Of a stretch of DNA of 64,000 nt, positions 1 through 64,000 are shown one piece after another. The DNA is from Phallusia mammillata. Lineage: Eukaryota. Within the stretch, counting starts at the first letter, position 1. Every line of letters begins with the position of its first letter. The notes beneath the pieces are model-generated. The model saw only the letters and a list, made by a program, of their open reading frames with translations. It ran no database searches and was not told the DNA's origin. The position numbers and the translations under genes are program-made. The stretch spans positions 27,838,001 to 27,902,000 of the forward strand of contig OZ281498.1 of assembly GCA_965637545.1 (NCBI GenBank), read 5' to 3'.

Positions 1-116
1 TTGTCAAAAAATCAATTTCTGAACTATAGCTTATTGTTAAATTTTGGATTAACACAAGAAGAAGTTTAGTGTTGCTATTGACCAGAATTTTCTGTGTTTA
101 TTTTCCACAATCTTGC

Positions 117-1622
117 CTTTGGAAGAATCCATGCTTTCTAGCAATCCAACAACACTGCAATAATCAGTTTGGCAGTCTGTTTGTTTCAATGCAGTTAAAA
201 GTTTTTTGTGCCATTCGCTGTCACATGCAAATATCTTAAACAACAGGTCTACCCTCTCCTCTCTGCTTGATAATGCTCTTATTGAATTCCTGTAAAACAA
301 ATTCCATTTTTGTGTTATACTGCACAAGACTTTTGCAACAAATAAAACTTTACTTTTTTTCATCGTCAATTTCCAAAAAATCCACCACATCGTTTGGTTC
401 CAGACTTTCAACAATTTTCAGAAGGTTGTACGAATTTTTATTACACAAAATAGTTTCATCCTCCATAATTACTTTTTTTAATAGTTCTAAACAATAATTA
501 TGTCTTGGTACACAATTCACAGTTCTAAATATTCTCAGCAAAAAGACACAAGCCAGTATTTAAGTGTAAAAAATCACAACTTTTTGACAGTTTTTATCGG
601 ATTTTATCTGACGATGACAAATGAAACTGTTAACACATTGTGATGGTTTACTAGGCTTGTATTGTTTGCTAACAATGATATATATATAATTGATATTTAT
701 TCTTGTTTGTTTAGTTTACCAGAAGTCACCAATCCTACCATTTCCCTCCAGAAACTGCATAATTTGTTCAGGTTCATCTTTTAGTGCTTCTATGAAAAGT
801 GGGATGGATTTTTCCCGTTTAACAACCAATTGCAACAAGCGGGATGCCTGTCCGATATCCGTCTTTCTGGACAGAACTTCTTGTCTACAAAAAACAAACT
901 TACAGTAAAATTGCCAGCAAAAAATATAAGAAAACATGGAAGTATTTTCTACCTGGAAATATCATCCAAAATATCAGGAAAGTGCAACAAAATATCTTTA
1001 GCTTTGATTTTTCTAACAATTACACAACAGTAGACCTCTATTATGTATTTTAATTCAGCAATATGTTGATTTGTTGAAATGTTTGATCCTTCCACATAAG
1101 CCTTTACTTCTGACAAACCTAAATGGTGAAATGTTGGTAAATTGAAAACAGAAAATAATTTATGCAGCAGATAAGTTTTCATTACCCTCAGGAATTGAAT
1201 TTAAAAATGATCGAAAAAATCCTGTCTTCAAATGCTTCAACAAAGAACAGATGATTAAATCAACTTTATTGTTGTCTTCACATCTTATTATTGTATCATA
1301 ATCACCTAAAATAAAATAGAAAATTATCAAGCATGAAATAATGTTTTTTTAGAATGCTTTAAACTATTTTAAAATTGGTTGTAAATGCAATGAACAATTT
1401 TATACATTATTTTGCAGACAAATAACCAGCAGTTATAATTTCAAAGTGGATTGCTGTTCCTGAGATCAACGTACAAAACAAAAACTTACTTTCTTCAATG
1501 ACTCCATCCTGTTTCAAACTGTGAGCAATTCCTTCACAATAATGAGGCTCAATGCGGGAAATCAAATAAGGTTTGAAATTTAGCAATGTTTGTTTCTCGT
1601 TGTTTCGCCGTTCATCGTCCAT
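117..1622 (-). CDS. RLR gene A, 5' part only (three CARD-like domains); continues off the left edge
   Basis: Phase-consistent exons 1622-1490, 1305-1186, 1118-953, 884-739, 486-354, 289-117 (last donor is GC). Translation MDDERRNNEKQTLLNFKPYLISRIEPH...GFFRSFLNSIPEGLSEV...KIKAKDILLHFPDILDDISRQEV...EWHKKLLTALKQ. Near-identical to the 5' exons of gene C (offset 21879). Helicase part not visible. Confidence 0.85.
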
Positions 1623-2287
1623 GGCACCTGCCTCGTTGTTCTATCCCATCTAAACCGAACCCTAAGCATCTTGTGCTGTTTTTTTCACTTGTTTCCCTTT
1701 TCACAAAAAGCACATGACAATACTTTCTTATTTACCTCATTACGTCATGCCAAAACTTCAGTTGTCTGCCCGGGGAATACCCTGATGGTACATTTGTTTT
1801 GGTTTCGCTCAAAGAGATATATTTATTTTAAGTGCCTGTTATTTGTGATTTTCTTTCAATCCTTTTAAAAAGTCACCTTGACTTTGTTATTTAAGTTTAA
1901 TTAGGCCTAAAAATCAGCTAAAAAATACTCTGCTTATTTTTATTTCCCCAAAACGGATTAACCTGGTAATTCCCCTTGCAGCGGACCTTAGTTTCGCCAG
2001 TGGTAAAAAAATTTCAAAGTGGTCATTGCTGGCTTATTACTGTTGCGACCGTACAGGTGGCTTAAAGTGTGAATTTAAAGTGATTTGATATAGGTCGACA
2101 TGTTTACACTTTACTAGTGTAATTTTAGAACGTGATCTAAGTGGAAAAATACTGTTGCAATTTTGCAGAAGGAGAGTGTGAATTTAAAGTGCTTTGATGT
2201 AGATTAATATGTTTACAGATGTAAGTTGGAATCTGATCCAAGTAGCGAAATACTGTTGTGTAGATTGTAAACATTTAAAGAAGGGAA
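1623..2287. promoter_or_regulatory. Putative bidirectional promoter between divergent start codons of A and B
   Basis: 665 bp between divergent ATGs; kappaB-like GGGGAATACCC (1772-1782) and GGTAATTCCCC (1965-1975), each one mismatch from GGGRNWYYCC; CRE-like TTACGTCA (1740-1747). TSS not determined. Confidence 0.55.
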
Positions 2288-5200
2288 ATGTCTTCTCCAG
2301 AAGAGCAAGTTGCACTGATTAATGTAATAAAGAATGAACTGTGCAACAAAATTGCACCCCATCATTGTTTGACAATTGCTCAGTCACTAAAAAATAATGG
2401 AAAAATTTCAGAGGGTTTGTGTTTTTGTTTTGAGATTTTTTAACTTCTTTTTATGTTGTATTTTGGTTCGATTATGGCTATTATTAGGATTTGTTGCTTT
2501 GTTTGTTACATTGAAGTTTATGTGAACAATACATCATACAATTTGTTCTTCATCTTAAACACATATAGAATATAACTACAATATTAGGGTAAAGCATGAA
2601 AACCTTGACATTTCAATCAAATGCAAATTAGATCTGGTGAAAATGTAAAATGATAATTTAGTTGAAAACAAGTACTGGCCACAGATTTTAACAACTTTGT
2701 AAATTTGTTGCATAAGCTTTCTTTATTAACTTTTACTTTTAGAGGAGTGCAATAAAGTCATCCAGCTACCAAGAACAGATAAAACGAAAAGTATGATTGA
2801 ATTCATGTTGAAAAGAAAGGCACCTGGGTTCTTTTTAACATTTTTAACTTCTCTTCAAGAAGGTAGGTTAACTTTTTGTAAATGTTTCAGAAATTCTACA
2901 CTTTATTAGATTTTCATTGATACACGTTTTTAGTTTTTCAACTTTTGTGAGACCAAGAATTTATGTTTATTTAGAGCTGAAGGTTACAAATTCCCTGCTA
3001 TGCACTTGGGGCATAGTTATTTTTTTAAGAAACTAGAAACTGCTTGGTATTGTAAATAATACATGCTTTTTGTTCAACAAAGATTTTTTCAAAACAGATC
3101 TCTTAATTTTGGTTGTTTCCTGTTTCATCTTTTTGTCTTTGTAGCTGGGCTCTCACATGTTCGGGATGAAATAGAAGGTAAATTAAAACCTCCTACTGAA
3201 CTTCAGGAAACACACAAACATATGATGGAAATATATTTCCCAAAAGTCATCACCAAACTTAAAGCTCGTGATGTTTTAGATAATTTTCCAGACATATTAG
3301 ATGAACACACAAAGTAAGTGTTGATAGCTCTGGATGTGAATATTTTGTATTTTGTTGCAAATGTGTTATTTTAGACAGATGGTTTGTAATGTAGTTGAGG
3401 GAATAAGCCAAAATGCCATGTTTCTGCATTATGTGCTGAAAAATCCAAACTCAATTGAAGTATTGCTGCAAGCTTTAAGAAGTGGCCAATGTGGTTCATT
3501 TACTTTCCTCGTTGATTTGCTCGAAGGAAAAGGTGTTTATTTTTCAAAACAGATTTACTTTTTGTAAGAACCATTAAAATGGGAAAATTTGTATTTGCAG
3601 AAAAGTTTAGTGAATCTGACAGTGAAGTAAACATGAAAGTTTTGGAAAAAATCTGCACACATTCAAATAGGATTTTGGTGAAATTGGACCCGTTGCATTT
3701 ACGCAACCACTTTACATTGGAGAAATCTCACTGGTAGTTTTATTTGTTAATTGTAGGTAGGAGAATATTAATGATGTAATTGCAAATTATTTTTTTGGCA
3801 GGGATGCAATTAAGCGGGAAGAAAATCGATGTAAAAGAGCAATTATGTTTCTCAACATTCTTGCCAACAGCGAGACACCTTGGTTTAAACGACTGTTACT
3901 TGCTTTAACTGCTTGTAAAGAACGTGATTATAGTGAATTGTGTTCAAAGTTGGAAGAAGAATCAGGTAAAAATGAATTAACAGGATAAAATTGATACCAT
4001 TGAAAAGCAACTTTTTAATGAATTTGTAATTTTTTTGCTAGAAGATGTTGGAAGTGAAGCAACACACAGTGGTGACGTAAGTTTTGTAAAGTGTCAAAAT
4101 TTCTTTTATAATTGAAAGTTTTGTAGCATAATTATGTTGACCACTAAACTTTTGTTGTGGTTTTGATATTCCTTGTTTAAATCAGCAATTTTGATTTAGG
4201 TTGCTATGGAAACAGACGTGTGGGAGGTAAAACGTTTTTTTTTTGTGTTTTGATATGCTTGAAGCTAATTGGTTGAGTTTAGGTTGGTATGGAAACGGAC
4301 GAAACAGTTGTGAGAGGAGACGGGATTAATGATGTCAATGAAATCCCGTTTGTTAATGTTGCGGACAGAGGTAGGTTATTTATGTGGCTGTATATAATGT
4401 TTTGCACAGCTCAATTCACACTTACTTGTAAGTATGAAGTTTCTTTGATACATATGTTTGATCAAAAGTTGCACAAATTCTTCTGGGAAATAACTTCCAT
4501 CTGTTTCACAAGCCTTTTCTTCTAAAGAGTTTTCTTTTTAAAGTTTAAACTTTGCAGCAAAAAGATAAATCGAAGCAAAAAATAGTAGTTTGCGGCTTTA
4601 AATTAAATTTATTTGGTACACACAAGCTTGAATTAAAGTTTGAGCAATTTCATGCACATCCACATTTTGTCACCAAGCTACCGTATGGGGCAGTAACTGC
4701 GCTTTATACAAAACAAATATTGACATACTATCGTAATACTCAATCTAGCAAAATATATTTATTTGAACTTTAAAGTAAAGGGATAGACATTACTTGGTAA
4801 CAAACAAGATTAAATTCAAGTTCTAATGTTGCTATGCACACCCATATTTCCGTCAGGCTAATATTTTATGTACACATGGATGTGCTTTCACTATTGTAAT
4901 GGCTAACGTTCACATCATTGTTTTGTGTTTGGTTTGCACCAACGCAGTAATGCACTCAAACATAATTTTTGAGTTTTTTTCTTTCAGTGGATCATGTTGG
5001 TGAAGAGAACCCCCAGTTTGAAGGAAGTTTTCTGAATAACTTTGAAAATCCACCAAATCCACCAGTGGCCCCGACACAGCAGAATCAAAGAGGTCGTTAT
5101 GTTATGTAAAAACAAAAAGCCAATAAATGATAACTATGTTGCAGACAGTGCACTCTGTTTCAACCTATAAGGTCTTATTAGTGCAGCTGGTGATGAGACA

Positions 5201-8200
5201 TTGTGACATCAAACAGAATCGGTGAGAAATGGCTTTTTACCCTGTTACTCCCAACAAACTGGAGTGCTGTTATATGGCTGCACCAGCCAATACAGCTTAT
5301 GTCTTGTCACCAGCTGCACTGATGAGACCTTATAGGTTGAAACAGAGTGCACTGTCTGCAGCTCAGTTATGTTATGGTTGAAAACACAGAGCAACTAAAA
5401 CCTTTCAATAAGATCGTAACAATTAGCATATCAAATATAAAACATAGAAATGTTGAAATAATATTTAAATGACATAACATGACATTATGAATGTTTTGTT
5501 CAAGTGGGATTGATGCTTTAGTTTTGTTTGTTTTGTTTATGTGGGATTGCAATGCTCTACATGTTTTTATAATCACAGCTCAATTTTTACATGAAGCGAC
5601 GGTTTTATTTATTAAATTGCAGAAAACGTACTTTAACCCTGTCAGTAACACTTTTGTTTTGTACGAAGCTGAAGTAAAAAATATTATTTATATAACATAA
5701 CATTACAACTATTTTGTTTATGTAAGATTGACAGATCAGCCTAACGCTTACATGTAATTTGCCTAATATGTAGTTTAACCCTGTCAGTACCACTTTTGTT
5801 TTTTGCGAAGCTGATCCTGGGAACAACGTAAGAGATAATGTGGAGAAGTTGGAGCTTCGAGATTATCAACTTGAACTTGCAGCTCCTGCTCTTGCTGGAG
5901 AAAACAGTATGATCGTCGCGCCAACAGGTTTTCCATTGTTTCAGTGATAAAAACCTCCCAATGTCAAGTTTATAGAGCTCTTCTGGCAAATGTAATTTTA
6001 TTCCAACGTTTCGACGTCCTATACATGTTCTATACAGGTCATCAACCTTCTAATGTCTCTAACTTTATTTGGTGCATTTACACAAAATATTATTCAAATA
6101 GAATCAAAAGTCAAAAAACTGGCATTGCGTAGACATAAAGTTTTTGACATGAAACAAGCAAGCTAATGTATTTGTAAAGAACCTGACATTTAGATAGCAA
6201 CTTTCGGCAGCAATAAAGTTTGTAGCTAAAATGACAGAATCACCAACGCACGTTTTTCACAGGAAGTGGCAAAACTTATGTGGCATTGAAAATATGTGCG
6301 GAGCATATAAAGTTGGAAGAACACAAAAAAACAATTTTTCTCGTTCCACGAGTTCCACTTGTCCGTCAGCAACATCAGTTGTTTAAAAGGTAGTTGTTTG
6401 TTCTTATTAAATGAAACCAAAAAACTTGTATGTTGTAAGTAGATTATAGTTTTGAAATGTTTGATGCAATTGGTTTTCTAGTTGCAGAAAAAACTTGCCT
6501 TAGATTTTGTTTTTGTTGAAAAATGCATTTTAGTTTTGGTGATTTTAATCTTTTCAGCTGTTTTTTGCATTTGTTTGTGAAAAAATTTAATTCCTGCGCA
6601 GATTTTTGGGCGACGCACCTGATTTACTGCTACAAGTCACCGGTGAAACAAACTATCGAGTTCCCATCAATATCGCTCTGAAACGTTGCAAAATAACTTT
6701 CATGACGCCACAGATATTACTGAATATGCTCAGGTAAAAAAGTGACATTTGAAGTCAGTGTTTATCATTTTTGCCAAACGTTTTTTGTCCTAAAATAAAT
6801 TATTGCTGTCAGGCATAATGTATAACTGAGTATTGCTCATGAAGGCATCTTGAATAGGACGTCGAAACGTTGATTGTTTGTAATAAAACTGCTGGATGAG
6901 CAATACTCGGTTATATTTTTTGTCCTAACCTAACTATTGGAAGTAAAGAAAACTGTGAGAAGTTTTTTTGAAATCATGAGAACACGAAAACTAATTTGAT
7001 TATATTTAGGGTTGTGAAAAATTAGTGTAGAAATAACACAAACTAAAATTTATCATGAGCAAGTCATTTTGTGCCTTAGTTCCAAAGTATAACTATTATT
7101 GTTCAAAAGACGAAACCAATTTCCTGTAATTTGTAACTTTTACTTTCCTAGAGAAAAAAACTTTACATGACATGACTTTCCAAATTTTCCAGAGAGAGAC
7201 TTGTGACAATCAGTGATTTTACTTTGCTGATTATCGATGAATGAAAAGTATTAATCTATTCATCTTAACTGATTATTGGTTAATCCGGCGATCCCCTAAA
7301 CTACGAAGAGGACATGTGCAGCTTAGCATATAAGGCAATGGTTCTTGAGATTTGACTCCTGTCCTTGGTTCTAATCCCACTACAGGCTAGATTTTGCTTG
7401 CCTATACCTTGACTGATTTAGTATCATGCCTTCAATGATTTATATATTAGTGCGTCATGATCGCAGGTCTGCATGAACGCTTCACGACAGATCCCAGTAT
7501 TGCATTTAAGTCCATCTTAAATGTTGTAAAACTCACACAACTTTCTGTTTTGCTCTGACAGAGAGGAGAGTCCAGAGTTGCTGCATGAAATAAGTTTGTT
7601 GATTTTCGATGAGTGTCATCACACCATGAAGAATCATCCCTACAACGATATCATGAGAATTTATCACAAGAAAAAAGCTGAAGGAATGCAACAAAACTTT
7701 CCCCAGGTTTTAAACTATGCTTTATTCACATTTTTAAAGCTTTTCATTAAAGATAATAATTTGTTAGTTATTATGGGTTCCCTTCCCTGAAGGGGACACA
7801 TATTGATTTTACTCGAATTTGTTTCTGTTTTTTTGCTTTTTTTTCTTGTTTATTTTTTTTCTTCCCAAAGTTTGTCCAACCCGTTTTTCCATCTAAAGTT
7901 TGATGGATTTGGATGAAATTTTCACAGATGGTAGATATAGGTATGTAGATGTGCACCCCACTTTGTTTTTGTTGATTACCCCAATATTTACCCCGCTAGC
8001 CCCCTTAAATGGGTATTTTTTTCCCAAAGTTTGTCCGACTTGTTTTGCCATCAAATGTTTGATAGATTTGGCTGAAACTTACACAGATGGTAGATGTAGG
8101 TATGTAGATATGCTTCCCACTTTGTTTTTGTTAATAACCCCAGTATTTACCCCGCTAGCCCCCTAAAATCGGTGAGTTTGTAAACAATATCGGAATTGGC

Positions 8201-11200
8201 TGAAATTTGGATTTCTTGTAGAGTATGACATTTATAGGTGTTGATTGTTGTGTTCAACCCTGTACCCCCAACATTTACCCCACAAGCCCCCAAAGTGTAA
8301 AACATGTTTGTATGATAATGGGCACCACAAACGAACTAATTCTGTGGCGCAATAGTGTTACAAGGGCAACTAGTTGTATGTTACTTGTTGTTGGGTTGCT
8401 TGGTGGACATTTTTGCACCATGGCAGTTAGGGGGTGACATCAGAGGCAAACGGTTGTGGCTCAAAACACCTCTAGTGGTCAAAATTTTAAACATTGGCTG
8501 ATTGGGCTGAAATTTTGCAGTGCTATTGATTGAGTCATTGAGGTTTTATATTTTTTTAGTTTAGTGTCACATCCCATTAGTTACCCTACTAGCCCCCTAA
8601 AATGGGTAAGTTTATTAAACAGTGTCGGAATTGGCTAAAATTTGGGTAGCATGTGGACTATGGCTATCTCTTGAAATGCACTATTTTTAACTTTACATGT
8701 GTGGGGACCCATGAGTTTCTGCCTGCAGAAACAACTAAGGTTATAGAACACTATGGCTAATATGGGACCCAATACAAAAAAGGCATGGGAAATATATTTA
8801 TGTTTTAAAATAGGTTATAGTGTAAATTTAATGACAAAATGTGCTAAGCCACCCTTTTAGTTGTTTTTTGCTATTTTTCTTTCTTTTTGCATTAAGGGTT
8901 TCCATAGCAACGAGAAATTCTACTTTGTATTCAGTTTTTTTTTCAAGAAAACTTTTTAGGCTCTTTTTAGCGAAGACATATTGACACAATTAGGTCTAAG
9001 CTTTAAAGCAGTGGTTCCCAACCGGGGTTCCGCGTAACCCTGGGGTTCCGTACAACCCTTTCAGGGGTTCCGCGAACTTTAAGGGTCGCACAGGGGTTCG
9101 CAGAGCTTATGTGTAGCAATTCAAACATGAATGATTCATAATATCATTGTTGTAAACAGCAATGCTCACTTGTACAATCTAGTTAACCTTGGTTACACCA
9201 TTGATCAATTGTGACGTAATAATCAAAGTCGTGATAATCTCTGTCTGAATTGTGAGATAAATGTACAAACAACCAATTTAAATGACATGACAATGCGTTT
9301 CAGTAAATCATTTAATTTAATTGAAGTCATGTGCTTGGGGTGTGTTACGTAAAAATGTATGTTGTTTTAATGCAGCCTACTTGAGTTACATTCATTCAAA
9401 ATGATTCTATGGGGGGTTCCTCAAAGTTTGACAAAACACCTTGGGGGTTCCGTGTCACTAAGAAGGTTGAAGAGCACTGCTTTAAAGTGACAACAATTTT
9501 AACTAATTTTTATCACTTTTTTGATTTGTATGTAAAGATGACACAACTTTGCCATGGTTTTAAAATAGCAACAAATTTTACGGACAGACTTTTTTTAAAT
9601 TGAAATATTCTGACTTTCCAGACTGTCGGCTTAACAGCATCTCCAGGTTCAGGAAAATCAAACAGCGTCGAACAAGGATGCAAACATATTTTTAAGCTTC
9701 TTGCAAATTTGGATGTTAAAATTCCACCAGTTCAAGTGAAGGAAAATCGTGATGAACTCTCGGCTTTTACTACAAATGAAGACTTCGGTAAGAACAGATT
9801 TTGTGTTGCAAAGTTTATGATTTTTGTGTTGCAAAGTTTATTTCTGAAGTCAAGTTTACATGATTGTTTTTCAGGATAAAACTGATAAATTTGTAAGGTT
9901 GTTTATGTTTAATATGTGTAATGATAATCAAATGCTATTTAAGATACCATTAAGGCATCATTTAACCATAGTTTAACTGTAATTACAGCAGTTTAATGTT
10001 GATATAAGTTCACAAATATACTTTTTACCCACAGAAACAGTTTCTGTTGACAGAAATCACCGAGATCAGTTCACCACTAGAATCCAGCATATAATGCAAA
10101 GGATTGAAAAACAAATTAAAGACAAGATTGAACAAAATGAAAATGGTAGAGAATTGTTGCAATGTTTTGATGTACATGCAATGTTTAAAGTTTGTTTTTC
10201 TAGTTTTGGAAGACTTTGATTTCAACGTCCCTGACCGGCGAGGACAACCGGTCTATGAAAATGAAGTTATTGATTTTAGAGAAAAAAGCAAATTACTTGA
10301 GGAACGTGAACTTTCGCACCATTTTCAGATTTATGCAAGCCACCTTAAAGTACGGGAAGTCAGTTTTATTTTGTGGATATATGTAGTGGTGGGATTCAGC
10401 CGGTTCACACCGGTTCTATAGAACCGTCTCACGAAATTTTATGAGATCAGCAAACCGCTTAGCATTACTGGTTACTGTCAATGGACTTTTTGTAACAGAA
10501 CCAGCTGAATAATATAACTTTTGTGACAGAACCGGCTGAATAATATAACTTTTGTGATAGAACCGGCTGAAAAAAAATTTGAATCCCACCACTGGATATA
10601 TGTTTAATATTTTCCTTTGCCAGGCTTACAATGGTGCACTTCTGATAAACGAACATGTCCGAGAATCCGATGCGATCAAATACATCGAGGAGAATTTATT
10701 TCAAACATTCCACAATGTTGAGATGAAACTCAGAGAACTCTATGACAGAAGTGGTACGACATCGTGGTTTTCAACTTCTTTCTTTACTTTATGGAATTCT
10801 TTCTATTTAATGTTAAAATCACCCACCTTGAATTTTGCATGTTTTTAGTATGTTTATATTAATAGGCGAGGAATTGTTTTATAAGGAGAGGAAAAGAAAA
10901 ACTTTTGCTTTGTGAACATATATAATTTCAACACTATCTTTGGAAACATAAATGAAAAACTTTTGCTAATACAAACTTTTCCCTTGTTTATGGCTGCTTT
11001 AAACCAATGCATGCTTCGATTTCTTGTTATGCCTTTTAAATGTTCTTTGGCTCTTGGCAGAGGTCTTGCTAGTCAAATCTGGCTATCAACTTCATTATTT
11101 TAGAAATATCAAAACTGGCCCAAAATACTCCCAGTCCACTGCTACTGAAGCTCATAGAAATCATACAGCAAAATTTCTCGTCCAATCCCAATTCTCGGTG

Positions 11201-13655
11201 TATTATCTTCGCCCAAACGAGGGACATCGCAACTTCACTGGTGACTTGTCTCCTTGAGTCACAACCGCTCATGGGATTTAATCTCAATCCTGATTATTTG
11301 ACAGGATCCGGCGCAAAAAACTCCCAGGGAGGTAAAATGCTTTGATTCAATGATTTTGTTTTAAACTCACTGTTTAAGACAAAATTGCTGTTTGATATGC
11401 TTGAAGACAGTGGTGGGATTTAAATTTTTTGTCAGCCGGTTCTATCACAAAAGTCATATTTTTCAGCCGGTTCTGTTACAAAAAGTCCATTGACTGTAAC
11501 CAGTAATGACAACCGGTTTGCTGATCTCATAAAATTTCATGAAAAGTTAACATAGAACTGGTGAGAACCGGCTGAATCCCACCACTGGTTGAAGACCATA
11601 GATTTTTATGTTAATTGTGAAATTAAACCATAGTTTTGTCCACGCAACAAATGTTTTTACTGTAAATTGACGACTACCTAAGGACCCAAGTAAAAGTTGT
11701 GTATAGTTTTTGGGGTAAAACGGTCAACCTAAAAGGTCATATTTTGTTTAAGGTCTTACCAAGCCTCTACAAGATGACAAACTGAAAAGATTCAGAGATG
11801 GGAAAAGCAAAGTGATGATTGCAACTTCGATTGCTGATGAAGGGATTGATATTAAAGAATGCAATCTTGTGATCACATACAACCATTGCAGCAGTGAAAT
11901 TGCACAAGTGCAAAGAAAAGGTGCTAATACATGGTAGTTTTGTTTGATACAACAAGTTGTTTGTATACACCTGTACTGTTCGTTTGTAAGGAACTTGTCA
12001 CTGAGCGACACAAAAACAGAACAGCATGCAAAATAAACGGTTGCATGTTACTTTCTTTATTATTAAACTTGGACACTAAAACATAAATTGAGTGATTGAT
12101 TGATTGATCACAATTTGTGCTGTATTCACAAACAACACCAACAAGCATACTATATTGACAAAACAATCCAATACCTCTCACTAACTCAAGTAACTGACAA
12201 GTTGCATAAAGTTGAATTCCCTAAACATGTTGTTGTGGATTGAACCAGTTTTCCAATCAGTGCTTGGCCTGAACGGGATTAAAAACTAACATTATTGCTG
12301 ACATTTTTATTGTCTTCCATCCCCAGGGCGTGGTCGAGCTAAGCAGAGCAAAATGTTCATTCTCGCTTATAGTGATCATCACTATATTGAACGAGAGCGT
12401 CTGAACAGGGACAGAAATGAACTGACTCGTCTAACCCTTGAATATCTCCAAACTATGGATCGTACAAAAATCCTGTCAGAGGTATGAAGCAGGAATAAAT
12501 TGTTGAATAAATTGACTCAAAAAATAAAACAAGCTTTATAACTTTAGGGTTTCAATGATTTAACTTGTATTTATAATTTAACAGATTGAGAAAATCCAGA
12601 AGAATTCAAAGGTTGATATTCCCACCACTAGTGGACTGCAGAGATCTGATGAAATTTGGAAATTTTCATGCAGTTTGTGTGGAAAAGAAGTGACAACATC
12701 AGATCAGTTCTGTAAAGTGAAAGAGGTGACGCCCTAAATTCTTTTGTTTCAAGCAGACTAAATTATGCTATGTTTAAGCCGTCAAGTTGATCAAATGATT
12801 GCAACCTCCTTGTGATCACAAGGTTCTATCCTATCTTGGTCACTTGTGTTTTCCTGAGCAAAAAACTTAAAAAAAGCGACATTGCTCCAACCCAGTGAAA
12901 CTTTTGGGTTAAACTAAATTAATATCAACTGTTTAAGTCAAAACAAAACCAACTAAAAATCTTTTAACGGACTTGCAATAACAGGCAGTTGAAGGCGGAC
13001 TCAATATAAGCATTAAGGTGTTGAATGACCAAGAATAAAAATCAAACAAACAAATTTGTGTGGCACTTTTCACTGTTGGGCTCCTTCTGTAAAAGTTTTC
13101 GATGCAAGAATTGACAGTGTCTCTTACATTTTTTGCACAAGAAAACACAGGAAGCAGTTTGACCAAGTAATATAAATGTAACGCCATAAAGCAGAACACT
13201 ATTGCTGTAGTTTTGTTATGATATTTTATGTTTCACTATATATTTTTAGCATTATGTGTGTGTGGATAAGGAGTTGCCATCTAAAGCATTCAGGGGACCT
13301 TTAAAGACTATAATAAAGTCATCAGAGGAACATGGGAATGGGAAATTACTGTGCGGCAAAATAACCTGCAGGTTGGTCGCCATTTGTAAGTAGAAAAGTC
13401 AAAATGTAGAAATCAGTTTGTTGCATTCACAGACAAGAGTGGGGATCGCAAATGATCTACAAAAATCATCTGATTTATGCTTTGGTGATTAGAAACTTTG
13501 TCCTGAGTAATGGCAAAGTGACAAAGGTGGCAAAGAAGTGGAAAGATGCTCCATTCCAAGTGGAAACATCTTACGATGACCTCATCAACTCGCAGGGGTT
13601 GGATGTTGAGTTGGATGAAGACACAGATGAAGATATCTATGAGTTTGAGTTTTAA
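2288..13655 (+). CDS. DDX58-like: RLR gene B: 3xCARD - linker - DExH helicase - Zn-binding CTD (chimeric, see findings)
   Basis: ATG 2288; CARD exons 2288-2414, 2743-2862, 3145-3313, 3375-3532, 3601-3733, 3802-3965. Helicase motifs across later exons: [40 protein letters not shown] (exon from 7562), GLTASPG, RCIIFAQTR, TSIADEGIDI, QRKGRGR. CTD CSLC...CGKITC and KKWKDAPF; stop at 13655. Splice phases join without frameshift. Confidence 0.94.
5140..5360. mobile_element. MITE-like foldback element, ~65-bp terminal inverted repeats (paralogous copy ~27013-27232)
   Basis: TGCAGACAGTGCACTCTGTTTCAACCTATAAGG... versus ...CCTTATAGGTTGAAACAGAGTGCACTGTCTGCA; no TSD identified. Confidence 0.65.
6801..6915 (+). 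mobile_element. Degenerate copy of the hammerhead element (paralog ~28706-28815; others ~5963-6050, ~15063-15142, ~31781-31850)
   Basis: TATTGCTGTCAGGCATAAT end, CATGAAGGC...AGGACGTCGAAACGT core remnant, flanking inverted repeat GAGTATTGCTCAT/ATGAGCAATACTC. Confidence 0.6.
7193..7244 (+). pseudogene. Truncated D-type DECH exon remnant in an intron of gene B
   Basis: Intact acceptor TTTTCCAG at 7185-7192, reads [16 protein letters not shown] then TGA (7242-7244); the homologous D exon reads [19 protein letters not shown]. Confidence 0.85.
7790..8745. repeat. Unclassified interspersed repeat with internal tandem duplication (possibly Helitron-like)
   Basis: Repeated blocks (ACAGATGGTAGAT.TAGGTATGTAGAT, CCCCGCTAGCCCCC, GGAATTGGCT.AAATTTGG); 3' hairpin GTTTCTG-CCTG-CAGAAAC followed by AACTAA. 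Class is a guess. Confidence 0.4.
9009..9479. mobile_element. Non-autonomous hAT (Charlie-like) element
   Basis: Ends CAGTGGTTCCCAACC...GGTTGAAGAGCACTG; perfect 8-bp TSD CTTTAAAG (9001-9008, 9480-9487). Confidence 0.85.
10384..10594 (+). mobile_element. hAT-type MITE, CAGTGGTGGGATTC family
   Basis: TIR (T)AGTGGTGGGATTC...GAATCCCACCACTG; 8-bp TSD GATATATG on both sides. Confidence 0.88.
11408..11587 (-). mobile_element. hAT-type MITE, CAGTGGTGGGATTC family (reverse orientation)
   Basis: Same TIRs; TSD CTTGAAGA / GTTGAAGA (7 of 8). Confidence 0.85.
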
Positions 13656-13703
13656 AAGTTATCTTCTGTTTATTTGCTTTATACTTTAATATAATGTTTA
13701 TAT

Positions 13704-13885
13704 TCATAGCACACCAGGCCCATTAAAGGTGTTGTCCCGAATCAGCCAGTCACCAAGCATTTACCACCATATGGCATTCAGTATAACACCTTCAATAGGC
13801 CTGGTGTACTATGATTTCTATATAAGTGTGTTGTGATCGCTGGTCTGCATGGACGCTTCAGGGCTGATCCCAGTTATTCATCTAT
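13704..13885. repeat. Hairpin-forming interspersed repeat in the 3' UTR of B (related pieces ~7450-7505, ~17155-17180, ~53765-53830, ~63915-63980)
   Basis: 32-bp inverted arms 13704-13735 / 13783-13814; shared motif GATCGCTGGTCTGCATGGACGCTTCAGGGCTGATCCC. Confidence 0.7.
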
Positions 13886-14731
13886 GTCTTAATGTTTATA
13901 TTGTGCTTCTTTCTTTCACTGTTTCTTCTTAAAAATCTTTTCATGTAAATACTTTACTAACCTAGATTGAGTGCTGATCTTTTAATGCAACAGTAATAAG
14001 TGTGTTTAACTGTCTTTTGATTATTTTTATTACATAGAATATTAGCAGCATATTGATTTTTGTAAATTTTATTCCGATTTATATTGTATTTTCAATTTTA
14101 GCCAAACATGTTTTAAGTTTCTATGCTTGACACACATTTTAACTTCAAACTATATTGAAATAAACTTTATTTCAAGATTCTTGTGTGTTTTTATGTTATT
14201 TACTTGGAAAGCACATCTATAAGTACTTTGTGCTTTATGTAATGGGTAATAAGGTACGAAATGTGATAACAATAGGTAAGGTATGAAATAAGTTTCAGTT
14301 AAGAGTTAACACCCATTTCCGCTAAACTGTAAGATACTTTTATTTCTGTTAGTGCACGATATATTTACAACACAGCACCACATTAAATGCAATATACATA
14401 GGAGATGGAAAAACAATTACAAGAAAGATTAAAACACAAATTATTAAAGATTTTTTTTTAAACATAGCCATACAAATCTTTCACATATCAGACATTTTTA
14501 ACATTGATTATTTATGAGGACATTCCATTATAATAAACTTTTGTGCTGCAATAGTGGATAAACTAAATCAAATTCTGGTACAAAATTCATCTACACATAA
14601 TATTCTACAAAAACACAAAGAATTAAATGTATAACCTCTTTTTTATTTTTTGTACTCTATTCCCCATTTTGGTGCATATAAAAGCAGTAAAAGTTCAATA
14701 AAAGGAAAAAAAAACACAGAAATAAAGCTGT

Positions 14732-17700
14732 TTAAGATTCAGCTTCATCAGAACTGTGATCGTACAAATAATCATCGAACGATTTTTCCACTTTTGAAGG
14801 AGCAAGACACCATTTCTTTGGCAATTCCCTTTTTTCACCCTTCTCAAAAATAAAGTTCTTGGCTGAAACTATTTGATGTTTTCTTTCTTTGTAAATAATT
14901 TCCCTCCCCCATGGACGCCTGTGAAAATAAAACTGTTAAAAGTTGTATTTAGCTCTCTCAAGCAACTATGGATATTTGTACAAAGGTAAAAAGAACTTTA
15001 AAAAAAAATTAAACGTTACATGTAGATGCTAAAATTTACAGTACGATGAAGTAACCTACCTAATGTTTGTAGAGCTCTTCAGGCAAATTTTACTTTTGTT
15101 AGTAGAGCTCAACAAACTTGATATCATGCCTGGCAGCAATAACTTTTTTATGTAACCTACATTAGTTCTTTATTTAAAATCACCAGAAGTTAAGTACACA
15201 AAGTATTTTTGAGAAAACCTGACCTACAATACAATGAAGTGACCTATGTAGGTACTGCTGTACAGCATTCAGTAAGTAATACTTTATTAATATAATAATA
15301 ATCAGCAGAGGTTTAAGGTTAATATGGTAGTAAAACTTACAAAACAATGAAGTAACCTACAGTAGTGTTCAGAAAGACTTTGAAAATAACAACCTTAAAA
15401 ATTATATTTAGGTTTCTCAAGCAATTGTAAATATTTGTACAAAAGTAAAAGCAACTGAATAGAAAATAAAACTCAATTGTTTTGTTTTTTAAACTTACAG
15501 TACAATGAAGTAACCTACAGTAGTCAGTAAGAAAGACTTAACAATTGTAATAACAACCAGCAGAAGTTTGAAGTACTATTGAGTAAAACCTAACCTGCAT
15601 ACTGGCTTCTTGCATTTGACATCACCAACTGCTCGAAGGTCGTCGAACATTTCCACTTCATCGTAAGGAATTACTTCAAACTTTCCATGGAACTCATCAT
15701 CCACAACAACATGATGCTGACAACAATGCAAAGGTTAGTGTGTGATTGCAATAATCATAACACAGTTTGTCATACAAGTCATAAATGATTATGTTTGTTA
15801 TAACATGCTTTTTAATGAAGCTTTTTACCCACAAGAAAGGTGAACCTTTGTTAAAACTAATATAGCAATTTCTACTGTATCAATCTCCCAGCCAAACACC
15901 TACATATGTTAGTATTTAGTTTAATAGTTTGTTTCTGGTCATTGCTGAAGTTAGTCGCTGGCTAAAGAAGGTTAGCTCAATGCTAAATTAGTGAAATGCA
16001 TAAATTGTTGAGTTTGTTTTGTTTAGTGCAAAAACATAGAGGCACAATAGCACTGAAACAATCACCAAACCAGAATTAGCTGCATCATGTTGTAATGTTG
16101 TCAAACACAAAACAGTGAAGGACACTACTGGTGGATAAGAACTAAATGCGCTGCAGCTGTATCATAATATAAAGCGATACACAATTAAATTCTGAGAAAT
16201 TGACGTTGATGAATTGAGGTGCGGTAAATTCATACTCAATGTTAAACCACATTTACTGTGACAGCATAAGTAAATAAAGTCACGTTTATTCAACTTACTG
16301 CATCTTTGATCTTCCAAATGTGTTCAGAGCTTGTAACATATTCACCACATTTCTTGCACAAAAGAATCCACACTCCACCAACATGTTGTCGGGTAACTGT
16401 CGAAAGTTTCAATGCTTCCTCACTTTGAAGTTTTCTCACCTTCACACATTCACACAAACATTATTACTACTGTGAACTCGGGTTTAACTGAATTCAGTTA
16501 ATCCAGTTCTTCGCCTAGTTCGGATAAACTTGAGGTACAAATGATTTGTAATGTGGTAATGCTTTAACAAATCAACATCGGTTAATCCGGATCTTCGCCA
16601 AATCCGGACATTTTTTGGGGTCCAAACAGGTCCAGATTAACCAAGGTTTACTCTATTTTAAGCTCAAAGCAGCAGTTACTTGTTTCATAAATGGCAAATA
16701 AATACCCATAGTGGTTTGCAATAAGTTAAGATGCAACAGACTTTGTGCACTAAATATGTGGTATGTACAATCATTGTTTTTTCAAGCTCAAACCAAAAGT
16801 TACCTGTTTCATGAAGTTTTCTTTGTCTTCATGTTTAAATATTTCCAAACTCTGCTTCACAAGTTCCTGTCTCTTTTTGTTAAGTTTATGATCTGTGAGA
16901 AACTTTGAATCTTCGTAACAGAGCACAACCATCTGACTGTCGCGAGCTCGGCCACGTCCTGATAGTAAACACACAAACTTATTCTGTGGATTTGAAATTA
17001 ACGTTCAAACAAGATACATGTATTTATCTGCAGCCATAATTACATGTTTTACAAGTTTATCAATGATTTAAATTTCAACTTTTATTTATTGATAAACTCA
17101 GCCCATTAAACTTGTTCGATTAGTATATGAGTGTGACATAATTTGTTTTCTACATAAACGCTTCAGGGCTGATCGCAGTAACAGACACTGGGTTATATTT
17201 GTTGATCAAATGGTCAAACCAGTGATCCCCCTAATACAAAGCTGACATGTGCAGCATACGAGGCAGGCAATGGTGCTTGTGGTTTGACTTTCGGCAAGCT
17301 TTAGTTTTTAGTTTGTGTAGCTCAGTAGTTAGACCAAAAAGGCTCCTGTCATTGATCGAATCCCACCAGGGGCTAGATTTTTCTCACTTATGCCTTGTGA
17401 ATCGCCTGGTACAGGCTAGAATTGTGTTTTGGGTAATGAAATGCTCAGACAACACATTACCTTTGCGTTGAACCTCGGTGATTTCATTAGTTGCGTGATT
17501 GTAAGTAACGACAAGATTGCAAGCTTTAATGTCAATCCCCTCATCGGCAATGGTTGTGGATGCAATCACTTTGCTGTCACCTTTTCTAAATGAGCTCAGA
17601 CATGAGTCCTGCTGGTTCTTTGTCAAACCTAACAACAAATAGGATTTACATGTGCATGATCCAGTATCTCTGAGACCTAATAACTTGGCTTGTTTTCATA

Positions 17701-20700
17701 GACTTTAAAAGACTCGTGAATATACATCAACTACAAATTGACTGGAGTATGTCACAAACATAACAGCCACATAATGCTTGTAGTAATGGTTTAGCTGTAG
17801 CACGTTTACCATCCACCAATTGCGACCTCAACGTTGTGATACTTAATAATGCCCTTTTGTAAATGTCCTTTAAAATTAAATGTATTTTGTACTAATATGC
17901 TTTGTTTCAAAAGGCCAAATCAACTTAACAAACTTTGTGAAGAACCAACATCATTAGCAGAGACTATATTTTAAACTACTTATGTGCAATTCATTTGACA
18001 CATGTGGCAGGAGAGATAGATAAACTTGTTGTTTACCTCCTTCAAGCTTTGAAACTCCTGACCCAGTGAGATAAGTTGCATTCAAGTTGAACCTGTTCAG
18101 TTGTGGAGCTTGGTTGAGACAGTTTGCCAAGTGCATTGCAATCGCACGAGTCTTAACAAACACAATGCAGCGTGAATCTGGCTTCATCATAAAATGATGA
18201 TGCAACAATCGAGTCAGCTCAATAAGTAATGGAGAGCCTTGCGTTGTGACATCACAATTGTGGATTTCTAGTTTTTAAAACAAAAGTATTTAGCTATTTT
18301 AAACAAAGCATATTTTTGATGCAGATTGGAAACAATAAGAGTATTTACAGGTAACAAAGTGTGCAATTTATATAGGAATTCTGGGTTAAAACAAGGCCAT
18401 TCAAACCATACAGTGTTTTGCCTTTTTTTCTTACCACTGTTGTTGTAAAGCTCCTTTAAAGATTTTGTTGTCAGGTTTTCCGAACAGTCTTTGTTCATTT
18501 CCTCATCAATAAAATCGACTGCATTACTTGGTCGCAAATGGTCATTGACCAATAAAGCATCGTTGTACATCTAACAATAAAAGAAATTTTTCAAGGCTGT
18601 AATTTGACCTGAATTGTACACTTGTCCGTTTAATAACCTTTAAACAACTGTCTAAAATAATTTTATTGCAAGAAAAATGTTATTTCACAGTTTGCTTGTA
18701 GTCCTGGTATAATAAAAGATCTGGTGACAATGATGTTAAAGAGGTTGGAATAAAGCAAAACATGTAGATTTATGAATGACTCCTGGTCAACTACTATGGT
18801 CTTATTTAACACACACCACTGGTTTTTATACAAGTCGATGGATTAACCTAAACATGTACTTTACCCGCAAATGGTCAGTCCGAAGTGTAAGTTCCATTCT
18901 CAGCATCTTTGCATGTTTTATTTTGAGCAAAACCTCTTTTCCAAATCCTACAATACTTCCCTCATATGCCTGACTCCCATAAGCTGCATTTATTTTGTAT
19001 TGCAAACCATTTGTGCCTAAAAAAAGTGGTTCAAAAGTAAAAAATCACAATAACATGGTTGAAAATGCCAAACAGTTTCAGTACATACAGTTTTCATTCT
19101 TTTCCAGTTTGTCCTTAATTTGACCTTCAATCTCCATCATAAGTTTAATCAGAATTGCTGCGAATTTGTCTTTTGGATTTCTTTTTACTGGAACAGTCTC
19201 TGTGAATTTACAAATGCAGTTTTACACATACTTGCACTTATCATGACAAAGGGCATTGTTAAAACAATTGTAATTAGAATGTAATCATTATAGTTTTGTT
19301 TTTGATCAAGCTACTTTGTAAATTCCTACCAAAACTTCCTTCTGAAACATATTGAGCGAGTTCTTCTGTGTTTTCTGTAACTGTTACAGGTGGAATGACA
19401 ACATCAAGATAAGAGAGAAGCGTTTGAATGTGACGACAAGCTTCAGACGTCCCACGAGCATTGCCTGAACCGGGAGTCGCAGTCAGTCCGACAATCTAAA
19501 CACAAAGTATAGAAAAATCGACCACATTCGTGAGTAATAACAATTTAACAAATCTAGAAAGGTAGGAGATTCAGTTTGAAATAATGATATTTATGTCAAC
19601 CTGTAATGCCAAGTAAGTGTAATGACATAACAGACCAAAGGAATCAGGGTGGTGACCGACAGATCTGTCTTTACTTATCAAATATACAAAGTACTCAAGA
19701 TGAGGGGGTGTTGTTTACTAGAGTGTTTTGTCCTCTGACCAAATAATTATTGTGGTCTCTGGTCCTACTGTACAGAAAATTCTGGCCAATAACAACATCA
19801 ATGTGACATTTCTTGTAATTAACCAGGCAATTTTCCTAACAAATGACAGACTGTAGTTTGGAATCCTGTGTGCAATGAAACATAATGTGCAATAAACTGG
19901 AATTTCTGTACAACAAAATATTTGTACAGAAAAATATAACAAAATATATTTTGTACAACAAAATATTTGCTCAAAAATTAAATTTACGCCAATTTACTTG
20001 TGGAACTTGACTTCCTTTCCGTTTCTGATCAAAATATATTTCCATGATTGCCCTGTAAGGGTGGTTTTTCATTGTGTTGTGGCATTCATCAAAAAACAAT
20101 AGAGAAATCTTTTCTAGCTGAAAATCTTTAGATCTGAACATAAAAAAACGGATAAATGACGATGCCAACAGTAATTCTTGAAACATTGTGACGCTATATA
20201 CACAAATATGGACTTGCATTTTCCGTGTATTGTGTTCCCAAAAACAACAATGTATTGTGTTTCCCAACGCAGAGAAAGTTTGGTAAAAACTGACCCAAGT
20301 ATTGCAGGTAGAATTCACCTTAAAATGTTCTTCAATACATCATGTGTCATAATCACAACTTTGTTTTCTTTCATTACTTCGGCCACAGGAGTTTTAGCAA
20401 GCTTTTCACCCCACAAACTATCTATTGTGACATCAGCCAATTTAAGATTTCTATGCAAAAAAATGTTATGGATTGCCGAACACATACGAAAACAAACAAA
20501 ATAATGGAAGCTTACTTTTTGAACACATTGAACTGTTGAGTAACTAATGGAACTTTGTGCACCAAAAAAACAACTTTAGCGTCGCTGTTTTTGCTGATGT
20601 GTTCCCGACAGATTCGAACAGCTACAAATGTCTTTCCAGTTCCTTACAATAACAAAAAAATATGTTTGTTGTTCACAAAGCAAAAAAAAACTTGTAGCAG

Positions 20701-23501
20701 TTAGATAGTTAGCCATCCACTTAAAAACAAAAAACTTTTAGACAAATAAACCATTGTTGGAACATAATTATTCCATTGCCTGAAAACAGCAATTTAAACA
20801 TTAAAACAAACTTATTTATTGATGTTTTATGTTTTTGTCACTCTGTACCTGTTTATCATACGTATACATACGTATATTGGTATATGATATGTATAATATA
20901 TATGATACGTATACATATGATATATATTATGCACTTTTTATGGTTAGTTGTTGTAGATTTGTTTGATAAAATTTCACCTTTTTTACCCTTTACCTGTTTC
21001 TGACACAATCACACAGTTGTTTCCTTCCACAGCAGGTTTGGCCAATTCAACTTGAAACTTTAAATCTTTCATCTCAGCGGTTTCAATAATTTCATTATCT
21101 TCATTGCTAAGATTGTTAGGCTCATTTAAATCCTTATCAGCCTCAAGAATGTTCAATTCAATGTTTTCTGTTGATTGTGATTAAGTATAGATTAACTTAA
21201 ACATTTCAAAAAACAAAGTAAATAACTTTTTTAAGTCAAAGGTAACTAGATCTGGGAACATTATCAATGAAAACAAACTATATTGTCTCAAACTATATTG
21301 TCTCAAACTATATTTTTCATTGTTTTGATCCTTACCCTCCATGTTGGGAGCTGGATGTTTCTCGCCTTCTGTCACAGCCTCACTCTCTTCAGTTACAACT
21401 GTAAGTTTTTAAAAAACAATTATTTAAATGTAAAAAAACAAAAAAAAGCAATTTAAATGTTGCTTGTTTCAAATCAACATGCAAAAGTAAAACAAAAACT
21501 TCATGGCAATACAAATCACATAGTCAAATATTCCCTTTTCCCAAACTGATCTTAGGACAATATCAGATAAAACTGCTTTACTTAAAAATATTTTTTTATG
21601 TTGCAACCCTTACTGTCCATGTTTGGAGCTGGACCCTTACCATCCATGTTTGGAGCTGGACCCTTACCATCCATGTTTGGAGCTGGACCCTTACCGTCCA
21701 TGTTTGGAGCTGGACCCTTAACATCCATGTTGGGAGCTGGACCATGCTCATTTTCGGTCACAACTTCACTTTCTTCAATTTCAACTGTAAATAAAAAAAC
21801 ACTAAAAATTAATGCTGACTGTTTAAAATAAACATACTAATGTCAAATAGAAAATTTTTGGAGATGGTAACGAATCACATTGTCAAAAAATCAATTTCTG
21901 AACTATAGCTTATTGTTAAATTTTGGATTAACACAAGAAGAAGTTTAGTGTTGCTATTGGCCAGAATTTTCTGTATTTATTTTCTACAATCTTGCCTTCG
22001 GAAGAATCCATGCTTTCTAGCAATCCAACAACACTGCAATAATCAGTTTGGCAGTCTGTTTGTTTCAATGCAGTTAAAAGTTTTTTGTGCCATTCGCTGT
22101 CACATGCAAATATCTTAAACAACAGGTCTACCCTCTCCTCTCTGCTTGATAATGCTCTTATTGAATTCCTGTAAAACAAATTCCATTTTTGTGTTATACT
22201 GCACAAGACTTTTGCAACAAATAAAACTTTACTTTTTTTCATCGTCAATTTCCAAAAAATCCACCACATCGTTTGGCTCCAGACTTTCAACAATTTTCAG
22301 AAGGTTGTACGAATTTTTATTGCACAAAATAGTTTCATCCTCCATAATTCCTTTTTTTAATAGTTCTAAACAATAATTATGTTTTGGTACACAATTCACA
22401 GTTCTAAATATTCTTAGCAAAAAGACACAAGCCAGTATTTAAGTGTAAAAAATCACAACTTTTTGACAGTTTTTATCGGATTTCATCTGACGATGACAAA
22501 TGAAACTGTTAACACATTGTGATGGTTTACTAGGCTTGTATTGTTTGCTAACAATGATATATATATAATTGATATTTATTCTTGTTTGTTTAGTTTACCA
22601 GAAGTCACCAATCCTACCATTTCCCTCCAGGAAGTCCATAATTTGTTCAGATTCATCTTTTAGTGCTTCTATGAAAAGTGGGATGGATTTTTCCCGTTTA
22701 ACAACCAATTGCAACAAGCGGGATGCCTGTCCGATATCCGTCTTTCTGGACAGAACTTCTTGTCTACAAAAAACAAACTTACAGTAAAATTGCCAGCAAA
22801 AAATATAAGAAAACATGGAAGTATTTTCTACCTGGAAATATCATCCAAAATATCAGGAAAGTGCAACAAAATATCTTTAGCTTTGATTTTTCTAACAATT
22901 ACACAACAATAGACCTCTATTCTGTATTTTAATTCAGCAATATGTTGATTTGTTGAAATGTTTGATCCTTCCACATAAGCCTTTACTTCTGACAAACCTA
23001 AATGGTGCAATGTTGGTAAATTGAAAACAGAAAATAATTTATGCAGCAGATAAGTTTTCATTACCCTCAGGAATTGAATTTAAAAATGATCGAAAAAATC
23101 CTGTCTTCAAATGCTTCAACAAAGAACAGATGATTAAATCAACTTTATTGTTGTCTTCACATCTTATTATTGTATCATAATCACCTAAAATAAAATAGAA
23201 AATTATCAAGCATGAAATCATGTTTTTTTAGAATGCTTTAAACTATTTTAAAATTGGTTGTAAATGCAATGAACAATTTTATACATTATTTTGCAGACAA
23301 ATAACCAGCAGTTATAATTGCAGAGTGGATTGCTGTTCCTGAGATCAACGTGCAAAACGAAAACTTACTTTCTTCAATGACTCCATCCTGCTTCAAACGG
23401 TGAGCAATTCCTTCACAATAATGTGGCTCAATATGGGAAATCAAATAAGGTTTGAAATTTAGCAATGTTTGTTTCTCGTTGTTTCGCCGTTCATCGTCCA
23501 T
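14732..23501 (-). CDS. DDX58-like: RLR gene C: 3xCARD - repeat linker - DExH helicase - Zn-binding CTD
   Basis: ATG 23501; CARD exons 23501-23369, 23184-23065, 22997-22832, 22763-22618, 22365-22233, 22168-21996. Motifs FQVELA, SETGTGKT, HKVPLVTQQ, LLFFDECHN, GLTATPG, RCIVFVKTR, TTIADEGIDI, QRKGRGR. CTD CKKC...CKKPVC and KKWCLAP; TAA at 14734-14732. Confidence 0.94.
16470..16653. mobile_element. Tc1/mariner (pogo/Tigger-like) MITE
   Basis: TA|CTGTGAACTCGGGTTTAA...TTAACCAAGGTTTACTC|TA; related copy at 41379-41512. Confidence 0.65.
17240..17420 (+). mobile_element. tRNA-derived SINE-like repeat (related degenerate copy ~7290-7410)
   Basis: A-box-like TAGCTCAGTAG and B-box-like GATCGAATCCC, then CAGGGGCTAGATTTT; no complete cloverleaf. 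Confidence 0.45.
21614..21745 (-). repeat. Coding minisatellite in the gene C linker: 27-bp unit (GPAPNMDGK), 4 full copies plus 1 partial
   Basis: CTGGACCCTTACCATCCATGTTTGGAG repeats inside exon 21784-21614. Confidence 0.9.
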
Positions 23502-24166
23502 GGCACCTGCCTCGTTGTTCTATCCCATCTAAACCGAACCCTAAGCATCTTGTGCTGTTTTTTTCACTTGTTTCCCTTTTCACAAAAAGCACGTGACAAT
23601 ACTTTCTTATTTACCTCATTACGTCATGCCAAAACTTCAGTTGTCTGCCCGGGGAATACCCTGATGGTACATTTGTTTTGGTTTCGCTCAAAGAGATATA
23701 TTTATTTTAAGTGCCTGTTATTTGTGATTTTCTTTCAATCCTTTTAAAAAGTCACCTTGACTTTGTTATTTAAGTTTAATTAGGCCTAAAAATCAGCTAA
23801 AAAATACTCTGCTTATTTTTATTTCCCCAAAACGGATTAACCTGGTAATTCCCCTTGCAGCGGACCTTAGTTTCGCCAGTGGTAAAAAAATTTCAAAGTG
23901 ATCATTGCTGGCTTATTACTGTTGCGACCATACAGGTGGCTTAAAGTGTGAATTTAAAGTGATTTGATATAGGTCGACATGTTTACACTTTACTAGTGCA
24001 ATTTTAGAACGTGATCTAAGTGGAAAAATACTGTTGCAATTTTGCAGAAGGAGAGTGTGAATTTAAAGTGCTTTGATGTAGATTAATATGTTTACAGATG
24101 TAAGTTGGAATCTGATCCAAGTAGCGAAATACTGTTGTGTAGATTGTAAACATTTAAAGAAGGGAA
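23502..24166. promoter_or_regulatory. Putative bidirectional promoter between divergent start codons of C and D
   Basis: Near-identical copy of 1623-2287 with the same motifs. Confidence 0.55.
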
Positions 24167-27100
24167 ATGTCTTCTCCAGAAGAGCAAGTTGCACTGATTG
24201 ATGTAATAAAGAATGAACTGTGCAACAAAATTGCACCCCATCATTGTTTGACAATTGCTCAGTCACTAAAAATTAATGGAAAAATTTCAGAGGGTTTGTG
24301 TTTTTGTTTTGAGATTTTTTAACTTCTTTTTATGTTGTATTTTGGTTCGATTATGGCTATGTTATTAGGATTTGTTGCTATGTTTGTTACATTGAAGTTT
24401 ATGTGAATAATACATCATACAATTTGTTCTTCATCTTAAACACATATAGAATATAACTACAATATTAGGGTAAAGCATGAAAACCTTGACATTTCAATCA
24501 AATGCAAATTAGATCTGGTGAAAATGTAAAATGATAATTTAGTTGAAAACAAGTACTGGCCACAGATTTTAACAACTTTGTAAATTTGTTGCATAAGCTT
24601 TCTTTATTAACTTTTACTTTTAGAGGAGTGCAATAAAGTCATCCAGCTACCAAGAACAGATAAAACGAAAAGTATGATTGAATTCATGTTGAAAAGAAAG
24701 GCACCTGGGTTCTTTTTAACATTTTTAACTTCTCTTCAAGAAGGTAGGTTAACTTTTTGTAAATGTTTCAGAAATTCTACACTTTATTAGATTTTCATTG
24801 ATACACGTTTTTAGTTTTTCAACTTTTGTGAGACCAAGAATTTATGTTTATTTAGAGCTGAAGGTTACAAATTCCCTGCTATGCACTTGGGGCATAGTTA
24901 TTTTTTTAAGAAACTAGAAACTGCTTGGTATTGTAAATAATACATGCTTTTTGTTCAACAAAGATTTTTTCAAAACAGATCTCTTAATTTTGGTTGTTTC
25001 CTGTTTCATCTTTTTGTCTTTGTAGCTGGGCTCTCACATGTTCGGGATGAAATAGAAGGTAAATTAAAACCTCCTACTGAACTTCAGGAAACACACAAAC
25101 ATATGATGGAAATATATTTCCCAAAAGTCATCACCAAACTTAAAGCTCGTGATGTTTTAGATAATTTTCCAGACATATTAGATGAACACACAAAGTAAGT
25201 GTTGATAGCTCTGGATGTGAATATTTTGTATTTTGTTGCAAATGTGTTATTTTAGACAGATAGTTTGTAATGAAGTTGAGGGAATAAGCCAAAATGCCAT
25301 GTTTCTGCATCATGTGCTGAAAAATCCAAACTCAATTGAAGTATTGCTGCAAGCTTTAAGAAGTGGGCAATGTGGTTCATTTACTTTCCTCGTTGATTTG
25401 CTCGAAGGAAAAGGTGTTTATTTTTCAAAACAGATTTACTTTTTGTAAGAACCATTAAAATGGGAAAATTTGTATTTGCAGAAAAGTTTAGTGAATCTGA
25501 CAGTGAAGTAAACATGAAAGTTTTGGAAAAAATCTGCACACATTCAAAGAGGATTTTGGTGAAATTGGACCCGTTGCATTTACGCAACCACTTAACATTG
25601 GAGAAACCTCACTGGTAGTTTTATTTGTTAATTGTAGGTAGGAGAATATTAATGATGTAATTGCAAATTATTTTTTTGGCAGGGATGCAATTAAGCGGGA
25701 AGAAACTCGACGTAAAAGAGCAATTATGTTTCTCAACATTCTTGCCAACAGCGAGACACCTTGGTTTAAACGACTGTTACTTGCTTTAACTGCTTGTAAA
25801 GAACGTGATTATAGTGAATTGTGTTCAAAATTGGAAGAAGAATCAGGTAAAAATGAATTAACAGGATAAAATTGATACCATTGAAAAGCAACTTTTTAAT
25901 GAATTTGTAATTTTTTTGCTAGAAGATGTTGGAAGTGAAGCAACACACAGTGGTGACGTAAGTTTTGTAAAGTGTCAAAATTTCTTTTATAATTGAAAGT
26001 TTTGTAGCATAATTATGTTGACCACTAAACTTTTGTTGTGGTTTTGATATTCCTTGTTTAAATCAGCAATTTTGATTTAGGTTGCTATGGAAACAGACGT
26101 GTGGGAGGTAAAATTTTTGTTTTGTGTTTTGATTTGCTTGAAGCTTATTGGTTAAGTTTAGGTTGCTATGGAGACGGATGAAACAGTTGTAAGAGGAGAG
26201 GGGAACACTGACGTCAATGAAATCCCGTTTGTTAATGTTGCAGACAGAGGTGATCATTCATATGGCTGTATATGATGGTTTATGTGGCTGAATTCACTTT
26301 TGCTTATTAAGTATATAGTGTCATTGTTATGTATTTTCGACCAACAGTTGCACAAATTCTTCTGGTAAAGAACTTCTGTATGTTTCGCAAACCCTTTTCA
26401 AGATTTTTCTTCTTAAAGTTTTAACTTTGCAGCAAAAACAAAAAAAGTAGCAAAAAATATTTGTTTGCGGCTTTAAAGTAAGTTTATTTGGTATGAGCTT
26501 GAATTAAAGTTTTAGCAATGTCATGCACATCCACATTTTGTCACCAAGCTACCGTATGGGGTAGCAACTGCGCTTTATAAAAACAAATAGTGAGCACACT
26601 GTTGTAATACTTAATTGTAATACGAAAGTGGCAAAATATATTTATTTGAACTTTAATGTACTCGGTAACAAACAAGATTAAATCCAAGTTCTAATGTTGC
26701 TATGCACACCCGTATTTTCGTCAGGCTAATATTTTATCTACACATTGATGTGTTTTCACTATTGTAATGGCTAACGTTCACACCATTGTTTTGTGTTTGG
26801 TTTGCACCATCAGAGTAAGGCAGGCGATCATAAATTTTAAGTATTTTTTTTCCTTTCAGTGGATCCTGTTGGTGAAGAGAACCCTCAGTTTGAAGGAAGT
26901 TTTCTGAATAATTTTGATAATCCACCAAATCCACCAGTGGCTCCGACACAGCAGAATCAAAGAGGTGGTTATGTCATGTAAAAACATCAAGCCAATAAAT
27001 GATAAGTAAGCTTCAGAGAGTGCACACTGTTTCTACCTACAAGGTCTCATCACTGTAGCTGGTCATACGACTTTGTGACATCAAACAGATTTGGTGAGGC

Positions 27101-30100
27101 ATGGCTTTTAAGCCTGTTACTCCCAACAAACTGGAGTGCTGTTATATGGCTGCACCAGCCAATACAGCCTATGCCTTGTCACCAGATGCACTGATGAGTC
27201 CTTATAGGTTGAAACAGGGTGCACTGTCTACAGCTTAGTTATGTTATGTAGTTTGGAAACACAGAGCAACTAAAACAAAAAGGTCGTAACAATATGCACA
27301 TCAAATATAAAACATAGAAATGTTGAAATAATATTTAAATGAAATAATATCACCACTGTTGTGTTCATGTGCAAAATACACTAGAGGTAATGCTTTACAT
27401 GTTTTCACAATCACAGCACAATTTTTATGTGAAGCTCACAATTTCATTTATTAAATTGCACCAAACATAGTTTAACTTTGTCACTCACACTTTTGTTTTG
27501 TGCGTAGCTGATCCTGGAAACAACATAAGAGATAATGTGGAGAAGTTGGAGCTGCGAGATTATCAACTTGAACTTGCAGCTCCTGCTCTTGCTGGAGAAA
27601 ACAGCATGATTGTCGCGCCAACAGGTTTCCTATTGTTTTTCAGTGATAAAAACATTACATAGCCTTGAACTTTATTTAGTCTATTTGCATGAAATATTAT
27701 TCAAATTAAAACTAAAGTCAAATCACTGGCATAACATAAACAAAAAGTTTTTGATATGAAACAAGCAAGCTGTGTAGAACATGGCGTTTAGAAAGCAATA
27801 AAGTTTTTCATACATTGACAAAATGACCAACACACGTTTTTCACATTAAATTTTAACAAAATTACTTGAAATAATAAATTGAACCAAAACTGTCATTGAA
27901 TAAACATGAAATTTTTGACAAGACACAAGCAAGATAATATATTTGTATAAAAACATGACCTTTAGAAAGCAACTTTTGGCTGCAGTAAAGGTTTGATACA
28001 TTGACAAAGTAACCAAACCATGTTTTTTATAGGAAGTGGCAAAACTTATGTGGCATTGAAAATATGTGCGGAGCATATAAAGTTGGGCGAAGACAAAAAA
28101 GCAATTTTTCTTGTTCCACGAGTTCCACTTGTTCGTCAGCAACATCAGTTGTTTAAAAGGTTTTTGTGTTTTTTCTTCTAAAAACCAAACCAAAAAGCTT
28201 GTATGTTGCAAGCACATTATATTTTATTTTTGAAATGTTTGATGTAATTGGTTGTCTAGTTGCCGAAAAAACTCACTTTAGAATTGGTTTTGTTAAAAAA
28301 TGCATTTTAATGGTGAAAATAACGGCCCAAATAGACATAAAAAGCGACATGTTTTATATTTCAAAAGTTTCGGCAAATGCTATTTGGGCCGTTACTTTCA
28401 TCATTAAACTTATCAACAGATCCGTTCCATATATAGTGTTCCATATGTATTTTAGTTCTGGTGATTTTAATTTATGCAGTTGTTTTGCATTTATTTATTT
28501 TTACACAGAATTTTGGGCGACGCACCTGATTTACTGTTACAAGTCACCGGTGAAACAAGCAACCGAGTTCCCGTTAACATTGCACTGAAAAGTTGCAAAA
28601 TAGCTTTCATGACTCCACAGATATTACTGAATATGCTCAGGTAAAAAACTGACATTTGAGGCCAGTGTTTATCATTTTTGCCAAACATTTTTTTTCTAAA
28701 ATAAGCTATTGCTGTCAGACATAATGTATAACCGAGTATTAATGAAGGCATCTTGAATAGGACGTCGAAACGTCGTTTTTTTCTAATAAAACTGCTGGAT
28801 GAGCAATACTTGGTTATATTTTTTGTCCTAACTTAACTATTGGAAGTAAAGGAAACTGTGAGAAGTTATTTTGAAATCATGAGAACATGAAAACTAAGTT
28901 ATGTATGTCTAGGGTTGTAAAACATTAATGTAGAAATAACTAGGGATGTGCCAAAACTGCAAATGTTCTGTTTGGTCGAGCACCGAGCATCTCACTTTAA
29001 TGCTCGGTGCTCGGCCGAGCACGCTCGGTGCTTTATGACGTCACAAAAAGTCCCCTTTCTAAGTTTTAGCTCTACAAGGTCTCTTAAGTCACCGGGGGTG
29101 TTTTATTAAGCTGTACATGCCCACCAAGTACGCGTTTTTCCTAATACATTTGAAAAATCATTCGTTTTTGTTCATAGACACCCTTTAGAACACTAGTTAC
29201 GTGTGTTAGCAGGGCATGAATATGCAAATTTAATGCTCGGGTCAGTTTGTGCAACTGCTCGGCCGAGCACCGAGCATTAAAAACAGCAACGCTCGGTACC
29301 GAGTACTCGGGTTCTGGCTCGGCTCGGCCCATCCCTAGAAATAACACAAATTGTTACAAGCAAGTCATTATGTGCCTTAGTTCCTAAACTTTAACTAATA
29401 TCATTCAAAAGATAAAACCAATTTCCTCTAATTTGTGACTTTTACTTTCCAGAGAGAAGCTTGTTTAATTAATCCATATGCTTTATTAACCTTTTATTGC
29501 CACACAGTTTTTTGTGCCGCAGTTCCTAAAGTAAAGCTAACATTGTTGAAAAGATCCAATTTCCTGTAATTTGTGACATTTTCCAGAGAAAAACTTGTGA
29601 CAATCAGTGAGTTCACTTTGCTGATTATTGATGAATGCCATCACACAGTAAAAGATGATCCTTACAACAATATCATGAAGATATATCTTGACAAACGACT
29701 CGATGCAAGCAGTGATGTTTCCCTACCACAGGTTTGATGACGGAATATGTTTACAACTTAAACATTTTGATTTGAAATTTACTGATGATTTTGCTTAATT
29801 GCAAATTCTGTTTAATTGCATGCTGAGTTTGAAACGGTAACCTGCCATTGGTTAAAAAAATTATTTTGCAAAAAAAACACAAGAAAAATAAAGTTTAAAC
29901 CCAAAATTGTGTGTAAATGTTGGTTGTTTTTGTGTAAATAAAGTAAATGGTTAAAGAATGACTTCAAGCAATTTCTCTTTTTATTGATTTTTGTGTTTGG
30001 TAAATGCACCTGGTGTTGTATTTGTTTGTAGATTGTTGGTCTGACCGCTTCACCAGGAATGGGAAAAGCAAAGAAAATGTCTCAAGCTGAAGAGAACATC

Positions 30101-33100
30101 AAAACTTTGATGGCAAATTTGGATGTTACCAAAGCTCCTACTCAAGTTAATTTGTCAACGAGGAATCTCAAAACATTTCAGAATGAAACCAGAGATCGTG
30201 AGTCAAAACGTTTTTCACTGGTTTCACAGAGACACAAAACTACTCCTTTGTTTTGCAAAGGCACTGAAATGAACTGAGCTAAATCACAAAACAATTTAGA
30301 GGGTTACAGTGATATATTGTAGTTTGTATGCAAAGGGCCAGAGGTCTTAGTTAGGTGTGGGGGACCTGTTCATAGGGGTGCAAGCCATCAGCATGGGTTC
30401 GTGACCTGGCGAAGGTTAGAAATGACTAGACCAAGTTGGGTGGCCATCATGACAATTGACTGTTATTAGTAAACGAGAAGATGTTGTATCATAGGAATCA
30501 CATAAAAACCTGGTTTTGTGAGCAGGGCAATTATTATACGCACTACAAATCTTAAAATATAGGCATAATTTTTTAAATATTTTTTTAACTGGTAGCCCTC
30601 GAGCTATTTGGTGATATTAAGGTAGCCCTGGGCATCAAAAGGGTTGGTGACCCCTGGACTAGATCATAGTGATTGCAATAACACAATCTTGGAAAAGCGT
30701 TAAACTCAGTGGTGGGATCCAGCCAGTTCGCACTGGTTCTATAGAACCGCCTCATGAAATTTTATGAGATCAGCGAACCGGTGAGCATTACTGGTTACTG
30801 TCAATGGACTTTTTGTGACAGAACCGGCTGAAAAATATGACTATTGTGATAGAACCGGCTGACAAAAAATTTGAATCCCACCAAAAGATAGCCAGAGCAT
30901 TTATTAAACAGAGCACGTCACTTTTGTTTTCGTGGATCAGTTTGTTTGTGACAAGAATGATTTTTACTTGCTTAGAAACGATTTCCATACTTCGGGCACC
31001 AGATGATGATTTCAGACAAAGCATTTCAAAATCCATGGATGAAATTGAAACTCTGCTGGAGAAGGAAATAAATTTGCACCAAAATGGTTTGAACTGTTTA
31101 CAACTGATTTGGTTTTTGTGGATAACTGCACAAATTATTGGCCGATTAACAAAACAAACCACTTCAAGAGTTACAATTCTCTAAAGTTTTTTTAATTTTT
31201 TTAATTTGTTGTTATTATGAAACTGTTAAGCTGTTATACCACCAACTTTAGCATGTTAAAATCAAGTTTCAAATTGTTTGTTTAATTTGAGTTTAACATT
31301 TAGGAAGTTAAAAACAACTAACAAAACAACTTTGTTAACAAAACAGACCACTTCAAAAGCTCCAATTTTCTGAATTGTTTTCTTTTAAAAATTTGTTGTT
31401 GTTATGAAAACGTTAGGCTGTTATACAGTGAAATTTGGCATTTGTTATAATTCAAGTTTCTACTGATGTGTGTGATTTAAGTTTGACAATTAGGAAGGTG
31501 ATAATATAACTCACACAACATCTTTGTTTCAGACTTGGGGGGTGAAATTAAATTCAACCTTCACGCTCGAAAAGGCAGCCAAGATTACGAAGCTTGGGTG
31601 ATCACGTTGAGAAATAGGAGCAAGACTTTAGCGAACGATGATTTGAGCCACAAGTTGATGATGTTTGCGGAACACTTATTGGTGAGAGTTGAATAAATGA
31701 TTGTATTTGGGGGGAATAGATTGATCAACTACTTAGTTAAACAATAGATAAAATTTGGAACAATTTAGATGGATTTAAAAGCTATTGCTGTCAGGCATAA
31801 TATCAAGTTTGTAGAGCCAGAAGAGCTCTAAAAACTTGGTAGACGGATCTGTTCGTAAATATAGATAATGATGAATATAACGGTCAAAATAGAAGTAAAA
31901 AACGTTTGGCAAACGCGCATGCCATCATTACATAAATAAACTTGCTATAAAAGTAGCGCAAAATTGTCTTACTTATAAACTGACATATCTTAAACATTTT
32001 TATTCTACTCAGGCATACAACACAGCACTAGTACTGAACGATCATGTCAGAAGCTCAGATGCTGAAGACCAACTTTTCGAACTGATGGAAAAATATAAAT
32101 CGGAAAATCCCGTTGTTCTTCGTTTGAGGCAAATTTATGAAACTAACAGTGAGTCGTATTTTTCCTATTACTTTTACGCCACGTGGATCCTTGAAATGTA
32201 GAAAACTCGTTTTAATATTAATTATTCCATATGCTTTCAACCTTGTATGTTGAGTTTTTCATCAGCATTCAGTTATTTATTCTGTACATTGTGCATAACA
32301 CTAACCCACTTTCTTGTGTGCCCCTGTCACATAACGCTTTACAATAAGATGTAGCTGCAGCGCGTTCAGTCATGATCCACCAATTGTGCCCTTCACTGTT
32401 TTGCACTTCATAACGTTTCAACGTTGTACAGCTATTTCCGGCTTGATTTTTTGTTTAGTGCAATTGTGTCGCTATGAGTTCTTTCACCAATCGAAATAAA
32501 CTCAGCTGTATCAACACAGACCAACAAATACTGCCACCAGTAGAGTATCTAACGCAACTGTGCGTATCTAAACTAAATTCTCAATTCAACTCGCTTTTCA
32601 CTTGGAAAAAATTCACGAAACTTATTATTTTTTTGCAGAGGTTGAACCGTTGAAACAAGTGAATGATCTTTTGCTGAAACTGCACAAAGTTTTATTGGAT
32701 GAATTCAGTCGGCAAAACGATTCCCGTTGTATTATATTTGTGAGAACGCGCAGCATCGCTGGTGGAGTGATCACTTACATGGAAGAAGAACAGGATCTGA
32801 TGAAGTTTGGTTTGAATCCGAAATTGCTCACTGGCGCCGGAGTCAGCGGAGATAAAGGAGGTACAAATTTAAACCAGTGTTTCCAAACTTTTTCCATTCC
32901 GGAACACTACATACGGATTTGTTCATAAGTTCATTGGTAAAAATAACGGCCCAAATAGACGAGCGACATGCTGTATTATTGAAAGGTTTCGGTAAATGCT
33001 TATGCCAGTGTTTCTTAACCTTTTTACTGCTCGCACCCTTTGAGCGTTTATAAAATTTTCTCGTACCCCCTGTCTACAATGGCCCACGGAAGTAAGCATA

Positions 33101-35703
33101 ATGGTAATAATAGGAATTAAACTCTTATAACTTACGTGTTGAATGCATACATTAAAATAGTCTTGTAAGTTAAACAATGTTTACAGCACACCAATCAAAG
33201 ACATATAACAAAGTACTTTGTTTCTTCACAAATATGCCTAAATAGCGTATATTTTCACACTGCATGTCGTACCCCCTGCTTGGGTGCTTCGTACCCCCAA
33301 GAGGTACACGTACCCCTGGTTAAGAGCCCCTGGCTTATGCCAACATTAGTGATATGAAGGCCACATCAGTTACACCCGTTTATATACATTTGAGTCATGT
33401 GGAATAAAGATCAAATTTCTATTCCGTGATAATTTCAACACGAATAATATGCGGCAAATCAAGTTTCAATTTCTCATAGTGTGACCTCTTGGTTGGTGAA
33501 GATTTAAAGCTGGGATATTGTGGGAGGCCCGTTGCTGCTGCTGTTAAATGTTTGTTTTTTGCATAAACTTTCCACATGAATGAAAGATTAATGTGAAATA
33601 TTTTGAAGGAATGACGAAACGTGAACAGGAAAGTACGTTGGGGGCATTTCGTCAGGGAAAGTGTAAAGTTATAGTTGCAACGTCCGTGGCTGAGGAAGGT
33701 CTGGATATTCAGGCATGTAACCTAATCATCACTTATAACTATTCAACCAACGAAGTGGGACATGTACAGCGTAAAGGTGGGTTACATGACAAGTTATTAG
33801 GGATGCATGCTGCACATGTTATTGTGTGCCTTATTTTAAAAAACATAAAATGAAACTAAAATTTTAATGGCATATTCTGTTTAATTGTACACTAAATTTT
33901 TAAACTGGTTTATTATTCGTTGAGGAGATACATCCGGTTTACTGCTAATTTACGAATACATTTGTAATACTTTTGTAACATTTTTCTAATTTAGTTACCA
34001 CTTGACAAACGTCTTGTAAAATACATGGATCAAATTTTAGTAATAAATATTAATCAAATTGCAACTTTTAAAACTAAATGTATGTTGTCCACTAAAGGTC
34101 GCGGCAGAGCAGCTAACAGTCAGATTGTGACGTTGGCTTATGACGACAGTGGTCACGTGCAAAAAGAGCGGGAAAATAAGATTCGGGTTGAACTCACAGA
34201 GGAAATGCTGGGCACGATCAGGGGAATCCCCCCGAAAACCTTGAAGGATCAGGTGGGAGGGAAAAACGTTTTGTTTATTTTTTGTTGGGTTAACGCACTC
34301 AAAAGTATCATCAAACCTATCCTTTAGTTTTTATTGATTATTCAGGTGATTTTTATTGTAAAGTGACCGACGTTTCGACGTTTTGTACGAAACGCCTTCA
34401 TCAGGAATGGCACATTGTAAAACACTACGATCTTAAGCTACTTATTTTATCGACTTGGTTCGGAACGGAGTCTTCCAAAGACATGAACAAACATTGCATT
34501 CTGTAAATCATATTTTTGTAAAACTTGTACCTACTGAACCTACCTAACAAGAACATAATTGCATTACCACCCTAAATATCAAAAAAATTCAGTTTGAAAA
34601 CCACTAAATCTCTCGCTGTGTTTTAATTGTTTTACGAAAATTTCGCTTTTCGAATTTTTTTTATAGTTTGAAGAAAATATAAAAAGCGGAAAAAACCCTA
34701 AGTATCTTCATGTTCCAAAGTCGTCTGTCATTTATTTCCTATATGCCTGTTGTAAGGCTCGTTGTATATAACAGACCTGTTTTCAGATTCTCGAACATCT
34801 TCACGAACGAAAGTCGTGATACTTTTCATAAAGAATCTGAATGCATGTAACAAACCTGAATGTTTCAGATCCGCGAGATTCAGATCAAAGCGAAGAAGGA
34901 GCGCGACCTCGAGCGGAAAATCAAAGCTCGTTTGAAACCGAGAAAGAAAACCGACGAGGTTTTCAACCTCCAGTGTTTATGGTGTAAACAACATGCCACA
35001 ACCACTCAACACCTGCGCCACATCAACAAACAGGTGCGTTGTGACGTCATACATGAGTTGTGACGTCATAGATCAGTTGTGACGTCATAGGTGTAGTGTG
35101 ACATTATAGCTGAGTTGTGACGTCATAGGTGAGTTGTGACGTCATAGGTGGGTTGTGACGTCATGCTTGTACTTGTAGCATCGCGTTATTGTGGATCCTG
35201 GATTCGTGCAGCGTGCTGTTTTCAAAACCGAGAAAGATCCGCAGAAGTGGAAGAAACTGGCGGACGATCATTTTGTGACCGGGAAAATGTTTTGCGCGAA
35301 TCAGTGCTGCAGGTGGGTGTGATTTCTGTAAAGCGGGGATTGAAGGTCCTTGTAAACATGCAACATGCCGAACTGTGCAACAGTGCGACTGTGTAGCAAA
35401 CTGCCAACTAAATATTGCACAAGCATTTCTACTCACAAGGTTGTTGGTTCCAATCCCGACTCGACCACTTGTTTTTTGTTTCGCAGAAACCACTTGGGAT
35501 ATCGAATGAAACATAAACATCTTACACTGTCCGTTCCCAAGGTAACCTGTTTCCTTTTCACCGACCAATCAGGAAGCAGGGAGACGTTCGAGAAATGGAG
35601 TCAGGTCACTTTCAAGGTCAACGAGTTGAACGAGCAGGATTTGGCCGAACTTCTGCCGTTGGGAAATCTCGACAATGAGATAGAAGATGTTGATTACGAC
35701 TGA
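24167..35703 (+). CDS. DDX58-like: RLR gene D: 3xCARD - linker - DExH helicase - Zn-binding CTD
   Basis: ATG 24167 ([13 protein letters not shown]). Motifs [31 protein letters not shown] (exon from 29587), [40 protein letters not shown]...CANQCC and EKWSQVTF; stop at 35703. Confidence 0.94.
28941..29337. mobile_element. hAT-type MITE with TAGGGATG termini, inserted in a gene D intron
   Basis: TAGGGATG...CATCCCTA; perfect 8-bp TSD GAAATAAC; repeated GCTCGG/CCGAGC subterminal motifs; empty site in the paralogous B intron (~7030). Confidence 0.9.
30707..30882 (+). mobile_element. hAT-type MITE, CAGTGGTGGGATTC family, 3' end clipped
   Basis: 5' TIR and body match the family; ends GAATCCCACC with no TSD. 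Confidence 0.75.
33006..33332. mobile_element. hAT-type MITE nested in another MITE
   Basis: CAGTGTTTCTTAACC...GGTTAAGAGCCCCTG; perfect TSD GCTTATGC; interrupts a copy of the 50966-51157 family. Confidence 0.85.
34345..34410 (-). ncRNA. Minimal hammerhead ribozyme variant, antisense in a gene D intron
   Basis: Minus strand: CTGATGA A GGCGTTT CGTACA AAACGTC GAAA CG TC GG...AATAAAA; stem II sequence differs from the other copies but still pairs. Confidence 0.6.
35040..35165. repeat. Intronic 19-bp tandem array, 7 units, 6 with a perfect TGACGTCA
   Basis: TGACGTCA at 35042, 35061, 35080, 35118, 35137, 35156; degenerate unit at 35099. Confidence 0.9.
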
Positions 35704-36928
35704 CATCTAGTGGTTTCGCACAGAAATACAGATGTATATTGTTTCTGTGTTAAATCCCAGAGAAATCTGTGGTGTCCGGAAACCCACAAAGATTGCCAAC
35801 AAAACTAATATCCTACGGTTGGAATATTTCCAGCCAGTAATTTTTAAATTTATTTTCTTTTTAACTCTATAACCCGCTTTTTAACTGGCAAAGCGTAATT
35901 TTTTTTACCATAAATTTTAGTTTTTTTGCGACATATTTTGCCATTTTGCCTTTGGTTTTGTGCATTTGTAGTTTTGTTTTGAGAATTAGAATTAGTTTGC
36001 CTATTTTTTAAAGCATGAATTTAGTAGATTTATTGTTTCTGATGTTGTTTTCACGCTTTCCTGATAAATTCTTCAAAAAGTTCAGTATTTTATGAGTTGT
36101 GCCACTGAAACCTGGTTCTTCTTACTAAACACGTTTCTGTTGGCGAATTTTTGTTGTATTGTTCGTGAATATTTTGAATGTTATAATACTACATAACAGC
36201 CGCATCGTAATATCAATTGATAACAAAAAAAGCCGCCTATTCCAATTGTCATGTTTCATCAAATTCTGAAACAATTCATGCGGTATTTGGTTCTATTACG
36301 TTGTGAGCGACTTTGCTTGCATTAATCAGTTCACTTGCATTACTCGCTGGGCCATGAGTATTAAACGCAATAATGACTTTGAAAACGTATTTTTCAGTCA
36401 CACAATGTTTTGCGACCCTCGACCAAGATAACGAATTATTCCACGCGACGTTGCGTTGTGGCTTGTGACGTCACAAGCCCCTCTGTTTCGCAGCGAGGTC
36501 TGGTTAATTTCGAAACCTGCCATTCGCCGCCTTCGTGTTGAGGTTGGCGAAGTTACCAGTTTCATCGGTGGTATTTACTCCCTGGTGGACGGGAAGGCGT
36601 GAGTTGCTGTGCAAACTTATGTTCTTAGTTTTTGATGCGAAACTGAAACTGGCGGTTAGAGTTTGTGTAATGTTTCGTAGTTAACAACGTGCGTGGACTG
36701 GCCCAGTAAATATGTTGTCAGGAAATGCTTCATATTTAACAAGTTGAACTGAAACGACACTTTCTACTGCGCTTAATTGTGAGGCGAGCTCATAGCGCTG
36801 TTTTTGTTAGTGAGGTTTTTTTTTACTTTTGTTTGGATTTTGAAAGATTAAATTTCTTTTAATTTCCTTTCTACGGTTTCCGGTTGAGTGATTTAGCAGC
36901 GGGGAGTTTTACAATTGTCGACGTAACA

Positions 36929-39900
36929 ATGGACTCCTTCCGCGCCAAGAATTTTTCCATTGTTAGCGATTGTCAGTAAAGAATGCAAACTCTTTAAACT
37001 TTTAGTGCGGGTTTTTGCCGCGCAATCCGAATCAGTTTGCTTGAAATATTATAGGTTTTACTTCTCAAGCTTATGACATTGTTTGCAGCACGGCATTTAT
37101 ATTCGGTAACTCGAGTTTTTTTCTATTTCGATGTATTACAGGAAATTCCTATAACATTAAGAATTTCTCTATAGCGGGAAAGAGGAAATATTTTTCGTGG
37201 ATTAAGAATCGAGATTCGTTGAAACGGAGTAAGTTTGAACCAACTACGGGAAATGCTCAGGATTATTCGAGGTAAGATTTCCTTGTTTTCGGTGACCACG
37301 ATAGGGCGCAAAAGAGCCTTTTTAAGCCACTTGTTATAACCAGCTTTATGCTTTTAATGTTATTGGGATTAGTTCAACTGTCAACTTTACTAACGACATT
37401 TATGCTCCATAACGTTGACATGAAACGTGATAAATGGACGAGTCCCGTTTTTGAATAACCACGATTCAATCGAAGTTTGTTAATTACCAACTTTGGCGTT
37501 TCCGATCGCAAAAACTGATGAAAGTTGTTTGTGTTTTGTTTAACTGACAACAAGCGATTAAATAATGGTGATATGTGTGGAAATTGTCGTTCGCTGTATC
37601 GCATATTGTTAGTAATTAATTAATGCCGTAAATGATCGCTTTGAATCATGCTGAAATCTGTTTTAACAAATTATTTTTATGCTGTGATGGGTTTTCTTGA
37701 TATTTTTTCAATATGTTGCGTGAGGTTAGAAATTTTATAAGAATAAGAAATTTTAAACTTATTTTTTCGCGATTGCGTCATTGTTAATCCTCGTAGTGAA
37801 AAAAGGCAGAAACTGAAAAAGGTTGTTGAATAATTCATGGATTTCTCGTAGAGAAAAGTTTTACTTTGAGAATACTTTCGCTGTGGAAGTATTGATTACA
37901 TTTGACGAAATCTTAGTGTTCCTCCTGTTTTGTGAATTATTTATGCTTTCCCTCTGCTTCTAAAATCCCGCCACTGATTCAATGGCGCATCGCGGTTCAA
38001 ATTATCGAACGTTTCCAACTTTTAAGGTTCCTGCGCGATCCACTTAAATGCTCGCCCCACTTTCACGTAACCACTACAGACACATTTAAGTGCTTGTAAG
38101 TGATCCGTTATTTGTTTTGTGATTTTGTTTCAGTTCTCATTTTGCTGATGGCTGCAACCCACATCGCGCGATCTCAAACAACGTCCTTCACTGATGCGTT
38201 GCCCCTAGCAACGGAAGGCACGACCTTCGTGGATCCGACTCAAGGTGAAAAACCACAGCAGCAGTAGTAAAAATAAATCAAACTCGGAATTGTGTAGAAA
38301 TTTCCTGATGCAGCCGCATTGTATCAGGAGTGGGTGCAAGAGCATAATTCGTCAAAACGTTTTATGGAGAAACTTTTATCTATTTACGACTATTTAGGCT
38401 AGGTTATGCCGGTAAATATGCTGTTAGCAAATGTTAAGACGCACATCAACGACGACGCCTTAAATTGGCCAGGCGTACTGTGGCTGTTAGTTGATATGTT
38501 TCGTTTTTTCGAAATACCGTTAAAAATAAAAGAACAAAAATAAGCGATTGACGCAAAAAACATCACATTTATTTAAAATAAAGTGTCAAAAACTGCAAAC
38601 TGTGCTTAAAAAGTGTTTATTCCGGCGGCAAGGTCACCAAAATAGCAATGACGCCATGATATAATATCTTGCATGGCTGATCAGTTTTAGAAACTTGAAA
38701 CTGACCGTCACCTGTTTGTGCTTTGCAGCGGATCAAGAATTCGGAAGCAGAGGAACCAGCAAAAACCAGGTTGGAATGTTTGGATTGAAAACTTTTTGTT
38801 TGCGGGTGGATCTCACTAAAGCGGGTTAACGAGCACGCTTCAAGCGGTCATCCATGTCCCATGTTTAAACTGAACCCCTCCCAAAAAGTGGACTAGAATT
38901 TAACAGTGACAACAAATTTACAGTTTACTGGGCAAAGCTTGTTTTCCCTCCAACAGAGTAAATTGCCAACTATTTGAGATTTCAAACGTTTACAGCTCCA
39001 CAGGGAGGGGGGTACTTTTCCACGCATCAGTGGGCACAAGTGAAGCGTGATAAGCAGGGGAAGGGGAATTTAGCTTGAGTGATTCCACAGTTGGAAGTGT
39101 AAACAAACTAAAAACGCTTCCACGAAACTCACAAGTTTCCCCGTGCCTGACTAGACGAAGCTCGTTGGGCAACCCGCTTCAAGCGATTTGCAATTAATTG
39201 TAGAATGTCACATCGACATTTTAGTCACGAGGAACGCGCGCGTGCAGTGTTACGTCATAATCGAGTTAGATGCAAACTTGCACTTTGTAATCCGAGCACG
39301 AGAGGGGATTACGTCATGGTGTAATATTGTTGATGTCCGAAACACGGCGGGTGCGTTGCGCTTGTTTACCGAGTTCCCATGTGTGATGCAATGTTGGAAA
39401 GTTGCAAATACAGACCAAGTGTTAAACGGGTAACTTAAATGTTTCCCTTACAATTAACCTTATAGAGCTCTTCGGGCAATTGTATTTTTATTCGGACGTT
39501 TCGACGTCCTATACAGGTCGCCTTCACCAGGGTAAATAACACTGAATACGCGTAGTACAGTGCACAATAAACAAAGGAAAAAGGAATTAAACGCAAGCAA
39601 ATGTCGGAATAAAAATACAATTGCCAGAAGAGCTCTGTAAACTTAATATTATGCCTGGCAGCAATGGCTTTTATGTTCCCCTTATAATCTTCGCGTGCAT
39701 TCAGAAACACTATTACCTAGGTGGAGTGTAACTTGGTGTGTTGTATGGAAATGTTTGTAAGTTAGTTGGAACTAGCAGCACAGCGCGAAAGGGTGACACT
39801 TCGATCTAACCTTCGAACATAAACATCCTATGAAAGGCTCTGCCTATCGAGATGACGTAATTTGGGGAAAAAGGCAGGCGGGTGTAGATATGAGGGAGTC

Positions 39901-42900
39901 ACGCCCTGTAGTTTAGCTTGTCTGTCTCGAGCTCTCGGCGTTGTGGCAGTGCGTTGTGTGTTTCTGCTCGGACGGATCAACGCAAACAAATTCGGGTTCA
40001 GCTTCGATTGCTTGTGAAGGGAACACTGGGATATTTCATATTAGGTGAGTAACATTAATGTAGTTGGTCTTGCTTAAGGCTCGTTCGCATGAAACAATTA
40101 ACCTGTTGTTCTGTGCTGTGGGCGACACACGCTTCAAAAGTTGGTGGCTCGTTTACGTGAAGCGCCTCCCGAACCTCAAGAGCAAACTGTAACTTGCTCA
40201 CTTAGAAAAGATTTTTGTTTGCAATGTTTTGGGGTAAAGTCCTGGAAACTGCTTTGCTCAGGTAAACTGGGCATATCTAATTAAAAATAGAATTGTCATC
40301 GAGGTAGATTAAAAAAAAGTCATTTCACCGATAAAGAAAAGAGTAAAGCATTGAAATCATGAGATAACTATGTTTTTGCTGCTTCAATCTTGATTCAATT
40401 GCTTTGCCCGAACACTGTTTTTTTCGTAGCTCGGGTTTTGTCAAGTTTTACTGCGTCGACAGATTTTACCCGCTAACCTTGTATTGCCTCGCTCCGTGTT
40501 GAAACCAGAAAAACTGAAACCAATTACAGTCAGTTTCCCGCGTGTAACCTTGGTAACAGCGGTCAGTGGTGTGAAATGGTCGCAATTTTGGTTTTCGGGT
40601 TTTGCTGTAGTTTGTTCGCGGTTGCCCGGATCGACGATTGTGACGTGTCTAAGGTTGGAGGAAGTTAGCCCCGCCCTAATGTTTGATTGACATCTAACAT
40701 TAATGCCCGTCTATATAACAACTTCCATGTGAATATTTACATTGGGTTGGGCTTGTTAAAACATCAGAACACGGGGGAAGAAAACGATGTTTAAATTGTT
40801 TGCTCGCGTGAAAGCTACGGTCGAAATAAACATATTTCTGTTATAAAGCGATTCCCGTCAATTCAATACTAACGTATATTGAATATCTCTTGCACATTTC
40901 ATTGTATCAAACATTTAACTATGTAGTGTATGGAAATGTTAATAATAATTGAAAACAAATGTATTTAAATCGCATTAACTTCATGTAATGTTGAATATAG
41001 GAACGTCAGAAGCCTTTCTAACACAAATGCCGTCATTTATTCAGGCGAAGATTTGAATGCACAGCAGCCACAAAAGGTTATTCGCTGGTTGCGACATTTC
41101 GAATAAAATGCAACCGGCAATCGCGACATTCCTTTATCCGCGGTCAGTCATGCACGACATTTCGCGTAATATCGTCACAATGGTGGCATTCAGGTTTATG
41201 TAAATCTCTGGAATATTTGAGTAGCGGACCACGCCACATTACATGCTGTACATTACATGTTGAGCGTGTCTGCATGCTACTTCATATAATGTTGTCAGTA
41301 GCAGTGGTTCAGTTGTTAGACATTGTATTGTAGTCATCCAGTTAGGTAAGATCTATTGTAAGCATGGCATATGATATACAGTTAACCTCGGTTAAGCCGG
41401 ACCCGTTTAGACCAAACAAATGTCTAGATTAAAGTCTTACCACATTACAAATCATTTGTGCTTCAAGTTTTGTCCGAATTATGCGAAGATCCGGATTAAC
41501 CGCGGTTTACTGCAAGTGGTTAAACATTAAATAGGATAAAGTACTTGCACGTTGCAAGTATAGTAACATATAGAAAAGTCATATTTCTACTTCACTTTCT
41601 GTTGAGGTAACAAACGTACATGTATTGTAAGCATGACGTATGATATATGTGTTCAAACACTAAATACGATAAAGTAACATATAACCCAAAAATCCAAACC
41701 TGTCTTCGAGTAGTAGGGTGCTAAGCTAACACATTTGCAGTTCGCTTTGTGTTAATCCAGTTGGTTCGGTAAATATCAACAAGTTAACAGTTTCCACGAT
41801 GGCAGGGCGTAAAATTTTGACTGTGTTTGTTCCTTTCACGGGGATCGGGCTTTGATGTGACAGTGAGCGGTAGGGACCGGGTGGATCTCACTTTAATGGG
41901 GGAGGGGGGCAATTTCATCCAATTGAAAGGTAATTTTGTGCCTGGTACATGACTACAGGGCAAGAGTTGTTTAACTACGTGGTGAGGGTTGAAATGCAGA
42001 TGCGCGTAAAGTCGGCGGAAATTTTCTGTGGTTTAACGAATTTGTCGTTCAACTGCTGTAATGCTAAACAAAATAGTAGTTGGTTTTTTGGTTGGTTTTA
42101 ATTTGTTAAATGTGCAACCTGGTGGACGAAACGCCTGTTCAGAATTTTCTGTGGGTTGTTTAAATTATTATTTTCGTGTAAATTGTCGCAGAATCGGGTT
42201 TTTTAAAAAAAATCGGGTTTTAGTTGATATGTCTTGGTTCAAAGTTTTTTAAAATCTTGATGATTAAAAATTTGAGGCTAAGAGTGAAAAGTTGTTGTTG
42301 TTTGGAGTGAAATCCGTAACTGACCTTAAGTTATTTCAACAATCGTCAAATTTTGTCCGAAATTTCATCGGGCTCTTTAAGTTAATTGTCACGTGACGAA
42401 TCTTTTCCCGTTTCCCCAGCGACGACGATCTGGCGCCGTTCTGACGTCTCGATATCAAAGCATTGTGACGTCACACACCGGCTGTTCGTAATTTCGAATC
42501 TTGAAAGCTTTTATCTCGATCTGCGCGCGAGAGGTTGGACTGGACTGAGCTGGGCTAGGTGGGCGATTTGAGCTCTGTTATAATCTGAGACGCAGTTTAG
42601 TTACGAAACAATGAACATGGGGCAGTTGTAAGTTTTATGACAAGATAAATACGGGTTGAGGCGAAGTAATAAATCATGCCGCCTTTAAATTATATGAACA
42701 GTTTATTAAGTCATGAATTGAATATTTTGTGACAACATACAAAAACAGGCAACATATTGCAACAAGAGCTCGGTATTTTGCGAGTAGTGCATAAAACCTT
42801 TTACTTTTTAACACGCAACCTTTTGTCGCCGTAATCTACGCGTTTTTACCTGCCAATTGCGCTTGTTTCTCGCATTTTTTGCTGCTTTTACTGGTTTTAC

Positions 42901-45900
42901 GCGCTTTTTGGTTTTGTATTTTGTGAGAATGACACAAGTTGTTGTCGAAACGTCATGTTTTATACAAATATATTGGCTTGTTTGTTTCTCGTTAGGTCAT
43001 AAAACTTCCCACAAAAAATCGTGTTGTACCACATTTGCTAAACAAACTATCAGGGTAGGAGGTTGCATGTGTTTGTTGTGTTCGTCCGCAACATGGGGTG
43101 TCAAATTGCACTGAATAATTCATAAAGTGAATAATTAAACACAGCCCCATCAATCGATACCGGTTTGGTGATGCTGGTGAATGTAATGGGCTTGTTCATC
43201 GCAACATATGCTTCGCAGGGGAAGTTATTAACTAACTAAAACCGGCAACTGTCAGTTTGTGAAAGTATTTGCCGGTGGCAAACATTGGGTGGTGAATTCG
43301 GTTTGCTCAGTTTGATAAAACCCGCACTAATGTTTGCTGAGTCAATATGACGTTGTTGTTTTCGGAGTGACGTATTCCTGGGGCATCTTGTAGATACAAC
43401 GTGTCGCATAAATGTTTGTGAGGCGACAATTTATGCAGTGCACATGTTAGAGTAGATGATATGTAGCCAGTGGTGGGATTCAGCCGGTTCGCACCAGTTC
43501 TATAGAACCGCCTCACAAAATTTAATGAGATCAGCGAACCGGTTAGCATTACTGGTGACTGTCAATGGACTTTTTGTAACAGAACCGGCTGAAAAATATG
43601 AGTTTTTTAACTTTGAATGCCACCATTGTATGTAGCGCATTAAAAACTGGCTTTTTAAGTGTAAACCATTAGTTAGATGAATCGCATTTTGTAATAACTT
43701 TATTCTTTGCTTCAAGCTTTATCTGTTCAAGTTGAAAAATATGGAAAGGAGGCTAAATAGAAGCGAGCGGATAATATGAAGCATTAAAAACTGGTTCCAG
43801 AAGCTTAAACTATAAATTAGGCGGGTCGCATTTTGGGATAAACTTATTTTGCCTTAATGTTTTAAACCTAGAACCTAATTAAGGGAAAAGTTTTGAGGCA
43901 TCGTCAGCTGTTCGATTGCTGATTGGTCGCAGTTCCCGGAAGTAGGAAGTGCAATTTCCCACAGCGTGTGCAGGGAAGTTGCGAAATTATGTTGGGGGTC
44001 GAGCAGGTTTTGCGATTCGCATCAGATTAAGGGTTAACGTGGTTATGAAAATCTATGAGAAAGATAACGAGCCACATATAAGTAAAAGTCGATATGTAAT
44101 GTTGTCAAATTTCGGCTTTTGTCCAAACGACCCGTAATAATGTATGACACTTTTTATCTATTTAAGTCCAAAAGTTTTTATCTATTTAAGTCCAAAAGTT
44201 TTTATCTATTTAAGTCCAAAACTTAGTTATGCTTCATTGTCAGATGTTTCGGCAAATGTTCGTGTTGGCGTCAACGGCATAAAAATACCCAGATTGTGAG
44301 CAATGTTTAGACTTTACTTAACGTTTGCCAGAACCGTCCCATATTAACGCATGTCGTCTATAAGGGAACATATTTGGACAGATTTGTGTTTTAGACAATT
44401 TCTCAAGTTGTGTCTTGTATTCAAATAAATACTTGACATGAGGTTTTGTTCACACACCTTGTAATAATGTTGGACACTTTTTATCCATTCAAGTCCTTAT
44501 AATTTGCATGTGTATATTTCTCATACGTCTTACGAACAGATTTTTATGTCCATTTAAGTCATTACATTTCTCATATATTTTTCCTATAAGTCTTGTGAAC
44601 AAATTCGTGTCAAATGTTTCGGCTTTTGTCCAAATGACCCTTGATATTGTATGACACTTTCACCTATTAAGTCATTACATTCTTAATAGTCTTGCGGACA
44701 AATTCGTGTTTAATTTTCCGAACCACATTAAGGTTTCCGTCAGCTTCACCGGTAGCAGCTGCAGCTTCATCGGTAGCAGCTTATGTTGTCTTGTTGACGA
44801 CTCGCAACGACAGCCACGTCTGCTGGGGATTCACTTCTGACAAAATTTCGTCAGCCTTCCTTATGTCAGGGGATTGGTCGGGTTGGAAAGCTTTTATTAT
44901 TTCCGCGCCAATTCTTTCCACTGCTAAGATCGTCCTGTTACGCTCTTATTCGGGTTTTGTCGGCTTACGACAGTTCTTGGCTGTGTATCAAGTTACTCAG
45001 GCCAAATTTAATCAAGCCCAAGTTTTCTGTGCTCTGTCTTGCAACTTCCAACAAATTGTGCTTTTAGCAGTACTATGGTGTAAACGTAAAACTCAATGCA
45101 GACCAAATTGACATTAATGTAAGAAAATTTGGACAAACATTCATTGTTTTATAGAGGATACTTAAAATTCGATTGCAAACAAAATACGACAATTTTCTAT
45201 TTGCTCAACTGTGGACCTAAATATGAATATGTTGGTCAAAGGTTAAAAGATGTACTGACACAGAAATCGTCCTGATCCACCGATGCTCAACATCCAGTCA
45301 CATATATAGACATATATGCAGTGGTGGGATTCAGCCGGTTCGCACCGGTTCTATAGAACATTCTTGCGAAATTTTATGAGATCAACGAACCGGTTGGCAT
45401 TACTGGTTACTGTCAATGGACTTTTTCTAACCGAACCAGCTGACAAAACATTTGAATCTCACCACTGCATATATGTTAAAGTTGTCAGCTAAGTATGAAG
45501 CGGTTAATTCGCAAGTTTCCCCCCCACACGGAAACATACAAGCGTTCCACGTCACACTACGGGGTCATCAGGGTCAACGGGTTCAGGTTTCATAAAGTTG
45601 CGACAGACATTCACGTGACACTCTGTAGAGCCAAATAACTTGAAACTATTCCAACTTCCTTGTGATGTTTTGCAAATTCACCCCCCGCTAAGCCGCCCGC
45701 AAATATTATGGAATTACCACAAGCGCAATAAACTCCACGTGACAAGATCGGCGCAACTTTCAACGTTTCTACTTTGCGCAACTTTCAAACATTAGACCAG
45801 GGGTTGGCAACCTTGTTAGGTGACGCGTGCCGATTTACTTGTCATTTCCATGTGTTAATGACCTCGCGTGCCAACGTTTTGGAAAATAATAGTGGTTCGT

Positions 45901-48900
45901 GCCAGCAGATATCAATAATAAAGAGAAAGCAGAGTGTTTTGTTCATGAAAGGCTGAATTTTAAGACAATGACATGATAAAAACTATAAACAAGCGGTGTA
46001 ACAGGTGAAATTGTTACTTCAATATAAACACGCAAATCGGTTGGCGTGTCATGAAATACCACCTCGCATGGCAAACTTGGCACGCTTGCCAGGGGGTGCC
46101 GAACCCTGCATTAGATGAATTCGGTTGAAGTTACGATCTTGATGTAATAGTTGCTTGTGACGTAAGCTGATAACGATTTTATGACGTAATGCAAGCACGA
46201 GGTTTCGTCGTGTGTCGACATTGACACTAAATATAAACTTATAAGTTGGCATGTAAACAACCCACAGACACAATAGCAAGTTTAGGCAGCTGAGTTAAGA
46301 TGTTTTGCGCACCAGCTTCGTGCAGTCAACCATTGCATACCAGCGTCGTGCAGTAAACCGAATACAAGAGAAAGGAATTTAAACAACTTGTCTGCTGTAC
46401 TTTGTTACATTGAGTTTTCAAAACCCGAGAACTGAAAACAGAATTAGTGAATGAAGTTTACGTGGAATATTTTATATTTCGCCAAACATATGTAGTTCAA
46501 AACCACAGGATAAAACACAAAAAGGGCGAATATAAACAGCGATCGTTAAAGCACATGTTTATTAAGGATTCGTTGTTGCAGAAAAACTTGTGATCTTGCT
46601 GTAACCATCAAAAATTTCAAGCGAGTAGAATCGGGTAAAAACCGTTGCTGAAAAGTTTAATTTGTTGAAGCGAAATTTGCAGCGTGTTTTGAATCAACGT
46701 CCACAGTTTGTGTTCAAAACTTCAACCGTTTGAATTCGTGTAGTCAGGCTCGTCAAGCTTTTGTTGTGCGCAAGTGGCCGTTCAATTCAATATTCGTTTA
46801 ATGCCCTTGTACTGCTGGACCACCTGCCAAAAGTGGAGGGCCCTTAACATCATATAGTCCACTTGAAGCGGCGTCGAGCACAACCGAACCAACCGTTCCT
46901 GCTCGTAGATTTAATATAAACGTGTTTTGTGAAGACAAGCGCCCAACACATGTTCTATCATGTCTTTGTGTATCCCATCTTCAACCGTAGTAGCCGGGGT
47001 TGGCAGGTTTCAGGCCCTGACCTGTTCCGTTGCCCAGATGGCACCCGATCGGCCCCGTAACCATGACAACAGGGGATCTATAACCTCCTGTGCGTCGCGA
47101 CCTTAGCCAGTTGTGTGTGTTGAGCGCGGCTTATTCAGTGGAAAAGCGCTTCGATATTTCAGATGCGAAGTCAGCTTGTTGGCTAGGTCAGAGTCAGTAG
47201 AACGAAAATTTATGTAAAACACAAGTTGTTCAACCGATTGCTCCGCGATAGAGTTTAGTTTTCTAAATAATACAGCAGGTATAAGAAAAGCACATGTCGC
47301 AAACTGGAGGTTTTAACGCAAATTTGATAGAACCCATAAGTTTCATTCAATTTTTATGTAGACTTTGAGTAGAACGAGTCAGTTGGCCCAACCCGTTATC
47401 TCAGCGGGTTTGAGATAAGTCAGTTATCTCAGCGGGTATAGGAAAAGAACATATACTGTCTGATTTTTACTTGGGAGTTTTAACGCGAATTTGATCGCCA
47501 AATTGATAGAACCCATAAGGTTCGTTCACTGTTTTATGTAGACTTTTGAGTAGAAAGAGTCAGTTGGCGCAACCCGGCAGTTTAGATGGGAATCCGCTCA
47601 TCAACTTTTTGCCCGCACCGATAACTTTGGCACCATGACGATCCACTCCTGAACTAGTGCACGTACACGTCATCACTAGTGACGTCATCGCAGCACCTCA
47701 GCGGATTGACATGGTGTCAGAGATTTCGGCGGGCGCTGTCATCCGATGAGAAGGAGGTATAGTTCGGTTTGTGGCAGAAACTTGTGGCTAAACCCGCTAC
47801 TGTAGAGTGCAAGTGGCCCTGGGCGAAGTGTTCGAGTGGGTTTTGTCGAATTCGAGAATTTTTTGCGGCTTTACAATGCATTGTGACGCATAGCTCCGTT
47901 TCAAACGTCACAAAGGGCCTTATTTACGTCACAAACACGTGATTTTTTCCTGGCTTAATCTGTAATTAGGATTTTAACAAGAAACTTCGGTGTGAAAACC
48001 ACTAAATCTGTCGCTGTGTTGTATTTGTTTTGCGAAAACAAATGCATTTCGCTATTGTGAGCATCATCAGTGTCTGAAAACAAAATAAAAAGCGGGATGA
48101 AACCAAACGACCTGAATCGTCGCAGTTGCTTTACTAGAAAGGAGATTTCATTAATAAGAAAAGATTTACTACGTTGGATGTTAACAATTCTATCTGTTTG
48201 TTTCTGCAGATCAACTTAGGGGAAACAGCCAGTACTTTGAGCAACGATGAAAGTTCGGTTGAAATTTGTTGGGATCTTGTGACACAACAGGTTGGTAACA
48301 TCTACTTCCTTATGTTGCGACGCTCAATGAATGCGTAACCCGGCATCAAGACTGCCATGAATTATTTAGATTCGAAACCTCATCACTGTCGTGCTGTCCA
48401 CAGCTGTCAGGCCTTGCCCTGGGAATTCGAATCCGGTTGTAAATTTCCAATTTGTCAGCGCAAAAAAATTTTTGACCCCGGGCATGAAACTTTATATTGG
48501 CGTGAATCAATGGGTTTTGTTGTTGTGGTGGTTTAATATAAGGTAGATGACATAATATAAGCTATTGCTGCCAGGCATAATATCAAGTTTATAGAGCTCT
48601 ACTGGTTTTCAGTGTTATTTACACTGATGAAGGCGACCTGTACAGGACGTTGAAACGTCGGAATAAAAACACATATGCCAGAAGAGCTCTACAAACTTGA
48701 TATATGACATAATTCGAGCGAATGCGTCACCAGTCGTGTTGTGGGTATAGAAAAACGCCAAGTGTTGTCTGTTAAAGTTGGATTATTTTGGTTTTTTTTG
48801 TTTAGTTTGCGGTCTTGGTCGCGAAATTAAACAAGCCAAGTTCGTTGAAAATGCAAACGATTATATTTGTGTGGGACGAATGCATTACTGGTTGCTGAAA

Positions 48901-51900
48901 TATTATAAATTGTTAGGTAGGACATACTAGCCTTCCTTTTAGATGCTTTACAAAACGCTTTTACGCGGTTTAAACTCAAGCAAATGGTAACATCTACATG
49001 AATAAGTGTGCAGAATATTTCCTCGATATTTATGATATCTGTGTTTGCCCGGGCATAAATAATAGAAATCATAAATCGATCAAAAACGCGGCCGATGCCA
49101 GTCAGCTGTCTGGCGGGTGACTTCGTAACAATGAGCGATTGTCTCGTGTTTGTCTTTTAACGATAGTAACCATGGCAACGCTGGTTTACATGTGACACGC
49201 GGTTTATGTGTGACAATATCCGATGAGATGTAGAAATACGTCGAGCAGCGTCCGGCCGATTTAGACCACCCACCGAGTTTGGGGGTGCGATTTGACGTCA
49301 TCTTGTGTTCCGGCTGACTGCGTCGTGTATCCGTGTTCAGCTAGGATCATCCCCCCAACAAAACTTGGTTCCCACCAAATTTCCCCTCAGTGCGTAGGTT
49401 TGTGAGTTTACCACAAATTGTGCGATGTTTGACTTCGTGTATAAGATATTGTTTACATAATGTCAACTTTATAGAGGTCTTCTGGCAATTGTATTTTTAT
49501 TCCGACGTTTCGACGTCCTATACAGGTCGCCTTCATCAGAGTAAATAACACTGAATGCGCGTAGTAAAGTGCACGATAAACAAAAGGAAAAAGAATAGAA
49601 CGCAAACACGCCACAACGCAACGGCTTCGTGCTTTATCTCAGTTTTCGCGTGAAGCCAGTTGTGCCATTTCCGTCTTGGAACATTTCCCTGTTCAATAAC
49701 CGTCCAATGGATTGTCGCAATAGCTGAGATTTCACGATGTACAGAAGGGGGTTTCAGCGCAGTGGTGGGATTCAGCTGGTTCGCACCGGTTCTATAAAAC
49801 CGTCTTACAAAATTGACATCAGCGAGCCGGTTACTGGTTACTGTCAATGGACGTTTTGTAACAGAACCGGCTGAAAACTATGACTTTTGTGATTGAACCC
49901 GCTGATAAAAAATTTGAATCCCACCACCGACTTGAGGGTCGAAAGTTGGAAGTTTCCACAACGTATGATTTCTATTTCCCAACCATAATTATGACGTAAT
50001 AGTAATTGAACTCGATAAAATCAACAAACGTCACAATTACAATGTGTTCCACATGACTGGGCACCACGTTCCGCACCACCGCACACAATCATTCCGACCT
50101 GATTCAGTTGTTTTACCCCTTCACGCATGAGTAGGTTTGGTACAACACACCACTCATTGTTGGGTTTCGGGATTGTTGAAATCTGGTGGAAGTACGGCGG
50201 AAAATTCAACGCGAGATTGTTGAGATGTTTTAGCACAGGAGGCGTCAAGCGCGTTTGTGATTGTATTTGAATAAGAACGCACGATGCCAATTAAAGGCGA
50301 AATGTATATTCTCAATTTTTTATCGCCTGATTCTGTTTCCATGGTAACCTGTTTCCATAATTAGACTTTTGTGTTTAAAATGTCGCTATATCTGGACCAT
50401 CCAAATAAACGTAAAAAGAGACATGCTTTATTGTTCAAACATTTCGGCAAATGCTCATGCCATCATCAGTGATATGAAGGCCACATCAGTTAAACACGTT
50501 TATACACTTCTTTTGCGTGATAGTAAAATAAAATCATTTAAATATTCTACTATTATTTTTTCGACAACATTGTAAAACTGAATTTTGTTGCAGAATGAAA
50601 CGAGAGAAGAGAAACACCCTATCGCTTTGGAAACATTGCTCATTAGCCACGTGACGTGTGTGGTGACGTACGTCGGAAATGTCACGGGTGATTGCGCACC
50701 AAGGTCGGAAGGTTGCGGATTGTTTCGTTTCACATCAGCGGAAGGTAAAACTCTCTTTGTGACGTAATTGGGTGCGGTCAATGACGTAACAAACATGTGG
50801 GTGGGTCATGGGCGGGTCAAGGGGGCGCTTAAAAGGGAATTAAAGTTTTTGAGTTGGTCGGATTTGTTAAGGTCAGAATTAGAATGGGCACAGAACCTTT
50901 CCTTATGTAGTTTTCAATGTAAAACCGAGTACTGTCTTTAAATCGTCAGAAATCGTTTAAATCTTATGATAAATATAACGGCCCAAATAGACGTACAAAG
51001 CGACATGCTTTAACATTAAAACGTTTCTTAAGTGTTTACAAACGGGTGTAACTGATGTGGCCTTCAAATCACTGATGATGGCATGAGCATTTGCAGAAAC
51101 GTTTGAATAATAAAGCATGTCGCTTTTACGTCTATTTGAGGCCGTTGTGTTTATCATTAAACATGTGAACAGATCTTTGTGTAGTGTTCGTTTAAATTGT
51201 TTAACGTTCATGCCAATAGCATTTTCTTGGCTACCAAATCTGAGCGGTTTTACCACGACTTTGACAAACTCGGCGCTTTTTAATTGTCCCACCCGACTTG
51301 CATCGTTTCAATGAAGTTTGTTGCTTGGATTCGGTAATTTGAATTACGCAAGAACGTTGCAACCTGGTTTGAGTAATGTTGCCTGGCAGTTTTGCGCGGA
51401 AGAAGGTCTCACCTTCGTTAACCTCACCTGTCTTTTGTTGCACCGAATCAACGCAAGGTCACATCACATACAGAGGTTGAACACATCGCAACACAGCTGT
51501 CCTAATGGTTATCTGCGTTAAATTTTCACACGTAACAGTCTGATATGCTCAGTAATGTTGGACTTTTCATGACAAGTAACATAAGTTGCGCACAAATTAC
51601 AACAATACTCGAGCACTTGACACGCGGACTTAAAACGTAGTTTGATCAAAATCGAAACTTCTATAAAGCTTGTGTGTTAGGAATATATTGTATTGCACTG
51701 AATATAACAATAGTGTTTGTAAAAACTTCTCCTTTGAAACGGATTTTAACGCAAATTAAAACAATAGTTTAGAAACGCTGGACACAACATTGAAAATATA
51801 GTTCGGCAAAGAAATGTAGGAGAGCTTATGTGTTGTTTTTAGTTAGGTTCTGATAATGCTAAAACCTTTTTACATTTGCGTTTATTTCACACAACGCACT

Positions 51901-54713
51901 TTAAATCTCTAGTCACAGGAACTGAAATAAATATCACACTGACTGTTTATTTACACATCGGTCCAAGATATACTCGTCCTTGAACTTGCCGCCGCGTGTC
52001 ATTGAGGTGACCTTGACGATAAAAAACGCTGCTTTTATGTTTTTCTTCATGTTACGTGGAAATAACGAGTTGAAATTGGTGAAATGAATCTCATAAACGA
52101 ATCGCTTGAGGGCTTTTGTGAAGATCGCTCACTTTACGAATGTTTGTAGTTTGAATTTAGACATCTGCGTTTATTGCTGTCCCCTGTTTTAAACCCTATT
52201 CTCTCTGTGGAATTGAGGTTGTGGGGAGTTAATTTTATGTACGACCCGTACACGATAAGATATATCTACTTAAAGTTACTTCAGCATTATTTGCTGTTTC
52301 CCCGCTTGAAATTTCCAGCATTTTGTTTGTGTAATTGAAAACGTTTGCACAACCTGCCCTCACACCATAAAGACCACATGACTCCTAACTTACATATCTA
52401 CTTTTCGGGTTTGTAGCGAGACAGAAGAGAATTTTAAATGCTAAGTTTGCAGCAGAGCGTAGAGCGCGTTTGCCGTTTACAAAAAATCCTGCATATCAAC
52501 TTAACATTGTTTTATGTTTGACATTTTTGGATTTGTGTTCAAACAGAATGGAATTTTAAATGAAAGTTTTGCAGCACAGTGTAGAATGCATTTGCTGGGT
52601 TACTTTTAACACAGTAACTCGTTGCTTTGGAACATTCGCGGCCCCTGATTGAATATTACCGCGCCTTCGTCGATTCTAATTCAATTATGACCTCACAGAC
52701 ATCCGCTTTGGAACGCGCCAGGCTGCGAGTATCGACCGGGCGACTTAAACTCACAGCAGCCGTTGAGCGGAGACGATCGATTGGGGGACAGACGGAAAGC
52801 ATTCGGTGTATTCGAAATAATTGTTGAACAAATAAAGCGATTTTTTCGCGCGTTTGTGGGAAAGCATATGGTTAATACGAGGAGCTTTCACACATTGTGA
52901 TATCCCTCTAATTATTTGCCCGGTTGGGTTTCGAAACGAAGCGGGTTCTTTGTTTGATTTTTGCCATGTTACTCGTCTCTGCATCTGCAAACCACCAACT
53001 ATTTTATTTTTCTATGTTTAGGTTCGAAATGCAACGTCGATGACGTCATCAACGAGTTGCAGTCAAATCACGTGAGTAGTTTACGTTAAAATGGACTTTC
53101 AGCGTTTTAGCGTATTTTACATTAAACTAGTGTTATTACGTTGTGGTTAGTCACGTGATTCGTGAATAATCACGTGACCAATTTATGTTCAGACACTTGG
53201 GGGCGTCTCCTTATTTCGCTGTAGCGACTATTCTCTCTTTCACGATCTTCTGCCGCTCTGGATCGTGCTGATACTGCTTTGTGTCGTCATAGTGGCAGCA
53301 TTGTTTACGTGTCTTTGTTTCTTCTGTTGCAGCAGAAATAAGGTGGGTGGGTTTGAGCGATAAAAACTTGAGCGATAAACTTTTTGTTGTTGATACAATC
53401 TGAAAAACAAACATACAATATACAATATGAGTATACAATATAATATGAAAAAACGAACAACAAAGCCGAACTAACCTTTCCAAAATGTTGATGCGCATTT
53501 GCACAAGAATAAAGCAACCTTAATATGATTTTTGTTGAGTGGGGCCTGAAGTTTAAAAGCACGTGTTGGTATGAGAATATGATGACAGCAATAGCAGAAT
53601 TAACAGCTTCAAAACCAAAATAACTATGGTAGGATGATTGTTCTCGTTGCCGTAATATAGTAATGATCCCGTTATAGAACAACTGCTTAAATATTGCGCA
53701 ATTATGTGTTATCGTTGAACAGTAGTTTTGAAACACAAAGTTGGATGCCTTTTCACCCTTGTGTAATCAGTCCAGAAGCGTCCATGCAGACCAGTGATTT
53801 ATAAATCATAGTACGTCAGGCCCATTGAAGCATTAGACCGAATCAAGCCAAGTATTTCCATTGCGTAATATATATGTAATACGTTTAAATATTGCACAAT
53901 TCTTTATGTCAACCCGTTAAAGCTGACACATACAAGGATGAATGCTCAGTTTATAGGTTTACGGCGTTAAATGTGGTTTCCTCTGTAGCTTGAAATACAC
54001 ATACGGTCCTGTACCGAATTTTCCAGCGAAATTTGCTTCACAGGAAACAATACGAATATTGTGTTGGGATTTTTCTACTAGTTTTACTCGGGGGCAATCG
54101 ACAAGCTTGTGGCAAACTCGCTTTCACACAAAACTATTGAAAACTCAATAGTTGTCGAACTCCCACAATACGCCTGAACCCTGCTCCAACATAGAAACCA
54201 ACTAATGTGAAACCTAGATACAGAATAGAAGCTTTTATCTTATCGCTGCCTGACAGTCAACTGATAAAGAGCGCTTTGTGATGTCACTGAGTGAAATCGC
54301 TGCTGTCGTCGCTTTAACAGTTGCTTAAGGTTTTTGGTAAATTCAAGAACACAACAAGAATTATGCGTAGGAACATCATATAACTTATATTCTACAGTTT
54401 TTTGTTGCGATTTCTTAAAGTTTTACTGTAATGATTAAATAAAACAATTGATTTATTACAGAAACCGGGCGATTATGACGAAGATACGAATTTGAAAGTT
54501 ACCGAAAAACTTAAAGTAGTGGGAAGTGAAAACCCCGCCCTCGAATTTACTGAAATATCGGGCGTTCGAGCGCCCCCTGATGGAGATGTTACTACTGAAA
54601 ATACTGACCACAAGGTGGAGCTGAGTGCGACCGACCGGGAAACTTTGGAAACGGGAATAATTCCGTTTGAAAATTTCCATCTTGGCCTTGACACGGAAGA
54701 AACAAGAATGTAA
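36929..54713 (+). CDS. Putative multi-exon gene of unknown function (possible signal peptide, Cys-rich segment, hydrophobic stretch)
   Basis: Hand-picked phase-consistent chain 36929-36971, 38134-38244, 38729-38769, 39917-40044, 40530-40653, 48210-48290, 50594-50703, 52699-52805, 53022-53071, 54462-54713, AATAAA at 54846. Only the last exon is a long ORF; selection bias is possible. Confidence 0.3.
39458..39670 (-). ncRNA. Hammerhead-containing element with ~40-bp inverted ends (core variant CUGGUGA)
   Basis: Minus strand CTGGTGA A GGCGACCTGTATAGGACGTC GAAACGTC; ends TATAGAGCTCTTCGGGCAATTGTATTTTTATTC / GAATAAAAATACAATTGCCAGAAGAGCTCT. Confidence 0.6.
41379..41512. mobile_element. Tc1/mariner (pogo/Tigger-like) MITE
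   Basis: TA|CAGTTAACCTCGGTTAA...TTAACCGCGGTTTACTG; shares an internal ACCACATTACAAATCATTTGT block with 16470-16653. Confidence 0.65.
43468..43628 (+). mobile_element. hAT-type MITE, CAGTGGTGGGATTC family
   Basis: Family TIRs; perfect 8-bp TSD TATGTAGC. Confidence 0.85.
44150..44225. repeat. Short tandem repeat (TTTTATCTATTTAAGTCCAAAAG-like, about 3 copies) in a repetitive tract
   Basis: Directly visible at 44152-44222. Confidence 0.8.
45319..45467 (+). mobile_element. hAT-type MITE, CAGTGGTGGGATTC family
   Basis: Family TIRs; perfect 8-bp TSD CATATATG. Confidence 0.87.
47300..47580. repeat. Local tandem duplication of ~100-bp blocks
   Basis: GTTTTAACGC.AATTTGAT...GATAGAACCCATAAG...ATGTAGACTTT.GAGTAGAA.GAGTCAGTTGGC.CAACCCG occurs twice. 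Confidence 0.7.
48561..48705 (+). ncRNA. Minimal type I hammerhead ribozyme in a short Penelope-like/retrozyme-type element
   Basis: GTTATTTACA CTGATGA(48624-48630) A GGCGACCT GTAC AGGACGTT GAAA CG TC(48658-48659) GGAATAAAA; flanked by inverted AGAGCTCT/AAACTTGATA repeats. Confidence 0.7.
49463..49615 (-). ncRNA. Minimal type I hammerhead ribozyme element (intact core)
   Basis: Minus strand: GTTATTTACT CTGATGA A GGCGACCT GTAT AGGACGTC GAAA CG TC GGAATAAAA (core 49539-49504). Confidence 0.72.
49760..49929 (+). mobile_element. hAT-type MITE, CAGTGGTGGGATTC family
   Basis: Family TIRs and body; TSD not recovered. Confidence 0.75.
50966..51157. mobile_element. MITE with ~47-bp TIRs (partial copies ~28310-28390, ~31875-31930, ~32935-33400, ~50390-50510)
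   Basis: ATGATAAATATAACGGCCCAAATAGACGTACAAAGCGACATGCTTTA versus TAAAGCATGTCGCTTTTACGTCTATTTGAGGCCGTTGTGTTTATCAT. Confidence 0.75.
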
Positions 54714-55846
54714 AGAAAATATTCGAGAACTTTTGTATTTTTCTGAATTGTTTTTGCATCTGTTTCAAAAACTTTTTTCTTCGCTACCTCTTTTTGGATG
54801 TTGTACCTTACACAAACATTTCACAATGCCTGTTTTGACGTAACAAATAAACCATTCATGACTAACAGTAGAGGAGGGCGGATGTCCGCTTCAAACGTCT
54901 TTGGCGTCTATTTCCGGTTAAGTTAGATTATGATGAAACAAACAAACAAACAGGTCTTGTTCTGTTTTTGTATCTGCTTCACATAAACAGGTTAGGCAGG
55001 AAAAGACAGATAACAAAGTATTTTGATTGGTGTGTCAGGTTTTGTAGAAAATTTTAAGTTGTCAACTGACTATTATGCATTTTGCCAGATATTATATGTA
55101 AAACTGTATGTTGTACTGGCTTGGGAGACACGATATAGAAGCATTTAAGATGGAAAATCTAAAATCAAGTAAGTGTTGGCATTTAAATACCGTTTACTGT
55201 AAGGAATGATTGATCGCTACAAGTGTGTATAAACCTCAGCATCAAACCATAATCTGACTCAAGTATAATAATTTTGTCATAATTTGAAAGGTTAGGCAAC
55301 AAAACATTTGGTGGTTTCTAAAGGTTTGATTAACTTCAGTTTTACCAGTTTTAAACAAATGATTGCCTTGAAAGCTTGAAACGTGTCAGAAAAACAAACA
55401 AACAAATGCTTCTGGCGTGTAATCAGGCTTCAGGCGCGTTTAGCTGACAGTTTTTCAACATGTTGGCTTTATCTACGGGCAGTGTAAATGAGGAATAAGT
55501 TTGTTTGTTGTTTGCCAGTTTGCCGTTATGTTTTTATATCATTCTGTCCAGCCGCTTTCTTTTATATCACATTTAGGAAAATTCGTATAAATTAGAACGT
55601 TTTTTATTCTTAGCTGATCTATTGACTTTTGACGGGTTTGGTTTGTATAAAATAAACTATTGCTAGATTATAACAATGTGTCAAACTGAATGATTTTTTT
55701 GAACTTTTTTACCCGTTGTTTATGTCCCGTTCAGCAAAGGTTTTTAAAGATTGGCAGCAACGTTTATTAAACAGAAGCAAAGTACAAAATGATGTCATAT
55801 TAATAGAAAACAGAAGTTTATAAATAACTGCGCAATACAAGAAAAA

Positions 55847-58800
55847 TCATTTCTTTTTGCCAAATAGTTTGGGCAATTTGAACCCTTTAGATTTTTTTGG
55901 CTTATCTTCTGGTTTGTCCTCTGGTTCATCCTCTGGTTTGTCCTCTGGTTCATCTGGTTTGTCCTCTGGTTCATCTGGTTTGTCCTCTGGTTCATCTTCA
56001 GGATTCTCTGGTTTTTCCTCTGGTTCATCATCTGGTTTGTCTTCAGGATCCTCTGGTTTGTTTTCTGGTTCATCATCTGGTTTGTCTTCTGGTTCATCCT
56101 CTGGTTCATCCTCGGGTTTGTCTTCTGGTTCATCTTCAGGGTCCTTTGGTTCATCTTCTGGTTCATCTGGTTTATCCTCTGGTGCATCTTCAGGATCCTC
56201 TGGTTCATCTTCTGGTTCGTCTTCTGGTTCATCCTCTGGTTTGTCTTCTGGTTCATCCTCTGGTTTATCCTCTGGTTTGTCTTCTGGTTCATCCTCTGGT
56301 TCGTCTTCTGGTTCATCCTCTGGTTTATCCTCTGGTTTGTCTTCAGGATCCTCTGGTTTGTCTTCTGGTTCATCCTCTGGTTCATCCTCTGGTTTGTCTT
56401 CTGGTTCATCTTCAGGGTCCTTTGGTTCATCTTCTGGTTCATCTGGTTTATCCTCTGATCCATCTTCAGGATCCTCTGGTTCATCCTCTGGTTTGTCCTC
56501 TGGTTCATCCTCTGGTTTGTCTTCTGGTTCATCCTCTGGTTTGTCCTCTGGTTCATCCTCTGGTTTGTCTTCAGGGTCCTCTGGTTTGTTTACAGGGTCC
56601 TCTGGTTTGTCTTCTGGTTCATCCCCTGGTTCGTCTTCTGGTTCATCCTCTGGTTTGTCTTCAGGGTCCTCTGGTTCATCTTCTGGTTCATCTGGTTTAT
56701 CCTCTGGTGCATCTTCAGGATCCTCTGGTTCATCTTCTGGTTCGTCTTCTGGTTCATCCTCTGGTTTGTCTTCAGGGTTCTCTGGTTCATCTTCTGGTTC
56801 ATCTGGTTTATCCTCTGGTGCATCTTCAGGATCCTCTGGTGCATCTTCAGGATCCTCTGGTGCATCTTCAGGATCCTCTGGTTCATCTTCTGGTTTGTCT
56901 TCTGGTTCGTCTTCTGGTTCATCCTCTGGTTTGTCTACTGGTTCATCTTCTGGTTCATCTGGTTTATCCTCTGGTGCATCTTCAGGATCCTCTGGTGCAT
57001 CTTCAGGATCCTCTGGTGCATCTTCAGGATCCTCTGGTGCATCTTCAGGATCTTCTGGTTCGTCTTCTGGTTCGTCTTCTGGTTCGTCTTCTGGTTCATC
57101 TTCTGGTTCATCTTCTGGTTCGTCTTCTGGTTCATCCTCTGGTGCATCTTCAGGATCCTCTGGTGCATCTTCTGGTTCGTCTTCTGGTGCATCTTCAGGG
57201 TCCTCTGGTTTGTCTTCAGGGTCCTCTGGTTCGTCGTCTGGTTTGTCTTCTGGTTCATCCTCTGGTTTGTCTTGTGGTTCATCCTCTGGTTCGTCGTCTG
57301 GTTTGTCTTCTGGTTCATCCTCTGGTTTGTCTTGTGGTTCATCCTCTGGTTCATCTTCTGGTTTGTCTTCAGGGTCCTCTGGTTTGTCTTCTGGTTCATC
57401 TGGTTTATCCCCTGGTGCATCTTCAGGATCCTCTGGTTCATCTTCTGGTTCGTCTTCTGGTTTTTCATCTGGTTTGTCTTCTGTTTCATCCTCTGGTTCA
57501 TCTTCTGGTTTATCTGGTGTATCCTCTGGTGCATCTTCAGGATCCGCTGGTTCATCTTCTGGTACATCATCTGGTTCATCCTCTGGTTTGTCCTCTGGTT
57601 CATCATCTAGTTTGTCCTCTGTTTTTTTATCTGGTTTGTCCTCTGGTTCATCTGGTTTGTCTTCTGGTTTTTTATCTGGTTTGTCCTCTGGTTCATCTGG
57701 TTTGTCTTCTGGTTTTACATCTGGTTTATCTTTAGGATTATCTGGTTTATCTGGTTTATCCTCTGGTACATCATCTGGTTTGTCCTCTGGTTTATCTGGT
57801 TTATCCTGTGGTTTGTCCTCTGGTACATCTTCTGGTTTGTCCTGTGGTTTGTCCTCTGGTTCATCTGGCTTGTCTTTTGGTTTTTCCTCTGGTTTATCTT
57901 TAGGATTTTCTGGTTTTGCGTCTGGTAAGCTTGTGTCATCCATCGGTTTGTCGTTGTTTGTTGGATTGCTCGACTTTTGTTTTGGTTCTGAAGTTTTCTT
58001 TCCCTTTGAAGGTTTCGATTTACTTCGTTTCTTCGGATCTTTTGATTTTTCCTTCTTTGTCGGTTTCTTTTCATTTGGATTCCTGACCACATTCACTTCC
58101 GGCGGATTCCGGCGGGGTTTGCTTGATGAGGGGTTAGTTTGGGGTGTTGGAGCTGAACCGGCCACAACCCCATGGGGCAGAGGAGTAAAGCTAGGGTAGG
58201 GATTTCCCTTTTCCTGGGCTTTTAGCAAATCGTTCAAATATTTTGCGAGCAGAAGTTGGTGATGGGCATCGTCCTCAGTCCGGCGGTCGAATCCTGCATT
58301 CAGTTGCTTCTTGGGAGGAGTGGGATCTCTGTAGATCTTCTCCTCCCGTGGCTGTGAATCTTTGCGTGGTCTTGTGGATGGGCGACTGTAAGGATCAACT
58401 TCCTCTGGCCTCGGGATCGACTTCTGTTGTTGTGGAGGGATCGGAGTAGGTCGGCTTCTGTCCCCGGGAAACAGGTAAGGATTTCTCGGCGCAAAACTGT
58501 CGTAGCTCGGTTCATATGCTGCGCAAGTTGAACAGCTGCAAAGAATAACAACAATGAAGAACCACTGTCATATTCCAGTTGAGAAACAATGACAATTTTA
58601 AAGTATATTGTTGGCAAATGCGAAGAATAGTTTAAGCTTGAGTAAAAGTAATGAAAAAAGTTGAACATCTCCAAAAAGAAACAAAAACATAGAACCACTG
58701 ACACGTACATCCTTTAAGAAAGAAAGAAGCGACGAAACAGTGTTGAGGTATAAAAAGAAGTTTCAGTTTCAGTGAAAGTGATGGAAAATAACAACATTAC

Positions 58801-61800
58801 CTCGTGTATGACATTGAGTCGCAGTCGCTGTCGCAACTTATGGTCGATTCCATGTCAGTTTCGCCCCCCAGTGGCCGACTGTGTCTCGAGCAGTAACCGC
58901 TAGGCGGCGCTGATGATTCGAGCTCCGGGATTTGACCTGGATTGAAGCAGAAAACTCGGTTTAATTGTCGCGTTTTACAAACCCACTACTTAGCTTCTAT
59001 AGATAAGCTGTTGCTGCCAGGCATTTACCATGCACTGCACTACGCGCATTCCGTGTTATTTACCCTGATCAAGGCGACCTGTATAGGACGTCGAAACGTC
59101 GGAATCAGAATGCATTTGCCAGAAGATCTCTATTAACTTGATACTCGGCTGTTACTCACCCATTTTCAGGAGTTGTTCGAGTTTTGCGAGTCCGTCGTTC
59201 AGCTTCGCAATGTCTCCTGACGTCAGAGAGTTCTTGATCGGAATCGACGCGCTTTCGTCACTTCTATGACGTGGTGGCGGTTGTGACATCATCAGAGGTC
59301 TGACGTCATTGGGGGGTTTTCCCCTGGCAAAGGTACAGACGAGACTGAAGCAGGTTTCCATCACTTTGAGCGCGTTTTGTGTGAAAGCCGCCACAAAAGA
59401 TGCAATGTCCTGTGGAACAATTTGACTTTCACCGCCAGTGTAATAATTCCTACATCATCTATACCAGTGGTTCTTAACCCTTTTCCCCCCCTTAGGAATG
59501 CGTGCACCCCTGGTTAAGAACCCCTGATCTATACGGACCCAAACACAGAAAACATGAAACAAACTAGACGGTGGAAATTAATTGTTGATGTTTGTTATCA
59601 GGTATTCTGGATTCTTGTCACTTTTTTGCTCATTCAACATTTTAGTTATACTTCTTAATTATACATTTTTCTGTATTGGCTGTGGTTTAAGCTATAGATT
59701 GAATACGTTCATAATTCACACGGGAACAAAAGCGGCCAGTCCCACCGGAAGCAGTTTTTACGTCACTTACCTGTTTCCGGAGCACTTCCTTGTTCCTCTC
59801 GAGTTGAAACGACATGTCAAGTAGTTGTTTGACCAGCGCATATATCTTCTCACAAAACTCCTTTGCATCCTTCCTGTTGGTTCTGGATAAATGAGATTGA
59901 TCCGAAACGAAACTTCGCGATAATTTCGCGGTCAGATTCGTCGCCGCTTGCGTCGCGAGTAGAATATTCGTTTGTCTGTCAACAATGCAAAACAATCGCT
60001 CAAACAAACGAATCCGTAAACCATCGGCGACTGTGACGTCACTTACAGTCTCGGATCGATGACGTCACGCATGACGTGATGAATCTGACGTACGAGTTTC
60101 GTTGATGTCACCGCGTCGGTCATCTTTTCGTTCATCGCCATGGAAACGTGTTGCCTAGCGACGTCGAGTATTTTGTTGATTTTCGAATTGTAGCGTTTTG
60201 TGTCGATTTCTTCCATCGAAGAGAGTAAGGTCTACAACGAAATCCAGAAATTGACAAAGTGATGTGGTTTAATAGACAAAACCGTTTCATAGGAGGGTAT
60301 ACAACAAAAAAATGGAGAAATAACTTTATGGTTGACCGCACAAAGCTGGTTGACAGGCGCTACATGCACAGCCATGCATGTTGTGACTAGTTTAACTCAT
60401 ACGTACAATGGTTGACTGCATAAAATTGGCTCATGAACGCTAGATGCTAATTTATAAACAGTATAAATGAAGTGGTGCATGAGAAAAGAAATTATTGAAT
60501 CCAAAACTACATGTTTGACTGCATGAAACTGGATAATGTGGTGTTTAACAGTATAAGCGAAGTCGTGCATGATAGTAGCGGTTTTCCTAACCCGAACCTT
60601 CATAGTGATCCTCTGCGTCTTCCTGTTGGGCATCGTCTTCGATCTTCTCATTTGTTTCTGATCGTTTGAACGCTGGGATCGCAAACTCTGTGGTTCGTGT
60701 TTGGGCTTTGATATGGTCCGCGCCTGATGGTACTTGTTGGGGTTAGAAGGACTCCTGGGGTAAAGTTTCGGTTCAGGAGGAGGTAAATCGTAGATCGGCT
60801 GTCGCTCCTCGTGTGAACGCTGCAAACAAAAGAAACCGAATAAAACCTAAAATGTTCGAATTGTTTGTCACACAATTATGACGTAACAATCACCTGATGA
60901 TGTGAATGTTCTATGACATCGTCGTCTTGAAACTCGCGCGCATTCTGCAGCAATCCTTCCAGCTCAGCAAGTTTCGTCTTCAAATCGCGAACGACCTTTA
61001 AACAGGTCAAGGTCGTTAGTCACGTGACTGATCTTTTAATGAGGAAGACAAACCTTCTTCTGGCTCCTGATGTCGTGGGGATCTTCATCCTCATCCCAAC
61101 CATCTCGGATCGACTCGGGAGGATCGGGAAAACCAAGATCCCGGGAAGTCTGAGAAGATAATGATTTTATCATTATTGTTAACACTAGGTGGAATGTGAG
61201 GGTTAAAACCAGGGTTTCGGCTGATGCTAGATTAAGTGGTCGCCGTTTCTGAATTCTGGTTTGTTTGAACAAACTTTGTGAACTCTATATGTTGTCTGGG
61301 GGTCGAAGCAAAGTAGGAGGTTGCCATTAAAAACTTTGCACAGACTTAGCTGAGGTAGTGTGTGAGGGTCAAAACCAGGGTTGCGGTTACTGATACCACA
61401 TAAAATTAGTCTTCGTTTTCGAATGCCGGTTTGTTTAAACAAACTTTGTGAGCACTGGGTGGTCTCTTTGAGTCAAAGTAAGAGGTTGCCATTACAAACT
61501 GTGGTCAGCACACACTTAACTGATCGCACTCAAGCAAATGGTTTCACTTACGACTTGGTTGAGAGAGCGACTCCTCATGAAGGCTGGCTGCCTGTTACGA
61601 TCCAGGGGATGCGTTTGTTCGCCCACGTTTGAAACACTGTCGGTTGGTTGAATCGACATCGCGTCAACGTAACCGGTTAATCTAGAACCAAATATTGTTC
61701 AAACAAACGGGTGAAGTAGTTTAGGTTCAGTGTCGTTGGTTTTAGCTTGTTGTTGTTTTATTTTCATTTTATTTTTTGTTCCTAATGCATGTTTATACAG

Positions 61801-63609
61801 AAACCGACGATGCCCAAGGCAAAATATATATTCTTAAGCATTATCGACTGATTCTTGCTTCTTTGGAAACTTGTTTTCATATTTAGAATCAAGCAAACGA
61901 GCGGCTGCACACGATTCGCGGCGTTGTCAATTGTGACGCCATAGAGTATGATAAAGGGAAAAGTTTCTTCTTTTATCTTGCAGTTTAAGCGTGAAATTGG
62001 GATCAAAATTTTTGACGTTAAGGGACTTGACCCCTCCAAAAGTGAAACATTCAACAATAAACTTTAAATTGTGCCCCCATAATCTATAAACTTCTGGTTG
62101 ATTCAACGATTTTGATATTAAGGGAAGACCCAATCTATCAGTATTGAACACAACATATATGTGTAGGGGCGGGGGATCCCCTCTAGGTGCTTTTCACCAA
62201 CACTTGCTTCTTACTTGTTGTAATATTCCTCGAGTTCTGACTTCTGCGCGACGAGATGATCCATCCACTCTCCCAGGATGCTCACAATCCCTGTCGCCTC
62301 CGAATCTGCGTGGCTCGGATGACGATCGTCCTGATGACTAGTGTTGCTCTCATCCGATTCAGAGCTCCTACAAAAACACGTGGTTATTGCTGTTACTGGA
62401 TCTGCCGAGTTTTATTTCTTTTGTTGCAAGCGATCAAGTTTAGTTCTCCAGACATTTGCATCTTCGGAGTTTTGGTTATTTCTGTCATTTGGATTTGAAA
62501 AACACGTGGTTCTTTCCTATTATTGGATTTGACAAGTTTTAATTAAAATTATTTTTGCAGCCTTTTTCTTTGTTAGAAACCATCAAGTTTAATTGGCCAA
62601 ACTTCAGCAATTTTTCAGGTTTTCTGGTAACTTTGGTTTCAAACTAATTGACTCGAAGGTTTCTGTAGTTGCAAACGATCAAGGTTTGTTGCTCAGGTGT
62701 TCGCAATTTCGGAGTTTTTTAGTAACTGAACTTTAGTTGTTGCTCAGATTTTAGCAATTTTGCAAGTTTTTTTTGGTAATTTTGGTTTTAAATTAACTTA
62801 CTCTGATGTTTGTGGCGCTGGTTCATCGACGCCTCCATCCGTCTCGCTGTGTTGCGACCCAGTAGATGGCGGTACAGAGTTTGTGCGTGGTTTGTTGGTG
62901 GTTTGACCGGTGGTTGGGTGAGGACTTTGACTGCGCGGGTCTGCAAGTAATCAAGATACGTTGTTTTTACATCAGTGACAAATAGTACAGTTTTAGCCGA
63001 TTATTCAAGGATTTGTACGATAGTTGAACGAGCCATTCTGTTTGCTAAATTTGTAGCAGATTCCCTCAGAGTAACATGTGGTTTTTCAACCCACGGCCTT
63101 TAAAACCGGCAAACCAGCAAAGTGCAGTAGAATTGCAACAAGCAAACAAATATGTTTTTCTGCTCACAAATGCTCTGAATTGGTGAAAGCAACAAGTGCT
63201 TTTTCGGTAATCGGTGTGAAACTGTATAATCGTATTTGGGACCGGTAATCGTTTCGGCATTTGAAGTAAATTTCACAAAATATATTTTATATTATATAGA
63301 ATGTAAGAACAATCAATTTTTTTCTGCTGACCTGCGTTCCGCTGTATTCCTCCCTCCTCAACTGGTACAGCAGGCAAACTTCGATAGTTGCGTGGTTCGC
63401 TGTTTAAGGAAATACCCGTGGTTGCGTCCTGAAATTGGTAGTGACATGATTTAGTAGGTAGTGACGATTTAAACTCACATTGCAATGACGTGAACATTAA
63501 CGCCATACACTTACGTCATCAGGGTCGGTGGGGGGAGGGGGCGCAGGGGCTCGTCGTGTACGTCGCTTCTGCTCATCCGATATATAAGGAAGATTTTCGT
63601 AAGTTTGTT
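55847..63609 (-). CDS. Multi-exon orphan gene: low-complexity/coiled-coil protein ending in a ~680-aa P/E/D/K repeat and a polybasic tail; start codon not located
   Basis: Phase-consistent exons from 63609-63515 (QTYENLPYISDEQKRRTRRAPAPPPPTDPDD) through ~63440, ~62940, ~62370, ~61640, ~61150, ~61010, ~60820, ~60230, ~59980, ~59415, ~58940 to the 2.7-kb last exon 58537-55847 containing the 796-aa ORF; ends KKSKGFKLPKLFGKKK; minus-strand AATAAA near 55765. Confidence 0.8.
55880..57930 (-). repeat. Coding tandem repeat of 9-12-nt units (PED, PEDK, PEDE, PEDA)
   Basis: TCTGGTTCATCC / TCTGGTTTGTCT / TCAGGATCC units on the plus strand, with higher-order blocks. Confidence 0.95.
59000..59143 (+). 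ncRNA. Hammerhead-containing element, core mutated (CUGAUCA), probably inactive
   Basis: TTATTTACC CTGATCA A GGCGACCTGTATAGGACGTC GAAACGTC GGAAT. Confidence 0.55.
59465..59526. mobile_element. 62-bp minimal hAT-type element
   Basis: CAGTGGTTCTTAACC...GGTTAAGAACCCCTG; perfect TSD ATCTATAC. Confidence 0.85.
61185..61510. repeat. Intronic tandem duplication (~170-bp unit x2)
   Basis: GTGAGGGT.AAAACCAGGGTT...GGTTTGTTT.AACAAACTTTGTGA...CAAAGTA.GAGGTTGCCATTA occurs twice. Confidence 0.75.
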
Positions 63610-64000
63610 CTGTGAAATCAGTTTGTTAATCTTACTTGTTGTGTTGCTACTTGTCAAAGACCTTTGTATAAACGAGTAGCAAAAAAAACTAAAGTAAACT
63701 TGAAATAACTCGGATGGTTGGTTGAAATTTCCAGGAGGCTGTGCCCAATGTTTCAGTTGAGCTTTTTGATAATGGATTTGTCATTTTAAAAGCAGAAACA
63801 GGTTTTGTTACAGCTTAGGATGTCCAAGTCTGTAAATCGTGTTCAGAAGTTAACGCTGAAATGATTGTCCATGCAAATTAAACTCGCAGGAAATAAATGA
63901 TAGATAAAACTTAAGTTATCGGGATCAGCCCTGAAGCGTGTATGCAGACCAGCGGTCACGGCACACTCATATAGAAATAATGTTTTTCTAGCCTACGCCT

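What the first reader, a model, noticed from the sequence alone, without database searches (positions are those of the whole stretch)
2288..3965. RIG-I-like receptors with three tandem CARDs
Seen: all four RLR genes have six 5' exons encoding three ~85-95-aa helical modules, each split by one intron. Module 1 ends [24 protein letters not shown] (compare RIG-I CARD1 [23 protein letters not shown]). Module 3 has [10 protein letters not shown] / EWHKKLLTAL (compare RIG-I CARD2 NWPKTLKLAL). The extra middle module shares K.KA.D.L..FPDILD between the B/D and A/C types, so the third CARD predates their split. Established: vertebrate RIG-I and MDA5 have two CARDs that nucleate MAVS filaments, and LGP2 has none. 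Inference: a triple-CARD sensor may use a different oligomer geometry or adaptor. I cannot confirm whether this architecture is already described.
Basis: partly seen in the sequence, partly recalled or inferred. Interest (0 to 1): 0.85.

Follow-up and report, generated by a model that had tools for sequence, protein, structure and literature searches.

The report
Sea-squirt RIG-I-like receptors with three CARDs
The antiviral RNA-sensor genes clustered in this sea-squirt (Phallusia mammillata) window carry three signalling CARD domains at their front end where vertebrate RIG-I and MDA5 carry two. The extra CARD was made by duplicating a pair of exons, it is present in the transcripts, and it is shared with another ascidian order.

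Summary
Confirmed. Genes A/C (minus strand) and B/D (plus strand) each start with six clean exons encoding 290 aa. Spliced RNA contigs from three studies join all six exons of B, with no skipping.

The database protein P0001 (Phallusia mammillata, labelled DHX58/ASCC3) matches my B model exactly over residues 1-290. It continues into a DEAD helicase, RIG-I_C, Helicase_C and RIG-I C-RD.

Each ~95-aa module matches CARD profiles along its full length:
- Pfam CARD_2 finds three stretches, 48 bits in total.
- hhalign against RIG-I CARD1/CARD2 gives 90-97% probability for every module.
- Tunicate-only profiles retrieve RIG-I, MDA5, BCL10, Apaf-1 and MAVS CARDs from the PDB.

AlphaFold2 folds the middle module as a six-helix CARD (pLDDT 83.5; Z 12.5 to MDA5 CARD2).

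Clavelina lepadiformis has the same three CARDs with identical intron phases. Ciona, a hemichordate, molluscs and 43 vertebrate RIG-I proteins have two.

Modules 2 and 3 share a tunicate-specific phase-2 intron at the same aligned codon. The third CARD therefore arose by tandem duplication of the frame-neutral CARD2 exon pair.

I found no published description of a three-CARD RLR. What the third CARD does is inference only.

The scan's other notes on this window (s1-368972, s1-369045) cover different aspects.

The parts
2288..2414 (+). Gene B exon 1: start codon and first half of CARD1 (module 1), ends in phase 1
   Evidence: ORF and GT donor. RNA joint 2413>2742 seen in 4 runs. Identical to P0001 residues 1-42.
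2743..2862 (+). Gene B exon 2: CARD1 helices up to H5 ([12 protein letters not shown] motif)
   Evidence: AG/GT borders. RNA joints on both sides. This intron position is shared with Argopecten, Saccoglossus, Ciona and Clavelina.
3145..3313 (+). Gene B exon 3: last helix of CARD1, a short linker, and the first half of module 2 (CARD2a). Ends in phase 2 inside codon K139.
   Evidence: The phase-2 intron is tunicate-specific.
3375..3532 (+). Gene B exon 4: second half of module 2 (CARD2a), ends in phase 1
   Evidence: Alone it matches Pfam CARD positions 47-82 of 85, E 0.015. RNA joints. AlphaFold2 model of residues 96-192 has pLDDT 83.5.
3601..3733 (+). Gene B exon 5: acidic/Ser-rich linker and first half of module 3 (CARD2b). 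Ends in phase 2 inside codon W236.
   Evidence: W236 aligns with K139 of module 2 in hhalign.
3802..3965 (+). Gene B exon 6: second half of module 3 ([10 protein letters not shown] motif), ends in phase 1
   Evidence: Alone it matches Pfam CARD_2 positions 55-88 of 93, E 0.009. RNA joints.
4042..13652 (+). Rest of gene B: acidic linker mini-exons, then DEAD/ResIII helicase, RIG-I_C (Hel2i) insertion, Helicase_C and RIG-I C-terminal RNA-binding domain
   Evidence: RNA joints as far as 7559. Pfam on exons and on P0001. tblastn map.
24167..25846 (+). Gene D triple-CARD region. Exons 24167-24293, 24624-24743, 25026-25194, 25256-25413, 25482-25614, 25683-25846. 96.6% aa identity to B.
   Evidence: Three CARD hits with RIG-I CARD HMMs.
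21996..23501 (-). Gene C triple-CARD region. Exons 23501-23369, 23184-23065, 22997-22832, 22763-22618, 22365-22233, 22168-21996 (GC donor). About 30% aa identity to B, same intron phases.
   Evidence: Three CARD hits. The exon 6 donor and C's expression were not checked with reads.
117..1622 (-). Gene A triple-CARD region. Exons 1622-1490, 1305-1186, 1118-953, 884-739, 486-354, 289-117. 97.6% aa identity to C. The rest of the gene lies beyond the window's left edge.
14747..21995 (-). Rest of gene C: linker, helicase and RIG-I C-terminal domain exons
   Evidence: Helicase_C at 17387-17695 and RIG-I_C-RD at 14735-14935. tblastn map.
1623..2287 (.). About 665 bp between the divergent start codons of A and B. 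A second copy lies at 23502-24166 between C and D. Presumed shared bidirectional promoter.
   Evidence: Gene layout. Promoter function is inferred, not tested.

Best explanation
These are genuine, expressed RIG-I-like receptors of the ascidian Phallusia mammillata. Their N-terminal signalling region is a CARD1-CARD2a-CARD2b array instead of the usual CARD1-CARD2 pair.

Origin (shown). The ancestral bilaterian gene encoded CARD1 helix 6 plus all of CARD2 in one exon bounded by phase-1 introns. Tunicates split that exon with a phase-2 intron. The resulting frame-neutral exon pair (phase 1 at both ends) was then duplicated in tandem. The downstream copy's relic of CARD1 helix 6 decayed into a roughly 12-aa acidic linker. 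The array existed before the Phallusia-Clavelina divergence and before the split of the B/D and A/C paralog types.

Working (inferred from RIG-I/MDA5 biology). The helicase and C-terminal domain bind viral RNA. This releases the CARD array, and arrays of neighbouring receptors assemble into a helical CARD seed that nucleates a CARD-containing adaptor. Modules 1 and 2 are joined by only 3-4 residues, like the rigid RIG-I 2CARD unit. Module 3 is tethered by a flexible linker and most likely adds a further CARD layer to the seed.
For: Gene models and splice sites.

Expression: RNA contigs from 3 studies join all six exons without skipping.

Identity of the gene: P0001 (CAB3237940.1, Phallusia mammillata) equals the B model over residues 1-290. 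It carries DEAD, RIG-I_C, Helicase_C and RIG-I_C-RD.

Pfam: P0001:1-300 matches CARD_2 at 48.4 bits (cut-off 28.2) in 3 stretches. It also matches CARD at 27.6 bits on module 2. Each module alone covers the CARD_2 model almost end to end, with E from 1.5e-3 to 1e-4.

PDB searches with tunicate-only profiles:
- M1 finds RIG-I CARD1, E 1.2e-4.
- M2 finds BCL10, MDA5, Apaf-1 and CARD8 CARDs, E 3e-4 and weaker.
- M3 finds the RIG-I 2CARD at E 6e-5 and the MAVS CARD more weakly, at E 0.077.

hhalign against vertebrate RIG-I CARD alignments:
- M1 vs CARD1: 97.4% probability.
- M2 vs CARD2: 95.1%.
- M3 vs CARD1: 94.4%; vs CARD2: 92.7%.
- M2 vs M3: 88.5%, the best of the three inter-module pairs.

Structure: the AlphaFold2 model of M2 has pLDDT 83.5, six helices and a kinked H1. 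Foldseek's top 50 hits are CARDs or designed proteins modelled on the Apaf-1 CARD, with TM about 0.75. In the exhaustive VIA search, MDA5 CARD2 scores Z 12.5 and RIG-I CARD1 Z 12.2. Its top 36 hits are likewise CARDs or a CARD-like design, and death domains and DEDs score 7.1 or less.

Clavelina P0005: three CARD_2 stretches. The middle one alone scores 33.5 bits, above the Pfam cut-off.

Intron phases: 1,1,2,1,2,1 in Phallusia B and C and in Clavelina. Ciona shares only the first four. Saccoglossus and Argopecten lack the phase-2 intron.

Duplication signature: the split codons K139 (M2) and W236 (M3) align exactly.

Survey: of 88 RLR N-termini, 72 have two CARDs. Only the Phallusia genes and the Clavelina protein have three.

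Constraint: A vs C gives pN/pS of 0.29, below 1 in every module.
Against: - No Phallusia module reaches the Pfam CARD_2 cut-off on its own (18.9, 19.8 and 22.8 bits against 28.2).
- The confident structure covers module 2 only. It was built on an alignment that includes true RLR CARD2 sequences, so it is not fully independent of the hypothesis.
- The single-sequence model of residues 1-300 was poor (pLDDT 44), so the geometry between domains is unknown.
- RNA evidence covers gene B only.
- Logan contigs drop rare isoforms. Skipping exons 3+4 or 5+6 would stay in frame, so 2-CARD isoforms are not excluded.
- Everything about how the array works is extrapolated from vertebrate RIG-I/MDA5. No tunicate adaptor was examined.
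- Only three tunicate genera could be sampled.
- B vs D shows an excess of amino-acid replacements, which fits diversifying selection but also relaxed constraint.
Confidence: 0.8

Rival explanations
1. The duplicated CARD2 copies divided CARD2's two jobs between them. One copy holds the receptor in its auto-repressed state by docking on the Hel2i insertion, as CARD2 does in RIG-I. The other copy takes part in the signalling seed. On this view the third CARD is mainly a regulatory lid or decoy, not an extra layer of the seed.
For: - M2 and M3 are paralogs of CARD2.
- MAFFT repeatedly aligns the front of other RLRs' CARD2 to M2 and its back to M3. Each copy seems to keep different ancestral features.
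- M3 sits on a flexible linker of about 12 aa, whereas M1-M2 are joined tightly.
- The Hel2i insertion (RIG-I_C) is present.
Against: No interaction or structural data were obtained. Both copies keep full-length CARD profiles and are conserved between Phallusia paralog types and Clavelina, which fits either role.
Confidence: 0.3
2. The three-CARD protein is only one isoform. Exons 3+4 (327 nt) and 5+6 (297 nt) are each frame-neutral, so regulated skipping could yield ordinary two-CARD receptors. The locus would then be a splicing switch and not a fixed triple-CARD sensor.
For: Both exon pairs start and end in phase 1 and are multiples of 3 nt.
Against: Contigs in four runs from three studies show only consecutive joints. 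One contig joins all six exons and no skipping joint was reported. The only database transcript protein, P0001, is the three-CARD form. Contigs can hide minor isoforms.
Confidence: 0.12
3. One module is a decaying duplicate with no function of its own: a helical spacer that merely resembles a CARD.
For: - Single Phallusia modules fall below the Pfam cut-off.
- B vs D has 10 nonsynonymous and 2 synonymous differences.
Against: - All three modules keep end-to-end CARD profile matches in two Phallusia paralog types that share about 30% identity, and in Clavelina.
- By the published time-scale these lineages separated roughly 260-285 Myr ago (PMC5899321).
- A vs C gives pN/pS below 1 in each module.
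- The M2 model is a well-packed CARD.
Confidence: 0.05

Closest known systems
Vertebrate RIG-I (DDX58) and MDA5 (IFIH1)
   Same: Same overall plan: N-terminal CARDs, acidic linker, DExD/H helicase with Hel2i insertion, and a C-terminal RNA-binding domain. The helicase and CTD are 31-34% identical to vertebrate RIG-I. M1 is most like RIG-I CARD1, and M2 and M3 resemble CARD2.
   Different: Three CARDs, not two. The second is duplicated, and a flexible linker of about 12 aa precedes the third. The ubiquitin, TRIM25 and MAVS dependencies known for the vertebrate proteins are untested here.
Clavelina lepadiformis RLR (P0005 = CAK8690224.1 / XP_076803945.1, labelled DHX58-like)
   Same: Same triple-CARD array with identical intron phases 1,1,2,1,2,1, and the same downstream domains.
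   Different: Only 26-28% identical in the CARD region. It comes from a different ascidian order. Its record does not mention three CARDs.
Ciona intestinalis RLRs (P0003, P0004; the 'two RIG-I homologs' of Mukherjee et al., PMC3879448)
   Same: Closest helicase relatives, 42% identical. They share the first four introns, including the tunicate-specific phase-2 intron inside CARD2.
   Different: They have only two CARDs. The region after CARD2 is an acidic linker with different intron phases and no detectable CARD remnant.
Non-canonical invertebrate RLRs (Yao et al. 2022, PMC8998645; Tassia et al. 2021, PMC8662601)
   Same: The N-terminal region of invertebrate RLRs is known to be evolutionarily plastic, with changes linked to exon gain and loss and to tandem gene arrays.
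   Different: The N-terminal types named in the passages I read are Death, one CARD, CARD-CARD, DED, IG, SAM, CASc or none. CARD-CARD-CARD is not among them. Here the change is an internal duplication of an existing CARD, not the grafting of a foreign domain.

Membership tests
RIG-I-like receptor (RLR) family | DExD/H-box helicase core (Hel1 and Hel2) | tested here: met
   P0001: DEAD at 393-558 (E 1.4e-24) and Helicase_C at 752-869 (E 1.1e-15). The matching exons of B and C hit Helicase_C.
RIG-I-like receptor (RLR) family | Hel2i insertion domain (Pfam RIG-I_C, PF18119) | tested here: met
   P0001 residues 605-718, E 1.7e-15, 57.6 bits against a cut-off of 23.2.
RIG-I-like receptor (RLR) family | C-terminal RNA-recognition domain (Pfam RIG-I_C-RD, PF11648) | tested here: met
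   P0001 residues 943-1051, E 5.4e-19. B exon 13410-13652 gives E 4e-8. C exon 14735-14935 gives E 0.002, below the cut-off on its own.
RIG-I-like receptor (RLR) family | RNA-dependent ATPase activity and antiviral signalling | not testable with these tools
   Needs biochemistry or cell assays.
CARD subfamily of the death-fold superfamily (each of the three modules) | Significant match to CARD sequence profiles over the whole domain | tested here: met
   - Pfam CARD_2 on residues 1-300: 48.4 bits against a cut-off of 28.2, in three stretches.
- hhalign probability 90-97% for every module against RIG-I CARD1 or CARD2.
- PDB profile searches return CARDs as the top natural hits for each module.
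- Caveat: single Phallusia modules score 18.9-22.8 bits, below the cut-off. Clavelina M2 alone passes at 33.5 bits.
CARD subfamily of the death-fold superfamily (each of the three modules) | Six-helix antiparallel bundle with a kinked or broken helix 1 | tested here: inconclusive
   Met for module 2. AlphaFold2 gives pLDDT 83.5 with H1 split at 4-17 and 19-25 plus five more helices. Z is 12.5 to MDA5 CARD2, CARDs outrank DD and DED, and TM is about 0.75. Modules 1 and 3 have only a low-confidence model (pLDDT 44) showing 6 and 5 helices.
CARD subfamily of the death-fold superfamily (each of the three modules) | Homotypic CARD-CARD assembly (helical oligomer, adaptor nucleation) | not testable with these tools
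   No multimer prediction was available and no tunicate adaptor sequence was in hand.

The most novel reading that the evidence does not exclude
The third CARD changes how the signalling seed is built. One possibility is a three-layer helical platform with a different stoichiometry. Another is that the tethered CARD2b acts as a built-in first adaptor layer, so that ascidian RLRs signal to a non-MAVS partner, or need less of an adaptor, in an animal lineage without interferon. That would be a distinct solution to CARD-filament nucleation in the sister group of vertebrates.
Probability: 0.15. Interest if true: 0.75.

Novelty: new variant of a known kind. Interest (0 to 1): 0.55.

Why it matters
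RLR signalling is explained by the geometry of the tandem-CARD 'lock-washer' that templates MAVS filaments. A natural receptor with three CARDs is a ready-made experiment on that model. It has been conserved for roughly a quarter of a billion years in the closest invertebrate relatives of vertebrates.

It allows direct tests of three questions:
- Does CARD number set seed geometry?
- Can the auto-repression and signalling roles of CARD2 be separated?
- Which adaptor do tunicates use?

It is also a clean worked example of domain gain by duplication of a frame-neutral exon pair, datable by a lineage-specific intron.

On the practical side, the public records for these proteins are labelled DHX58 (the CARD-less LGP2) or ASCC3. 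Domain-based surveys will miss or miscount them, because single tunicate CARDs fall below the Pfam thresholds.

Tried and rejected
- Single exons against Pfam gave only two weak half-domain hits. This was uninformative until a full-length reference, P0001, was found.
- A profile of exon 3 searched against 1.84 billion representative proteins found only P0001. The A/C-type protein is therefore not in that library.
- Word-seeded searches with the N-terminal 300 aa of P0001 and of Clavelina P0005 found nothing beyond the queries themselves. No further triple-CARD sequences could be added.
- Single-sequence AlphaFold2 of residues 1-300 gave pLDDT 44 and was not used for fold claims.
- An alignment built from exon fragments of A, C and D (A6) was badly misaligned, with CARD halves from different modules aligned to one another. 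I did not use it for structure prediction.
- Mixing two-CARD RLRs into a three-CARD alignment split their CARD2 between M2 and M3.
- I looked for a remnant of module 3 in Ciona with a tunicate M3 HMM and with Pfam and found none.
- The C-terminal extension of Clavelina P0006 and the long N-terminus of P0008 are not CARD arrays.
- Literature searches for a three-CARD RLR found nothing relevant, and one broad query returned only noise.
- Pairwise BLAST between modules was not significant. Only profile-profile comparison shows that they are related.
Full report
**What is in the sequence**

The window is AT-rich invertebrate DNA. It holds two head-to-head gene pairs about 21.9 kb apart:
- A (minus strand, start codon at 1622) and B (plus strand, start codon at 2288).
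- C (minus strand, 23501) and D (plus strand, 24167).

All have GT..AG borders. Together they total 871 nt and encode 290 aa with no stop. Genes D, C and A have the same six exons, 290 aa each, with identical intron phases 1,1,2,1,2,1. B and D are 96.6% identical in protein, A and C 97.6%, and the B/D and A/C types about 30%. Exon 6 of A and C ends at a GC donor, which I could not check with reads.

**Expression**

Logan contigs from four runs in three studies were laid on 2200-8100. The runs are not on record as RNA, but their contigs lack the introns. They reproduce all five introns of the CARD region at exactly the predicted GT..AG sites. One 1883-nt contig joins exons 1-6 to eight further exons as far as 6730. 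No joint skipping the middle exons was reported. Contigs can hide rare isoforms, and only gene B was laid.

**It is a RIG-I-like receptor of Phallusia mammillata**

A profile of exon 3 searched against 1.84 billion representative proteins found one relative, P0001 (1079 aa). P0001 is CAB3237940.1 / A0A6F9DBL7 from Phallusia mammillata. It is labelled 'DHX58' or 'ASCC3'. Its first 290 residues are identical to my spliced model of B.

Pfam places these domains on it:
- DEAD/ResIII at 389-558
- RIG-I_C (Hel2i) at 605-718
- Helicase_C at 752-869
- RIG-I_C-RD at 943-1051

Exons of C and D also encode helicase parts, and an exon of C also matches the C-terminal domain weakly. Gene A leaves the window after its CARD exons.

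**Are the three modules CARDs?**

1. Pfam. P0001:1-300 matches CARD_2 at 48.4 bits (cut-off 28.2) in three stretches, and CARD at 27.6 bits on the middle module. Taken one at a time, the modules cover the 93-position CARD_2 model almost end to end but fall below the cut-off:
   - M1: residues 5-95, E 1.5e-3
   - M2: residues 103-181, E 8e-4
   - M3: residues 208-281, E 1e-4
2. PDB sequence searches with profiles built only from tunicate sequences:
   - M1 finds RIG-I CARD1, E 1.2e-4.
   - M2 finds the BCL10 CARD (3e-4), MDA5 CARD2 (2e-3), Apaf-1 and CARD8.
   - M3 finds the RIG-I tandem CARDs at 6e-5 and the MAVS CARD more weakly, at E 0.077.
3. hhalign against alignments of 43 vertebrate RIG-I CARD1 and CARD2:
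   - M1 vs CARD1: 97.4% (E 1e-11)
   - M2 vs CARD2: 95.1%
   - M3 vs CARD1: 94.4%; vs CARD2: 92.7%
   - Control, CARD1 vs CARD2: 98.4%
4. Structure. The single-sequence AlphaFold2 run on residues 1-300 was poor (pLDDT 44). The middle module was then run with a 34-row alignment of tunicate M2/M3 and RLR CARD2 sequences (A7). That gave pLDDT 83.5 and pTM 0.74, with six helices and the kinked helix 1 typical of CARDs.
   - Foldseek's top 50 PDB hits are CARDs or designed proteins modelled on the Apaf-1 CARD (mouse RIG-I, Apaf-1, RIG-I CARD2, MDA5; TM about 0.75), although its E-values are weak for such small helical domains.
   - An exhaustive VIA-align search of 48,161 chains puts MDA5 CARD2 first (Z 12.5, 93 residues, rmsd 2.6 A) and RIG-I CARD1 at Z 12.2. 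The top 36 rows are likewise CARDs or a CARD-like design, and death domains and DEDs score 7.1 or less.
   - The alignment contained real CARD2 sequences, so this test is supportive but not fully independent.

**Distribution**

The closest helicase relatives are Ciona intestinalis (P0003, P0004) and Clavelina lepadiformis (P0005-P0007).
- Clavelina P0005 has three CARD_2 stretches (69.7 bits). Singly, M1 gives E 2.7e-5, M2 gives 4.2e-8 (33.5 bits, above the cut-off) and M3 gives 2.8e-5.
- Ciona has two CARDs followed by an acidic linker with no CARD signal.
- HMMs of RIG-I CARD1 and CARD2 were run over 88 RLR N-termini from the search. They find two CARDs in 72 and three only in Phallusia A-D and Clavelina P0005. 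The remainder, with one or none, are mostly truncated or otherwise atypical entries.
- Published surveys describe RLR N-termini as Death, one CARD, CARD-CARD, DED, IG, SAM, CASc or none (PMC8998645; PMC8662601). Ciona is described as having two RIG-I homologs (PMC3879448).
- I found no paper describing three CARDs. The searchable library excludes most subscription journals.

**Origin**

Intron positions, given as residue number with the fraction showing how far through the codon the intron falls (.3 = phase 1.7 = phase 2), are:

| Gene | Intron positions |
|---|---|
| Phallusia B | 42.3, 82.3, 138.7, 191.3, 235.7, 290.3 |
| Phallusia C | 44.3, 84.3, 139.7, 188.3, 232.7, 290.3 |
| Clavelina | 48.3, 90.3, 145.7, 198.3, 236.7, 289.3 |
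| Ciona | 33.3, 74.3, 136.7, 198.3, then 240.0, 268.3 |
| Argopecten | 41.3, 86.3, 203.3 |
| Saccoglossus | 90.3, 213.3 |

The two phase-1 introns in CARD1 and the phase-1 intron after CARD2 are therefore old. The phase-2 intron inside CARD2 is tunicate-specific. Module 3 repeats the pattern of module 2: an internal phase-2 intron and a phase-1 end.

In the hhalign alignment of M2 with M3 (88.5%, the best of the three inter-module pairs), the two split codons K139 and W236 fall in the same column. Exons 3+4 (327 nt) and 5+6 (297 nt) are each frame-neutral. The simplest reading is a tandem duplication of the exon pair that encodes CARD1 helix 6 plus CARD2. This happened after the tunicate intron was gained. 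The duplicated helix-6 relic then shrank into the acidic linker at residues ~189-200.

Which copy is 'extra' cannot be decided from sequence. MAFFT aligns the front of other RLRs' CARD2 with M2 and its back with M3. By position and gene structure, M2 is the copy shared with Ciona.

Phallusia and Clavelina belong to the Phlebobranchia + Aplousobranchia clade. The Ciona/Phallusia split is dated to about 285 Myr, and the position of Ciona is uncertain (PMC5899321). The array is therefore old. Ciona either lost the third CARD, kept a different paralog, or (less favoured) branched off first.

**How it probably works (inference)**

By analogy with RIG-I and MDA5, RNA binding frees the CARDs. CARDs from neighbouring receptors then build a helical seed for a CARD adaptor. 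M1 and M2 are separated by 3-4 residues, like the rigid RIG-I 2CARD. M3 follows a flexible linker of about 12 aa (domain limits). After M3 comes an acidic linker of about 95 aa to the helicase.

I favour M3 adding a further CARD layer to the seed. The main rival is that M2 and M3 split CARD2's two roles, docking on Hel2i for auto-repression and signalling. Neither could be tested here.

**Constraint**

A vs C gives pN/pS of 0.29, below 1 in each module. B vs D has 10 nonsynonymous and 2 synonymous differences, while their introns differ at only 2 of 807 sites. Fisher's test gives p = 0.028 against introns plus synonymous sites. The counts are small. They suggest rapid amino-acid change in the CARDs after a very recent duplication or gene conversion, which agrees with note s1-369045.

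**Verdict**

The three-CARD reading is well supported. The architecture is shared by two ascidian orders and appears to be undescribed. It is a new variant of a known receptor family, not a new kind of system.

Noticed in passing
window 2288-3965 vs 24167-25846: The CARD exons of B and D differ at 12 nt, 10 nonsynonymous and 2 synonymous. Their five introns differ at only 2 of 807 nt. Fisher's test gives p = 0.028 against introns plus synonymous sites. This points to a possible burst of amino-acid change in the CARDs after a very recent duplication or gene conversion. The A/C pair shows ordinary purifying selection (pN/pS 0.29).
   Followed up: partly
window 3145-3532 and 3601-3965: Exons 3+4 (327 nt) and 5+6 (297 nt) both start and end in phase 1. 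Skipping either pair would give an in-frame two-CARD isoform. No such joint appears in the RNA contigs.
   Followed up: partly
window 1623-2287 and 23502-24166; L004:1-1001: The RLR genes sit head to head with about 665 bp between their start codons, probably a shared bidirectional promoter. The scallop Argopecten irradians RLR locus also has a divergently oriented RLR neighbour.
   Followed up: no
window 4200-4226 and 4283-4370: The acidic linker of gene B is encoded by mini-exons that repeat a 'METD' unit together with part of the flanking intron. This looks like a small tandem duplication of a mini-exon.
   Followed up: no
window 21585-21836 (minus strand): A 27-nt tandem repeat encoding GPAPNMDGK copies lies just downstream of gene C's CARD exons, in its linker region. 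I did not determine whether it is exonic.
   Followed up: no
P0001 (CAB3237940.1 / A0A6F9DBL7) and P0005 (CAK8690224.1 / XP_076803945.1): The public records call these CARD-bearing receptors 'DHX58' (the CARD-less LGP2) or 'Activating signal cointegrator 1 complex subunit 3'. Both names are misleading.
   Followed up: yes
window 24167-35000 vs 2288-13652: D matches P0001 (the product of B) at 78-97% up to about residue 500 and at only about 40-55% after that.
   Followed up: partly
window 55800-58600: Very long open frames on both strands run through a low-complexity repeat (NQRMNQ... / SSGLSSG...) with strong AT skew. It is unrelated to the RLR genes.
   Followed up: no
L001:2589-8496: The Clavelina triple-CARD gene has an upstream tandem RLR neighbour (P0007, 711 aa) annotated without CARDs. 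It is either LGP2-like or missing its 5' exons in the annotation.
   Followed up: no

What the first reader, a model, noticed from the sequence alone, without database searches (positions are those of the whole stretch)
6603..7710. Gene B is an in-frame chimera of two RLR paralog types, with the breakpoint inside the DECH exon
Seen: B matches D from the ATG through the TPQILLNML exon, and the homology ends at 7243. From the next used exon (7562) B resembles C instead. Examples: SLLIFDECHHTMKNHPY (B), SLLFFDECHNTMKNHPY (C), [17 protein letters not shown] (D); ETVSVDRNHRDQF...IEKQIKDKIEQNEN (B), ETVPVKRNPKDKF...IEGQIKDKLEKNEN (C), [13 protein letters not shown]... (D); ADEGIDIK..YNH (B, C) versus [11 protein letters not shown] (D). 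The phase-2 splice 6733->7562 keeps the frame. Inference: a duplication swapped the signalling CARDs and Hel1 N-half onto a different RNA-sensing Hel2/CTD, i.e. modular shuffling of antiviral receptors.
Basis: partly seen in the sequence, partly recalled or inferred. Interest (0 to 1): 0.9.

Follow-up and report, generated by a model that had tools for sequence, protein, structure and literature searches.

The report
Chimeric RIG-I-like receptor gene, sea squirt
One antiviral RNA-sensor gene in this sea-squirt (most likely Phallusia mammillata) gene cluster is a real, expressed hybrid: its signalling front half was copied from a neighbouring gene and joined to the RNA-sensing back half of a much older relative, and a broken leftover exon still marks the joint.

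Summary
Window 1-7243 is collinear with 21880-29637: 99% identity to about 4200, then about 87%. The homology stops dead at 7243/29637, 51 nt into the D-type DECH exon. B keeps that stump (7193-7243, TGA at the break). Then come 318 nt of repeat-rich filler and a complete second DECH exon (7562-7706).

B (23 exons, 1072 aa), C and D all have intact reading frames.

- **Trees:** the 5' part groups B with D (100/99). The 3' part groups B with C (99/98). AU tests reject the opposite groupings.
- **DNA:** contigs from two runs of two studies span 6888-7640 without a difference, so this is not an assembly chimera.
- **RNA:** contigs cover exons 11-12 and exon 13 but none of 7079-7472. A public Phallusia mammillata protein (CAB3237940.1) reads straight across 6733->7562.

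Two nuances. B's 3' half is not a C copy: it is a deeply diverged sister lineage (42% aa identity). The break lies inside an exon only on the donor side; on the other side it lies in an intron.

Verdict: a new, clean example of a known kind, RLR domain grafting and chimeric genes formed from tandem paralogs. The scan's other notes on this window (the head-to-head cluster, the two divergence strata) agree with this.

The parts
1..7243 (.). Duplicated block, B-side copy. It contains the A CARD exons (minus strand), the shared promoter region, and B exons 1-12 with their introns.
   Evidence: Collinear with 21880-29637. Identity is 98.9% over 1-4200 and about 87% over 4200-7243. The block runs off the left end of the window.
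21880..29637 (.). Duplicated block, D-side copy: C CARD exons, promoter region, D exons 1-12 and the first 51 nt of D exon 13.
   Evidence: D continues without interruption into the rest of its DECH exon (29587-29731).
2288..6733 (+). Gene B exons 1-12, the D-type half: start ATG at 2288, CARD-like modules, linker, Hel1 motifs Q to Ic.
   Evidence: Spliced model guided by P0001. aa identity to D is 95.7% for the CARDs plus linker and 91.9% for the Hel1 N-half. Exons 8-12 give Ks 0.20, Ka 0.039, omega 0.19.
6602..6733 (+). B exon 12 (...TPQILLNML), the last D-type exon used. It ends in phase 2.
   Evidence: RNA contigs X1 record 1 and X2 record 16 cover 6600-6730 with 0 differences and then continue for 82 nt. 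Donor is GTAAAA.
6734..7192 (+). D-derived part of B intron 12.
   Evidence: Aligns to D intron 28641-29586 with deletions. RNA depth is nil beyond 6730 in X1; X2's depth in 6685-7078 tracks very high DNA word depth there, i.e. a multi-copy repeat.
7193..7243 (+). Truncated D-type DECH exon. This is the relic, or scar, of the junction.
   Evidence: It has 51 of 145 nt and 46/51 identity to D 29587-29637. The acceptor is intact, it reads [17 protein letters not shown], and a TGA is formed at the break. RNA depth is 0 in bin 7079-7275.
7244..7561 (+). Filler between the break and the exon that is used. It is repeat-rich intron sequence.
   Evidence: No homology to D. Pieces 7277-7411 and 7435-7512 have copies at 17118-17397, 13811-13888 and 63921-63981. 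DNA word depth is about 20x single copy. RNA depth is 0 in bin 7276-7472.
7562..7706 (+). B exon 13, a complete DECH (motif II) exon of the B0 lineage and the first exon of the 3' half.
   Evidence: 145 nt, the same size as in D, C (136) and Ciona (145). RNA depth is above 0 in bin 7473-7669. Matches ResIII/DEAD.
9622..13655 (+). B exons 14-23: Hel1 motif III, Hel2i, Hel2, pincer, CTD and the stop codon.
   Evidence: Exons are 9622-9787, 10035-10145, 10204-10349, 10624-10753, 11104-11331, 11753-11920, 12327-12481, 12585-12725, 13250-13371 and 13433-13655. Pfam finds Helicase_C and RIG-I_C-RD. RNA contig pieces lie at 9618-9752, 10203-10349|10624-10746 and 11103-11245.
29587..29731 (+). D exon 13, the intact D-type DECH exon and the source type of the relic.
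14735..23483 (-). Gene C, 21 modelled exons. It is the closest relative of B's 3' half and lies tail-to-tail with B.
   Evidence: Intact 1057-aa model. In the 3' tree the clade with B has support 99/98.

Best explanation
Gene B is a genuine, transcribed fusion gene in a four-gene RIG-I-like receptor (RLR) cluster of an ascidian, most likely Phallusia mammillata.

**How it formed.** A copy of the head-to-head 5' cassette of the C/D pair was joined by a non-homologous break to an older paralog, B0. The cassette carries C's CARD exons, the shared promoter, and D's exons 1-12 plus 51 nt of D exon 13. On the donor side the break cut the D-type DECH exon. On the recipient side it fell in repeat-rich intron sequence 318 nt upstream of B0's own DECH exon.

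**Why the frame survives.** All ascidian RLR genes examined share a phase-2 intron in front of a roughly 145-nt DECH exon. Splicing from D-type exon 12 (6733) to B0 exon 13 (7562) therefore skips the stump and keeps the frame.

**The product.** The 1072-aa protein has D-type signalling modules and the first half of the Hel1 ATPase lobe (motifs Q, I, Ia-Ic). These are fused to B0-type motif II/III, Hel2i, Hel2, pincer and the RNA-end-binding CTD.

**Shown:** the anatomy, the discordant phylogeny, DNA contiguity, expression of both halves, skipping of the stump, an intact ORF, and purifying selection on the 5' exons.

**Inferred:** B signals like D (same CARDs, near-identical promoter) while recognising RNA through a different sensor module. 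Later gene conversion keeps the CARD-plus-promoter part (1-4200) 99% identical between the two pairs.

**Open:** whether the fusion arose by partial duplication into B0 or by deletion between a full D copy and B0.
For: - **Homology and relic.** Block homology ends exactly at 7243/29637. The relic exon 7193-7243 sits in tandem with a complete second DECH exon at 7562-7706.
- **Identity contrast.** B-D aa identity is 92-96% in the 5' half and 38.5% in the 3' half. No intron similarity exists downstream of the break.
- **ML trees (LG+C20).** The 3' part gives (B,P0001)+C at 99/98, with D beside the Ciona and Clavelina RLRs at 84/83. AU rejects B+D (p=3e-5) and C+D (p=3e-6). The 5' part gives (B,P0001,D) at 100/99, and AU rejects B+C (p=0.006).
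- **DNA.** The X16 contig (753 nt) and the X6 contig (752 nt) cover 6888-7640 with 0 differences and 0 gaps. They come from two studies. A third study's run, X17, holds 63% of the junction words.
- **RNA.** Contigs join 6259-6387|6600-6730 and run on for 82 nt. That equals 7559-7640 once the shared 'cag' is allowed for, and it is the same end point as the DNA contigs. Depth is 0 over 7079-7472 and positive over 7473-7669.
- **Public protein.** CAB3237940.1 (P0001, Phallusia mammillata, 1079 aa) is collinear with all 23 exons and reads ...LLNMLREESPELLHEISLLIFDECHH....
- **Coding integrity.** The ORF is an intact 1072 aa. For exons 8-12, omega is 0.19, with exons 93.1% identical against introns 85.2%.
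- **Family.** Pfam finds ResIII/DEAD, Helicase_C and RIG-I_C-RD. P0001 aligns full-length to human RIG-I at E=7e-96.
- **Ancestral intron.** The Ciona gene has the same exon sizes, 127/132 (phase 2)/145/166.
Against: - The 6733->7562 joint was not among the 15 joints printed, because repeats flooded that table. RNA support for the exact joint is therefore indirect (contig lengths and depths) plus the public protein. I could not confirm with the tools that this protein is cDNA-derived.
- X6 may be the sample the assembly was made from.
- P0001 is 99.6% identical to B in the 5' half but only 90.8% in the 3' half. It may come from a divergent allele or from a second, similar gene rather than from this exact locus.
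- Deep relationships in the 5' tree are unresolved (AU p=0.33 for B/D+C). The direction of transfer therefore rests on the relic being in B.
- The left end of the duplicated block lies outside the window.
- No functional data exist for any ascidian RLR.
Confidence: 0.85

Rival explanations
1. Ordinary interlocus gene conversion. B has always been one gene, and D simply overwrote B's 5' half by homology-driven conversion, with the tract ending in the DECH exon. No structural fusion took place.
For: Conversion is clearly active in this cluster. The 1-4200 stratum is 98.9% identical against 87% further on, with a sharp step. The paralogs share exon structure.
Against: Conversion replaces sequence in place. 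Here the D-type exon start and a complete B0-type exon both exist in tandem, separated by 318 nt of unrelated repeat-rich DNA. Homology ends abruptly with no shared flank. B0-type and D-type DNA are only about 77% alike over 71 nt of this exon, and the B0-type 3' introns show no similarity to D, so there is little substrate for conversion.
Confidence: 0.06
2. Assembly artefact: two paralogs were mis-joined at 7243 during genome assembly.
For: Recent 87-99% duplicates in a repeat-rich, polymorphic genome are typical sites of mis-joins. The filler is a multi-copy repeat.
Against: Independent short-read contigs from runs of two studies (X16, 2020; X6, 2024) cover 6888-7640 identically. They have 355 nt on one side of the break and 397 nt on the other. 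RNA and the public protein carry the corresponding exon join.
Confidence: 0.02
3. B is a transcribed but non-functional relic, a decaying fusion. Its transcripts are noise or targets of nonsense-mediated decay.
For: The stump keeps its acceptor, and a GT lies 5 nt after the break. Inclusion of the stump would introduce a TGA. The hybrid Hel1 lobe might not fold or hydrolyse ATP. The 3' half differs 9% in protein from the public sequence.
Against: All 23 exons are open with canonical splice sites, giving 1072 aa. Omega is 0.19 in the 5' exons since duplication, at Ks 0.20. All helicase motifs and the CTD match their Pfam models. No RNA covers the stump.
Confidence: 0.06
4. Reverse direction: D is the recombinant, having received a B-type 5' half, and B is the original.
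For: Deep placement of the shared 5' half is unresolved.
Against: The truncated exon and the filler are in B. In D the block runs without interruption into the rest of the same exon. D's 3' half groups with the Ciona and Clavelina RLRs. The B/D 5' half is also nearer to these by path length, 1.2-2.2 against 2.6 to C.
Confidence: 0.02

Closest known systems
Domain grafting in RIG-I-like receptors. N-terminal signalling domains were acquired or exchanged independently in different RLR lineages, e.g. in lophotrochozoans (PMC8998645). The earlier vertebrate RIG-I/MDA5 work is cited from my own knowledge.
   Same: Different signalling N-termini are combined with different helicase/CTD sensor modules inside tandemly expanded RLR families. 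Exon-intron structure mediates the exchange.
   Different: Here the graft boundary is not at the CARD/helicase border. It lies inside the Hel1 RecA lobe, between motif Ic and motif II. The event is recent enough that donor, recipient and a physical scar (truncated exon plus filler) can all be read in one 30-kb stretch. The grafted piece comes from a paralog of the same family, not from a foreign domain.
Chimeric (fusion) genes from partial duplication or deletion between tandem paralogs. Examples are haemoglobin Lepore/anti-Lepore-type fusions, the chimeric HERC5/6 gene of rodents and bats (PMC7775381), and chimeric genes from tandem duplications in Drosophila (PMC4503668).
   Same: Two neighbouring paralogs contribute the 5' and 3' halves. 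The frame is kept through shared intron phases. The two halves have discordant phylogenies. The gene is an immune gene under diversification.
   Different: The junction is non-homologous (exon joined to intron), not an unequal crossover in register. The copied unit is a bidirectional two-gene 5' cassette.
Vertebrate RIG-I (DDX58), MDA5 (IFIH1) and LGP2 (DHX58).
   Same: Same architecture: CARD modules, Hel1, Hel2i, Hel2, pincer and a zinc-binding CTD. P0001 aligns end to end with human RIG-I (E=7e-96) and chicken LGP2.
   Different: Tunicate RLRs form their own orthogroup (PMC8662601), so B is not an ortholog of any single vertebrate RLR. About three CARD-like modules are modelled instead of two, and I did not examine this further. 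Ligand and adaptor are unknown.

Membership tests
RIG-I-like receptor (RLR) family | SF2 DExD/H helicase core: Hel1 with motifs I and II (DECH), and Hel2 (Helicase_C) | tested here: met
   Exon 11 matches ResIII at 3.4e-9 and DEAD at 5e-7. Exon 13 matches ResIII at 7e-4. Exon 19 matches Helicase_C at 4.5e-12. GSGKT and DECH are read in the model.
RIG-I-like receptor (RLR) family | Hel2i insertion domain between Hel1 and Hel2 (Pfam RIG-I_C, PF18119) | tested here: met
   The precomputed Pfam list for P0001 includes PF18119. P0001 aligns continuously with human RIG-I through this region.
RIG-I-like receptor (RLR) family | C-terminal RNA-recognition domain (RIG-I_C-RD, PF11648) with two Cys pairs | tested here: met
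   The last exon matches RIG-I_C-RD at 4e-8, above the cut-off. CxxC in exon 21 and CxxxxC in exon 22 are visible in the model.
RIG-I-like receptor (RLR) family | N-terminal CARD signalling modules (absent in LGP2-type members) | tested here: inconclusive
   A single exon gave only a weak CARD_2 hit (E=0.011, below the cut-off). The precomputed Pfam list for full-length P0001 includes PF16739 CARD_2. The number of modules was not verified.
RIG-I-like receptor (RLR) family | RNA-dependent ATPase activity and antiviral signalling through an adaptor | not testable with these tools
   Needs biochemistry or cell assays.
Chimeric gene formed by fusion of two paralogs | The two parts have significantly different phylogenetic histories | tested here: met
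   The 5' tree gives B+D at 100/99. The 3' tree gives B+C at 99/98. AU rejects the alternatives at p=3e-5 and p=0.006.
Chimeric gene formed by fusion of two paralogs | A physical breakpoint in the DNA, verified independently of the assembly | tested here: met
   The break at 7243/7244 carries a truncated exon. Contigs of two runs from two studies span it exactly.
Chimeric gene formed by fusion of two paralogs | A single transcript crosses the junction in frame | tested here: met
   Public protein P0001 carries the join. RNA contigs with exon 12 plus 82 further nt, and the depth pattern, fit 6733->7562. The joint itself was not printed, so direct read counts are still wanted.
Chimeric gene formed by fusion of two paralogs | The product is maintained by selection | tested here: inconclusive
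   The ORF is intact, and omega is 0.19 for 5' exons 8-12. This is a B-D pairwise value, not split between the two lineages. No nucleotide comparison was available for the 3' half.
Interlocus gene conversion tract | The recipient sequence is replaced in place, with both tract ends in homologous sequence | tested here: not met
   At the right end, the donor exon fragment and the resident exon coexist, separated by unrelated DNA. The left end is outside the window. The younger 1-4200 stratum may well be a conversion tract.

The most novel reading that the evidence does not exclude
The unit of evolution in this cluster may be a bidirectional 'signalling cassette': two sets of CARD exons around one shared promoter. 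It would be copied and then kept homogeneous (99%) by ongoing conversion while being plugged onto different, anciently diverged sensor halves. Under this reading gene A, just left of the window, would be a second chimera made by the same event. B's sensor half would also segregate as deeply divergent forms (91% aa) under one nearly invariant signalling half. That would amount to a modular, mix-and-match antiviral receptor system in a chordate that lacks interferon-type adaptive layers.
Probability: 0.25. Interest if true: 0.75.

Novelty: new member of a known kind. Interest (0 to 1): 0.55.

Why it matters
RLR evolution has long been described as 'domain grafting', but mostly from protein trees of ancient events. 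Here donor, recipient lineage, breakpoint scar, shared intron phase and expression can all be read in one locus of a tunicate, the sister group of vertebrates.

The case shows that a graft can cut through the helicase core (Hel1) and still give a maintained, expressed gene. It also offers a natural experiment. B and D share signalling modules and a promoter but differ in their sensor modules. B and C are related in the sensor but differ in the CARDs. That makes the question 'which part of an RLR sets ligand choice and which part sets output' directly testable in Phallusia, an established embryological model.

Tried and rejected
- **Printed joint.** I looked for a direct printed joint 6733->7562 in read laying.
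- **Locus of P0001.** The look-up of encoding contigs for P0001 found no gene on record, so its own locus could not be compared.
- **Other Phallusia RLRs.** The search for homologous proteins with P0001 returned no other Phallusia RLR. There are therefore no public proteins for C, D or A to check my models.
- **tRNA-derived SINE in the filler.** ARAGORN found none.
- **Origin of the B/P0001 differences.** I tested whether the 53 differences in the 3' half come from conversion by C or D. They do not: 10 and 12 matches, and scattered.
- **Rooting the 5' half.** I tried to place it as D-type or C-type. This is unresolved (AU p=0.33, support 58/34).
- **Earlier scan notes.** They gave nothing for the sequence left of the window.
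- **Structure prediction.** Not run. It would not discriminate between the hypotheses.
Full report
**Setting.** The window is AT-rich animal DNA (GC 32-45%).
- Exon-sized ORF pieces match ResIII/DEAD, Helicase_C and RIG-I_C-RD.
- A profile-free search with one B exon found a 1079-aa protein, P0001. Its sources name it CAB3237940.1, 'probable ATP-dependent RNA helicase DHX58 [Phallusia mammillata]'.
- P0001 is collinear with gene B over 23 exons. The genome is therefore an ascidian, almost certainly Phallusia mammillata.
- The next relatives are RLRs of Ciona, Clavelina and Styela.
- Earlier scan notes on the same window describe a four-gene cluster of two head-to-head pairs and two divergence strata. 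I confirmed both: A(-)/B(+) and C(-)/D(+).

**The observation.**
- Self-BLASTN and a MAFFT alignment show window 1-7243 collinear with 21880-29637.
- Identity is 98.9% up to about 4200, then steps down to about 87%.
- The last homologous block is 7184-7243 <-> 29578-29637. After 7243 the two sequences are unrelated.
- In D the block runs on into the rest of a 145-nt exon (29587-29731) that encodes motif II (DECH).
- In B only its first 51 nt remain (7193-7243; 46/51 identical to D; acceptor CAG intact). The break creates an in-frame TGA.
- Next come 318 nt (7244-7561) made largely of dispersed-repeat pieces, with copies at 17118-17397, 13811-13888 and 63921-63981. DNA word depth there is about 20 times single copy.
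- Then comes a complete second DECH exon (7562-7706) with its own polypyrimidine tract and acceptor.
- Exon 12 (6602-6733) ends in phase 2, and 7562 restores the codon, reading ...LLNML-R-EESPELL....

**Gene models.** I wrote a spliced protein-to-genome aligner that reproduces the P0001-guided model of B exactly.

| Gene | Exons | Span | Length | ORF |
|---|---|---|---|---|
| B | 23 | 2288-13655 | 1072 aa | open |
| D | 23 | 24167-35700 | 1083 aa | open |
| C (minus strand) | 21 | 23483-14735 | 1057 aa | open |

Exon sizes around the junction (127, 132, 145, 166 nt) are the same in the Ciona gene for P0011. The phase-2 intron before the DECH exon is therefore ancestral. That explains why an exon-level swap stays in frame.

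**Two histories in one gene.**

| Region | B-D | B-C | C-D |
|---|---|---|---|
| CARDs + linker (aa identity) | 95.7% | 28.5% | 29.9% |
| Hel1 N-half | 91.9% | 42.7% | 44.4% |
| 3' part | 38.5% | 42.2% | 36.3% |

- No intron similarity exists downstream of the break.
- ML trees with ascidian, mollusc, annelid and urchin RLRs give (B,P0001)+C at 99/98 for the 3' part, and D with Ciona/Clavelina at 84/83. For the 5' part they give (B,P0001,D) at 100/99.
- AU tests reject B+D (p=3e-5) and C+D (p=3e-6) in the 3' part, and B+C in the 5' part (p=0.006).
But B's 3' half is a deep sister of C (path length 1.8 substitutions per site), not a C copy. I call it B0.

**Not an artefact, and expressed.**
- DNA contigs of two runs from two studies (X16, 753 nt; X6, 752 nt) cover 6888-7640 with no difference or gap. 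The break is more than 350 nt from either end. A third study's run holds most of the junction words.
- RNA runs X1 and X2 have contigs joining 6259-6387 to 6600-6730 that then continue for 82 nt. Positions 6731-6733 and 7559-7561 are both 'cag', so this equals 7559-7640. That is exactly where the DNA contigs also end at a graph branch.
- In X1, RNA depth in 6685-6881 equals that one contig times 46 nt, so the intron is not retained there. X2 has high depth in 6685-7078, in step with very high DNA word depth there, i.e. a multi-copy repeat. In both runs depth is 0 over 7079-7472 and positive over 7473-7669.
- The stump is thus skipped. P0001 carries the same join.
- The joint itself was not in the printed list, so direct read counts remain to be made.

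**Selection.** Between B and D, exons 8-12 give Ks 0.20, Ka 0.039 and omega 0.19. Exons are 93.1% identical against introns at 85.2%. So the coding sequence has been conserved between the two copies since the older duplication; the pairwise value does not split the constraint between B and D.

**Where the protein is cut.** P0001 aligns end to end with human RIG-I (7jl1_A, E=7e-96). The join falls between TPQIL (motif Ic) and DECH (motif II) of Hel1. B therefore has a hybrid Hel1 lobe. D-type CARDs and motifs Q to Ic sit on B0-type motifs II/III, Hel2i, Hel2, pincer and CTD.

**Mechanism.**
- The tandem presence of a donor exon fragment and the resident full exon, separated by unrelated DNA, indicates a non-homologous junction. 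Either a partial duplication landed in B0, or a deletion occurred between a D copy and B0. In-register crossover and simple conversion are not indicated.
- The sharper 99% stratum (1-4200) covers the A CARD exons, the promoter and B exons 1-7. It looks like later conversion.
- The direction (B is the recombinant) rests on the relic, because deep 5' relationships are unresolved.
- Function is inferred only: B probably shares regulation and signalling output with D, but reads RNA with a different sensor.

**Known context.**
- RLR 'domain grafting' and tandem expansion are documented in lophotrochozoans (PMC8998645).
- Tunicate RLRs form their own orthogroup (PMC8662601).
- No paper in the library mentions Phallusia together with RIG-I.
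- Chimeric immune genes such as HERC5/6 are a known kind.
- This is therefore a new, unusually legible member of a known kind.

Noticed in passing
window 7562-13655 (B exons 13-23) compared with P0001: B and the public Phallusia protein are 493/495 identical in exons 1-12 but only 524/577 (90.8%) in exons 13-23. Identity falls to about 80% in the CTD exons. RNA runs X1 and X2 carry two forms of exons 16-18 at roughly equal depth (0 differences against 12/149 and 12/143 nt). This could be a deeply divergent allele or a second chimeric paralog. It is not explained by conversion from C or D.
   Followed up: partly
window 1-4200 against 21880-26080: There is a sharp step from 98.9% to about 87% identity between B exon 7 (4085) and exon 8 (4283). 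In the young stratum the B/D exons differ by 2 synonymous and 10 non-synonymous changes.
   Followed up: partly
window 109-1604 (minus strand): Six open CARD-region exons of gene A correspond one to one with C exons 1-6 (15 nt and 7 aa differences in 861 nt). The gene runs off the left end of the window, so it is unknown whether A is complete or itself a chimera.
   Followed up: partly
window 10385-10539 and 11432-11586: An inverted pair of a dispersed repeat (89% identical) brackets B exons 17 and 18. More copies lie at 30708, 43469, 45319 and 49761. DNA contigs show an 'opposite strands' joint 10494/11478, and word depth is very high.
   Followed up: no
window 7857-8660: Tandem or nested copies of a high-copy element (about 159-nt period, 87%) lie in B intron 13. 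Many length-variant joints appear in the DNA runs.
   Followed up: no
window 21641-21818 (minus strand, C exon 7): C's linker between the CARDs and the helicase holds four tandem copies of a GPAPNMD(G/V/E)K-like peptide repeat. B and D lack it.
   Followed up: no
window 55885-57950: A long degenerate tandem array with extreme AT skew (-0.71) and many self-matches at 73-80%.
   Followed up: no
L001 (Ciona intestinalis AP043567.1, gene at 10001-23905): The Ciona RLR closest to D is flanked by a metalloprotease gene and a claudin gene. No RLR partner lies within 10 kb. The head-to-head four-gene cluster therefore looks like an expansion on the Phallusia side.
   Followed up: partly
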